DNA of 49,892 nucleotides from an uncultured Candidatus Poseidoniales archaeon (GCA_964342625.1 CAYFGC010000001.1:1-49892); one strand, 5' to 3'; shown: positions 1 through 49,892, counted from the stretch's first letter. Notes: generated by a model not told the origin, from the letters alone. Translations and numbers: made by a program.

Positions 1-3
1 GCG

Positions 4-651
4 ATGGTTCTGGGCGAGGATGCTTCCCTAGAGTCTCCAGAGTCACAAACAGCTCAAGACTCAGGAGACTCCCACGATCCGGAGACACTGTTCATTCTCG
101 ACTCAATTGTACAGAGGCTAAAGCCTCGGGATGCACACCATGTTAGGGACATGATTACCGAGCGAGGCAGAACCTCTGGGGCCCTATTCCTTTCAAGCGC
201 ACTATGGTGGTGGATCACCATTAGCAAAGGCTCAGAGCAAGTTGATGATTCGCTAATCCCAGCCTCCACACTAGGCTCGTTAGACTTCGAAACAGTCAGC
301 ATTATAATTCCCGCTCTAGTAATCGCAGCGATACTCTTTACGGGAATCGGGAGGGAGAGGGGGAATGCCACAATGTCTCAAATCGGCGGTGGCCTCGGAG
401 TCCTTGCTGCGTTCTACATCATCGAGCCAGCGATGATGAACTGGGGTGAGCTTGAGGGAGATGCTCTTTTCGCAACTGGAAGGGTACTAGTCCTTGCAGT
501 GATGGTGGGTTTCGCTTCGCACATGATGTTCGATGCCCTACTTCTTCAATGGGTCAGAGCCAGTATGCTGAACATGGGAGTCGACGTCTTCCCGACCTCT
601 GCACCAGACTCCCTAGAGGGTCATGCTGATGAGTCGGAACCTTACCCATGA
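4..651 (+). CDS. hypothetical multi-pass membrane protein; the frame is open to the window edge, so the 5' end may be truncated
   Basis: 215-aa ORF with an acidic N-terminus followed by about 4 hydrophobic helices (ALFLSSALWWWITI, IIIPALVIAAILFTGI, GGLGVLAAFYII, VLVLAVMVGFASHMMF). No catalytic motif recognised. Its stop lies 3 nt before the next start. Confidence 0.5.
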   Translation: MVLGEDASLESPESQTAQDSGDSHDPETLFILDSIVQRLKPRDAHHVRDMITERGRTSGALFLSSALWWWITISKGSEQVDDSLIPASTLGSLDFETVSIIIPALVIAAILFTGIGRERGNATMSQIGGGLGVLAAFYIIEPAMMNWGELEGDALFATGRVLVLAVMVGFASHMMFDALLLQWVRASMLNMGVDVFPTSAPDSLEGHADESEPYP

Positions 652-654
652 GTC

Positions 655-1209
655 ATGAACGACGGGATGTCGCCAAACCTCTCTGTGCTTCGTCTGGGGC
701 ACCGACGTGACAGAGACAAGAGGATAACATCCCATCTCGGACTTACTGCTAGGGCATTCGGGGCCGATGAGGTAATCCTGGCCGGTGACAGGGATCCTTC
801 TGCACTGGAGACTTGGGATTCGGTGACAGATCGCTTCGGTGGCTCATTCTCGAGTAGGTTCGAAGAGAGCCCCTTGTCTTTCCTGAGGAAGGAGTCTAAG
901 TCTGGCGAGATTACAATTGTCCACCTCACGATGTACGGCAGCCCCTGGCTGGAATCCATACCAAGAATACCGATAGACAAGCCAGCCTTGGTAGTCGTCG
1001 GGGGGACGAAGGTTCCCGCAGAAGTTTTCCACTTGGCCGATCATAACGTATCTGTTGGCAACCAACCGCACTCGGAAGTGGCCGCTCTTGCAGTATTTTT
1101 GCATTCCTGGCTGGGTCCCGTAGACAATGACTCAAGGTTCACAGGAGCTAAGATGAAAGTGGTCCCATCGGCCAACGGAAAGATCGTAATCAACGATGAT
1201 GAAGAGTGA
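655..1209 (+). CDS. trm56: tRNA (cytidine56-2'-O)-methyltransferase aTrm56 (SPOUT family)
   Basis: VLRLGHRRDRDKRITSHLGLTARAFGAD, VHLTMYG and GGTKVPAEVFHLADHNVSVGNQPHSEVAALAVFLH match the archaeal aTrm56 pattern (LRLGHRPERDKR...NQPHSEVAALAV). Confidence 0.85.
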   Translation: MNDGMSPNLSVLRLGHRRDRDKRITSHLGLTARAFGADEVILAGDRDPSALETWDSVTDRFGGSFSSRFEESPLSFLRKESKSGEITIVHLTMYGSPWLESIPRIPIDKPALVVVGGTKVPAEVFHLADHNVSVGNQPHSEVAALAVFLHSWLGPVDNDSRFTGAKMKVVPSANGKIVINDDEE

Positions 1210-1269
1210 AATTGCCATAGTGGAAATCCCCATTCTCTGTCAACCATTAAGAATCGTACTTGGGCAGCG

Positions 1270-2610
1270 TTGCTGATGTCGAAGAGTCCAGCAGACGGGG
1301 GCTTCTGCCCCGGCGCTGGTATCCGAGGCGTTGATTCTCCCCCGACATTCCCAGATGCAGCGGACTTGCTCCTAGATTCCGGGCCCCCAGAGCAGCCTAG
1401 TGGGTCCCAGGGGATCCTACTTCTTGCGGATGGGACTAGGTTAGAGGGACGACTATTCGGATCCGAGGAAATTGCAGAGGGGGAGTTGGTATTCACTACT
1501 GGAATGTGCGGATATCAGGAAAGCCTGACAGATCCCTCTTTCGCGGGACAGGTCCTAACTTTCACATATCCACTTCTGGGGAACTACGGAATCCACCCCG
1601 GAATATCGGAGTCGTCTTCGGTTCATCCCCGAGGAGTCGTATGCAGGCAACACATGACTTATCCAGACCATCGAGACTCCGTGGGAAGTGTGCATGACCT
1701 GTTGGTAGCCCATAACATTCCTGGGATAGAGGGAATCGATACCCGATCGCTAACTAGGAGAGTTAGGGAACATGGGACGCTTCTCTGTGTTTTCGGGCCA
1801 GCTGAGAGAATGGAGGAAATGGAGGTGATTCTCGATGAACTAACTTCTCCTGATTCGGACGACCTGGTCGCCGAAGTAACCTGCGAAGAGCCGACCCTGC
1901 TCAACCCGGGGGCCGAGGATGGTGAAGGAAACCCATTCCCCCGCCTCGCTGCTATCGATTGCGGCGTCAAGCACAACATCCTGAGGGAACTATGCACTAG
2001 GTTCGAGGTTGTCTGGTGCCCCGCTGACATGCCCCTGGAGGAAATTGCCAGAGATTGGTCCCCCGATGCTCTTTTTGCATCCAATGGCCCTGGTGACCCA
2101 GCCCACCCGGGAGCTGCAACCGATGCGAGGAGGACCTTGGCCGCCGCCGTCCGCCAGGGGATGCCAGTCATGGGAATATGCCTAGGGCATCAGCTGATGG
2201 GGCTAGCAGCCGGACTAAGGACGTACAAGTTGAGATACGGTCACAGAGGGTCTAACCAACCAGTCATGGACTTGGAGACGGGTAGGGTCCACATCACAAG
2301 TCAGAATCACGGATTCGCAGTCGAAGATCCATTGCAGGGGATGCTCGCTCCCCACCCTAGCGGGGCATGTTCAGAAACTAGTGACAATGTACTGGGCGCT
2401 GAGTTCAGAGTCCGCCACGTAAACTCAAACGATGGAACCGTAGAGGGACTTGACCTATTGGACAAACCTGCATTCACAATCCAATTCCACCCCGAGGCTT
2501 GCCCGGGACCCCATGATGCATCGCCACTATTCGACAGGTTCCAGAAAATGGTTGCAGAACATCTCGCTAGTCCGGAGGCTGAACTAGTAAGCAAGGAAGG
2601 CGGTTCCTGA
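1270..2610 (+). CDS. carA: carbamoyl-phosphate synthase small (glutaminase) subunit
   Basis: LLLADGTRLEGRLFG N-terminal domain. Class I amidotransferase triad context GICLGHQL and QFHPEA. TTG at 1270, and ATG at 1276 is the more likely start. The stop overlaps the carB ATG (TGATG at 2608-2612). Confidence 0.93.
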   Translation: MLMSKSPADGGFCPGAGIRGVDSPPTFPDAADLLLDSGPPEQPSGSQGILLLADGTRLEGRLFGSEEIAEGELVFTTGMCGYQESLTDPSFAGQVLTFTYPLLGNYGIHPGISESSSVHPRGVVCRQHMTYPDHRDSVGSVHDLLVAHNIPGIEGIDTRSLTRRVREHGTLLCVFGPAERMEEMEVILDELTSPDSDDLVAEVTCEEPTLLNPGAEDGEGNPFPRLAAIDCGVKHNILRELCTRFEVVWCPADMPLEEIARDWSPDALFASNGPGDPAHPGAATDARRTLAAAVRQGMPVMGICLGHQLMGLAAGLRTYKLRYGHRGSNQPVMDLETGRVHITSQNHGFAVEDPLQGMLAPHPSGACSETSDNVLGAEFRVRHVNSNDGTVEGLDLLDKPAFTIQFHPEACPGPHDASPLFDRFQKMVAEHLASPEAELVSKEGGS

Positions 2611-5600
2611 TGCCTCGCCGTGATGACTTGAAGCGAATCCTCATACTTGGAAGCGGACCTATTCGTATTGGACAGGCAGCAGAGTTTGATTTCTCAGGAT
2701 CACAGGCCTGTCGAGCACTCCGTTCAGACGGTTACGAGGTCATTCTCGTAAACTCCAATCCAGCAACAATCCAGAACGACCCGGAGATGGCAGACCGGAT
2801 ATACATCGAACCGCTACTTCCAGAGGTCGTTAAAAAAATCATGGAGTCTGAGAAACCAGATGCACTTCTGGCGGGAATGGGCGGTCAGACTGCGCTGAAC
2901 ATAGCATCAGCCCTTGCCAAGGACGGAACTCTCGATGAGTTAGGAGTTGAGCTAATTGGTTGCAACCTTGCTGCGATAGATGAAGCTGAGGACCGAGACC
3001 TCTTCAAGAGGGTCTGCGAGGAGATTGACCTTCCAGTATGCAAGGCCATGGCTTGTGAATCAATCGAGCAAGTCATCGCAGCTGCAGAGGAATTGGGATC
3101 TTTTCCATTGTTGATTAGACCTGCCTTCACACTAGGTGGGCTTGGTGGGGGTACTGCATTCAATACGGGAGAGTTGGTTGAGATTGCGAGCCAGGGAATA
3201 TTGCACTCAGCAATTGGCCAGGTCCTCATCGAGGAGAGCATTCTGGGTTGGCAAGAGCACGAGTATGAGGTGATGAGGGACAGTTCAGACAATGCAATCA
3301 TCGTTTGCACGATGGAGAACATCGATCCGATGGGAGTTCACACTGGCGAGTCAATAGTCGTAGCCCCCCAGCAGACGCTTTCCGATCGTGATCACCAGGG
3401 ACTCCGCGACTCGGCCTTGAAACTAATCAGGAGACTCAACATAAAGGGAGGATGCAATGTTCAGTTCGCAGTCGATCAGTCCACTGGAGACTATAGGGTA
3501 ATTGAGGTGAATCCTCGTGTCTCTCGTTCCTCTGCATTGGCATCGAAGGCAACGGGTTACCCAATCGCAAGGATGGCGGCATTGATCGCAGTTGGTTACA
3601 CTTTGGATGAACTACCCAATCCTATTACAGGAGAGGGTACGACGGCTGCTTTCGAACCAACTCTGGACTATTGCGTCGTCAAGATTCCCAGATGGCCTTT
3701 CGATAAGTTCAGGACTGCAGACAGGAGTCTGGGAACATCGATGAAATCAACAGGGGAGGTAATGGCCATTGGCCGTTCTTTCGAGGAAGCATGCCTGAAG
3801 GCATGGGCTAGCTTGGAGTATGGAAAACCCCATCCCAGACCATTGACGATGTCGGATGCCTCCGATGGCGAGACAATGGATGAAAGGGCATCTGAGAGGC
3901 TACCAACCGCACTTCATGAGGACTGGCTCCGAATACCCACCGATAGGAGGCTGGGGGCTGTCATTGAGTCGTTCCGGAGAGGCTACTCGATAGAGGACGT
4001 TCGGGATCTTACTGGAGGAATTACCAGGTGGTTCCTCAGAAGGTTCGAGAGAATTGCGGCAATAGAGACTGAGATAAGAGCAGCAGGAGAGATTGGCATG
4101 ACTCCAGCGGAAATACCCCAATCCGAGATGGGATCATGGAAGGGAACAGGGTTCACCGATTTGCATATCGCGGATGCGCTTTGCGGCTTCCCCGAGAGCG
4201 GTTTCAAGAACCTCCCAACCGGACAAGATGAAACTGCTGTCAGGATGAGGAGGCACGAACTAGGAATCCACCCAAGATATCGAATGGTTGACTCCTGCGC
4301 AGCAGAGTTCGCCGCGGTTACTCCATACTACTACTCGACTTATGAGGGGGGATCAGTCGATTCAGGGGTGGATTACGTTCCAGGGTTAGCAGCTTCCTCC
4401 AAGCAGAGGATAGCAGTGATCGGCTCGGGACCAATCCGAATCGGACAGGGGATTGAGTTCGACTATGGTTGCGTGCACGCTGCCGGAGCGATCCAGGACC
4501 TAGGTCACGAGGCGATAATTATCAACAACAACCCAGAGACTGTCTCCACCGACTTCGACACCAGCGACAGGCTTTACTTCGACCCACTTACTTTGGAATC
4601 TGTATCGGAGATTCTCCTTAGGGAAGATGCTAATGGAATACTACTCCAGTTTGGCGGTCAGACCGCAATCAATCTCGCCCTCCCACTGTCAAATGAACTC
4701 TCACACCTTTCCTCCATGGGTCTAGAACTGGTTATGGAGGGAACTTCCCCAGAATCCGTAGACGAGGCAAGCGATCGAGAAAGATTTGAGGAGTTCGCAT
4801 TAAGGTGCGGCCTCAGGATGCCCGATGGCGCAACTGCAACCACTCCCGAGGGAGTAAGGCACGCTGCGAACGAGATTGGTTACCCGGTCCTAGTCCGCCC
4901 CTCATACGTCCTCGGTGGGAGGGGGATGGAGATTCTGGCCAACTACAAGCAGTTGGAGTCATACATGAGGGATGCATACCTTTCATCTGATAGGCCCCTG
5001 CTGATCGACAAGTATCTTGGAAACGCAATGGAGCTTGACGTAGATGCCGTGTGTGATGGCGAGGACGTCCTAGTGGGGGCAATAATGGAGCATCTCGAGG
5101 AAGCAGGGATCCACTCAGGAGACTCAACTTGCTTCATCCCCCCTCAGAACGTTCCAGATGAAATCCTTGAGCAAGTCCATGAATGGACGAGGGTTATTGG
5201 TCTGGAGATGGGAATTCGTGGCTGCTACAACATCCAGTTTGCAATCCACGATGGCCTACTGTACGTCCTCGAAGTAAACCCTAGGGGATCTAGGACGTTC
5301 CCATTCGTAGCCAAGTCTACAGGAATACCACTAGCCAGGATTGCTGCAAGAGTAGCCTTGGGGGAGAGATTGTGCGATCTTGAGATTCCAGAGCCTCAGA
5401 CGGATGCGGTGTGCGTCAAGGCACCAGTTTTCCCATTCATCAAACTCCGTGGTCTGGATCCCGCACCAGGGCCCGAGATGAAATCGACCGGAGAGGTCAT
5501 GGGTTCTCACGTCAGAGCCTCAGCTGCTTACCTCAAGGCAAGACTTGCAACTGAAATCCCAGTCCCGACTGAAGGAGGCGTGTACATCACCGTCAAGGAT

Positions 5601-5978
5601 GAAGACAAATATGCAATGATTCCACTGGCTGAGAGGCTCAAGGAAATGGGATTCACTATTTTTGCCACCAGGGGGACTTCTAGAGTTCTTCGAGGAGTCG
5701 GGGAACTTGAAGTAGAGACATGTTACAGGATTGCAGAGGGACGTTCCCCCGATGCCCTTGATCTGATGCGCCAAGGAAAGATACAACTCGTAATCAACAC
5801 CCCTAGGTCAACTGGTGGAGCAGTTCTAGATGGAAACATGATGAGGAGGCTTGCTGTCGAACTTAACATCCCGTTCGTCACCACCATGGCTGGTGCGAGA
5901 ATGGAGGTCGAGGCAATACAAGAAGCCCTCTTGGGAATGCCAGAACCACGTTTACTCGATATCAAGTCCCTCAAATAG
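2610..5978 (+). CDS. carB: carbamoyl-phosphate synthase large subunit
   Basis: 1,122 aa with duplicated ATP-grasp halves (ILILGSGPIRIGQAAEFDFSG and IAVIGSGPIRIGQGIEFDYG; NPRVSRSSALASKATGYPIA and NPRGSRTFPFVAKSTGIPLA) and a C-terminal MGS-like allosteric domain. Confidence 0.97.
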   Translation: MPRRDDLKRILILGSGPIRIGQAAEFDFSGSQACRALRSDGYEVILVNSNPATIQNDPEMADRIYIEPLLPEVVKKIMESEKPDALLAGMGGQTALNIASALAKDGTLDELGVELIGCNLAAIDEAEDRDLFKRVCEEIDLPVCKAMACESIEQVIAAAEELGSFPLLIRPAFTLGGLGGGTAFNTGELVEIASQGILHSAIGQVLIEESILGWQEHEYEVMRDSSDNAIIVCTMENIDPMGVHTGESIVVAPQQTLSDRDHQGLRDSALKLIRRLNIKGGCNVQFAVDQSTGDYRVIEVNPRVSRSSALASKATGYPIARMAALIAVGYTLDELPNPITGEGTTAAFEPTLDYCVVKIPRWPFDKFRTADRSLGTSMKSTGEVMAIGRSFEEACLKAWASLEYGKPHPRPLTMSDASDGETMDERASERLPTALHEDWLRIPTDRRLGAVIESFRRGYSIEDVRDLTGGITRWFLRRFERIAAIETEIRAAGEIGMTPAEIPQSEMGSWKGTGFTDLHIADALCGFPESGFKNLPTGQDETAVRMRRHELGIHPRYRMVDSCAAEFAAVTPYYYSTYEGGSVDSGVDYVPGLAASSKQRIAVIGSGPIRIGQGIEFDYGCVHAAGAIQDLGHEAIIINNNPETVSTDFDTSDRLYFDPLTLESVSEILLREDANGILLQFGGQTAINLALPLSNELSHLSSMGLELVMEGTSPESVDEASDRERFEEFALRCGLRMPDGATATTPEGVRHAANEIGYPVLVRPSYVLGGRGMEILANYKQLESYMRDAYLSSDRPLLIDKYLGNAMELDVDAVCDGEDVLVGAIMEHLEEAGIHSGDSTCFIPPQNVPDEILEQVHEWTRVIGLEMGIRGCYNIQFAIHDGLLYVLEVNPRGSRTFPFVAKSTGIPLARIAARVALGERLCDLEIPEPQTDAVCVKAPVFPFIKLRGLDPAPGPEMKSTGEVMGSHVRASAAYLKARLATEIPVPTEGGVYITVKDEDKYAMIPLAERLKEMGFTIFATRGTSRVLRGVGELEVETCYRIAEGRSPDALDLMRQGKIQLVINTPRSTGGAVLDGNMMRRLAVELNIPFVTTMAGARMEVEAIQEALLGMPEPRLLDIKSLK

Positions 5979-5990
5979 AGTGAGATTCCC

Positions 5991-6320
5991 TCACTGAATC
6001 AGCGTGGCACCAGTTTCAGTTCTGACTATCTTCCCTTCCTTCTTGGTGTGCACGGCCATAACAGCCTCCGTAGTCCCGTCCGGGAAATCCATAACCGAGT
6101 GCTCTACTAGTATCTCATCGTTCTCGTAGATGCATCTTGGCTCTTTGATTACCACATCTTCATTGGCCATCATGCTGATCATCATCTCGCTCATCTTAGG
6201 TTTGCCCATTGTAGTCCCAGTTTGATGGCGCACAAATTCGTAGTCATCGTGTAGTGCCTCAATATAGTGCTTCGCGTCCCTCTCTTCCATTGCCTTCATC
6301 AGTAGTTCGTAAACTCCCAT
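5991..6320 (-). CDS. small hypothetical protein, possibly SnoaL/NTF2-like fold
   Basis: 109-aa ORF with no overlap to neighbours and an AT-rich TATA-like stretch (AAAAATAT on the coding strand) about 25-30 nt upstream. The fold guess is from composition and length only. Confidence 0.5.
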   Translation of the reverse strand: MGVYELLMKAMEERDAKHYIEALHDDYEFVRHQTGTTMGKPKMSEMMISMMANEDVVIKEPRCIYENDEILVEHSVMDFPDGTTEAVMAVHTKKEGKIVRTETGATLIQ

Positions 6321-6368
6321 GGGGTTCGGTCAAGTATTGTGAATTTGATATTTTTCTATAGGTCCAAC

Positions 6369-7943
6369 CTATGCGCTTCCCAGGAGGGAAAGAACTCCCT
6401 CCCTGTCAATCTCCGAGAGTAGGGAGGAAGCCTTGGGCCCGTAACTTCTGCCTATTAGGGCCCAATATAGCGAGGAATAACCCTCTCTTCTTGGGATTCC
6501 TGCAGTTTCGCAGGCATTTGCAATCGCCTCATTGATTTCTTCATCTGTCCATTCACATTCAGACAGGAGAGAGGAAAGCGAAGAAAGGAATTTCACCCCC
6601 TCCTCACCAAGGTTCCCCCTTGCCTCATCACTAAGCACCTCTCTGATCTCAATCTTCGCGTCTTCTGGAAAGTGCGCTCCATTGATCCAAGTTCTCATTC
6701 TCGCAAGCCGAACAACCAGCGAATTCCCTGGCTCCCCTTGGATATGTCCGGACCTGTTCAGTGATCTCCACACGTCTTCATCGGAGGACTTGATTTGTGC
6801 GAGCATTGAGAGGTGACTGAATGATACCCCTCCAATGGATTCACGGGGGTCAGAACCGGGTTCCACTTGACTCATCCTTATCGCGCCCACCTGGGTCTGG
6901 GCTGCGACCAACTGCCTCTTCGTCATCCCCTCTTCTTCCTGAGTGGGGTTGGAAACCAGTCTTTCATACTCATCCGCGGTGCGGAATAGAGCACCACCAG
7001 TATCGAATTCGATATGCCTGTTTATCTTGCTTCTCGCGATAACATAGCGAAGAATCTCTGGAGGGACTAGGGAGAGGGCCTCCATCGGCCCAATGGTAAG
7101 GCCTGTCGAGCTGGACATGGGTCCCATCCCTTTCAATTGGATCCATTCGTAGACTATTTTGTCTGGTGGATCACCCCCCAGGAGCCTGCAAATAGGGATT
7201 CCAGTGTCGTAACTACCTCCTGCGGCCCCGTGGTCTTTTCCTGCTGGCTCGCAAGTGATTCCATGAATTGCCCACCTGGCAGCCCAGTCGATCCTCCATG
7301 GCATCTTACCATCTGCCTTCCTGATGTCGGACTTCCCCTCAATGCCATGTGAGTCTACCCAGTAAACAAATGGCTTCTCATAGCCCGTAACCGTCACTCC
7401 ATCCATACTTCCATCAGATCCAATTGGATTGTATGGAAACCACTCTTCGTCCAGTTCCCGCCCAGAGATGTCCTGAATAATTCTCTCAATCTCTCCTTTC
7501 TTTCTTATAGCTGAGTCGATGTGCTCGGCGAATTGCCCCGATTCGTAAGTCTCGTGATTCATCACCACCTCTGGTATTACTCCAATCTCCCTCAGAGCAT
7601 CCAGGAACGGACCCAGGAAGTGCTCAGCGTAGGTTACCCCTCCCTCGCTCGGTTTACCATTGGGACCAGGGGCTGGTATGTATGCTAGTGGATGGCCGAT
7701 ATACTGCTCGTAATCTGGAGAGAGGAAATCATACACCCTCCTGAGGGGATCCATCGAGTCAACGATGAAGATGTATTTTGACTCAATACCAGCATCAATG
7801 CATGCCCTGTGAATCATCTCAGCAGAGAGAATCTCCCTCAGGTGACCTATGTGGAACTCTCCAGAGGGAGTAATCCCAGATGCGGATACTTGTTGCCCTC
7901 CACGCTCCATGAGCCTTAGTGCGGTATAATCCGCCCAGTGCAT
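6369..7943 (-). CDS. lysK: lysyl-tRNA synthetase, class I (archaeal type)
   Basis: HIGH motif (FHIGHLREI) and the class I LysRS variant of KMSKS (GPMSSSTG). The 524-aa length is typical of class I LysRS. Confidence 0.9.
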   Translation of the reverse strand: MHWADYTALRLMERGGQQVSASGITPSGEFHIGHLREILSAEMIHRACIDAGIESKYIFIVDSMDPLRRVYDFLSPDYEQYIGHPLAYIPAPGPNGKPSEGGVTYAEHFLGPFLDALREIGVIPEVVMNHETYESGQFAEHIDSAIRKKGEIERIIQDISGRELDEEWFPYNPIGSDGSMDGVTVTGYEKPFVYWVDSHGIEGKSDIRKADGKMPWRIDWAARWAIHGITCEPAGKDHGAAGGSYDTGIPICRLLGGDPPDKIVYEWIQLKGMGPMSSSTGLTIGPMEALSLVPPEILRYVIARSKINRHIEFDTGGALFRTADEYERLVSNPTQEEEGMTKRQLVAAQTQVGAIRMSQVEPGSDPRESIGGVSFSHLSMLAQIKSSDEDVWRSLNRSGHIQGEPGNSLVVRLARMRTWINGAHFPEDAKIEIREVLSDEARGNLGEEGVKFLSSLSSLLSECEWTDEEINEAIANACETAGIPRREGYSSLYWALIGRSYGPKASSLLSEIDREGVLSLLGSA

Positions 7944-7951
7944 GTGTCACC

Positions 7952-8533
7952 TCATACCGTCGCCGCTCGAATCAGCGCCCTCAATGGCACCCCATCGACG
8001 TCATCGTCCCAGGACTTGTTCACAAGAACCATGCACATCTTTACATCGGCACCCGAGGCATTGAGGTCAGATGCTGTCTTCTTCATGGTCGTGCCCGATG
8101 AGTATACGTCATCAACGATAATCACTCTTTTGCCATCTATTCCTGCATAGACTTCTGAGAGGTGACCGCCAACTTCCTCGTTGATGCTTCTTACTACTGC
8201 CATTTCTAGGTCCATTGTGGAAGAAATTGCCTGGGCGAAAGCGATTCCGTTGATGCTCACTCCGACAATAGTGTCTACTTCGTCCCCAACCATCTCATCT
8301 ATTATGTCACAGAAAATGTATGACACCGCTTCTATTCGGTCGCCTTTCACAGCAATTGACCTCCATCCGACCTTTACGTCAAGCGGCTTGTCATCTACCT
8401 CGTAGTCACTGGCGGAGAGCCACTGTACGGTGGTCTGAGACAATGAAAGCTCATCTGCTATTTGCTGGGTGTTGAGTCCACTCGATCTGAACTCTTCGAC
8501 CTTGGACCTTAACTCATCTACACTTAGGTGCAT
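7952..8533 (-). CDS. orotate phosphoribosyltransferase-like protein with N-terminal HTH (GfcR/PyrE-like regulator family)
   Basis: N-terminal HTH (LNTQQIADELSLSQTTVQWL) followed by a PRTase fold with the PRPP-binding loop VIIVDDVYSSGTTM. This architecture matches the archaeal PyrE-like/GfcR proteins. Confidence 0.75.
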   Translation of the reverse strand: MHLSVDELRSKVEEFRSSGLNTQQIADELSLSQTTVQWLSASDYEVDDKPLDVKVGWRSIAVKGDRIEAVSYIFCDIIDEMVGDEVDTIVGVSINGIAFAQAISSTMDLEMAVVRSINEEVGGHLSEVYAGIDGKRVIIVDDVYSSGTTMKKTASDLNASGADVKMCMVLVNKSWDDDVDGVPLRALIRAATV

Positions 8534-8605
8534 CAGTCGATGCCAGCGTTAGAGTGCTATGAATCCACCGGGAATATTCTATGGTTGGTGTAGTATTTCC
8601 TATAT

Positions 8606-9055
8606 TCAGAATCTACCGGTACTTCCGAAGCCACCCTCGCCCCTCTCTGTATCCCCTAGATCCACAACCTCGACTTCAGTGAATTGGACGTCTGGAATCG
8701 GTGCTATCACTAGTTGGGCTATCCTCTCTCCGGATTTTACCTTGTAAGACTCACCTTCTCCAATCCACGTCATTAGTACGAACAACTCGCCCCTGTAATC
8801 AGCATCAATTGTACCTATGCTATGAGGTAGGATGAGTCCTTTCGAACCCAGTGATGACCTAGCCCTGACCTGCCCTTCGAAACCTTCTGGAATCGCTACT
8901 CTCAACCCAGTTCTGAGCTTCACGCTAGACCTGAAACTAACGATTGTTTCCTCCAAGCAGTATAGGTCCCAGCCAGCAGCATGGGCGCTTCCCTTGGTGG
9001 GCATCTTGGCATGGGGGTCAGTCTTGGCTACCTTGACAACCGGCGTCGAATCCAT
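8606..9055 (-). CDS. dut: trimeric dUTP diphosphatase (Dut type)
   Basis: Dut motifs AGWDLY, GTIDADYRGEL, ERIAQLVI and C-terminal RGEGGFGSTG. The ORF extends to 9118, but ATG at 9055 (MDSTPVVKV...) gives the canonical N-terminus. Confidence 0.85.
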   Translation of the reverse strand: MDSTPVVKVAKTDPHAKMPTKGSAHAAGWDLYCLEETIVSFRSSVKLRTGLRVAIPEGFEGQVRARSSLGSKGLILPHSIGTIDADYRGELFVLMTWIGEGESYKVKSGERIAQLVIAPIPDVQFTEVEVVDLGDTERGEGGFGSTGRF

Positions 9056-9129
9056 ATGTTCCCGAGCTAGAACCGGTCCTTGACCGTTCCCAAGACTCCC
9101 GGTGGGGTGAAAAGCCACCCTATTCTCGC

Positions 9130-9546
9130 ATGGCCATGTCGAACCGCGGATATGAGGACCTCTTGGATCGTGCTAGGGAGAGGATACCCAAGGACATCAG
9201 CGAGCGTTCCCGGTGGACAATGCCACAACCGGACATCATGATCGAAGGGAGCCAGACGATCCTCAGGAACTTCTCAGAGATTGTGGATGCCATGGATAGG
9301 GATGCGAACCACGTTTTCCAGTATCTGCTGAATGAACTTGGGACCTCGGGGAGCAGAGAGCAAGTCAGAATCATGCTGAAGGGCAAGGTCCCTCCCAAGA
9401 GAATCAAGGAGAAAATCGTCTCATATGTGAAGACTTACATCCTTTGTGGAGAGTGCAAGGCCCCCGACACGAGATTCATGCGAGAAGATAGGACTACTCT
9501 ATTGAAATGCCAGGCATGCGGAGCTACAAGACCGGTTCGCCTGTAG
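9130..9546 (+). CDS. eif2b: translation initiation factor aIF-2 beta subunit
   Basis: YEDLLDRARERIP N-terminus, central domain and C-terminal zinc ribbon CGECKAPDT...CQACGA. The 138-aa length is typical. Confidence 0.9.
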   Translation: MAMSNRGYEDLLDRARERIPKDISERSRWTMPQPDIMIEGSQTILRNFSEIVDAMDRDANHVFQYLLNELGTSGSREQVRIMLKGKVPPKRIKEKIVSYVKTYILCGECKAPDTRFMREDRTTLLKCQACGATRPVRL

Positions 9547-10569
9547 TCACACAGGTGAGAAGTCCAACAGTACCTTCCCTCGATTTTTCCTATTATGCAT
9601 GTGCATCTGCGCATCCGCCACCTTTTCGAATCGCCACACGGAATCTATTACTGGATCTATCTCTCCCTTCTCCAGCATCTCGGACAAAGAAGCAAGATGC
9701 CCCTTGAAAACCGTCTCATCCTCAAGGAGACCCATATGGACTCCGAAAACTGCCTTGTTTGAAGTCATGAGCTTGAGGGGGTCGAATCTAGGCATGCCCC
9801 ACCACATTCTCAATTCCGACAACCTAGATCTCCTCTCTCCCTTGACCGCTGCAGATGCTCCGAAGTAGTACAATTTCCCCCCCTTCCGAAGAGACTTGTA
9901 TGAGCGTAGCAGATGACTGCCGCCAACGGGGTCGATGGCATGGTGAACTCCTTTCCCATCGGTTAAATCCTTGCAGACTTCTTCGAAGTCCTCCCTCTCC
10001 CTATCTACGAATCTCATTCCCATCGATTCGACAAAATCCCTCTTCGGGGTGGAGGCAGTTCCCACTATCAATGAAGAGTCAAAGGACCGACATATCTGGG
10101 CCACTGCAGTCCCAACTCCGCCAGCAGCGTGATGGATGAGGACCGAATCTCCCTTGCTAATTCTGCCTAGGTGAACTAGCATGTGGAATGCAGTACCATA
10201 GGTGACTGGAATTGCAGCCGCTTGATCGAAAGAGACCGAGTCTGGTATGGGGATAACTCTTCTAGCGTCCAGACAGACCTTTTCCGAATATCCGCCGAAT
10301 CCGGTCATCGCTAGTACTCGGTCGCCTTCCTTCAGATTTTCCACCCGGTCCCCGACTCCGATTAGTACGCCCGATGCCTCGTATCCAGGGGTGAATGGGA
10401 AGTCCGGACTAGAGCCGTATAGCCCCTGCCTCATCATCAACTCTGCGAAGTTAATGCCTGCCCTGTGGATTCTGACACATACCTGGTCGCTTTGTGGAAC
10501 CGGGTCACTTTCTTCCACAATCTGGATCGTCTCGACACCACCTGCCCTAGGATAGACAATTTTCCTCAT
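9547..10569 (-). CDS. zinc-type alcohol dehydrogenase / quinone oxidoreductase (MDR superfamily)
   Basis: GroES-like N-domain (GINFAELMMRQGLY, PFTPGYEASG) and Rossmann motif HHAAGGVGTAVAQI. The stop abuts the aIF2-beta stop with 0 nt between them. Confidence 0.85.
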   Translation of the reverse strand: MRKIVYPRAGGVETIQIVEESDPVPQSDQVCVRIHRAGINFAELMMRQGLYGSSPDFPFTPGYEASGVLIGVGDRVENLKEGDRVLAMTGFGGYSEKVCLDARRVIPIPDSVSFDQAAAIPVTYGTAFHMLVHLGRISKGDSVLIHHAAGGVGTAVAQICRSFDSSLIVGTASTPKRDFVESMGMRFVDREREDFEEVCKDLTDGKGVHHAIDPVGGSHLLRSYKSLRKGGKLYYFGASAAVKGERRSRLSELRMWWGMPRFDPLKLMTSNKAVFGVHMGLLEDETVFKGHLASLSEMLEKGEIDPVIDSVWRFEKVADAQMHMHNRKNRGKVLLDFSPV

Positions 10570-10606
10570 TCAAATTCCCCGTACTAACTTACTCTATACC
10601 AAATCA

Positions 10607-11185
10607 TCATTCGATGTATTCTCTAATTTCGTCTAGCCCCTTCTTGTTCTTAGATGGAACCCCTCCTGAGGGATAGCCAATCTTGATGAAGCCAATTATC
10701 CGTTCTTCATCTGAAGAAGCACCGATCGCACCATAGGAAACCTCTGAGCGAGTAATAGCACCAGTGCTCCACTGGGATCCGATTCCATTGCCCCACAGGG
10801 AAAGTACCATGTTGTGCGTTGCACATACAGTAGCAGCATAGTCTTCCTCTTCTCTAAATGGGTCTTGGGGGCTCAAGGCGCTAGTCACGCAGATTAGAAC
10901 AGGAGGTGACAGGATCTTGTCCACTGCCTTGGAAATGCCTGCCGCTGCATCCTCCCCATCGGAGACTTTCTTCTCAGCCAGTCTTTTTACCTCGGGAATT
11001 ATTTCTTTTCGGGCTTCCTTGCCCATGACGTAGAATTTCCAAGGATGGGTATTCTTGTGACAAGGAGCATTCCTAGCCGCATCAAAGGCCAACTCCAGTG
11101 TTTCTGTGTCTATTTTCTCGTCACTGAATCTGTAGATGGTGCGTCTTGAGGTAAGTATATCCTGGAATTCGGGCATTTCCCTCAC
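10607..11185 (-). CDS. nitroreductase-family flavoprotein
   Basis: SRRTIYRFSD, AARNAPCHKNTHPWKFYV and the C-terminal dimer-swap region are typical of the NfsA/NfsB-like nitroreductase fold. GTG at 11185 overlaps the upstream stop (GTGA); an alternative ATG lies at 11176. Confidence 0.8.
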   Translation of the reverse strand: MREMPEFQDILTSRRTIYRFSDEKIDTETLELAFDAARNAPCHKNTHPWKFYVMGKEARKEIIPEVKRLAEKKVSDGEDAAAGISKAVDKILSPPVLICVTSALSPQDPFREEEDYAATVCATHNMVLSLWGNGIGSQWSTGAITRSEVSYGAIGASSDEERIIGFIKIGYPSGGVPSKNKKGLDEIREYIE

Positions 11186-11514
11186 CGTTCGATTGCATCG
11201 AACTTGGAAGCTAGCACGAAGTCTGACTCAGTCAACGCGTCGATTTTATGCGTGTAAATTACGGCTACCAATTTGCCCCATCCAAGGTTGAAGTCAGCAT
11301 GGTGTGATTGCTCCTCGCATATCTCTCCAAGTGAGTTGGTAAATTCAAGTGCTGTTGCAAAGTCTGGAAAGTCCCAGGTTCTGGTAATATGATGGTTCTC
11401 CACTAGCTCCCAATCATCATGTATTTGGGCTAGGAATGACGCAGACTCTTCTTCATTCAGAGGTGGAACCCCTCCCTCGCAAGGGACACAGTCCATAGCA
11501 GATAGTTTATCCAA
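11182..11514 (-). CDS. pterin-4a-carbinolamine dehydratase (PCD/DCoH family)
   Basis: 110 aa. W-x-L/V ... EEQSHHADFNLGWGKLVAVIYTHKIDALTESDFVLA matches the PCD signature (HHP-x...TH...GLT..D). Confidence 0.85.
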   Translation of the reverse strand: MDKLSAMDCVPCEGGVPPLNEEESASFLAQIHDDWELVENHHITRTWDFPDFATALEFTNSLGEICEEQSHHADFNLGWGKLVAVIYTHKIDALTESDFVLASKFDAIER

Positions 11515-11518
11515 TCAT

Positions 11519-11971
11519 TCACCCCCATGAAAGGTTGTTCCCATGCCCCTCACTGGTCTTCTCAGCCATCTCGTGGACCTCTGATCTCCTCTTCATGTCG
11601 TCCTTCTCGAATTTTAGTAACTCCTCATCCTCAATGTACGTTTTCCTCAGATGCGTGACTAGTCTTACTTCCACAATAGCATCACGAGAAATCGACCTGA
11701 ATTCTCCATTCTCATCTAGCACATCTATCGAAGAACTCCTGCCTCCAACCATCATCCCACGAACCCATGGGTCTCTGTCATCAGGCAGCATCCTTCTGTC
11801 CAGCAGCATCTCGACCAAGTCATCCTTCCTCAGCCCGTATTTCCTATCGAGAAGCGGACCGTGGAAGACGTCTCCAAGATCATCTAGACTCGGAGACCCA
11901 TAATCCTCTAAGAAGCTATAAGCCCATGGGGGCAAATCGGACTCTTTCCCGCCACCAGCTGCGTCGGACAC
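11519..11971 (-). CDS. hypothetical acidic protein, first gene of the PCD-nitroreductase operon
   Basis: 150-aa ORF whose stop lies 4 nt before the PCD start. No motif recognised. Confidence 0.5.
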   Translation of the reverse strand: MSDAAGGGKESDLPPWAYSFLEDYGSPSLDDLGDVFHGPLLDRKYGLRKDDLVEMLLDRRMLPDDRDPWVRGMMVGGRSSSIDVLDENGEFRSISRDAIVEVRLVTHLRKTYIEDEELLKFEKDDMKRRSEVHEMAEKTSEGHGNNLSWG

Positions 11972-12014
11972 ATGCCTTCGTTCCGCCAGTCATAGAAAAA
12001 CCAACGGGTCGCCT

Positions 12015-13124
12015 ATGGCCATCATTTTGCACCATACATTACTAATGATTGAAGTGCAATACCGTGGCGGAGTCGTCGGAGGTAGTTGCTTGGCATCGGT
12101 TGAATGGAGGTCGATTCCGACCGTACTTTACCCTCAGGAGATTCTTGACAAGGCATTTGGAAGGGCGAGCAGTCAGGCGGATTTAGTAGAGGATCCGGAC
12201 AAGTACCATCGTGTCAGGAAGCAGATGAGTCGGATGGTGCAGTCTGCTTGCGACGTCGCGACAAAGACCCTAAACTCGTATGTTGGCAGGTGGCCTAGCC
12301 TAAACGCGTTATCCGAGTTCGACCAGGCGCTCGTTGACGCGGCAGTCGGGTGTGACGATTACAAAAAGAACCTAGCAGCATTGCAATGGGCCGCAGAGAG
12401 GTCACAGAGGATTTCTGGAGAGGCACAGTCAAAGATTCTCAGACTTAGAGATATTGACGGATTCCACAAGGCTAGGAGGCACGCATATGGGCGATTATCC
12501 TCAATTATTGACCAGATTTCACCTCAGATATTGTGGTTGGGAGAAGCTCGCGACGTTCTTCGAAAACTTCCCTCTACCGATCCATTCGAACCTTGCATTG
12601 TCGTGGCCGGGTCACCCAATGTCGGAAAATCCGCATTAATTGGTGCGCTGTCGAGTGGGGAGCCCCAGGTCGCATCTTACCCATTTACAACCAAGCAAAT
12701 ACACCTTGGTCACTTCACACATCGCCGGAGAGTGTACCAGATGGTGGATACCCCTGGTCTTCTAGATAGGCCAATGACTGAGAGAAACCAGATTGAGATG
12801 CAGGCGATTGCCGCTCTGGAGCATCTTGGGGACGTCCTATTGTTTCTGATTGATAGGACTGATGATTCGACAACTCCGGTTTCTGAGCAAGAGCACCTCC
12901 TAGGGGAGGTGAGGGGTTTACTGTCCGGTCGGAGAGTCCTCGTGGTTTCGACCAAGTCCGATCTCATCGAGGAAAATGAATCTCAAGACGATCACAGAAT
13001 CAGCTCAATTACCGGGGATGGATTAGAGGAACTGAGGACTAATCTAATCGAGATAATTGACGCAGATAGGGTGGAAGATCCGCTGTCGCTCCCTGAACAT
13101 TGGCCTCGTCAAGATGAGAACTAG
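12015..13124 (+). CDS. Nog1-type GTP-binding protein
   Basis: IPTVLYPQEILDKAFGRA N-terminal NOG1 domain. G1 GSPNVGKS, G2 YPFTT, G3 DTPGLLDRP, G4 STKSD. The true start may be later (in-frame TTG at 12090), because the first ~25 codons look non-native. Confidence 0.85.
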   Translation: MAIILHHTLLMIEVQYRGGVVGGSCLASVEWRSIPTVLYPQEILDKAFGRASSQADLVEDPDKYHRVRKQMSRMVQSACDVATKTLNSYVGRWPSLNALSEFDQALVDAAVGCDDYKKNLAALQWAAERSQRISGEAQSKILRLRDIDGFHKARRHAYGRLSSIIDQISPQILWLGEARDVLRKLPSTDPFEPCIVVAGSPNVGKSALIGALSSGEPQVASYPFTTKQIHLGHFTHRRRVYQMVDTPGLLDRPMTERNQIEMQAIAALEHLGDVLLFLIDRTDDSTTPVSEQEHLLGEVRGLLSGRRVLVVSTKSDLIEENESQDDHRISSITGDGLEELRTNLIEIIDADRVEDPLSLPEHWPRQDEN

Positions 13125-13137
13125 ATACACCCTGGAA

Positions 13138-13254
13138 TTATACGTGCCACGAATGGCCGCATACTACGCAGTAGAAGTTGTGCCCGCCATATGACTCAGG
13201 AAGGCCCGTGACGTCCACCTCAGACCCGCAGTTGGGGCATTTTGTCACACGCAT
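13138..13254 (-). CDS. candidate 38-aa zinc-ribbon miniprotein (below the ORF-track cutoff)
   Basis: My translation of the minus strand is MRVTKCPNCGSEVDVTGLPESYGGHNFYCVVCGHSWHV*. It has two CxxC knuckles 19 residues apart and fills an otherwise empty 181-bp gap on the same strand as the upstream gene. Confidence 0.4.
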   Translation of the reverse strand: MRVTKCPNCGSEVDVTGLPESYGGHNFYCVVCGHSWHV

Positions 13255-13305
13255 GACCTATCCAATGCGGATTGGTTATTCAACGATACTGAGGAAGACC
13301 CACCT

Positions 13306-13887
13306 CTAACCCTGCATTCGCTTCAGGAGGTTCCTAATCGGAAAAGCCATCTCCCCGGCCCCAAGCAGCAGCAGTCCAGAGGTAGCAGCTAGAATTATCT
13401 CAACGAAATTGTCTAAGTGTATCCTCGAGGTCACCTCCACCAACTGCTCATCGAGATCAGACCCCTCGTAACCAGCAGTTATGAAGCGGTAGGAACCAGG
13501 ATCGAGCTCGAAACTCAGTGAACCTTCATTCTGTGGGCCTCCCGCAACTAGGAACTCTTCAATTTCTTCTTCTGTGCACATGGTAAGCCCGAAACCATCC
13601 GGAGGACATTCTTCTGCAGCAGAGGAATCTACCACCCCCAACCATCCCCTATCTGGCTCATTCCACTCGACATCGAGAGTGATTTCTAATAGTCCGAATG
13701 CCGTTGGAACGTCCAAATCCTCATCCATCATTGCGACATAGCACCCCGAGTCATCATCAGAGCAGGGGACAATAGGAACTCGACTGCCATTAGCGGGTGT
13801 TTGGTATCCAATTAGGCTCAGAACCAGAATCAGGGCGCACAGCAATCCGACCAACATCGGTAGAATGGAAAGGACCCTGACCATCAT
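13306..13887 (-). CDS. hypothetical bitopic protein (N-terminal signal anchor, acidic Cys-containing ectodomain, C-terminal TM)
   Basis: 193 aa. N-terminal LSILPMLVGLLCALILVLSLIG and C-terminal IILAATSGLLLLGAG hydrophobic segments. The extracellular part is acidic with 4 Cys. Confidence 0.55.
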   Translation of the reverse strand: MMVRVLSILPMLVGLLCALILVLSLIGYQTPANGSRVPIVPCSDDDSGCYVAMMDEDLDVPTAFGLLEITLDVEWNEPDRGWLGVVDSSAAEECPPDGFGLTMCTEEEIEEFLVAGGPQNEGSLSFELDPGSYRFITAGYEGSDLDEQLVEVTSRIHLDNFVEIILAATSGLLLLGAGEMAFPIRNLLKRMQG

Positions 13888-13915
13888 TCTAACATTCCTC
13901 CTGGTTCAAAGCGAT

Positions 13916-14224
13916 TTAACCTGACGCCCCCATGATAATCTGTAATGCAAGTAGTCCAACGAAGATTGCAATACCGAAGTACATCAAGAAGCTGAACCTT
14001 TTCCTTGTTTTCTCTCGCCGTTCAAACATTGTTTGGCAACCATCATCACCACATATCGAAGGTTCGCTATCTAATGAGATAGGCTTCCAGCAAACTGAAC
14101 AATGCCTGTGCGGCTCTACCGCGACTCTCGTTCTTGACTTGCTACCCCTGTTCGACGCTGCTGCGTGAGCCTGCTTCGCAGTCCTCTTTGCCGCCTTTAG
14201 GATGGTATCTTTCCTGCTAGCCAT
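13916..14224 (-). CDS. small zinc-ribbon membrane protein (DUF2116-like)
   Basis: Basic N-terminus, HRHCSVCWKPI...CGDDGC zinc-ribbon-like motif, then a C-terminal TM (FLMYFGIAIFVGLLALQII). The start overlaps the pyrH stop (TAATG). Confidence 0.55.
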   Translation of the reverse strand: MASRKDTILKAAKRTAKQAHAAASNRGSKSRTRVAVEPHRHCSVCWKPISLDSEPSICGDDGCQTMFERREKTRKRFSFLMYFGIAIFVGLLALQIIMGASG

Positions 14225-14925
14225 TAGACCCTCACCTTCGTCCCCTCGAAATCATCACCTTCTAGTGATTTCTTGATTACTTGAGTGTCCCTGCCGTCAA
14301 GCACATCCAGGGGCATCGAATGGTCAACCGCCTCGCCCACGCCAATCGGGTCAACGACCTGGGAAGTACCTGCCTCTGCATGTTCTGGTGGTCCCACTAT
14401 CTGTTGCAATTCTCTTAGTGTCAGCTCATCGAAGGATTCTGCATCATGATTATCTCTGGGATCCTGTGAATAGACGTGAGAGACATTAGTAGCGATTACA
14501 CACTTCTCAGCCCCGCTTTGTATCGCCAACCTAATCGCAACTGCATCGGTGGTGTGCCCTGGCTCGGTCCCCCCCATTACCACAACATCACAATTCTCCA
14601 ATTCTAAAGCCGCTTCTGCTGTGCTTTCTGGAATTTTTCTTGATACTGCAAGACCTCCTTCTGAAATGGCCTCTCTGACAATGGTTGCGTTGAGCCTCGT
14701 TGCGGCAATTCCAATCCGGTCCAAGTGAGCCACATCTTCAATAAATGGCTTGGCTAATTCTATTCCCTCCCGAGCTGGGGCTCCACCTCCAACCACCAAG
14801 GCAACCTTTGACCCCGATTCTACACTTGCAACAATTACGCTGACCAAACTCTGTAACCAGTTGTGCCTCTCTTCGACTTCTGGCCTAAGCAAACTCCCGC
14901 CGAGCGCAACAACAACCGTCGCCAT
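14224..14925 (-). CDS. pyrH: uridylate (UMP) kinase, archaeal type
   Basis: VVALGGSLL, VVGGGAPAR and GHTTDAVA amino-acid-kinase fold motifs. The 233-aa length is typical of archaeal PyrH. Confidence 0.85.
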   Translation of the reverse strand: MATVVVALGGSLLRPEVEERHNWLQSLVSVIVASVESGSKVALVVGGGAPAREGIELAKPFIEDVAHLDRIGIAATRLNATIVREAISEGGLAVSRKIPESTAEAALELENCDVVVMGGTEPGHTTDAVAIRLAIQSGAEKCVIATNVSHVYSQDPRDNHDAESFDELTLRELQQIVGPPEHAEAGTSQVVDPIGVGEAVDHSMPLDVLDGRDTQVIKKSLEGDDFEGTKVRV

Positions 14926-15021
14926 CGACCATAGGTTGGCACCTTGCCTTTCAATACGTATGCTCTACTGGCGCTGAAGGGTTGAAATGCCGCCCGTGAT
15001 GGCAAATCACGGAGGAGTATC

Positions 15022-16269
15022 ATGTCTGACGAGATAGCGCAGCAGCAGCGTAGGCTCCGACTCAAGAAGTCACTGGCCGAACTCTCCGGAATGAAGGGCA
15101 TGGGGACTGAGTTGGTAACCGTCATAATCCCGCCTGATAGAATGATTAGCGATGTTCGTCAACATCTTGGAAATGAGGCCGGTCAAGCAGCCAACATCAA
15201 GTCAAAATCCACGAAGAAACATGTTACTGATGCCATAGAATCAGCAATCTCCACAATTAATCGGTACAAGACGCCCGGAGAGTCTGGAATCGCAATTTTC
15301 GTCGGCCACGTAATCGTTGGAAACAACAAGACTAGACTCATGTCTACAGTAATTGATGACCCTCCCGAACCATTCCCATCATTCAGGTACAGGTGCGATT
15401 CAACATTCGAAATCAGCCAGTTGGAAGAGATGCTAATCGATCGAACTTCGTATGCCCTTTTCGTGATAGATAGATCCGAGGCAGCTTATGGTTTGGCATC
15501 AGGAAAAAGGCTTCATTGCCAAGAACATATCACTTCACTAGTTCCCTCGAAGCATGGCAGAGGGGGGCAATCCGCACAGAGGTTCGAGAGACTGATCGAG
15601 GAGGCCGCTCATAACTTCTTCAAGAAAGCAGCAGAGAGGGCGTCAAACTATTGGCTCCCAATGGTCCAGGATTTGAAGGGGGTTATCATTGGAGGACCAG
15701 GAGCGACAAAGGACTTCGTCGTGAAGAATGACTACTTTCATCACGAAATAAAGAAACTGATTGCCGAACCTTTCTTTGACGTCGGGTATTCCAACGAAAG
15801 CGGCCTAAGGGAATTGATTCAACGTGCCGGCTCAACGATGGATCAGATCGAGCTAGATGTCGAACGGACAATCGTCGATGAATTCTTGCAGGAGGTGATG
15901 AAATCAAATCCAAAGGCGACTTATGGGGAGATGATGATTCGTTCCGCACTGGACCAAGGGGCAGTTTCCACTCTTCTACTATCAGAGGCACTAACAAAGA
16001 GGAGAGTCACGTGGTTCTGCAAGGCTTGCAAGAACGAGTGGGTAAGGACGCATGAAAAGTCCAGTTCAACCCCATCTTGCCCTGATTGCAAATCAGAAAA
16101 GGTCATTGAGGACGAGGAGAATTCAGAGGATCTTATCGACGAACTAACAATATTGGCTGGCCACACTTCCGCAAAGGTCAGGCTAATCTCTCTGGATACC
16201 GAGGAGGGTTCGACACTCAATACGGCATTCGGCGGAATTGCCGCATTGTTGAGGTACCCAATTTCTTGA
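15022..16269 (+). CDS. prf1: peptide chain release factor aRF1
   Basis: NIKS stop-codon recognition motif (AANIKSKSTKK), GGQ motif (HGRGGQSAQRFERL), 415 aa. GGAGG lies 6 nt upstream of the ATG. Confidence 0.95.
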   Translation: MSDEIAQQQRRLRLKKSLAELSGMKGMGTELVTVIIPPDRMISDVRQHLGNEAGQAANIKSKSTKKHVTDAIESAISTINRYKTPGESGIAIFVGHVIVGNNKTRLMSTVIDDPPEPFPSFRYRCDSTFEISQLEEMLIDRTSYALFVIDRSEAAYGLASGKRLHCQEHITSLVPSKHGRGGQSAQRFERLIEEAAHNFFKKAAERASNYWLPMVQDLKGVIIGGPGATKDFVVKNDYFHHEIKKLIAEPFFDVGYSNESGLRELIQRAGSTMDQIELDVERTIVDEFLQEVMKSNPKATYGEMMIRSALDQGAVSTLLLSEALTKRRVTWFCKACKNEWVRTHEKSSSTPSCPDCKSEKVIEDEENSEDLIDELTILAGHTSAKVRLISLDTEEGSTLNTAFGGIAALLRYPIS

Positions 16270-16270
16270 G

Positions 16271-18040
16271 GTGATTTGGATTAGAGATCTAATTGATGAG
16301 ATAACCCCAACCTTCTCCAAAGCCATGAAATCACTGCAGGTGGATGATTCAGTGTGGCTTCCACTAATCGGAAGGGCAACTGTTGAGGATCATGGAGACA
16401 TCGCGCTTCCATGCCATTCTCTGGCAAGTAGGCTGAGAAAATCACCCCGGGATATAGCAGAGCAAATTTGTTCACTCGTCAAGGAAGATTTAGCCCCGAT
16501 TGCAAACGTCTCATCAATAAGTGGATTCGTTAACGTCACTGCAAAACCAGCATGGCTCTCGAGATCACTTTCGCTTCTCCTCTCTGATCCGAGATTGGGC
16601 ATCGAGTCAGAAAAGCCATTCACATTCGCCATCGACTATTCTGCTCCTAATGTAGCCAAGGAGATGCACGTCGGCCACCTGAGGTCCACGGTGATAGGTG
16701 ATTCCATAGTCAGAATGCTTGAGTTCAAGGGCCATAGGGCTATTCGGGAGAATCACGTAGGGGACTGGGGTACTCCATTCGGAATGTTGATCGAACACCT
16801 TCTAGATCTCGGCGAGGATCAGGCGGCAAACGAGTTGGGAGTGGGGGACCTGGATTCATTCTACAAACAGGCTAGGGAAAAATTTGTCTCGGATGATGAG
16901 TTTGCTGACAGATCCAGAAGCCGGGTGGTTCTTCTACAAGGGGGCGATTCAGAGACACTCCGTCTCTGGAGGATACTGGTTGATGAATCAATGAGGTACT
17001 TCAACGAGGTTTACTCGATGCTAGGAGTTCTACTAACCGATGAAGACATCAGAGGTGAGTCTAGCTATAGGGACTTACTTCCAGAGGTCGTTGAACGGCT
17101 CAAGGACGTAGGAATGCTGGAGGAGAGTGAGGGTGCAGATGTGGTGTTCCCGGGCGGATGGGTCAATCGGGAAGGTGACCCACTTCCGATGATAATTAGG
17201 AAGGCAGACGGAGGCTACAACTACAGCACATCAGATCTGGCATGCATTATCGATAGGGTAGAGAGGATAGGTTGTGATGGGTTTCTGTATGTAGTAGGAA
17301 CCCCTCAAAAGCAGCACTTCGAGATGGTTTTCCAAGTTGCTATCCAAGCCGGATTTATGGATGAAAATCATCAAGCAGTCCATGTCAACTTTGGCTCAGT
17401 TCTAGATACCGATGGGAAGGTTCTCAAGAGTCGAGAGGGCGAGGTAATCAAGCTACATGATCTACTCGATGAGGCGATAAGGAGGGCAGAGGATGCAATC
17501 AATGAGAAGAACCCGGACCTGGTTGGCGAGGAGAGGAAGCAGGTCGCCAGAACAGTGGGAATTGGTGCAGTGAAGTATGCAGACCTCTCCACTGAAAGGA
17601 CGAAAGACTACGTTTTCGATTGGGAGAGGATGCTATCCTTCGACGGAAATACGGCTCCATACCTACAATACGCATACGCCAGAATTTGCAGTATCTTCAG
17701 AAAGTGGGACGGAGATAGGGAGTCACTTAGGGAGAACTCCGAGTCTTTACTGGAAGATGACCTTGGCATACTAACAACAGAAGAACTGACACTAGCTCGT
17801 AGACTTGTAGAATTTCCATCAATAATGGATGACTCCATCTCTACGTTTAGTCCTCACAAGCTTTGCAAACACCTTCATTCGATAGCATCCTCATTTGCTT
17901 CCTTTTACGAAAATTGTAGCATCCTGAAGGAGGATAACGATGTGCTATCCAAAAGAAGACTTGCATTGTGCGATCTCACTGCTAGAGAGCTCCAACTTGG
18001 ATTGGGCATCATGGGAATAGATGTCCCAGAGAGAATGTGA
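16271..18040 (+). CDS. argS: arginyl-tRNA synthetase
   Basis: HIGH motif (MHVGHLRSTVIGD), the DALR anticodon-binding C-terminus ending in the typical ...GIDVPERM, 589 aa. The GTG start lies 1 nt after the aRF1 stop. Confidence 0.92.
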   Translation: MIWIRDLIDEITPTFSKAMKSLQVDDSVWLPLIGRATVEDHGDIALPCHSLASRLRKSPRDIAEQICSLVKEDLAPIANVSSISGFVNVTAKPAWLSRSLSLLLSDPRLGIESEKPFTFAIDYSAPNVAKEMHVGHLRSTVIGDSIVRMLEFKGHRAIRENHVGDWGTPFGMLIEHLLDLGEDQAANELGVGDLDSFYKQAREKFVSDDEFADRSRSRVVLLQGGDSETLRLWRILVDESMRYFNEVYSMLGVLLTDEDIRGESSYRDLLPEVVERLKDVGMLEESEGADVVFPGGWVNREGDPLPMIIRKADGGYNYSTSDLACIIDRVERIGCDGFLYVVGTPQKQHFEMVFQVAIQAGFMDENHQAVHVNFGSVLDTDGKVLKSREGEVIKLHDLLDEAIRRAEDAINEKNPDLVGEERKQVARTVGIGAVKYADLSTERTKDYVFDWERMLSFDGNTAPYLQYAYARICSIFRKWDGDRESLRENSESLLEDDLGILTTEELTLARRLVEFPSIMDDSISTFSPHKLCKHLHSIASSFASFYENCSILKEDNDVLSKRRLALCDLTARELQLGLGIMGIDVPERM

Positions 18041-18080
18041 ATCTAGGCATGTTCAAAATATGCAACCTCTCGCCTTCTCC

Positions 18081-18545
18081 ATGGTTAGAGTAGGAGACAA
18101 GGCCCCAGATTTTACATTGAAGAATGCCGCAAAAGAAGATGTAACACTATCCGAACATCGCGGAAAGACTGTGATTCTAGCATTCTATCCCGGAGCATTT
18201 ACTGGTGTTTGCGACAAAGAGATGTGCTCTCTTCAAGAAAATCTCGCCAACCTGAATGATTCCAATGCGAGTGTTTTGGGCATTAGCGTAGACTCTCCAT
18301 GGGCAAATGCAGAGTTTGCGAGGAGATACAACTTAGAATTCGAACTACTATCGGACCTAGATAGAGATGTAGTCGAGTCATACGATGCTAAATTCGTCGG
18401 ACTCGGTGGACTCGATGGTTATGTCTGCGCAAACCGTGTCATAATTATCATTGACAGCGAGGGTACGGTCCAGTATCGATGGGTTGCTGAGAATCCTGGT
18501 GTCGAGCCAGACTACGAAGAAGTTGTTTCCTTCTGCGCTGCCTAG
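18081..18545 (+). CDS. peroxiredoxin (AhpC/TSA-BCP family)
   Basis: VGDKAPDFTL...VILAFYPGAFTGVCDKEMC contains the peroxidatic T-x-x-C motif. ATG at 18081 was chosen over the longer ORF (18021), which overlaps argS. Confidence 0.85.
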   Translation: MVRVGDKAPDFTLKNAAKEDVTLSEHRGKTVILAFYPGAFTGVCDKEMCSLQENLANLNDSNASVLGISVDSPWANAEFARRYNLEFELLSDLDRDVVESYDAKFVGLGGLDGYVCANRVIIIIDSEGTVQYRWVAENPGVEPDYEEVVSFCAA

Positions 18546-20095
18546 CCCCAAGCAAGGTGACGAACCAAGGAACCGTAGATTATCCCGGATACAGCAAGAC
18601 TCTCTTCGTTGAACCTGTCCATGTTGTCCAAGTAGGTGTGGTATTCTGACGAGCCGGAGCCATAACACATCATTGCCAAGCCAAAATCATCCGATTCTTG
18701 GTGGATTCCAAACACGAATGGTGCATGATCAGAGTTGTATGGCATCTCCTCCGAGGCAAGCTCTCTGACGCTAATACTGTATTTCTCGTACAGTTCTGGT
18801 TGCGACTTGGCAAACTCGTCAACCAAACCCTCGATGTGTTTCACATCCGTTGCACTGTTACCCTGCAGGGTCACTCCGGAGTTCCTCTCGGCATCTACGT
18901 GGTTCATATCCAGATTGATGTAAAGTCTGAGGTTATCCTCCAACATTTCCCTATGCTTACTGACCCACTCCGATGACCCCCAGAGTCCTTCTTCTTCCCC
19001 TCCCCATGTGCAGAAGTAGATAGTCAATCCAGGATCACCAAGCTCTTCTTGCAACAAACCGAATTGCCTAGCCATTTCCATGACGGTAGCAGTTCCTGCA
19101 GTGTTGTCCACAGCACCTTGGCCATTGTATACGGTGTCGTGATGAGCTCCAATTACAACCAACTCTTCGGTCTCACCCTCGATAATGCCGCACGGTACGT
19201 GGACGTTGCCATTGTTCTGATTGTCTACGTCAATCTGGAATTCTAGCATCCCTTCTGAATTGACTACCTGGTCGCGGATAGTCTCGCCTACACTCTTTGA
19301 GACCATCACGAAACCGATGTCATAGGGCCTTTCCTCAAACTGGGTGATATCAAGAGATTTCGAGTAGGGGACGCAATCACCCGAAACCAACTCGTCACAA
19401 TTTTGCCTGGAATTTACCGCAATTAAACCTCTCAGGCCATTCTCTTGGGCTCGCTTCATCAGGATGGTGTTGCTCTCCGTCCCCGGCTCTCCATTCTCGC
19501 CATCCAATAGCCATACCAATCCAACGCCATTACTTGCTGAACTCCAATCCTGAGTTTCATTCCCCATAGCCAAGTCAATCACGTTGACATCACTACTAGC
19601 TGGGATATTCACGCTTCCGCTGTATCCCTGGACGACGAAATCTGATCTGTGTTCGAATTGCAACTCGTCTCTGTCTAAATCGGCAACAGAGCAAGGAGTC
19701 GGACCCCCGAAAATCCCTCCGACGTTGCCAGGAGTGCAGATCATCATTTCGAATGTGTTCCCCATGTAGTACAGTGGGACCTCAAACTCTTCGAGAGTGG
19801 AGGGCAATCCACTATTCGAGAAATTGGTCTTGATCGATTGTGCAGCATTCTCCTCTTCCACTGTTCCTGAGAGCCTCCCTCCCCAGTCCGGATCCCCTAG
19901 ATCCACCAGTCCTTGGGCATACGCCCTAGTTTGGTTGGTGTCGAAGTCAATCAACTCGTACTGTTGCCCTCCTTTGACCCACTTTGCTAGATTATCTCCG
20001 AACAATAAACCGCCCCCTGCCGCCCCAAGGACAATCATCCCTACAACGATAATTGTGGAAGTCGGTTTCCCAAAACTAGGTGACCATTCAGTCAT
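18542..20095 (-). CDS. membrane-anchored M28-family metallo-aminopeptidase with PA-like insert
   Basis: N-terminal TM (IIVVGMIVLGAAGGGLLF). M28 zinc-ligand contexts HHDTV...GAVDNTAGTATVMEMAR and WGGEEEGLWGS. Confidence 0.8.
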   Translation of the reverse strand: MTEWSPSFGKPTSTIIVVGMIVLGAAGGGLLFGDNLAKWVKGGQQYELIDFDTNQTRAYAQGLVDLGDPDWGGRLSGTVEEENAAQSIKTNFSNSGLPSTLEEFEVPLYYMGNTFEMMICTPGNVGGIFGGPTPCSVADLDRDELQFEHRSDFVVQGYSGSVNIPASSDVNVIDLAMGNETQDWSSASNGVGLVWLLDGENGEPGTESNTILMKRAQENGLRGLIAVNSRQNCDELVSGDCVPYSKSLDITQFEERPYDIGFVMVSKSVGETIRDQVVNSEGMLEFQIDVDNQNNGNVHVPCGIIEGETEELVVIGAHHDTVYNGQGAVDNTAGTATVMEMARQFGLLQEELGDPGLTIYFCTWGGEEEGLWGSSEWVSKHREMLEDNLRLYINLDMNHVDAERNSGVTLQGNSATDVKHIEGLVDEFAKSQPELYEKYSISVRELASEEMPYNSDHAPFVFGIHQESDDFGLAMMCYGSGSSEYHTYLDNMDRFNEESLAVSGIIYGSLVRHLAWG

Positions 20096-20158
20096 GTTAT
20101 GGCAATTGAAATCTTTCCACCACTATTGAACCCATTCCAGTACAGGTCAGGGGAGGCA

Positions 20159-20740
20159 TCAATCTTCAGCACGGACCTCTTCGCCAGTCCATCTTTTGCC
20201 CAAGGAATGATCAACTCCTAACTGGTCCAGTATCCTTGCAACTACAAAGTCAACTAGATCTCCAATGTTTCTAGGGGAATGGTAGAAACCCGGACTAGCT
20301 GGAAGGATTACTACCCCCCACTCGGAGAGGTTGAACATTGCTTTCAGATGGGGGGTGGAGTAGGGGGCCTCCCTTGGAACTATGATCAGCTTCCTCCTTT
20401 CCTTCATTGCCACCAGTGCACTCCTGGTTGCAAGATTGTCACTAATTCCGGCAGCTATCTTTCCAATGGTTGTTCCACTGGCCGGACATACGACGTAAGC
20501 ATCGAATCTAGCAGATCCAGATGCTGCTTTAGCTGCAAGGTTGGCATTATCTTCGAGGGTCACGCCTTCTCTATCGGCCAATTGGCTAGGTGTTATCCCA
20601 CATTCCAGATCCAGATTAATGGCTCCGGTGCTAGTTACTATCAGGTTCACAGACCATTTGTGTTCCACCAGTGCTTCAATTAGCCTGACGCAGTACTGTG
20701 CTCCCGATGCCCCCGTTAGTGCGACAACTGCCTCGGGCAT
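20159..20740 (-). CDS. ubiX: flavin prenyltransferase UbiX
   Basis: VALTGASGAQY..., CPASGTTIGKIAAGISDNL and IIVPREAPYS match the UbiX/Pad1 flavoprotein pattern. 193 aa. Confidence 0.88.
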   Translation of the reverse strand: MPEAVVALTGASGAQYCVRLIEALVEHKWSVNLIVTSTGAINLDLECGITPSQLADREGVTLEDNANLAAKAASGSARFDAYVVCPASGTTIGKIAAGISDNLATRSALVAMKERRKLIIVPREAPYSTPHLKAMFNLSEWGVVILPASPGFYHSPRNIGDLVDFVVARILDQLGVDHSLGKRWTGEEVRAED

Positions 20741-20782
20741 GCCATCGCGGCATACCCCACTCCATTCAATGGTTTCCCAACC

Positions 20783-21994
20783 TCACATCGACTGTTCCAG
20801 GCACTCTGCAAGGAACTCATACTCTTCGAGACTATTGTAAAGTTGCGCTGAAATTCTGATGTACCGCCTTCCATGGTGCCTCCATGGAAAAACTGGGACT
20901 TGCACCCCAAACTCGTCCAGCAGATAGTTGTGATAGGGGTCGCCTTCCATGCTCATTGGCCCCACATCCCCCTCTCCGGGCATCTCCACAGACGCTATCG
21001 ATGAAACCAGTGAATCTGGAACCGGCTCTGTGGTCCCAAGTGCATCGCAGAGAATCTTCCTACCCTCAAGCGCCAATGCCCTGTTTCTTTCCATTATCTC
21101 CGGCCATCCGCCCTCGACTAGTCCACCTAGGAAATCGATTGCTAGTGGGATACATAGCCAGGGAGTAGGGTCTTGGGTTCCAGGCCATCCAAATTCAAAT
21201 TCGAACTTTTCTTGTTCAGTACCTTCGAAGCTGGCACCGTGACTGATACTTAGAGGTCTAACCATCTTCTTCAGGTCAGACCTGATGTGTAGAAAGGCAG
21301 AACCTTTCGGTGTGCAGAGCCATTTGTGGCAATTACCTGTGCAGTAAGCCGCATCTAGATCACTGAGGTCTAGAGGCACAATGCCCGGACCATGCGCCGC
21401 ATCAAGGAGAACATCTACACCCGATGACTGCAACTCTCCGACGAGCCTTTCGAACGGCATCCTAAGGCCCGTGGCGCTAGTCACGGTATCCACCATTGCT
21501 AGTACTGTTCGTTCGGTAACAGATCCCATGATCAGGTCTACGATTTCATCCTCGCTCTCGACTCTGAATGGTACTTCTACAACCACTGTCTTCGCGCCCG
21601 CCCTCTCAGTAACGAAGTCGACCGCATTCCAACATGCCTGGTAGCTGTGGTCGGTGACTAGAATCTCGTCACCCGGTTGAAGTACAAGGCTTCTGAGTAC
21701 AGTGTTTACACCTTCTGTGGTATTCTTAACTAATGTCATTCCTCCAGGATCAGCATTCATGAATTCTGCAAGTTTATTGATCGAGGATTCTATCATGGGG
21801 GTGTATTCCCTTTCAAAGAACCTTACAGGGTCACTCTCGATGATTCCCCTAAGCCTACTTTGTTCTTCAAGGACCGCTATTGGCGTAGCTCCGAAGGAGC
21901 CATGATTGAGAAAACAAGTATCTGTAGAGAGCATCCAGTGCTTAGACAAATCACTTCTTACAGGCCTGTTCACACTACCATCTCCGGACTCCAA
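20783..21994 (-). CDS. class V-fold PLP-dependent aminotransferase (isopenicillin-N-epimerase-like subgroup)
   Basis: FLNHGSFGATP N-terminal motif and PLP-lysine context TGNCHKWLCTPKGSAFLH. The longest ORF overlaps the lipB 3' end by 25 nt; an alternative ATG lies at 21934. Confidence 0.8.
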   Translation of the reverse strand: MESGDGSVNRPVRSDLSKHWMLSTDTCFLNHGSFGATPIAVLEEQSRLRGIIESDPVRFFEREYTPMIESSINKLAEFMNADPGGMTLVKNTTEGVNTVLRSLVLQPGDEILVTDHSYQACWNAVDFVTERAGAKTVVVEVPFRVESEDEIVDLIMGSVTERTVLAMVDTVTSATGLRMPFERLVGELQSSGVDVLLDAAHGPGIVPLDLSDLDAAYCTGNCHKWLCTPKGSAFLHIRSDLKKMVRPLSISHGASFEGTEQEKFEFEFGWPGTQDPTPWLCIPLAIDFLGGLVEGGWPEIMERNRALALEGRKILCDALGTTEPVPDSLVSSIASVEMPGEGDVGPMSMEGDPYHNYLLDEFGVQVPVFPWRHHGRRYIRISAQLYNSLEEYEFLAECLEQSM

Positions 21995-22644
21995 TCTACA
22001 GGATTCCTAGGCACTCTTCCTAGGAAATCCTCACAAGTCAGCCTCAGGCTCTTCTCAATTCTCATGAAGTCTAATGGAACGCCCTTCTTGTCTTTCTCAT
22101 AACCTAGGTGGGAAAGGCTGGTATGGGCCCCCGCGTCAATGCCGCAGCATTCCAGATCCTGTACCCTGGTCCCGGGAGTGTCTATGTTGATTGACATCCC
22201 ATGGCGGCTAACCCAGTGGAGGAATGATAGTCCGATTGAGCAAATCTTGTGCCCATCGACCCATGCTCCTTGCATCGCTTCATCCTTGTAAGCAGAAACC
22301 CCGCATTCGGCAAGAGCAGCAATCGCCCAGTCTTCCAGCCTACCAATTACCCCTCTAACACTCTGTTCCCCGATTTCCCACTTCACAATTGGATATACGA
22401 CAAGTTGACCTGGACCATGCCAAGTAATGCCTCCGCCTCTGTCTGTTAGGCAAGTTGGATAACCATCAACGATAACATTGTCACGGACTGCCTTTGGGCC
22501 AATTGTCACAACTTCTGGATGTTGGACGAAGATTAAGGCATCACCAATATCCCCTGCTATCCTCCTTTTTTGCAGTTCCTTCATCGACTCAGACATTACT
22601 TGATAATCTACTATCCCGCACCTTAGTACGTCGATTCCGCCCAT
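21970..22644 (-). CDS. lipB: octanoyl/lipoyl transferase LipB
   Basis: HPEVVTIGP, RGGGITWHGPGQLVVYPI and catalytic-Lys context HKICSIGL. Confidence 0.88.
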   Translation of the reverse strand: MGGIDVLRCGIVDYQVMSESMKELQKRRIAGDIGDALIFVQHPEVVTIGPKAVRDNVIVDGYPTCLTDRGGGITWHGPGQLVVYPIVKWEIGEQSVRGVIGRLEDWAIAALAECGVSAYKDEAMQGAWVDGHKICSIGLSFLHWVSRHGMSINIDTPGTRVQDLECCGIDAGAHTSLSHLGYEKDKKGVPLDFMRIEKSLRLTCEDFLGRVPRNPVDWSPEMVV

Positions 22645-22652
22645 TCGAAACC

Positions 22653-24089
22653 TCAGTTGATGTGGATGGCGTGACCAAGGGTCTTGAGTACGCTTTCGTG
22701 GAATGCCTCGGACATGGTCGGATGGGCGTGCACAGTACCTGCCACGTCCTCAAGCAAAGCCCCCATCTCCAGAGCCAACACGAACTCAGAGTGTAACTCT
22801 GCAACATGGCTTCCCACTGCTTGGACTCCAAGGATGACGTGATCAGACTCTCTTGCAGTTACTCGTATGAAACCCCCTGTCTTCTCAGCCTCCAGACTCA
22901 ATGCTCTGCCATTTGCAGCAAGTGGAAACTTGCCCACAATGATTTCTTCTCCCCTTTCTTCTGCTTCATCAGGAGTTAGTCCGACAGAAACTATCTCAGG
23001 CTCGGTAAAGACGATTGCAGGGATAGCTATCTTGTCGAATTCTCTTTTGTGACCAGCAATAATCTCGGCCACCATCTCCCCTTCCGCACTAGCCTTGTGG
23101 GCAAGCATTGGCTCACCAGATACATCTCCAATTGCATATACTCCGGGAACCGATGTTCTGCATTGCCTGTCCGTTCTGATGAAGCGTCCCGATCCATCCA
23201 TCCTAACTCCGGTGTTCTCCAGTCCCCAGCCCTTGGTGTTGGGCTTCCTACCTACGGTGACTAGGACCTTGTCCACCTTCACCTTGTGCTCAGTTCCTTC
23301 TTTTTCGAATGTCAATTCAGCCTTCTTCGATGCGCCCCGCCCCTTGATTTCTACACCTCTTGCCAGTGCATCGGTATGGACTGAGACCTTGTGCTTCTTC
23401 AGCCATAGTTCCAGGGGTCTCCTGATTTCCTTGTCCATTATGGCCAAGACGCTACTCATACCCTCCACAACAGTAATTTCGGAACCAAGCTTAGCCAGAG
23501 CACACCCCAATTCGAGTCCGATATAACCCCCTCCGACAATTGCAACGCTCTTAGGCAACGATTCTAGATCCAATGCACCGCTTGAGGAGAGGACAAACTC
23601 CTCGTCACACGGCATGAATGGCAAATCTATGTGGCTAGATCCAGTAGCAATGATGACGTTCTCGGCCTCTATCCTCACACTACCGCTGCTAGAATCTACT
23701 GTGCAACTCTTCGGCCCATCGAAATTTGCCCACCCCTTGATCAGGTCAGCTCCCGCTGCTTTCAGTAAACCCTCCACGCCCTTGTTCAATCTATCAACAA
23801 TGGAATCCTTCCAAGATACCAGTCCAACCATGTCAACTTCGGCTTCACCTTTGACAGAAAGTCCCATATGCCCCCCATCAGCAGAATGCTGGCGAAGGGA
23901 CTCAAACCTCTCTGCAGCATGGATAATTGCCTTGCTAGGTATGCATCCCCTGATTAGGCAAGTACCTCCTGCCTTGTCACCCTCTACAACAATCGTATCA
24001 AGTCCCAGTTGCGCTGATCGGATTCCCGCTACGTAACCCCCCGGCCCAGCACCAATTACCAAGACTTGGCATTTGCGTGAATCTGCCAT
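22653..24089 (-). CDS. lpdA: dihydrolipoyl dehydrogenase (E3)
   Basis: FAD motif VIGAGPGGY, redox disulfide GGTCLIRGCIPSK, NAD motif IVGGGYIGLE and C-terminal HAHPTMSE. Confidence 0.93.
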   Translation of the reverse strand: MADSRKCQVLVIGAGPGGYVAGIRSAQLGLDTIVVEGDKAGGTCLIRGCIPSKAIIHAAERFESLRQHSADGGHMGLSVKGEAEVDMVGLVSWKDSIVDRLNKGVEGLLKAAGADLIKGWANFDGPKSCTVDSSSGSVRIEAENVIIATGSSHIDLPFMPCDEEFVLSSSGALDLESLPKSVAIVGGGYIGLELGCALAKLGSEITVVEGMSSVLAIMDKEIRRPLELWLKKHKVSVHTDALARGVEIKGRGASKKAELTFEKEGTEHKVKVDKVLVTVGRKPNTKGWGLENTGVRMDGSGRFIRTDRQCRTSVPGVYAIGDVSGEPMLAHKASAEGEMVAEIIAGHKREFDKIAIPAIVFTEPEIVSVGLTPDEAEERGEEIIVGKFPLAANGRALSLEAEKTGGFIRVTARESDHVILGVQAVGSHVAELHSEFVLALEMGALLEDVAGTVHAHPTMSEAFHESVLKTLGHAIHIN

Positions 24090-24098
24090 TATAGTCCC

Positions 24099-25430
24099 TC
24101 ACATGAAAATGAGTGCTGGGTTTTCCAGCATTCTCTTGAGGTGCTGAATTAGGGACGCTCCATCCGCCCCATCGACCACTCGGTGGTCAAAGGCGCTTGA
24201 AAGATTCATAATTCTCCTGATGACAACCTTCCCGTCCTTGACAACAGGCATCTCTCTTGCCTTGTGAACCCCAAGGATGGAAACCTCTGGATGATTGATG
24301 ATCGGGGTCGCCCCCAGGCCACCCTCTCGCCCTAGGCTTGTTATCGTGAAAGTGGAACCGGTGAGCTCATCTAGACTTGCACTACCATCTCTAGCAGATC
24401 CGGATACTCTTTGCATTTCTGATGCAGCGTTCCAGATGTCCATGGCCTCAACGTGCTTAACCACTGGGACATACAAACCGCGCTCAGTCTGAGTAGCAAT
24501 TCCTATGTTCACAGCTCCCTGCCTATTCACAACGCCGCCCTCATCATCGAAGTGCGCATTGCATTCGGGATGTTGGGGCATGATCTTAGCAAGAGCCAGC
24601 ATGATGAATGGAAGATATGTCAGCTTCGGTTGGGAATCGTCCTTTGTCGAGTTTAGGACCTGCCTCAAAGCCTCTAGCTCGGTAATATCGACCTCTTCGA
24701 AATATGAGAAGTGTGGTATTCTGCTCTTCGAGAGGCTCATTTGCTCAGAGATCTTTCTCCTTAGTCCTACCACCTTCACTGGAGTAACCTCGGTCCTCTT
24801 AACGGAGTATGCCATAGGCGCGGCACCTGAAACTGCCCCACCCGCTGCAATGAATGCGTCCAAATCAGCATGTCTGATCCTACCAGCCGGCCCCGATCCT
24901 CTTACGGTTGCAAGATCAACGTCATTCTCCCTTGCCCGCTTCCTAATCGCAGGACTAGCAAGGACTCGCCCGGTTGTTGTTTGGGATGGCGCCTTGGGTG
25001 CAGGAGCAGGTGCAGGAGCAGGAGCAGGAGCAGGTGCAGGAGCAGGTGCAGGAGCAGGTGCAGGAGCAGGAGCAGGAGCAGGTGCAGGAGCAGGAGTAGG
25101 AGCAGGAGTAGGAGCAGGTGCCGACACAGGTTCCGTTTTCGAGGGCTCGTCTTCGTCGCTCGATACTTCCTCACTTGCCGTTGCTTCTCCCTCGATTTCG
25201 ATTTCCAGAAGAGTTGTTCCAACTGCAATCATGTCTCCAACACCCCCACTTAGGGAATCTATTACCCCACTTTTAGGGGATGGAATTGTCACTGTTGCTT
25301 TGTCTGTCATCACATCCACAATAGGGTCGTCCTCAGAGACAGAATCTCCAACCGATACGTGCCATTGGACCACTTCTCCTTCAACTACCCCCTCTCCAAT
25401 ATCGGGCAACTTGAATACGAAATTTCCCAT
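24099..25430 (-). CDS. dihydrolipoamide acyltransferase (E2) of a 2-oxoacid dehydrogenase complex
   Basis: Lipoyl domain with VMTDKATVTIPSP, a long Ala/Pro linker, a peripheral subunit-binding domain (LASPAIRKRARENDVDL...GSGPAGRI) and a catalytic domain with DHRVVDGA. Confidence 0.93.
   Translation of the reverse strand: MGNFVFKLPDIGEGVVEGEVVQWHVSVGDSVSEDDPIVDVMTDKATVTIPSPKSGVIDSLSGGVGDMIAVGTTLLEIEIEGEATASEEVSSDEDEPSKTEPVSAPAPTPAPTPAPAPAPAPAPAPAPAPAPAPAPAPAPAPAPAPKAPSQTTTGRVLASPAIRKRARENDVDLATVRGSGPAGRIRHADLDAFIAAGGAVSGAAPMAYSVKRTEVTPVKVVGLRRKISEQMSLSKSRIPHFSYFEEVDITELEALRQVLNSTKDDSQPKLTYLPFIMLALAKIMPQHPECNAHFDDEGGVVNRQGAVNIGIATQTERGLYVPVVKHVEAMDIWNAASEMQRVSGSARDGSASLDELTGSTFTITSLGREGGLGATPIINHPEVSILGVHKAREMPVVKDGKVVIRRIMNLSSAFDHRVVDGADGASLIQHLKRMLENPALIFM
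24997..25121 (-). repeat. imperfect hexanucleotide tandem repeat (GCAGGA/GCAGGT on the + strand) encoding the (Ala-Pro)n E2 linker
   Basis: About 20 consecutive 6-nt units are directly visible. They translate on the minus strand to APAPTPAPTP(AP)n, about 42 residues. Confidence 0.9.
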
Positions 25431-25431
25431 C

Positions 25432-26442
25432 TCACTCCTCCTGTGTTTTCACTATCGCCGCTGCGATTCTAGATGGTCCGGGCATGTAATCCCATTCAGT
25501 AGTATGGGGGAATGGTGTGTCCCAACCAGTCACCCTCTCAATGGGTGCCTCAAGGTGGTAGAAGCACCTCTCCTGTATGGAAGCCGCCATTTCTGCACCG
25601 AATCCGCTGGTTTTCGGTGCTTCATGGACAATTACACACCTTCCTGTCTTCTCAACCGAACTTACGACTGACTCCCTGTCCCATGGAACAAGGGTCTGTA
25701 GGTCAATCAGGTCACACGACACTCCGCTGTCCCTAATTGCTTGCTCACAAACATGAACCATCGCACCCCATGAGATTACCGTGCAATCGCTTCCTTGCTG
25801 TGCAACTCTTGCCTCGCCAAGTGGGATTCTGTAGTGGCCCTCGGGAACTTCTGCCTCTGGATGATCAGACCATGTTGGCACGTTGTGAGGGTCCCCATAG
25901 AATGGTCCTCGGTAACACCTCTTCGGCTCGAAGAAAACCACAGGATCATTGCTCTCAATTGCGCTAATTAGCAGACCCTTCGCATTGTAAGGGGTTGAGC
26001 AGTAAACTACCTTTAGCCCAGGAGTGTGTGTGAACTGGGACTCTGGGGATTGCGAATGATGGTGACCTCCCCTAATGCCGCCCCCAGCTGGAGTCCGTAG
26101 TGTGACAGGAGACCAGAACTCACCTCCAGACCTGTGTCTAACCTTTGCCATCTCGTTCACAATCTGATCATAAGCCGGAAAGATGTAGTCAGCAAACTGA
26201 ATTTCCACTACAGGCCTGAGCCCATTCAATCCCATGCCAAAAGCAGTTGCAGCAATGCCTCCTTCCGAAAGTGGAGAATCGAAAACACGATGACTACCAT
26301 GTTTTTCTTGCAGTCCGTCGGTCGTTCTGAACACCCCTCCAAAGTAACCCACGTCTTCTCCGAATATGATTACATCCGGGTCACTATCTAGCATATTGTC
26401 GAGAGCGCTGTTCAATGATTGAATCATGTTCATGTTTGTCAT
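25432..26442 (-). CDS. 2-oxoacid dehydrogenase E1 component, beta subunit
   Basis: Transketolase-like pyrimidine-binding and C-terminal domains (VIIFGEDVGYFGGVFR, DSPLSEGGI, FADYIFPA). The start lies 2 nt after the E1-alpha stop. Confidence 0.93.
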   Translation of the reverse strand: MTNMNMIQSLNSALDNMLDSDPDVIIFGEDVGYFGGVFRTTDGLQEKHGSHRVFDSPLSEGGIAATAFGMGLNGLRPVVEIQFADYIFPAYDQIVNEMAKVRHRSGGEFWSPVTLRTPAGGGIRGGHHHSQSPESQFTHTPGLKVVYCSTPYNAKGLLISAIESNDPVVFFEPKRCYRGPFYGDPHNVPTWSDHPEAEVPEGHYRIPLGEARVAQQGSDCTVISWGAMVHVCEQAIRDSGVSCDLIDLQTLVPWDRESVVSSVEKTGRCVIVHEAPKTSGFGAEMAASIQERCFYHLEAPIERVTGWDTPFPHTTEWDYMPGPSRIAAAIVKTQEE

Positions 26443-26444
26443 TT

Positions 26445-27680
26445 TCAGCCCTCCATCATCTCATCATGCTGCTCCTTAAGGTGCCATGGCATCTCCTCGT
26501 AAACCTCAGTGAAGATTGTCTCTGCCGAGGGATATGGGCCATTGGCTAGGTCTCCGAATTTTACCGCCTCCTTGTAAGCATCAATCACCTCTCCGTCTAT
26601 CCTCTCCTCCAGTTCTTTTTGCTGATCCTCGCTCCACTCTCCCAATTTAATCAGGTGCTCTTTCAGCCTATCTACCGGATCCCCGCCGGGCCATTTGGTA
26701 TGCTCGTCCTTGGGCCTATATCTGCTGGGATCGTCGCTGCTGCTGTGTGCTCCGGTTCTGTAAGTTAGAACCTCTATGTGCGTGGCACCAGAACCTGCTG
26801 CAGCTCTCTCTCGTGCCCACTTGGTTACAGAATATAGTGCCAAGAAATCGTTTCCGTCCACTCTAATTGAGGCAAGACCGAAGGGAATTCCTCTCGATGC
26901 GAAACTACCCATTCCGGTGGCGAAGTTGGAGTGAGTGGATATTGCCCATTGGTTATTGACCAAATTCAGAATTACAGGGGCGTTGAAAACACTTGCGAAG
27001 TTTAACGCATAGTGGTAATCCCCCTCAGCGCTAGCCCCATCGCCTATCCAGGTAATAGTCACTTCATCGAGTCCCTTGTAACTAGATGCAAGGGACACCC
27101 CTACTGCCTGGCTGAACTGCGTTCCAACAGGACTGGAAACAGAAATGAAACGACCCTCCCGATACGAATAGTGTACCGGCATCTGTCTGCCCTTGATGTT
27201 GTCTTCTACATTTCCAATGCAGTGGCAAATCATGCTAACCATGTCCCTACCCCTGACGAATTGAGCACCCGGTTGCCTGTAAGTTGGGAAAATCCAGTCT
27301 TGCTCCTCCAAAGCCATTGTTTGGGCAATAGCAACCGCTTCCTCTCCCAATGAACGCATGTAGAAAGAGAGAAGCCCAGTCCTCTGCATTTTCATCATCC
27401 TATCATCGAAGATCCTCAGTCTGACCATGTGCTCCAAGCCGATTAGGAGTTGATCCGCGGTGAGTCCCGGGTCCCACTCCCCCGAGGCATTTCCATCATC
27501 ATCAAGCACTCTGACTAGTCCATTAGCTAGTTCGATCGTGTCTTGAAAATGACAACTCTTTGGATCGGGCTTGGGGAAATCGCCAGGTTTCCATGGCCAG
27601 TTTTCGAAACTCGCTTCCTCTCCCGGCCTGAATGGGGCGTCCGGCACGTGAATTTTCCCGCCGGTGTCCCTAGGAGTCAT
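26445..27680 (-). CDS. 2-oxoacid (branched-chain/pyruvate type) dehydrogenase E1 component, alpha subunit
   Basis: ThDP-binding motif GDGASAEGDYHYALNFASVFNAPVILNLVNN. 411 aa, heterotetrameric E1 type. GGAGGG lies 7 nt upstream of the ATG. Confidence 0.92.
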   Translation of the reverse strand: MTPRDTGGKIHVPDAPFRPGEEASFENWPWKPGDFPKPDPKSCHFQDTIELANGLVRVLDDDGNASGEWDPGLTADQLLIGLEHMVRLRIFDDRMMKMQRTGLLSFYMRSLGEEAVAIAQTMALEEQDWIFPTYRQPGAQFVRGRDMVSMICHCIGNVEDNIKGRQMPVHYSYREGRFISVSSPVGTQFSQAVGVSLASSYKGLDEVTITWIGDGASAEGDYHYALNFASVFNAPVILNLVNNQWAISTHSNFATGMGSFASRGIPFGLASIRVDGNDFLALYSVTKWARERAAAGSGATHIEVLTYRTGAHSSSDDPSRYRPKDEHTKWPGGDPVDRLKEHLIKLGEWSEDQQKELEERIDGEVIDAYKEAVKFGDLANGPYPSAETIFTEVYEEMPWHLKEQHDEMMEG

Positions 27681-27698
27681 GTTTCATCCCTCCGCTCA

Positions 27699-28793
27699 TC
27701 ATGAATTATCAACCTCTGCAACAACCAATCTCTTCTGTGACATGATGTGACTAACCGCAGAACCAGTAGAGTCTCGAGTCACCACTGGCTCACCCCCCAT
27801 TGCCTCCTCCCAAAGAAGACCAGCCCTGTAACTTGACCTAACTAGCGGTCCACTAGCGACGGCACCGAACCCAAGCTCCCTTGCTAGTCGATCCCAGTCT
27901 GCAAAATTGCTTGGCTCAGGAAACCTGTCAACAGGGAGGTGCCTGAAGCTAGGCTGCAGATACTGCCCTAGGGTAATCATGTCGACCCCAGCTTCACGAA
28001 TCATCTTCATGGCCTCTTCCACCTCTTCGTCGGATTCTCCAAGGCCGACCATTAGGCTAGTCTTGGTTAGTATATCCGGGCGCACTTCCTTTGCCTTCCT
28101 CAGTATGTCTAGGGATTGCCCGAATGAGGCCCTGCGATCTCGAACTATTCGATCTAGGCGAGGCACGCACTCGACATTATGCGCGAAAACCCTCAGGGGC
28201 AGGCCATCCAACATTTCCTCTAGAGCCTCTAGATTACCGTCAAGATCGGAACAAAGCAATTCCAATCCAACATCCGGATTCTTGATGGAAACCTCTGAGA
28301 TGCAATCCCGGTAGTGCATTGCTCCGCCATCTTGAAGGTCATCTCTGTTTACAACAGTAATTACTGCATAGCTCAGCCCCATATTGAAAACTGCATCAGC
28401 TAACTCTTTGGGTTCTTCCGCATTTAGCTCCGGAGGATCCTTCACCGTTCCTACTGCACAGAATCTGCATCCCCTGGTGCACACTTCCCCGGCTACCATG
28501 AATGTAGCAGTCCCCCTGCCCCAGCAATCGTGTACGTTCGGGCACCGAGCCTCTTCGCAGACTGTATTCAATCCATGAGTTTCGACATTGCTCTTGGTTT
28601 CGTTGTATCTAGACTGAGCCAGACCAGTTGGAAGTGCGGTCTTGAACCATGATGGCAGCCTCTTCCTCAAGTTTTTCCTTTTTTCCAGAGGGCCTATCGA
28701 ACTGGTACTACCACAACCTAAGGACGCCTCTGCCCCGGTATCGATGATTGGCAACCGCCTCTCCATCGCTATCAGCGGATAGAAGAACGACAT
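27699..28793 (-). CDS. lipA: lipoyl synthase (radical SAM)
   Basis: Auxiliary cluster motif CEEARCPNVHDCW and radical-SAM motif CTRGCRFCAV. There is an N-terminal extension; an alternative ATG lies at codon 10. Confidence 0.93.
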   Translation of the reverse strand: MSFFYPLIAMERRLPIIDTGAEASLGCGSTSSIGPLEKRKNLRKRLPSWFKTALPTGLAQSRYNETKSNVETHGLNTVCEEARCPNVHDCWGRGTATFMVAGEVCTRGCRFCAVGTVKDPPELNAEEPKELADAVFNMGLSYAVITVVNRDDLQDGGAMHYRDCISEVSIKNPDVGLELLCSDLDGNLEALEEMLDGLPLRVFAHNVECVPRLDRIVRDRRASFGQSLDILRKAKEVRPDILTKTSLMVGLGESDEEVEEAMKMIREAGVDMITLGQYLQPSFRHLPVDRFPEPSNFADWDRLARELGFGAVASGPLVRSSYRAGLLWEEAMGGEPVVTRDSTGSAVSHIMSQKRLVVAEVDNS

Positions 28794-28842
28794 TAACCGT
28801 TCTCATTGCGAAGTCCCGCTTGTTGTGAGCAATCGGTAAAGT

Positions 28843-29613
28843 GTGTGGTCCCCTGCGGAATGCGTGCGCGGGTCGGTATTGGTCACTGGAGGTGCCAAAA
28901 GGATAGGTCGAGAAATTTGCTTGAGGCTTTCTGAAGAGGGATTCTCAATTGCCATCCACTACAGAAATTCCGAACAAGAAGCAAACCAGCTAGTCGGAGA
29001 GATAGAGGCCAGTGGCGGAAAGGCAATCTCCATTCGATGCGATCTCAATGATTACGACTCAGTGAAGGGATTAATTCACAGAGTAACAGAATCACTTGGG
29101 ACTGTTGTGGGAGTGGTAAACAACGCCTCACTCTTCTCTTTCGACAGGATTGAAAACCTCTCCGAAGAACTGTGGACAGAACACATGAAAGTAAATGCAC
29201 TCGCACCTCTAGTCTTAATCGGAGAGTTGTCCAAGTCTGCCAAAGAGCCCTCATGGGTGGTGAATGTGTTGGATTTCAAGGTTGAATCCCCAAATGCAGA
29301 TTACCTGTCATATACGGGTTCAAGATTTGCAATGCACGGATTGACCTCTGCACTTGCAATTGACCTCGCCCCAAGAATCAGAGTTAACTCAGTTGCACCA
29401 GGGCACGTTCTTACTAGTGATGTTCTAGATGCCGACTCACTCGAGGCAATCCAATCTAAATCCCCATTAGGGTTCGGGCCATCTTCACATGATGTCTCTG
29501 AATCAATAGTCTTCTTGGCGAATTCTCCATCCATAACGGGGCAAACCATCTTCGTTGACTCTGGTGAGAGGTTTAGACAGGTGGGAAAAGATCCAGCGTT
29601 TGACAAGGAGTGA
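28843..29613 (+). CDS. short-chain dehydrogenase of the pteridine reductase (PTR1/FolM-like) type
   Basis: VTGGAKRIGREI cofactor loop. Active-site Asp-(13 residues)-Tyr spacing (NVLD...YTGSR) as in PTR1/FolM, which use Asp rather than Ser. The YxxxK lysine reads Arg here. GTG start. Confidence 0.72.
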   Translation: MWSPAECVRGSVLVTGGAKRIGREICLRLSEEGFSIAIHYRNSEQEANQLVGEIEASGGKAISIRCDLNDYDSVKGLIHRVTESLGTVVGVVNNASLFSFDRIENLSEELWTEHMKVNALAPLVLIGELSKSAKEPSWVVNVLDFKVESPNADYLSYTGSRFAMHGLTSALAIDLAPRIRVNSVAPGHVLTSDVLDADSLEAIQSKSPLGFGPSSHDVSESIVFLANSPSITGQTIFVDSGERFRQVGKDPAFDKE

Positions 29614-30038
29614 GAATATTGACAATAACAACTCACCATCTTAGTTCTATCATCGGAAGACTCGAGTCTTCTGGTTGGACAACATTGAGACTAGAGGACG
29701 TTGTAATTGAACTGGACATAGGAGCACATGATTACGAGAAGGGAGTGAAGCAACCCGTTAGATTCGATATCGAAGTTCTGCTCGAAGGCTCCGAACCCCC
29801 AATCAATGATCAGATTGGAGACGTGCTAGACTACGAGTATCTTCATCTCTCGATAGAAAAGGCAACTTCCCAGAGGAACACCCTAATGGAGACAATAGCC
29901 TCTTCGATTCTGGAATCTATACTAATTCCAGATAATGTTGTAGCCGGAGTGGTATGCTTGACCAAGATTTCTCCAATCGGATTTGATGGCAAATTTGGCT
30001 GCACCCTTGCGAGGGTGAAATCCAGATTTGAGAATTAA
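29610..30038 (+). CDS. dihydroneopterin aldolase/epimerase family protein (FolB/FolX-like)
   Basis: LEDVVIELDIGAHDYEKGVKQPVRFDIEV ... DYEYLHLSIEKA ... LMETIASSILESI fits the FolB-family tunnel-fold pattern (G-x-x-x-x-E ... Y ... LxE). The GTG start overlaps the reductase stop by 4 nt. Confidence 0.62.
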   Translation: MRILTITTHHLSSIIGRLESSGWTTLRLEDVVIELDIGAHDYEKGVKQPVRFDIEVLLEGSEPPINDQIGDVLDYEYLHLSIEKATSQRNTLMETIASSILESILIPDNVVAGVVCLTKISPIGFDGKFGCTLARVKSRFEN

Positions 30039-30124
30039 TGGTGCAGGGGATGGGATTCGAACCCATGAAGCACTAAGCACCGGAGCTTAAGTCCGGCCCC
30101 TTTGACCAACTCGGGTACCCCTGC
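30039..30124 (-). tRNA. tRNA-Leu (anticodon UAA), class II with long variable arm, CCA encoded
   Basis: The minus strand reads GCAGGGG-TA-CCCGAGTTGGTCAAAGGGG-CCGGA-CTTAAGC-TCCGG-TGCTTAGTGCTTC-ATGGG-TTCGAAT-CCCAT-CCCCTGC-A-CCA. It has a 7-bp acceptor stem, 5-bp anticodon stem, TAA anticodon, canonical T-arm and a 13-nt variable region. Confidence 0.87.
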
Positions 30125-30225
30125 AGCCTAACGAGGCCCGACTTTCGATTTCAACCGAGCGGACGATAACGTGCAATAACCGACGCATCAACTACTCCAA
30201 ACTCCCGAACTCTTTAACATCCCGG

Positions 30226-33180
30226 ATGCGGCGCACAATCGTGCGAAATCGCAATCCCCACTCCTCAGTTCGTCAAACTACACTGGTCTCACTGTCGTTG
30301 GCATTATTGATGCTGATTCCCACTGGCTTCGATTTGGAATCATCAGAACTTCCCGATTACAAGGCCTTCAATGCCTCAGAAAGCGCCCCAGACGCCAACT
30401 TGTACAAGTTATACTTCGTACAGCCGGGTCAGAACCAGACTGCTGGAATGGACGGGCTGATCAGTACTCAGCCACCTGAAGGGAACGAGGACCAGGAAGT
30501 GGCAAGCGCCTTGGATGACGATGTCCAATTCATGACCATTTCACTGATGTCATCGATGGATTTCTTTGGGAGGAAGTTCCATGCCAATGACTCATACTAC
30601 ATTCCAGTTGAACTATTCCTAAAGTCAGAGGGGTCTCAGAATTCAAATGTAGATTGGACAGTTTCCATTATGACTTCAGAGAGAACCATCGGTTCCACAA
30701 CTTACTCCGGTTCCGTCTGCTCCTCATCATTCGGCAGTAGTTGCGACTTCGATCATGAGATTATCGACGTGGGTATAGGAAATTCCGAATCTTTCCAAGT
30801 AGGGAAGAACGAGCGATTGATCATCAGGGTCAGGGCTAGCATGTCTGGATGCGACAGTAGCGACAGCCCCTTCGGCGGGTCTAGCTGTACTGCAGATGTT
30901 GCATTCAACAACATCGACAACGAGCCAAACAAATTCTCCAAGATGGAGGCAAATGGAAATGCACTGATGAACAGCATCATTGTAGTTCAGAGAGAAGGTG
31001 CAAACATTGCCGAGGGTTCTGAGATAGACTGGTACCCGAATGACATTGTCGAGGACAGGGAGATGCAGTTTTCCATAGATGCGATCAGTGCATTTGGGCG
31101 GGCGGACATATCCAGGGTCGACATACTCATGAGGGGGCCGGATGGAAACTACGAGGTCGATGAAAGAATCACTGGAGACATGGAGGATATCGAGGATTCC
31201 AGCACAGGGATATTTGGCAAATTCCTTTTCACATACGATAGTGGACTTTCACCCGGGGAGTATACGGTATTTCTCAGGGTTCGAGATGTCGGTGGCAACG
31301 AAATAGAGATAGAGCATGAACCAATAGAGATGCACCAGTTTGGCGTTTCACTGAAGCATCGTTTCGACCGTTCAGTGGAGTACTTCGCTCCCGGGAAGGT
31401 CACTCCCGTCCCCATGGTTCTTATCCATAGGGGCGATTCCACCAAGTCGATGAACGTAGAACTGGAAGTTCTGACTAATCTGGGTAGCTCTTGGTTGGTT
31501 GAGTTCGATTCACCAGCAGGGTACGAGATGAGTTCCGGGGGTACGGTGATCAATCCTACTGTGACACTCACAGCCCCAGATGATCTGACTGGGATGCCGA
31601 AGAAGATTGAGATCCGAGCCGTAGCCGAGGCGGATGTGGATGGGGTTATTTCGGTCGTCCATCAGGATACCCTCGTACTGAACGTGGAGAAGATTGACGT
31701 CTATCAGCCCCCTGTAGTCTCAGTATGGTCCGAGGATCATAAAATACCAATAGCGAACTCATCCAGGGGGGAAGCTCTTGATTCGACGATCCCTAGATTC
31801 GCTGAATACGGGGAATTCAACCCGTTTATTTTAGAGATTTTCAATACTGGTTTCGATGCAGACACCTTCAGAATCGACATTCTGAAGAGATCAAAATCAA
31901 TCTTCCAATTCCACGATAACCTAACCGGCCAGCAGATCCTTCAATCCGAGGCCGACGGAACTTACCACACCCCTCTTCTGGAGAGGCACAGCACAAAGGT
32001 CCTGATTCTCGGGGTGAAGCCAAGCCTGGATAGGGAGGACGAGGATATCGGGGAGATTGAGATAGAAGTAATCAGTGGAGGCAATTCCTCAACCACAACT
32101 ACCGTTTCATTCACAATCCAGAGGACATATGGCATTAGGGGGGAGATCTCACAGGATTGTGACGGAACTCCCCTCGGACACATGCAGGTGTCACTCTGCG
32201 CACCCGGACAGGATAGGCCCGTATTGGACTTCAGAGCACGATTGACCAATAGTGAGACGGATTTGGAAGCAGCATCGTGGTGGCTGCTACAGAACCCCTC
32301 CACATTGAAGGAAAATACGGATAGAAACTCCGCATATGGGCAATGGGATTTCAGAATAACAAATTCGGACGGAGAGGCAGTCCCTAGGGTTTCCCTTGGT
32401 CCCGGGGACTTCACCGAGGTCTTCATCAGTGCAACTCTGACCAATCAGGTAGAGGTGGGGAACCACACCGTCTATCTGAGGATTGTCGAGGACATTGAAG
32501 AAGACGAACCAAGATATTTCGATCTCCCGATGACCTTTGAGATTGAAGCAGATCAACCCATGTTGGAGATAGTTCAGGTTTCCCAGAATACCAAACTTGC
32601 TCCTGGTAATGACTATTCTATCCAGATGAAGGTAAAGAATGAGGGCAACAGTCCGATGACTGTTCTTCTGGAAGCCGATGTAGACGAGAGTGGTTGGGAT
32701 GTGAGCATCGGTGGACTTTCTGGCTCCCCACTGATAGAAATTGATGCTTTTGACGAGGCAACCTTCACAGTCGAGGTTTCCGTTTCCAGTTCAGCAAACA
32801 ACGGAGACTCAATTCCAATAATGGTCACTGCTACCCCACTAGACACGGAGCAGAGCTTCTCAGAGTCTCTAACCGCCAAGTTCACCCTTACGGCAATCGT
32901 TGAGATTGGCTCATTCGTAGATATAATCGTCAACGAAATGTCCCACCCCAGACCAATAACCCTTGTTCTTGTTTTGGTCAGTGTTCTGTTGCTTTTTGCC
33001 GGGATTCAGAGCAGGCTCAATAGGAGGAGGTGGGCAGCTCAGATGAGTATGTTGGAGTCACTCTCTGAAGATGAGGTAACGGTCGAAGAAAACACCCCTG
33101 AGATTCCCGCACCTGTCACGGTGGAGGAAGAACACAGTGGCCCAGACAGGTACGACGATGAAGATGTCGAGCTATTGTAG
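30226..33180 (+). CDS. large surface protein with about 4 CARDB/NEW3-like beta-sandwich modules, C-terminal TM and acidic cytoplasmic tail (COG1470-like)
   Basis: N-terminal signal anchor (LVSLSLALLMLIP). Modules such as PGNDYSIQMKVKNEGNSPMTVLLEADVDESGWDVS. Many N-x-S/T sequons. C-terminal TM ITLVLVLVSVLLLFAGI followed by RLNRRRW and a 60-aa acidic tail. Confidence 0.72.
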   Translation: MRRTIVRNRNPHSSVRQTTLVSLSLALLMLIPTGFDLESSELPDYKAFNASESAPDANLYKLYFVQPGQNQTAGMDGLISTQPPEGNEDQEVASALDDDVQFMTISLMSSMDFFGRKFHANDSYYIPVELFLKSEGSQNSNVDWTVSIMTSERTIGSTTYSGSVCSSSFGSSCDFDHEIIDVGIGNSESFQVGKNERLIIRVRASMSGCDSSDSPFGGSSCTADVAFNNIDNEPNKFSKMEANGNALMNSIIVVQREGANIAEGSEIDWYPNDIVEDREMQFSIDAISAFGRADISRVDILMRGPDGNYEVDERITGDMEDIEDSSTGIFGKFLFTYDSGLSPGEYTVFLRVRDVGGNEIEIEHEPIEMHQFGVSLKHRFDRSVEYFAPGKVTPVPMVLIHRGDSTKSMNVELEVLTNLGSSWLVEFDSPAGYEMSSGGTVINPTVTLTAPDDLTGMPKKIEIRAVAEADVDGVISVVHQDTLVLNVEKIDVYQPPVVSVWSEDHKIPIANSSRGEALDSTIPRFAEYGEFNPFILEIFNTGFDADTFRIDILKRSKSIFQFHDNLTGQQILQSEADGTYHTPLLERHSTKVLILGVKPSLDREDEDIGEIEIEVISGGNSSTTTTVSFTIQRTYGIRGEISQDCDGTPLGHMQVSLCAPGQDRPVLDFRARLTNSETDLEAASWWLLQNPSTLKENTDRNSAYGQWDFRITNSDGEAVPRVSLGPGDFTEVFISATLTNQVEVGNHTVYLRIVEDIEEDEPRYFDLPMTFEIEADQPMLEIVQVSQNTKLAPGNDYSIQMKVKNEGNSPMTVLLEADVDESGWDVSIGGLSGSPLIEIDAFDEATFTVEVSVSSSANNGDSIPIMVTATPLDTEQSFSESLTAKFTLTAIVEIGSFVDIIVNEMSHPRPITLVLVLVSVLLLFAGIQSRLNRRRWAAQMSMLESLSEDEVTVEENTPEIPAPVTVEEEHSGPDRYDDEDVELL

Positions 33181-33255
33181 TCTGCAAATGTACGAACGAC
33201 GCTCCATTCTTCTTAAGACCCTGAGTTAGCGGCCTACAAAACGAGACTGACACCC

Positions 33256-36200
33256 ATGCAGTTAGTAACTTCAAATTATGAAGAATCTAGTCCCATGGGC
33301 AAGAAGATGTCAGCCACATTTCTGACATTCTTGCTTCTCATGACCGGGATAGCCTCGATGCAGATTGCAGTGTTCGAAGTTTCTGCTACTGTGAACGACC
33401 AGGATGCAGACGGTCTCCCATATGGGATTGAGTTCTTGATCAACACCCAGCCTCAGGATTGGGACTCGGATAACGACGGCCTCCCCGATGGATGGGAATG
33501 GCAATATGGATTAGACCCCCTGTCGTCATTAGGTGAAAACGGCTCCACGGGGGACCCCGACTCTGACGGACTCACAAACCTGAACGAGTATCTTTTCGGA
33601 ATCCCTTCTGGTTGGGATGAGCCCTCTACTACAAACATCCTGGACAATGGTGTTTGGTGGAATGGCACTGTTCCTGTCTCAAACTGGGATGAGGAGAGTG
33701 CCATGCAAGTGATACAGGGCTCAGGTTCAGATGGCGCAGACGAGGATCCAGTAGGGAACATCTGCACTGATACGTTCGACAACGATCACGATGGAATGGT
33801 CGATTCTCATGATCCTGACTTCGATGGGGATGCCGATTGCAGCTCCAATGATGATGATGGGGACGGAATCGAAGACGAGGACCCCAATGGTTGGGATACC
33901 GATGGCGATGGAATGCCAGATGGGTGGGAGGTGGCAAATGGACTCGATCCAACTTCTAACTCAAACCAAGATGGGACCTTTGGAGACCCTGACTCAGATG
34001 GGCTTTCAAACATTTACGAGTACGTGAACCCAGCATGGGGGACTAGGAACGGAACGACATTTCCTCCTACGCAGTACTTCAGACCTGGGCCAATCAACAT
34101 GACGATCACTGAATCACCTTGTAATCCAGTACTTTCACTCGGCCCGGGTGGGTGTGGAATTTTTACTGCAGAGGTGGATGGAATCACCCAGACCGACCCT
34201 CAGAACAACGATACCGATGGCGATGGTCTGAATGACTCCTTTGAGGGACTAGTCTTGCTCACTGACCCAACCTCCCCAGATACTGACTCTGACGGAATTC
34301 TAGATGGAATAGAATTCAATGGGTCGTACGGGGATCCAGCACAGGGGTCTGACCCTAGGAGTAACAACACAGACGGGGACCATTTGGATGATGGTGACGA
34401 AGATCTGAATGGCAATGGCGTGATTGATCCCGGTGAGACTGATCCAACTAGGATCAACGACGAAGGCGATTTCGATGGCGACGGTCTACAAAATTGGGAG
34501 GAGAACAACTCCTGCACTCTATGGAACGTATCCGATTCAGATGGGGGTGGCATAAGTGACGGGGACGAAGGATTCCCCGGACAGACCGATCCGTGCACAT
34601 CCATTTTCGAACTAGTTTTCACAATCATTGACTGGGATGCAGATGCTGATACGCTAACCATCAACTCCACTGAAGGGATTAATCCCAACCCTGTTGATTG
34701 GAGGGGAAACGCCCCGATGGCTTACTTCGTTTCCCCCAATGGTACGCGGACACCGTTCAGCTATGCCTCCCTGGAGGAACCATCATTCCTGAAGGGAGTA
34801 GATACAGACCCCCCATTAGGCTCAACAATGATTTCGTTCATCAATGGCTCTTGGTGTTGGGATGCTTCTGCTAATGCAACCAATGACCCATGGTGTGATG
34901 ATGACTACAAGGACACGGACGGCGATGGTCTTGCAGACTGGGAGGAATTGACAGCAGCATGGGGTTATCTATCCGATCCGACCCTATACGATACCGATGG
35001 GGATGGCGTCAATGATCTTTCTGAAACTCTGAACCTAACAGACCCTAGAGAGCCCTGTGACAACCTGCTTGATACCGATGGGGATGGGTTGAACAACTAT
35101 TTCGAGAATACCACAGGGTGCTCAATGATTTTCGGTATTGGTGGCTTTGGCTTCGGGGGGAATTTCACGTCTGACGTTTGGTTCACTCTTTGGAACGTCG
35201 CAGATACGGACAATGGAGGAGTTGAGGATGGCCAGGAATATCTAGACGGGACAAACCCTCAGGACAATCCAGACGATGACATCAATCCTCTCGATACCGA
35301 TGGGGATGGTATCCCCGACCTAATAGAGCAGGAGTTAGGAACTGACTGGCTTGACCCCGATACTGACGGTGGAGGAATCCCAGATGGTGAAGAATGCCCC
35401 GAGGATTTCTGGGTTCTGGATTGTATAGGTTCCCCGGGCGATCCCTTCAATCCAATTGACGATATACAGGAGAACGCACTGATGTTCACTGCCACAAATA
35501 GCTCCGAAGGACTGGATCCAACCATCAAACACTACTGGAGATGGCATACCTATGACTTCTACACTGGGGTATCTTGGGGCGTGAATAGTACATTGGTAGG
35601 GAATACTCAGGTTATCCCAGAATTCTCTACAGAACAAGGTGTTGCAGACCAGTCTTTCTGGAATCACTCAGGCCCACTATCCTGGGAGATAATCTTCGAT
35701 GAAGCCGGATACATCGGACCCGGGCAAGAACTCATCCAGCCCTACAACGTTGTTAATTTCACAGCATGGGTGGATAACTCAGCCGGACTCAATTTCTCAA
35801 ACTACACTCGTGACATAATGGTTGACAGTGCCGTCATTGAGGCACTATACGTCAATGCTCCTGAGGTGATATTATCAGCGGCAATAAGAGACAATTCCAC
35901 AGCCTTCGCCGGTTCTGATTACGGTAAGGACCTACCTCAAGATTTCATTAACAACTCGGGGTTCGTCGCAAACCTTACCCAGGATGTTATTGATCAGTCA
36001 GGAGCGATATCAGCTTGGGACAAGGTCACTGCAATTCAGAATTTCATTGTTAACGGAAATGACACTATCTCTTTCCTAAGAAATCACTACGGCTCTGGAA
36101 GAGAAAGCGGCCTTGGAATAGATAGTGATGTTTCTCACTGGATCCTAAACTCTTCCAGGGAAGGAGACTGTGATGAGTTCACTTCTGTCTTCGTGACCAT

Positions 36201-39200
36201 GCTTAGGGTAGCGGGAATACCCGCAAGAAAGGTCACTGGATTCTCAGGCGGGTCGTGGGACGGCAAGGCATTCAATGTGTATGGCAAAGACTTCACTAGA
36301 TGGGCCGAGGTTCATTTGCAGACCAACCAGAACCAAGGAGAACTGGATCTTGGTTGGATACCCTTCGAGGCCTGCCCGCCGATGTCCGAAGTCAGGGTGA
36401 ATGTGCAGTCATGGGGGCCAACTTCCGTTCAGAGGAACACAACTACATCGGAAACAATCTGGGTCGAGGGGACATTGGAGTTCGTAGAAAACCAGACTCT
36501 GGTGGAGAACATCTCTCTCTCGATGTACCTTGTCGAACCCAATCAATCAGAACAGGTGCCGGGGAGTGCTGCCATCATAGAGCATCTGGTTTCCAATGTG
36601 TCAACTGATGAAAACGGGTCATTCAATCTAACCGGTCTCCCACAACAAATAATCCAACCAGGATTCGGCTCATTGGTAATACTGACAACTGAGAGGGGAT
36701 ATGTCGGAACTCAAGGGATTTCCATGCCGTGGCAGGTCAATATCACAGATAACGTATCTATGACTATCACCAGTCCAATCCCAGTAGGGCAGCCAATGCT
36801 GGGAATAGGAGTAAACTCATCAATTACAGGTCAACTTTCTTGGGCTAATTCACCTTTCTTGGATCCTTCAATCGTAGATGACCTGCAGGTTACTCTGAAC
36901 TACTCTTCAGATGTGGACGGCGAAGTTTCGATTGTTTCCGGCGTATCTGGAGGGGGTTACTACGAGTTCATCGTGCCAATCGACGAGTCAGAGCCCCTCG
37001 GCTTAATGGATGCCGCGATTTCATTCGATGGCTGGCATTTCGACGATCTGAACAACGCCACTACTCCATCTTACCACGCACTTCCAGGTTCCCTCCCCTT
37101 CATGCTCAACATCACGCTTTCCCCTGACCTAACCGTGGATATTCAGTCCCAGGGGCAGAATAACTCGATTTTGGAGATTGGCAGCAATATCTACCTTAAC
37201 GGAACGGTGCTCAGCAGAGGGCCATCGCCCACCCCGCTAAACGGGACATTGATTCTAGAAATGCGTAGGGCCGACCTCTCAGGCCCATTCCAAGAGCTGA
37301 CCACGTGGTACCTCAACAATTCCTCTTGGAGTTCCAATCCCGGTGAATTCTCCATCGTTTGGCCCTTCTCTGCCTCTGAAGTACCCCTCCCCGCAGGACC
37401 GGTCGATGTGCGCTTGCAGTTCGACTCCGATGACTTGAACTCGAATGATCAGGAGCAATTTGTCGATAACTACGGAATACGTAGCTTCGTCGTTTTCGAC
37501 TACGAACTCCCCTTCGCAATCAGAGGCAGGGAGTATGCTGTTGACGTATTCCTTGAGGATCACACCGGCTCATCATTTGCCCCATTCGATGGCGAATACT
37601 CCCTAATTTTCGATGGCGATACTGTTTGGAACGAAACAGACCCCGATGCAGGACGGGTTACTCCCACATTCACCCCTTCTTTCACGATGACTCCTGGAGA
37701 CTATGATTGGAACCTCAGTTATGGGGGTTCCACTTGGCTAAGCCCTAATTCCACATCGGGAGTTCTAAGGGTCAGAGGCATGGGCAATGCTTCTGCAATC
37801 CTCTCTAGTGATTGGTCTGTCAGGGGCTCAACAAATTGGGTCTCTGGATTTGCAAACGATATGGTGTTGCAGAGTCAAATAACTGGCAACAACACTTCTG
37901 TATTGGTGCAACTCGTCTTACCTTCGGAACTCCCTCCAACACCCGGTGGATTCCCAGCAGCCGGACCTACCTACAATATCGCAAATGGTTGGGTGGATGA
38001 AACCACTGGTGCATACAACCTATCATTTGAGATCCCACAGGGAGTCCCTTCGGGAGTTTACGAGCTCCATGTTACATTGAGTTTCTCTGTCAACCCACCA
38101 GAAGGAGGAAGCTACTACAATGCTGGAGATACAACAATTATCGACTTAGGCGTACAGACTGAGTTTGTTGTCGAGACCGAACCCCAATCTGCCATAGTTA
38201 CCGCAGGAGAAGAATTACTACTCCAATCGACCGTGACAGATGTCGAGGACCCAGATGTGACACTTTCTGGTGTTTCTCTGGATCTATACTTCGACTGGGG
38301 AGGGCCCTTGCAGACAATACTGCAATCTGGTACTACTAACTCACAAGGCGAGGTATCCTTCGACCCAATTGTTCCATCTACCGCACCGCCCGGTTTCTAC
38401 GACATTAGGGTGCACGCACCAGACGACCTTTCCGACACACTAACAACGACTGAAGCAGGAAGATGGCTCGGGAACGAAAGCTTCGTGAACCTAACAGTGC
38501 AAGTTGCTAGCTCTGTTGAGATAACCTCAATCCCGTCTCAGGTTACCGCACTGCAGTCATTCAACCTAGTGGGCAATGTGATGGATTCAGCAGATATCAA
38601 CAGGACAGTAGACGGGCCGGTTGGCATCAATGTGTTCTTCCTAGACGAGCCAGAAGAACTTCTGATCGATAATCAGACCACGAATATGACGGGTGCTTTC
38701 AACCTCACAGTCCCAACCGATGTTCTAGGAAACGGTGTACTCAGGGGTGAAAGGACCGTTGTCGTGAGCGTAGTCAACGGCTCGACACCATTCTATCTTA
38801 CAGGCAATGGAGATGCTTCAATACTAGTGGTGGGAATCTCCCAATTCGTCGATTCTAATCCTTTCATTAACACCATCGTTGACAGAGGCGAATCCATCAC
38901 CATCACAACTAGGCTAGTCGAGTTCAGCAACAACGAGAACCCGCTTTCTGGTTTCGAAGTCTTGGCTCGATTCCATGATACCTGGCTAGATTCCGGAGTA
39001 ACGGCCGCTGATGGCAGTGTAGCCTTCGAATTCGAAGTCCCCCATGATCATCCTCTTGGCCTGGTTAATGTCACCTTTGTCTTCAATGGGTCTGCTGACC
39101 TCCAACAAGCGGTGCAGGTCCTGAATACAATTACAGTGAGATCTTCGGCTACCATGGCAATAGATCAGATAACAGCGAACCCACTACCGGGGGAATTCTT

Positions 39201-42200
39201 CAACGTCACCGGATCTCTGACATCGAGTAACGGGTCGGGGCTATCTGACGTTTCTGGAAACCCATTGAATCCAACATTGACATTCTCTATTGACGGTGAA
39301 TCCAGTACATTCACCGTTTCCCAAGTCACATTCAACGTCGATGGAACTTGGTCAGCGGAACTAAGGCTCGATCTTTCTTTCCCACGAGGACCGCATGGAT
39401 TGGATGTTTCCTTCACCCCACAGGTGACCTATTTCACCTCTGCATCCGGGTTTGCCACCTTCGATAGCAGAGGTTTTTCCGTTCTAACTATAGAAAGCCC
39501 CGATGATCTCGACCCTGATAACAGGACAATCAGGGGCGAAACTTTCGATATATCCCTCTCCCTGATAGATAACGCAGGCGGACCTGTAACATCTGCGACT
39601 ATAGTGGTAAAAATTGACAATCTCACCGTATGGGGGGGCCTGTCCGATTCGAACGGCACCGCCTCAGCATCAATACTGGTTAGGCCCGATAGAGAACCCG
39701 GACCAATGGTAGTCACAGCAACATTCTCGGGAATCAATGGGACTATTGGCCTTGTAGGTGATTTCGCATGGACTAGAATAGTGGTTCTAGCTCCCACAGA
39801 ACTAGTCCTAAAGGAAGCATCCTCGCCATCCATAGCAGGTGGTTCGGTGACTCTGGTCGGCTCACTTCTGGATGAGAGGGCGCAGCTACTGCAGGATGGT
39901 GGCAACTCTAGTGGCGGACTGATTCACTTGTACATCGATGGTATCGACGTGGGTCCTTCCTACACTACTTTATCCAACGCTACTACGGGACAGTGGTCCA
40001 TAACATTCCTAATCCCTTCAGATATGGATTTCGGCTCTCACACGGCCCATGTAGAATTTCTTGGAGGATTTTCTTGGGTAGATCCAATGGGGCAAGGTGA
40101 CTCTCTAAATCCAGAATACTACTTGGGCTCCTCTGACTCAATGGTGTTCAATGTGACTCAACCGACTCAAGTAGTAATCTCTACCCCTCCGGCCGAGATC
40201 GACAGAACAGAGGTAGCAGTAGTAGAAGGATTGCTAACAGACGGCGTCGGTAGAGTAATCCCAAGCAGAGACCTTGTCATGCTGGTAAACGGACAGGAAA
40301 TAACCTCAATATCGGTGGATGGAAACGGGTCTTTCACAGGCTTTGTCCCCATTGCACCAGATATGGAGCTCGGACCAATGGTAATCGGGATAGAGTTCGC
40401 AGGGGAGGATTTCCTGCTACCATCAGAATCATCAGTTGTATTCACCGTCTTCTCACCAGTCTTCCTAACAATGGATCAAATAGGCCCTATCGCAGTGGGG
40501 GACGTTATGCTGATTTCTGGTTCTGCAAAGGACAACCTGGAGGATGGTTGGCTAGGGAGCCAAACAATTGAGGTGTTTGTCGATGGCGTACTAGTTGGAA
40601 TCACCAGCAGCCAGGAAAATGGCAATTGGTCCTTGGAGTGGACTATTCCAGATTCCATGGACGTTGGAAACCATTCTATTTCTGCAATTTCTCCAGCACA
40701 AGGATTCTACAGGCAGGGAATAATAGATTCAAATTTCACAGTGTCTTACCACACCACAATTTCACATCAGGTCGATCAGACGTATGTTACTAGGGGGGGG
40801 CATTGGAACTTCAGTGGACGACTTTTCGAATCTGACACCGGCTTCGAGCAGGGCCTTGAGGGCAGGGAGATTTCGATATTACTTGACGGGGCCCCTGTCG
40901 AATTGGTAGTCACGGAGGAGGGGGGATTATTCTCCTATGGCCATAGGGTACAATACGCATTGAGCCGAGGTTCTCACAACGTCTCATTCCAGTTCGGCGG
41001 CGAGTTCCTCTACCTCCCCACAGAGGCGGTTTCTCAGGTCTTTGCTCTTTCGGACATCGTAGTCGAGGTACAACCAATCACCAACACAATCATTCGTGGA
41101 GATGCATCCCCCTCCAGCTCAATAATGATCCAGGGACTCTTAAGGGAAGTAGGAGGCGAATCCGCAATCTTCTCCAACCTCTCCATGAGCCTAACATGGG
41201 GGGAATCGAACCTGCCAATCATCTCCGGCCCATGGGACAATCCGAGTACCATGAACTTCCAGATAAGAGCAAAGGCGCAGGAATTCATGCACCCCGGTGA
41301 GAACACCATCACCATTGTGGTCGACTCCGACCAGTCGAGGTTCCTGAATGGGGTTTCTAGGGAAATCGAGATTATGGTAATGATAGAGGTCGACTTCGTT
41401 TACTCAGAACTGGACCTCTCAAACGGCCAGAGGGTGATCAGGGGTACTGTAAACGCCACAGCTAGGGATACCGGGGCCCCACTGGAGGGGCTTTCTCTAA
41501 CTGCCAGTCTGGTGAATGGCAGCACCACTCACTTCTCGGTCTCAAAGCTGACTGGGGAGGATGGCGTCTTCCTGTACGAATTCAAGTCAATGTCCCCTCT
41601 GCCCGCCTTGTCAGAACAGTCCCTCCCTCCTGAGGGATGGGGACTTCTAAGCGTGATTATTGGCTCGGACTCCGATTTCATCGAACCGGGAAGCCTCGCT
41701 CTACTCCCATCCTCCGGTGTTTCCATTACTTACGAGAAACAAGAGGACGACTCCATATTCGGCAGCGCAGCCTTTGGAATCGGCGCTCTGGTGATTGCAG
41801 CAATCGCCATCGCCATCGCAGCAATGGCATTTAACACGAAGAGAAAATCAACAATTAGGGAACTCGCTAAGGTCCTGGGTCAGACCGTGGAGATGCTAGC
41901 ATCTGGCGATGAATACCGCAGAGCTATCTTCCTGTGCTACGAGAACATGTGTTCGGTCCTCATGCGTCGAGGATTCCTAAGAAGGAACTTCGAGACCGTT
42001 AGAGAGTTTGAGCATGCAATCAGGGAAGCCCTCCCAATCAGCGAGGCCTCATTGGTTTCTCTGGATCGAATTTTCGAGGAGGCTAGGTACTCGAGTCACG
42101 TTCTGGGGGACAGTCACAGGGACAACGCACAACTAGCACTCTCTTCAGTTATGCAGGAGATTGAGGCGATTCAAGACATACCAAAGAGGGATTTGCACAT

Positions 42201-42216
42201 CGAGATCGAGGAGTGA
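33256..42216 (+). CDS. giant (2,986 aa) surface protein: signal peptide, TSP3-type Ca-binding repeats, transglutaminase-like core, Ig-like module array, TM helix, DUF4129-like cytoplasmic domain
   Basis: Uninterrupted 8.96-kb ORF. The signal-like segment MSATFLTFLLLMTGIASMQIAV means the start may be ATG 33295. Domain evidence is listed in the sub-features below. Confidence 0.85.
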   Translation: MQLVTSNYEESSPMGKKMSATFLTFLLLMTGIASMQIAVFEVSATVNDQDADGLPYGIEFLINTQPQDWDSDNDGLPDGWEWQYGLDPLSSLGENGSTGDPDSDGLTNLNEYLFGIPSGWDEPSTTNILDNGVWWNGTVPVSNWDEESAMQVIQGSGSDGADEDPVGNICTDTFDNDHDGMVDSHDPDFDGDADCSSNDDDGDGIEDEDPNGWDTDGDGMPDGWEVANGLDPTSNSNQDGTFGDPDSDGLSNIYEYVNPAWGTRNGTTFPPTQYFRPGPINMTITESPCNPVLSLGPGGCGIFTAEVDGITQTDPQNNDTDGDGLNDSFEGLVLLTDPTSPDTDSDGILDGIEFNGSYGDPAQGSDPRSNNTDGDHLDDGDEDLNGNGVIDPGETDPTRINDEGDFDGDGLQNWEENNSCTLWNVSDSDGGGISDGDEGFPGQTDPCTSIFELVFTIIDWDADADTLTINSTEGINPNPVDWRGNAPMAYFVSPNGTRTPFSYASLEEPSFLKGVDTDPPLGSTMISFINGSWCWDASANATNDPWCDDDYKDTDGDGLADWEELTAAWGYLSDPTLYDTDGDGVNDLSETLNLTDPREPCDNLLDTDGDGLNNYFENTTGCSMIFGIGGFGFGGNFTSDVWFTLWNVADTDNGGVEDGQEYLDGTNPQDNPDDDINPLDTDGDGIPDLIEQELGTDWLDPDTDGGGIPDGEECPEDFWVLDCIGSPGDPFNPIDDIQENALMFTATNSSEGLDPTIKHYWRWHTYDFYTGVSWGVNSTLVGNTQVIPEFSTEQGVADQSFWNHSGPLSWEIIFDEAGYIGPGQELIQPYNVVNFTAWVDNSAGLNFSNYTRDIMVDSAVIEALYVNAPEVILSAAIRDNSTAFAGSDYGKDLPQDFINNSGFVANLTQDVIDQSGAISAWDKVTAIQNFIVNGNDTISFLRNHYGSGRESGLGIDSDVSHWILNSSREGDCDEFTSVFVTMLRVAGIPARKVTGFSGGSWDGKAFNVYGKDFTRWAEVHLQTNQNQGELDLGWIPFEACPPMSEVRVNVQSWGPTSVQRNTTTSETIWVEGTLEFVENQTLVENISLSMYLVEPNQSEQVPGSAAIIEHLVSNVSTDENGSFNLTGLPQQIIQPGFGSLVILTTERGYVGTQGISMPWQVNITDNVSMTITSPIPVGQPMLGIGVNSSITGQLSWANSPFLDPSIVDDLQVTLNYSSDVDGEVSIVSGVSGGGYYEFIVPIDESEPLGLMDAAISFDGWHFDDLNNATTPSYHALPGSLPFMLNITLSPDLTVDIQSQGQNNSILEIGSNIYLNGTVLSRGPSPTPLNGTLILEMRRADLSGPFQELTTWYLNNSSWSSNPGEFSIVWPFSASEVPLPAGPVDVRLQFDSDDLNSNDQEQFVDNYGIRSFVVFDYELPFAIRGREYAVDVFLEDHTGSSFAPFDGEYSLIFDGDTVWNETDPDAGRVTPTFTPSFTMTPGDYDWNLSYGGSTWLSPNSTSGVLRVRGMGNASAILSSDWSVRGSTNWVSGFANDMVLQSQITGNNTSVLVQLVLPSELPPTPGGFPAAGPTYNIANGWVDETTGAYNLSFEIPQGVPSGVYELHVTLSFSVNPPEGGSYYNAGDTTIIDLGVQTEFVVETEPQSAIVTAGEELLLQSTVTDVEDPDVTLSGVSLDLYFDWGGPLQTILQSGTTNSQGEVSFDPIVPSTAPPGFYDIRVHAPDDLSDTLTTTEAGRWLGNESFVNLTVQVASSVEITSIPSQVTALQSFNLVGNVMDSADINRTVDGPVGINVFFLDEPEELLIDNQTTNMTGAFNLTVPTDVLGNGVLRGERTVVVSVVNGSTPFYLTGNGDASILVVGISQFVDSNPFINTIVDRGESITITTRLVEFSNNENPLSGFEVLARFHDTWLDSGVTAADGSVAFEFEVPHDHPLGLVNVTFVFNGSADLQQAVQVLNTITVRSSATMAIDQITANPLPGEFFNVTGSLTSSNGSGLSDVSGNPLNPTLTFSIDGESSTFTVSQVTFNVDGTWSAELRLDLSFPRGPHGLDVSFTPQVTYFTSASGFATFDSRGFSVLTIESPDDLDPDNRTIRGETFDISLSLIDNAGGPVTSATIVVKIDNLTVWGGLSDSNGTASASILVRPDREPGPMVVTATFSGINGTIGLVGDFAWTRIVVLAPTELVLKEASSPSIAGGSVTLVGSLLDERAQLLQDGGNSSGGLIHLYIDGIDVGPSYTTLSNATTGQWSITFLIPSDMDFGSHTAHVEFLGGFSWVDPMGQGDSLNPEYYLGSSDSMVFNVTQPTQVVISTPPAEIDRTEVAVVEGLLTDGVGRVIPSRDLVMLVNGQEITSISVDGNGSFTGFVPIAPDMELGPMVIGIEFAGEDFLLPSESSVVFTVFSPVFLTMDQIGPIAVGDVMLISGSAKDNLEDGWLGSQTIEVFVDGVLVGITSSQENGNWSLEWTIPDSMDVGNHSISAISPAQGFYRQGIIDSNFTVSYHTTISHQVDQTYVTRGGHWNFSGRLFESDTGFEQGLEGREISILLDGAPVELVVTEEGGLFSYGHRVQYALSRGSHNVSFQFGGEFLYLPTEAVSQVFALSDIVVEVQPITNTIIRGDASPSSSIMIQGLLREVGGESAIFSNLSMSLTWGESNLPIISGPWDNPSTMNFQIRAKAQEFMHPGENTITIVVDSDQSRFLNGVSREIEIMVMIEVDFVYSELDLSNGQRVIRGTVNATARDTGAPLEGLSLTASLVNGSTTHFSVSKLTGEDGVFLYEFKSMSPLPALSEQSLPPEGWGLLSVIIGSDSDFIEPGSLALLPSSGVSITYEKQEDDSIFGSAAFGIGALVIAAIAIAIAAMAFNTKRKSTIRELAKVLGQTVEMLASGDEYRRAIFLCYENMCSVLMRRGFLRRNFETVREFEHAIREALPISEASLVSLDRIFEEARYSSHVLGDSHRDNAQLALSSVMQEIEAIQDIPKRDLHIEIEE
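33397..35400 (+). repeat. about 20 thrombospondin type 3-like / calcium-binding D-x-D-x-D-G-x-x-D-x-x-E repeats
   Basis: Examples are DSDNDGLPDGWE, DPDSDGLTNLNE, DTDGDGMPDGWE, DTDSDGILDGIE, DTDGDGLADWEE, DTDGDGVNDLSE, DTDGDGLNNYFE and DTDGDGIPDLIE. The DNA motif GATACCGATGGNGATGG recurs at about 34210, 34990, 35073 and 35293. Confidence 0.8.
36100..36380 (+). other. transglutaminase-like core domain within the giant ORF
   Basis: REGDCDEFTSVFVTMLRVAGIPARKVTGFSGG fits G-x-C-x-x-F-[AT]...R-x-x-G-I-P-A-R-x-V-x-G, followed by TRWAEV and GWIPFEA where H-x-W-x-E and W-x-x-x-D-P are expected. Confidence 0.65.
38390..41400 (+). repeat. array of at least 10 divergent ~105-aa Ig-like/beta-sandwich modules
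   Basis: A module end motif G-x-H/M-x-V-x-[VAF]-x-F-x-G...S...F-x-V recurs every ~310-330 nt. Examples are GLVNVTFVFNGSADL, GPHGLDVSFTPQV, GPMVVTATFSGING, GSHTAHVEFLGGF, GPMVIGIEFAGEDF, GNHSISAISPAQGF and GSHNVSFQFGGEF. Confidence 0.55.
41764..42150 (+). other. single TM helix plus DUF4129-like C-terminal domain of the giant ORF
   Basis: AAFGIGALVIAAIAIAIAAMAF, then the positive patch NTKRKST, then YRRAIFLCYENMCSVLMRRGF...TVREFEHAI...LDRIFEEARYSSH. This resembles the C-terminal domain found after the TM of TgpA-type transglutaminase-like proteins. Confidence 0.55.
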
Positions 42217-42217
42217 C

Positions 42218-42670
42218 TCAATCCATCTTGATAGAAATGAACTCCCCTTCCCAAATCGCCTTTGAAACACTCCTGCCCTCTGGTAGCCGGAATTTCCTGA
42301 TCAATCCCCCAAACCTCTCTGGAGAAATCACTCTGACAATCTGAGAGTCATTCTCAATCGTGGTGTCGATAGCAAACTTGCTCTTGTCGGCTGTTTTCAA
42401 GGGCAGTCTGATTTCAGATTCTGACCATTCTCCCCCGAACTCAGAGACAAACTCCCCCAAAGTGGAAACAGAATCGCTCATGACTCTAGACTCTATGTCG
42501 GAGACTACGGAGTTGTGAACCTCCATTACTTCTGATAGGTGGGGCAGCTCATTCAGGAATCCCATGTGCATCGATTCCGCATCAGTATCAAGACCAACTT
42601 TTAGATCCGCCAGACTACCAATTGACTCTATCTCGGCATCGGATTGGACATCAACCCTGGTCCACTCCAT
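42218..42670 (-). CDS. hypothetical acidic protein with weak Hsp20/alpha-crystallin-like C-terminus
   Basis: 150 aa. The C-terminal IENDSQIVRVISPERFGGLIRKFRLPEGRSVSKAIWEGEFISIKM loosely resembles the ACD end (F-x-R-x-x-x-LP-x-x-v...a...nG-x-L-x-I). It lies 40 nt downstream of XPD on the same strand. Confidence 0.45.
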   Translation of the reverse strand: MEWTRVDVQSDAEIESIGSLADLKVGLDTDAESMHMGFLNELPHLSEVMEVHNSVVSDIESRVMSDSVSTLGEFVSEFGGEWSESEIRLPLKTADKSKFAIDTTIENDSQIVRVISPERFGGLIRKFRLPEGRSVSKAIWEGEFISIKMD

Positions 42671-42710
42671 GCATTGCCCAATTGCCCGACTCGCATGAAC
42701 CCATTGTTGG

Positions 42711-44762
42711 TCAGATCTCGAAAAAGGCCTTGACTCGTTCTGCAGTTCTCTCTGGTTTTGATGTCCTCATCCTCTGCATCACAGGCATACAATCGCTGAT
42801 CCTCCTTTCTAGCAGCCTCTTCTCTAGTAGAACTACAATCGCTCTGTCCTCCTTCTTTCTTATTGGCCTTCCAAGGGCCTGAAGTATGCTGTTCACAGCA
42901 GGCTGGAGACTTGCGTACTTCCATGCCCTATTCCTGTCAAACTTCTTTGAATAGTACTCTAGCAATGCATCCTGTTTTGCACTCGGTGGTGGCAAAGGCA
43001 AGCCAACGCATACCAAGGCACTCAGAACATTATCCGAATAGTCAACTCCCTCCGACAACTTGCCACTTAGCACTCCGAAGAGGGCAGCCCCTCTCATGTC
43101 CCTCTGTTCATAAAGCTTGGATATAAGGCCCTCAACCCCTCTTTTGCTCATCCTCTGCTCTTCTCTGATAATCGCTTTAGAGCACCAATTATTGTCAAAT
43201 TCATCATGTATCCTTTCTAGCATGGAGTAGCTCGGAGCGAAGATTGCTACGTTACCCCTAGTATTATCGATTACAGATTTTACATGTTCAATTATTGAGT
43301 CAAAACTCTTCTCCCTCTCAGTGAATTTACTTGTAACGTCACTAGCAATGAGGACTGGTCTATTCCCTAGTGGAAAACCAGATGAATACCCTTTGCAATT
43401 GGCTCGATTCATTGGAATTCCAAGAATCTCAGCATACATTTCTGGGGGGAACAGGGTCCCTGACATGAGTATCGAGCCTAGGCATTGTTCGAAGATTGGC
43501 TCGCCTACTACACTGGGATCGAGCAGATGGCTAGTCACCCTTGGCTCCTCTAGTAGCTCGTCGAAGACTAGGGCCAAGGCAGGATTTTTCCTATATCTGA
43601 TGCAAATTTCCAATATTTCTGCAAGTCTGGTACAGTCGTTTTGCTCATCTTCATCAGTATCATCATCCTCTTCGATTACTACTGATAATAATCTCCCAAT
43701 CATCATCCTCAGACGAGTAATGTCATCTTCTAGTTCGTCTTCTAGAACACCGCAGATGACCTTCGAAATAATGTCCAGGAACTCCTGAGTGGCTACTCTG
43801 ATATCATCACCTTTCGTCTGTTTATTTTCAGACTTCTTTTCTTCAAACCATTTTCTTAAACTCGAATTATCTCTCAATGCTTTGATTTGCTTCTCCAGTG
43901 CTTTAGCTTCCCCAAGATGACTCGATTCAGGGATATCCAATTCCCGCTCCCTCTTCTCCATGCTCTCTTTGTATTCTTCAACATCAGACAAAGCCCTTTG
44001 GAAAACTTTCTCTGTGACTCTCCTCTCAAGGCCACTCCTAATCCGATCCGGAAGGTTATGCGCCTCATCGACAATGAGAATTGTATTTTCCAAATCAATA
44101 CCCATTACGGGCAGTGATGCCTCTCTGACGCCCTCAACAAAAACATGGTTGTAGTCACAAACCAATACTCTCGTTTTTTTTACCGCTTCTCTTGCCGTAG
44201 CCCATGCACACACATCCAACTTTCGGACTCGCTTCAGAACTTGATCTACATGTCGTGGCTCGGAATGGATGAACTCCTCTAATTCTGCCCTCAGAAACCT
44301 CCTCTCTGAGTCGGTTACTCCTATTTCGCAATTGCATTTCCCTGTGGTTCTATCAACTACTTTGCACATCCCTTCTCTTCCAATGATATCGACCATTTTA
44401 ATTCTGGAGAATCCAGGTGGTAGCCTTTTGTTGATTTCACGAATCGTGTCAACAACAATCCTGTGTTGAGATTGCCTTCCAGTAAGAAACATAATCTTCG
44501 GGATTTCTACGTTATTACTTTGATTCGCTGCATTCAGTGCGGATGCCAGTGCAGCGGCAGTCTTGCCAATTCCTGTAGGTGCTGCCGCAAGTAGAAAACC
44601 CCCACCTTTCAATGCTTCAATACCATCAGCAATCATCTCTATTTGGGATTCTCTTGGGGACTCATGGGCGAAGAAAAGACTGCTATTGGCCGTACCTTCG
44701 ACAGACATGGAGACGTTGTGGGAAATTGACCGTCCATAAGTTTGCATCCCGAAAATTAGCAT
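42711..44762 (-). CDS. xpd: XPD/Rad3-family 5'-3' DNA helicase with Fe-S cluster domain
   Basis: Walker A AAPTGIGKTAAAL, DEAH box (IVDEAHNL), a four-Cys cluster region (GMCKVVDRTTGKCNCE ... DVCAW) and C-terminal helicase motifs (GRPIRKKEDRAIVVLLEKR). The likely start is ATG 44708 (MSVEG...), just before the conserved LFFAHESPRESQ. Confidence 0.9.
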   Translation of the reverse strand: MLIFGMQTYGRSISHNVSMSVEGTANSSLFFAHESPRESQIEMIADGIEALKGGGFLLAAAPTGIGKTAAALASALNAANQSNNVEIPKIMFLTGRQSQHRIVVDTIREINKRLPPGFSRIKMVDIIGREGMCKVVDRTTGKCNCEIGVTDSERRFLRAELEEFIHSEPRHVDQVLKRVRKLDVCAWATAREAVKKTRVLVCDYNHVFVEGVREASLPVMGIDLENTILIVDEAHNLPDRIRSGLERRVTEKVFQRALSDVEEYKESMEKRERELDIPESSHLGEAKALEKQIKALRDNSSLRKWFEEKKSENKQTKGDDIRVATQEFLDIISKVICGVLEDELEDDITRLRMMIGRLLSVVIEEDDDTDEDEQNDCTRLAEILEICIRYRKNPALALVFDELLEEPRVTSHLLDPSVVGEPIFEQCLGSILMSGTLFPPEMYAEILGIPMNRANCKGYSSGFPLGNRPVLIASDVTSKFTEREKSFDSIIEHVKSVIDNTRGNVAIFAPSYSMLERIHDEFDNNWCSKAIIREEQRMSKRGVEGLISKLYEQRDMRGAALFGVLSGKLSEGVDYSDNVLSALVCVGLPLPPPSAKQDALLEYYSKKFDRNRAWKYASLQPAVNSILQALGRPIRKKEDRAIVVLLEKRLLERRISDCMPVMQRMRTSKPERTAERVKAFFEI

Positions 44763-44824
44763 TCCATCTAGGAAGATTCGGGTTGCCCCGCACGCGTGGT
44801 GCGGGACGGTGTGTGTGTTGAGTG

Positions 44825-45019
44825 CTAACTCTGCTCTGCTTTCCTAGGGGTCCGAGGTGCTTCGCTGGGGTCGTAGCCCACTGCGTTGCTAAGCTTCTTC
44901 GCTCTATTTCTGATGTTCCTAAGGCCGTTGCCGAATCTTCTGGCATCGCTTGATTGGTGGTTGGGGGAGCGGACACGCCGCTCCCCCGAGTTTTTTGTGT
45001 GCATCCCAACTTCGCCCAT
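44825..45019 (-). CDS. candidate 64-aa basic, low-complexity miniprotein (uncertain; an alternative explanation is non-coding RNA)
   Basis: The ATG at 45019 lies 11 nt after the RHH stop and is preceded by GGAGAGAGAGAT, consistent with the GGAGG-type SD used elsewhere in this window. The product MGEVGMHTKNSGERRVRSPNHQ...RTPRKAEQS resembles no family I recognise. Confidence 0.3.
   Translation of the reverse strand: MGEVGMHTKNSGERRVRSPNHQSSDARRFGNGLRNIRNRAKKLSNAVGYDPSEAPRTPRKAEQS
44963..44996 (+). terminator. perfect 10-bp GC-rich hairpin followed by T6 (terminator-like on the + strand)
   Basis: GGGGGAGCGG (44963-44972), loop ACACG, CCGCTCCCCC (44978-44987), then GAG and TTTTTT (44991-44996). 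No annotated + strand gene lies upstream, so its role is unclear. Confidence 0.35.
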
Positions 45020-45030
45020 ATCTCTCTCTC

Positions 45031-45396
45031 CTAAGCGTTTGAATCATCATCGTGTCTGAAACGCAACTCGTCCATGCGCTTTCTGAGTAGGCTCACTACC
45101 GTGGCACCCTCGATCATCTCCTTGCGGATCATCTCCCTGGCTGATTGTCTTAGGACGACATCTGCCGGCTCGCCGACAATCTTGCAGTAATCTCTCAGTC
45201 TTACGGTCAACTCTGGACCTAGGTCAACTTCGACCCTGTCCCCCTTTCCAGGAAGGGGTGTAGACAGCATCCTCCTAACTGCCTCCCTAATCACGTCGGA
45301 CCTGTTTCTCATCCCATCGAAGCCCACTAGCCTGTCTAGTTCCAGAAGGTGATCCTCCGGTATCCTTAGCGAGACCATTGGACTGTTACCGGGCAC
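45031..45396 (-). CDS. ribbon-helix-helix (CopG/MetJ-type) DNA-binding protein, apparently with two RHH-like units
   Basis: MVSLRIPEDHLLELDRLVGFDGMRNRSDVIREAVRRML is a canonical RHH. A second strand-helix-helix-like segment follows (LTVRLRDYCKIVGEPADVVLRQSAREMI). GTG at 45396 has GGAGG 8 nt upstream; an alternative ATG lies at 45378. The 187-aa track ORF is an over-extension. Confidence 0.72.
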   Translation of the reverse strand: MPGNSPMVSLRIPEDHLLELDRLVGFDGMRNRSDVIREAVRRMLSTPLPGKGDRVEVDLGPELTVRLRDYCKIVGEPADVVLRQSAREMIRKEMIEGATVVSLLRKRMDELRFRHDDDSNA

Positions 45397-45556
45397 CGTC
45401 TGTTCCTCCTGAGTCTGCGAGAGACGCGTACAGGATATAATTGTATTGCAATTGAAATGCAAATGAAATACAATAATTAGATTATGGAAACATCCACTTG
45501 ATACCCCTAACGAGCGATTCAAGGCACATGGGCGTCTGGCATCGAATGGTGCAACT
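45397..45556. promoter_or_regulatory. divergent promoter region (RHH gene leftward, HD gene rightward) with AT-rich TATA-like elements and an inverted repeat
   Basis: The AT-rich core at 45435-45487 contains TTATAT/ATATAA and AATAATTA. Inverted repeat ATTGTATT (45440-45447) / AATACAAT (45467-45474) has a 19-nt spacer containing GCAATTGAAATGCAAATGAAAT. Confidence 0.45.
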
Positions 45557-48327
<2,771 letters not shown>

Positions 48328-48329
48328 AA

Positions 48330-49892
48330 CTACTCATCTAGGTCCTCTTCTCTTTCATTGTAGATTGAGAGTAGGAAGTAACCCCCAACAGCAGCCGCTA
48401 TCACCAAGGCGATTAAGGCAGGAATAACTGTGGTATCTTGATCATCATCGACTATCGTCCAGTTCACGCTCTGACTGTTCATCTGCCCTCCTCCAAAAGC
48501 AAACTCGTCAACCAGTTGAGTGGGAGTTAGGATCCTGCACGAGATCGAATCCTGGCCTGAGACTGATACCCTCCAACTGAAAGAAATCGTCACCTGCTCC
48601 CCAGGACCTATGATTGAATTAGGGAAAGATGGCGAGATCTGCGCAGTAGTGTTGGTGCTGACATCCTCACAATTGAGTGCCAATGATGCCGCTGCAGAAC
48701 CAGAATTCAAGATTACGGCTTCAACATTCACTGAATCCCCGGCTGCGGCTTCGCTTAGTGCACCCTCTTCGCCGACAACAACCAAGCCAACCCAAGACAC
48801 CATCGGAGTTCCGCTTTCGACTACTACTTCCGAATCCCAGGAGAGTTGGAATTGGCCCCCTCCGTAATCTCCAATCCCCGACTGCTCAGGATTCCATGCA
48901 GTTCTGTAGTCAGTAATGGTCACAACTGCTTCTTCACTCCATATCGGACTCTCTTCCCATGTATTGTTTTCGGACCAGGCAATCTCGATCACCCTCTCCC
49001 TCCCCCCATCGATGAAAGAAACCCCCGCTTCGTTGCTGAAGTTTGAGTAACTCGGGAATCTGTGCATTCCCGAGATTTCGTATGTCACGAACATCGCATC
49101 GAATGATAGGCTCTGTCCGGTCAACCTCCTTTCCCATTTGTCAGTCAGTCCCCCTGAGCCTCCAACATCATCTCCCCAGTTTATCGATGAAAAAGCCCCT
49201 GCTCTGATATCATGATCATCAGTACTGTTTGAGAATCTCGTATCCCCACCTAGATGAATTTCTGCATCGTCGCTGGTCAGTAGGATTGGCCCAACCCTGT
49301 CAAGGTTCGTGCCATTAATTCGGAGGATTCCCGAGGTGGAAACCAGGCCTCCGAAGATGGAAGAAGAGTCTGAATGCATAGCTCCTTCAATTTCAATTGT
49401 GAAACCGGGCACCCCATTGACCATCATATTTCGATGTGAGAAATCTGCAGCATCAGCCCAGACCCTTTCTTGACCACCTCTTTCAACACTGATTTCGCTA
49501 AGTGAAATCGGGTGGCAAAGAGGGCCTGTCAAACCAACCCAAGTTTCGACAGGTCCGTTTCCGAGAGGGATAAAGTCCTCATCTCCACTCAGGTCCTTGG
49601 TTTCGTTTCCAAAATGCGCTACTACTCCGTCCAGCGTGAACCCTTGAATTGGCCGTACGTACATCCTGACATTCTGGTCTGAGGACGAAGAAGCCAATAC
49701 TGCAGATCTGTTACCTTCGTCACAATACCCGAATCCGGCCAATCCGGATGGGGGCTGGATCGAACTTAGCTCTGAATTTTCTATAGTCAACGAAGATGTT
49801 GGATCGACATAGATTTCGACTCCATTGCTGATATCTACTTGCGAATTTACGAAAGATAGTGAACCACCATTCACAACTCTGACATTCTGAGA
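48330..49892 (-). CDS. surface protein, 5'-truncated by the window end: beta-helix-like repeats, CARDB-like module, C-terminal TM and short acidic tail
   Basis: The frame stays open from 49874 to the window edge (…SQNVRVV-NGGSLSF). It has repetitive G/S/N-rich strands (VEIYVDPTSSLTIENSEL, ILRINGTNLDRVGPILLTSDDAEIHLGGDT), a CARDB-like AGDSVNVEAVILNSGSAAASLALNCED, then TM IPALIALVIAAAVGGYFLLSIY and NEREEDLDE. Confidence 0.7.
   Translation of the reverse strand, partial: SQNVRVVNGGSLSFVNSQVDISNGVEIYVDPTSSLTIENSELSSIQPPSGLAGFGYCDEGNRSAVLASSSSDQNVRMYVRPIQGFTLDGVVAHFGNETKDLSGDEDFIPLGNGPVETWVGLTGPLCHPISLSEISVERGGQERVWADAADFSHRNMMVNGVPGFTIEIEGAMHSDSSSIFGGLVSTSGILRINGTNLDRVGPILLTSDDAEIHLGGDTRFSNSTDDHDIRAGAFSSINWGDDVGGSGGLTDKWERRLTGQSLSFDAMFVTYEISGMHRFPSYSNFSNEAGVSFIDGGRERVIEIAWSENNTWEESPIWSEEAVVTITDYRTAWNPEQSGIGDYGGGQFQLSWDSEVVVESGTPMVSWVGLVVVGEEGALSEAAAGDSVNVEAVILNSGSAAASLALNCEDVSTNTTAQISPSFPNSIIGPGEQVTISFSWRVSVSGQDSISCRILTPTQLVDEFAFGGGQMNSQSVNWTIVDDDQDTTVIPALIALVIAAAVGGYFLLSIYNEREEDLDE

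Follow-up and report, generated by a model that had tools for sequence, protein, structure and literature searches.

A giant membrane-anchored surface protein of Poseidoniales related to TgpA-type transglutaminases and probably lacking their catalytic function

The closest described counterpart of the protein dealt with here is TgpA (PA2873) from Pseudomonas aeruginosa, the periplasmic domain of which exhibits transglutaminase activity in vitro; TgpA is required for viability, with the cell wall having been suggested as its target (PMC3507681). Proteins of the transglutaminase-like (TGL) type have been linked to MoxR-vWA operons and, moreover, several inactive TGL domains—those of Rad4/XPC, Cyk3 and CC2D2A—have been reported as peptide-binding modules with the fold kept and the triad broken (PMC3495828). 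Comparison is also offered by the proteins possessing TSP3-type repeats, such as the thrombospondin/COMP 'wire', CglD and MtsD, as well as by the archaeal S-layer glycoproteins.

Marine Group II (MGII; Poseidoniales) covers abundant archaea of the ocean that are uncultured. The window, i.e. the whole stretch of 49,892 nucleotides analysed in this study, originates from an uncultured Candidatus Poseidoniales archaeon (GCA_964342625.1, CAYFGC010000001.1:1-49892) and contains, on the plus strand at positions 33256..42216, a complete gene consisting of one uninterrupted ORF with an ATG start and the stop codon included, which encodes a giant protein of 2,986 aa, exactly as the original prediction had described it. 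The GC content of the gene (~0.50) is the same as that of the remaining window. No fewer than 120 full-length homologues belong to the family, with lengths of 2,937-3,017 aa (standard deviation 31 aa) and identities of 40-93%, and among the GTDB species genomes the family is present in ~65 Poseidoniales loci, both Poseidoniaceae and Thalassarchaeaceae being carriers. The doubt about misassembly raised at the outset was addressed through these homologues and through the gene order, which is common to both families. That the ORF would be an assembly artefact or a pseudogene in decay has nothing in its favour except the unusual size and can be practically dismissed, since independent assemblies (ENA, JGI, NCBI, Logan, Tara) contain the same product of 2,937-3,017 aa, copies of equal length that are 91-94% identical occur in further MAGs (L008 and L011), and the conservation of the protein, taken as column identity over 121 sequences, is position-specific. 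The giant gene is real and conserved order-wide in Poseidoniales. With regard to the alternative that this exact architecture might already be a well-populated and characterised family, only the first part applies: the family is well populated but has never been characterised, no description of it having been found in the literature, the papers on MGII genomes and transcriptomes making no mention of the gene, and the literature search yielding nothing that joins MGII with transglutaminase or DUF4129 with transglutaminase.

All the domains listed in the original prediction were found, in the order given there, by Pfam, motif counts, hydrophobicity and a fold search, and the kinship with TgpA it had proposed is real. 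The TgpA-like extracellular module (35473..36390; aa ~740-1045) is composed of an N-terminal beta domain and a transglutaminase-like core, the latter recognised as Pfam Transglut_core (PF01841; 36019..36372, aa 922-1039) with 48.7 bits at a cut-off of 23. The AF2 model of aa 716-1110 (pLDDT 87.7, pTM 0.88) was matched by Foldseek to 6G49/6G4H, i.e. the TgpA periplasmic domain, with an E value of 1e-13 over 314 columns and TMt of 0.60-0.65; 6g49 was also found in the PDB by phmmer and by the family profile (profile E 1.4e-7), being the best PDB match of the module by both sequence and fold, and its sole PDB relative by sequence. The stretch of ~250 aa preceding the core, previously taken for an unknown fold, thus folds together with the core as the entire extracytoplasmic module of TgpA. 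The two proteins also share the order of transglutaminase outside, TM helix and cytoplasmic DUF4129, so that the topology—a huge ectodomain with a small cytoplasmic domain, correctly described before but regarded as unfamiliar—is the one already known from the C-terminal half of TgpA (PMC3507681). The giant protein is, however, ~4 times longer than TgpA, with TSP3 repeats (675 aa) preceding the module and Ig-like modules (~1,800 aa) separating it from the TM helix; it has no PF11992 match for the five-helix DUF3488 domain of the TgpA-type proteins, with one N-terminal signal-peptide-like segment instead.

Another difference from TgpA concerns the active site. The canonical nucleophile position is occupied by Cys972 (codon 36169..36171), the residue already pointed out in the original prediction, which aligns with the TgpA Cys and is Cys in 121 of 121 family sequences. 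The catalytic His of TgpA aligns with Thr1014 (codon 36295..36297), the column of which contains no His at all (0/121; T67/A21/S16/D8/G4 and others including N and L), with His being present at the equivalent position in the relatives outside the giant family, and there is no invariant His throughout aa 716-1110 of the 121 members. The position of the catalytic Asp varies as well (E64/D34/Q12/N7/K2), and of the Cys-His-Asp triad only the Cys is invariant. H1020 was considered as a stand-in catalytic His and rejected, as it is found in just 94 of the 121 members and lies six residues farther down the strand. The residues D958, R984, R991, W1016 and E1018 near Cys972 are also invariant. A second cysteine, Cys1040 (codon 36373..36375), present in 121/121 sequences and specific for the family, replaces the Thr of a D-P-T motif; all the TgpA-like relatives of 700-800 aa have kept both Cys and His with T/S at position 1040, whereas every member of the giant family combines a non-His residue at 1014 with Cys1040. 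Judged from these columns, the active site appears to be dead, and with the catalytic His lost, the module is probably a binding or scaffold part rather than the cross-linking machine envisaged originally. Cys972 and Cys1040 are candidates for a disulfide, possibly closing the former active site; the invariant Cys972 could also reflect a retained chemistry with an unconventional partner. Compared with Rad4/XPC, Cyk3 and CC2D2A, which are eukaryotic, intracellular and without specific sequence relationship to the giant protein, the latter has kept the nucleophile Cys and lost the His.

The N-terminus (33256..33387; aa 1-44, with the hydrophobic segment at aa 20-44) is signal-peptide-like, in agreement with the original prediction, exhibiting across the family a basic n-region, then a hydrophobic stretch of 13-17 residues, and A-x-A/S ahead of TDQDGDG; the cleavage would probably occur after V-S-A, and this is the region of lowest conservation in the protein. 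It precedes the acidic TSP3-type repeat region (33391..35415; aa 46-720) with a net charge of -147, where 16 strict DxDxDG motifs, or 21 with D/N permitted, and 11-12 complete 12-residue motifs were counted within aa 48-705, the previous estimate of ~20 repeats in aa ~48-715 being therefore a fair one. In the whole-protein search, Pfam TSP3_bac (PF18884) was matched in four stretches (25.7 bits at a cut-off of 25), and in NCBIfam CglD (95.8 bits vs a cut-off of 400) and MtsD (37.8 bits vs a cut-off of 800) were matched in part, the TSP3-type repeats alone being responsible, i.e. short of full-length membership in either. As in the TSP3 proteins, the tandem DxDxDGxxDxxE motifs are interspersed with conserved Cys pairs, six in number (170/195, 289/300, 420/447, 534/547, 601/622 and 714/723), but there is nothing else in common with them, the giant protein possessing neither the lectin-like C-terminal domain nor the lipoprotein signal. 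The Asp residues of the motifs are invariant in the 121 sequences, and the region as a whole, with column identity of 75-82% over most of its length and 42-68% in aa 451-650, is the extracellular part with the highest conservation. The motif suggests that it may bind Ca2+.

Between the TgpA-like module and the membrane there is an array of ~15 divergent Ig-like/beta-sandwich modules (36391..41745; aa 1046-2830), rich in sequons and of fixed length, which agrees with the sequon-rich, beta-sandwich-like modules proposed originally. The hhalign self-comparison of the profile revealed a period of ~105-115 aa over aa ~1105-2785, corresponding to ~15 modules (E values to 1e-51), the modules being alike at the profile level only. 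With regard to Pfam, the matches of MG2, Invasin_D3, Big_7 and SdrD_B were all below their cut-offs, both for the whole protein and for ten 250-aa windows, so that no Pfam Ig family is assignable to the giant protein itself; its homologues have precomputed matches to Big_3_5, CarboxypepD_reg, MG2 and Big_1, and a paralogue with domain matches above the threshold aligns to the array. Although the least supported of the domains, the Ig-like nature of the array is thus suggested by the self-comparison, the matches of homologues and the paralogue alignment. An alpha-2-macroglobulin-like protein was also considered and rejected, there being no CxEQ thioester motif and the MG2 score reaching 23.3 bits vs a cut-off of 32.8. 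No indel longer than 9 aa was seen in the array at 40% identity, nor were there the near-identical tandem repeats with copy-number variation that are known from the Big/RTX giant adhesins. The whole protein contains 80 N-x-S/T sequons vs 29.2 ± 4.7 in 500 shuffles (maximum 42), i.e. ~10 standard deviations above, 52 of them being located in the array (17.6 expected), none in the cytoplasmic tail, and in 26 columns the sequon is retained by 80% or more of the 121 homologues; no Cys is found between aa 1041 and 2893. This pattern is consistent with a heavily glycosylated surface protein.

The hydrophobic segments of the protein are confined to aa 20-44 and aa ~2838-2859, the latter being the single C-terminal TM helix (41767..41832; Kyte-Doolittle maximum 2.57), which at the deepest split of the family has an identity of only 10-15%, yet is hydrophobic in all the sequences. 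The motif NTKRKS directly after it is consistent with a positive-inside tail. The cytoplasmic tail (41833..42213; aa 2860-2986) contains, as predicted, DUF4129 (aa 2894-2960; nt 41935-42135), scoring 28.3 bits vs the Pfam cut-off of 24.8. Its core, aa 2881-2950, is the best conserved part of the giant protein with 67-71% identity at the deepest split, followed by the TSP3 region (63%), the TgpA-like module (36-38%) and the Ig array (33%), the two ends of the molecule thus being under the most constraint. Searched against the PDB by sequence, the tail gave matches at chance level only (SAC3 and NLRP4F; E > 0.3). A PGF-CTERM/archaeosortase anchor was rejected, the PGF strings being internal only.

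Concerning the neighbourhood, the gene directly upstream (30226..33180, plus strand), the end of which lies 75 nt before the giant gene, encodes a partner of 984 aa. This is a type-I membrane protein, in which a hydrophobic segment at the N-terminus is followed by Ig-like/NEW3-type domains, and the TM helix in the C-terminal part by an acidic tail of short length. The comparison of synteny has shown the partner (954-1,001 aa) in this position in 64 loci from both Poseidoniales families, the other recurring neighbours being XPD (56 loci) and LipA (45 loci). The partner from the window is 31% identical to the orthologue from locus L001 (E 7e-119), and the domain matches in the partner family are NPCBM_assoc (14/32) and FixG_C (9/32). 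The spacing suggests that the giant gene and its partner may be co-transcribed. The absence of MoxR and DUF58 next to the giant gene, noted previously, was borne out, as no match was obtained in any window ORF of at least 150 aa and none at the Poseidoniales giant loci; DUF4350 is also absent from the locus, which therefore does not have the MoxR/DUF58 operon context of the TgpA-type proteins.

It should be pointed out that the fusion, not recognised from elsewhere in the original prediction, is not unique. The giants from other Thermoplasmatota (L079-L081; P0469 and P0471), here regarded as the outgroup, are built from the same blocks—TSP3, transglutaminase, Ig, TM and DUF4129—and possess the same topology, an N-terminal hydrophobic segment and a large ectodomain preceding the TM helix, after which DUF4129 with the FEEARYS motif forms the tail; the linkage to the XPD helicase gene has also been kept. 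They differ in being ~2,540-2,570 aa long with ~40 DxDxDG motifs, in having the transglutaminase core within the TSP3 region (aa ~420-535), and in their surroundings, since DUF4350-DUF58 follow downstream and there is no orthologue of the upstream partner. Their core is also inactive, but by another lesion—Cys replaced by Ala/Ser with the His kept—which indicates that the loss of catalysis has been tolerated repeatedly in such giants. Giants combining TSP3, Ig and DUF4129 are, in addition, found in Halobacteriales.

Another link to the MoxR/DUF58 systems is offered by the proteins of ~1,976 aa from Marine Group II/III (the L083 type; length conserved at 1,958-2,005 aa), which contain a homologous Ig array followed by a TM helix and a tail 37% identical to that of the giant protein, the motif LRRxFETVREF being common to both, yet neither the transglutaminase core nor the TSP3 region in the same polypeptide. 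Their operon has the order TSP3-protein, DUF4129, DUF4350, MoxR and DUF58, these last three flanking the paralogue in a MAG labelled as MGII. This operon may be of MGII or of MGIII origin. An order-wide presence of MoxR/DUF58 in MGII was considered, but the Poseidoniales label is carried by just one 90%-identity cluster, and since one of the paralogues comes from Marine Group III, a link of the giant protein to MoxR/DUF58/DUF4350 in trans is uncertain.

Based on the above results, it appears, with a probability of roughly one half, that the giant protein is a non-enzymatic scaffold or receptor of the MGII envelope, descended from the TgpA-type transglutaminase/DUF4129 membrane proteins. It would be exported by Sec and, after cleavage of the signal, held on the membrane by the C-terminal helix. 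As a spacer of constant length, which would measure some tens of nm when extended, the Ig-like modules would hold two elements away from the membrane, namely the TSP3 region, loaded with Ca2+ and stapled by disulfides, and the dead transglutaminase fold. The latter may serve, as do the inactive TGL domains elsewhere, as a peptide- or protein-binding module, its former active site being possibly shut by the Cys972-Cys1040 disulfide. The tip would bind a conserved ligand of the own envelope or make contacts within a canopy, probably with the co-encoded partner, and the DUF4129 tail would dock to a conserved partner at the cytoplasmic face, which in the relatives may be the DUF4350/MoxR/DUF58 set; a coupling across the membrane, as suggested originally, is conceivable. 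For the strongly conserved tip, a ligand from outside that is ubiquitous would be just as plausible.

The last point touches on the possibility that the protein mediates adhesion to surfaces outside the cell (e.g. particles, phytoplankton, polymers). The tip of Ca2+-bound TSP3 and pseudo-transglutaminase, placed at the end of the long Ig stalk, would then be responsible for binding, and the anchor and tail just for retention. TSP3 repeats and Ig arrays are indeed typical of adhesins, and CglD and MtsD, the best matches in NCBIfam, are themselves adhesion proteins; in addition, the great size and the acidity of the ectodomain would fit, and 'thrombospondin genes' have been given as adhesion traits of MGII (PMC6461757). 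Such proteins, however, usually vary in the number of repeats and have a tip that diverges fastest, whereas here the length is fixed and the tip is the best-conserved extracellular part; the gene occurs in the two families among housekeeping genes, and the tail is conserved like the tip, for which a passive anchor offers no explanation. An adhesin is therefore considered rather unlikely. Even less probable is a retained enzymatic function, with surface proteins as the substrate of a transglutaminase, cysteine protease or deamidase that would use Cys972 and a non-canonical base. The intact TgpA-like fold, seen with AF2 and Foldseek, the in vitro activity of the periplasmic domain of TgpA (PMC3507681) and the invariance of Cys972 and of residues near it would speak for it; what weighs against it is the absence of His from the canonical position and of any invariant His from the module, the inconstancy of H1020, the replacement of the acidic third residue by Q, N or K in 21/121 sequences, and the co-appearance of Cys1040, which suggests a structural role for Cys972. 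Moreover, Lys makes up just 0.7% of the ectodomain, so that it would be a poor substrate for self-cross-linking.

The protein might, on the other hand, be the chief component of an S-layer-like canopy in MGII, in a lattice shared with the co-encoded partner. The sequon enrichment, the C-terminal TM anchor and the ~15 beta-sandwich-type modules would be compatible with an archaeal S-layer glycoprotein, and the glycoprotein signature, the predicted acidic Ca2+-binding regions, the fixed length conserved order-wide and the pairing of the gene with that of a second membrane glycoprotein-like protein would fit such a role. Its size is, however, far above that of the known S-layer proteins, the family profile found no resemblance to any solved S-layer protein in the PDB, the C-terminal PGF motif is absent, and the relatives sit in MoxR/DUF58 systems rather than in S-layer loci; this interpretation is thus improbable. 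Similarly improbable is that the giant protein and its partner constitute the principal outer canopy of MGII cells, a glycosylated and Ca2+-dependent layer kept at a constant distance by the stalk of 15 modules, with a pseudo-transglutaminase/TSP3 tip capturing protein material or making lattice contacts, and a DUF4129 tail coupling the layer through the membrane to a chaperone system of the MoxR/DUF58 type. If true, this envelope would be of a type new among archaea, having arisen from a TgpA-like enzyme.

As a predicted surface glycoprotein of ~3,000 residues, of fixed length order-wide and always paired with a second membrane protein, the giant protein ranks among the strong candidates for a major structure of the MGII envelope or of its contacts. 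It could help to mark the lineage and be targeted by antibodies, in cell sorting or in cryo-ET. It also provides a clear example from nature of how a TgpA-type transglutaminase has apparently become a pseudo-enzyme, a conversion that, judging from the different lesions, seems to have taken place independently in two archaeal lineages, and it ties the little-understood DUF4129/DUF4350/DUF58/MoxR envelope systems to the giant surface proteins of archaea.

A minor feature of the TSP3 region should be mentioned, too. The AF2 model of aa 40-760 is of low confidence (pLDDT 61, pTM 0.38), gave no Foldseek match at E <= 0.001, and is informative just for a small beta-barrel insert (34609..34842; aa ~452-529), its sole well-predicted and strand-rich stretch (pLDDT 76-92). 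The insert has no significant match in the PDB (best E 0.009), and its conservation is lower than that of its flanks.

The giant protein is encoded by a single ORF of 2,986 codons with an ATG start (window 33256..42216, forward strand), the GC content of which (~0.50) equals that of the remainder of the window. With the whole protein as query, Pfam returned Transglut_core at residues 922-1039 (48.7 bits; curated cut-off 23), DUF4129 at residues 2894-2960 (28.3 bits; cut-off 24.8) and TSP3_bac (25.7 bits; cut-off 25), the NCBIfam matches to CglD and MtsD being partial and at the level of repeats only. Direct counting gave one N-terminal hydrophobic segment (residues 20-44), a putatively cleaved signal peptide, 16 strict or 21 relaxed DxDxDG motifs at residues 48-705, predicted to bind Ca2+, and one TM helix (~2838-2859), followed by NTKRKS. 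The original observation is confirmed. The 80 N-x-S/T sequons—versus a mean of 29.2 +/- 4.7 in 500 shuffles—are presumed glycosylation sites; the tail is free of them, and in 26 columns the sequon is retained by at least 80% of the homologues. The composition is extreme, Lys accounting for 0.7% (21 of 2,986 residues) and Asp+Glu for 14.7%, and the net charge of the TSP3 region is ~-147, that of the Ig array ~-160. The TSP3 repeats are broken up by a small, well-predicted β-barrel insert (residues ~452-529; window 34609-34842; pLDDT 76-92), less conserved than its flanks, for which the PDB yielded nothing at E <= 0.001, the best matches (E ~0.009-0.05) being small β-barrels of ATPase subunits and L35Ae.

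The AF2 model of residues 716-1110, built from a 39-row alignment (pLDDT 87.7; pTM 0.88), has as its top Foldseek match in the PDB the periplasmic domain of the Pseudomonas aeruginosa transglutaminase TgpA (6G49/6G4H; E 1e-13; 314 columns; TMt 0.60-0.65), followed by other transglutaminase-fold proteins; TgpA is also the sole PDB relative of the module by sequence. Because of this match, the ~250 residues originally regarded as a region of unknown fold correspond to the N-terminal half of TgpA's ectodomain. TgpA itself has five TM helices at its N-terminus (DUF3488), a transglutaminase domain in the periplasm, which is active in vitro, and one further TM helix, the sixth; the protein is required for viability, and an action on the envelope has been proposed (PMC3507681). 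The topology of the giant, unrecognised at first, is that of TgpA.

The active site of the transglutaminase-like core is not intact. In the alignment of 121 family members Cys972 is present throughout, whereas the canonical position of the catalytic His, 1014 (W1016 minus 2; T1014 in the giant, the residue to which phmmer aligns the TgpA His), is occupied by Thr (67), Ala (21), Ser (16), Asp (8), Gly (4) and others, never by His, and the Asp position 1038 varies (Glu 64, Asp 34, Gln 12, Asn 7, Lys 2). H1020 is present in just 94 of the 121, and no invariant His was found within residues 716-1110. When the columns were re-read in 150 representatives taken from the exhaustive search, every whole-module match (2,701-3,088 residues; identity down to 30%) had a non-His residue at 1014 and Cys at 1040; ordinary TgpA-like proteins of 700-800 residues keep Cys and His and carry Thr/Ser at 1040 (D-P-T motif). 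These columns point to a family-specific conversion of the module to a pseudo-enzyme. Cys972 and Cys1040, the only cysteines between residues 724 and 2893, possibly form a disulfide spanning the former active site. Inactive transglutaminase-like domains, those of Rad4 and Cyk3 among them, are reported to serve as peptide-binding modules (PMC3495828). A separate class (P0131, P0135, P0139, P0148, P0158 and others), mostly of 1,000-3,900 residues, contains from two to at least four transglutaminase-like cores per protein, the first one or more commonly lacking Cys and the later ones having both Cys and His.

A protein search with the giant gave 1,522 matches at E <= 1e-10. The best 120 of them, originating from independent ENA, JGI, NCBI, Logan and Tara assemblies, are 2,937-3,017 residues long except for one 2,660-residue entry, share 40-93% identity at 98-100% query coverage and are named, if at all, 'transglutaminase domain-containing protein' or 'hypothetical'. 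In a scan of GTDB species genomes the gene is present in ~65 of the 79 loci returned, covering Thalassarchaeaceae (MGIIb) as well as Poseidonia/Poseidoniaceae (MGIIa), the latter at 38-39% identity with matches spanning residues ~16-2978; the closest to the window are the MGIIb MAGs SP192 and MED-G35, the giant being 94% and 91% identical in them. The family is order-wide. It is well populated but uncharacterised. Contigs in two bacterial MAGs, 'Pedosphaera sp.' (L059; NYYT01000038.1) and 'Yoonia sp.' (L066; CAXRJJ010000032.1), carry the Poseidoniales locus in full, with the partner, the giant gene and XPD; the most likely explanation is mis-binning of archaeal DNA.

Identity to the most distant family members is 63% in the TSP3 region, where six Cys pairs are conserved, and 67-71% in the DUF4129 core, falling to 36-38% in the TgpA-like module, 33% in the Ig array and 10-15% in the TM helix. 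Outside the N-terminus there are no indels of more than 9 residues, the standard deviation of length being 31 residues (121 sequences). Since identity peaks at TSP3 and DUF4129 while the stalk length is fixed, the functional ends are therefore the two ends of the protein and the stalk is a fixed-length spacer. The Ig array is the claim verified least directly: every match of the giant to Pfam Ig-type families is under the cut-off, even in 250-residue windows. It is supported because the family-alignment profile, compared with itself, has a period of 105-115 residues over ~1105-2785 (~15 modules; E down to 1e-51), homologues have Big_3_5, CarboxypepD_reg, MG2 and Big_1 matches, and a paralogue with above-threshold matches aligns to the array.

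The window is a stretch of archaeal housekeeping DNA, with genes for aTrm56, aRF1, class-I LysRS, CPSase, LipA and XPD as well as a 2-oxoacid dehydrogenase operon. Comparison with L001-L003 (homologues 40% and 46% identical) and the species loci revealed the conserved order LipA(-), SDR(+), a protein of 954-1,001 residues(+), giant gene(+), small ORF(-), XPD(-). The third of these, the partner (984 residues in the window; 30226..33180, forward strand), ends 75 nt upstream of the giant gene and has an N-terminal hydrophobic segment, NEW3/FixG_C-type Ig-like domains, a TM helix at the C-terminal end and a short tail that is acidic; orthologues occur throughout the order (e.g., that of L001, E 7e-119 and 31% identity). 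Querying DUF58 and DUF4350 found neither within 6-10 kb at any Poseidoniales locus, in agreement with the absence of DUF58 noted originally.

The MoxR-vWA-TGL operon is conserved in bacteria and archaea (Zhang and Aravind; PMC3495828), and bifidobacteria have an fn3-MoxR-DUF58-tgm cluster (PMC8430577). Three non-MGII Thermoplasmatota genomes encode giants of 2,539-2,573 residues (L079 5779-13500, L080 4678-12297, L081 5830-13449) with an N-terminal TM segment, TSP3 (~40 motifs), Transglut_core (residues ~420-535), Ig-like modules and, after a TM helix, a DUF4129 tail that has the FEEARYS motif in common with the MGII giant; DUF4350, DUF58 and an ORF of ~283 residues follow 3', XPD being close by. 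Their core keeps His and has Ala/Ser at the Cys position (GNALDF or GSSLDF); catalysis was therefore lost independently of the MGII giant. A DUF58 search returned one cluster labelled Candidatus Poseidoniales, whose contig (L083, 1752-12093) encodes, in order: a TSP3 protein; a 1,976-residue protein with an Ig array, a TM helix and DUF4129 but no TGase core; DUF4350; MoxR; DUF58; and a 281-residue protein. The tail of the 1,976-residue protein is 37% identical to that of the giant (motif LRRHFETVREF), and its family is conserved in length (1,958-2,005 residues); because a 50%-identical member is labelled Marine Group III, L083 may belong to either MGII or Marine Group III, and the operon may not be general in MGII. 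Halobacteriales, too, have proteins of ~2,166 residues that combine TSP3, Ig and DUF4129. Giant surface proteins with a DUF4129 tail thus constitute a broad class in archaea, as yet undescribed and normally linked to DUF4350/MoxR/DUF58; the MGII giant belongs to this class but lacks the linkage. A minimal operon on an archaeal contig (L084, 7748-11284) comprises a 287-residue DUF4129 protein, a 157-residue protein, MoxR and DUF58; The constant partner of this MoxR system thus seems to be DUF4129, with or without a giant ectodomain.

The giant is best read, with a probability of roughly one half, as a scaffold or receptor of the cell envelope, type I in topology, heavily N-glycosylated and binding Ca2+. 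Its Ig stalk of constant length would present the TSP3 region and the dead TgpA-like module, the latter binding a putative ligand; the giant would probably work with the co-encoded partner, and its conserved DUF4129 tail could dock to a protein at the cytoplasmic face, in the relatives the DUF4350/MoxR/DUF58 set. An external adhesin seems unlikely, the fixed-length stalk being unlike that of repeat-variable adhesins; in MGII genome papers adhesion traits are given only as 'thrombospondin genes' (PMC6461757). An S-layer-like canopy over the cell is quite unlikely. A still active enzyme, for all the invariance of Cys972, is very unlikely, and the 'cross-linking machine' of the original prediction, with the His at position 1014 lost throughout, is not supported; that interpretation as a whole is supported in part. 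The giant is not an artefact, a reading to which full-length homologues from independent assemblies leave practically no chance. The fusion, also unrecognised originally, is not itself surprising, recurring in archaea. MGII are among the most abundant uncultured archaea of the ocean, and the surprise is a catalytically dead, length-invariant, order-wide giant on their surface; our literature search found no paper tying MGII to a transglutaminase-like protein.

Directly downstream of the giant gene, on the opposite strand, lies a 150-residue ORF (window 42218-42670, -) without a Pfam match, for which tblastn found identically placed copies in 17 loci, all from closer relatives (identity at least 50%); its L001 counterpart has E 0.001 and just 20% identity. 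By eye only, its C-terminus resembles a small heat-shock protein. ORFs of 150-514 residues at 4-651 (+), 11519-11971 (-), 13306-13887 (-) and 48330-49874 (-) had no Pfam match at E <= 0.001. The 388-residue ORF at 24505-25671 (+), antisense to the E2/E1-β genes, is probably spurious.
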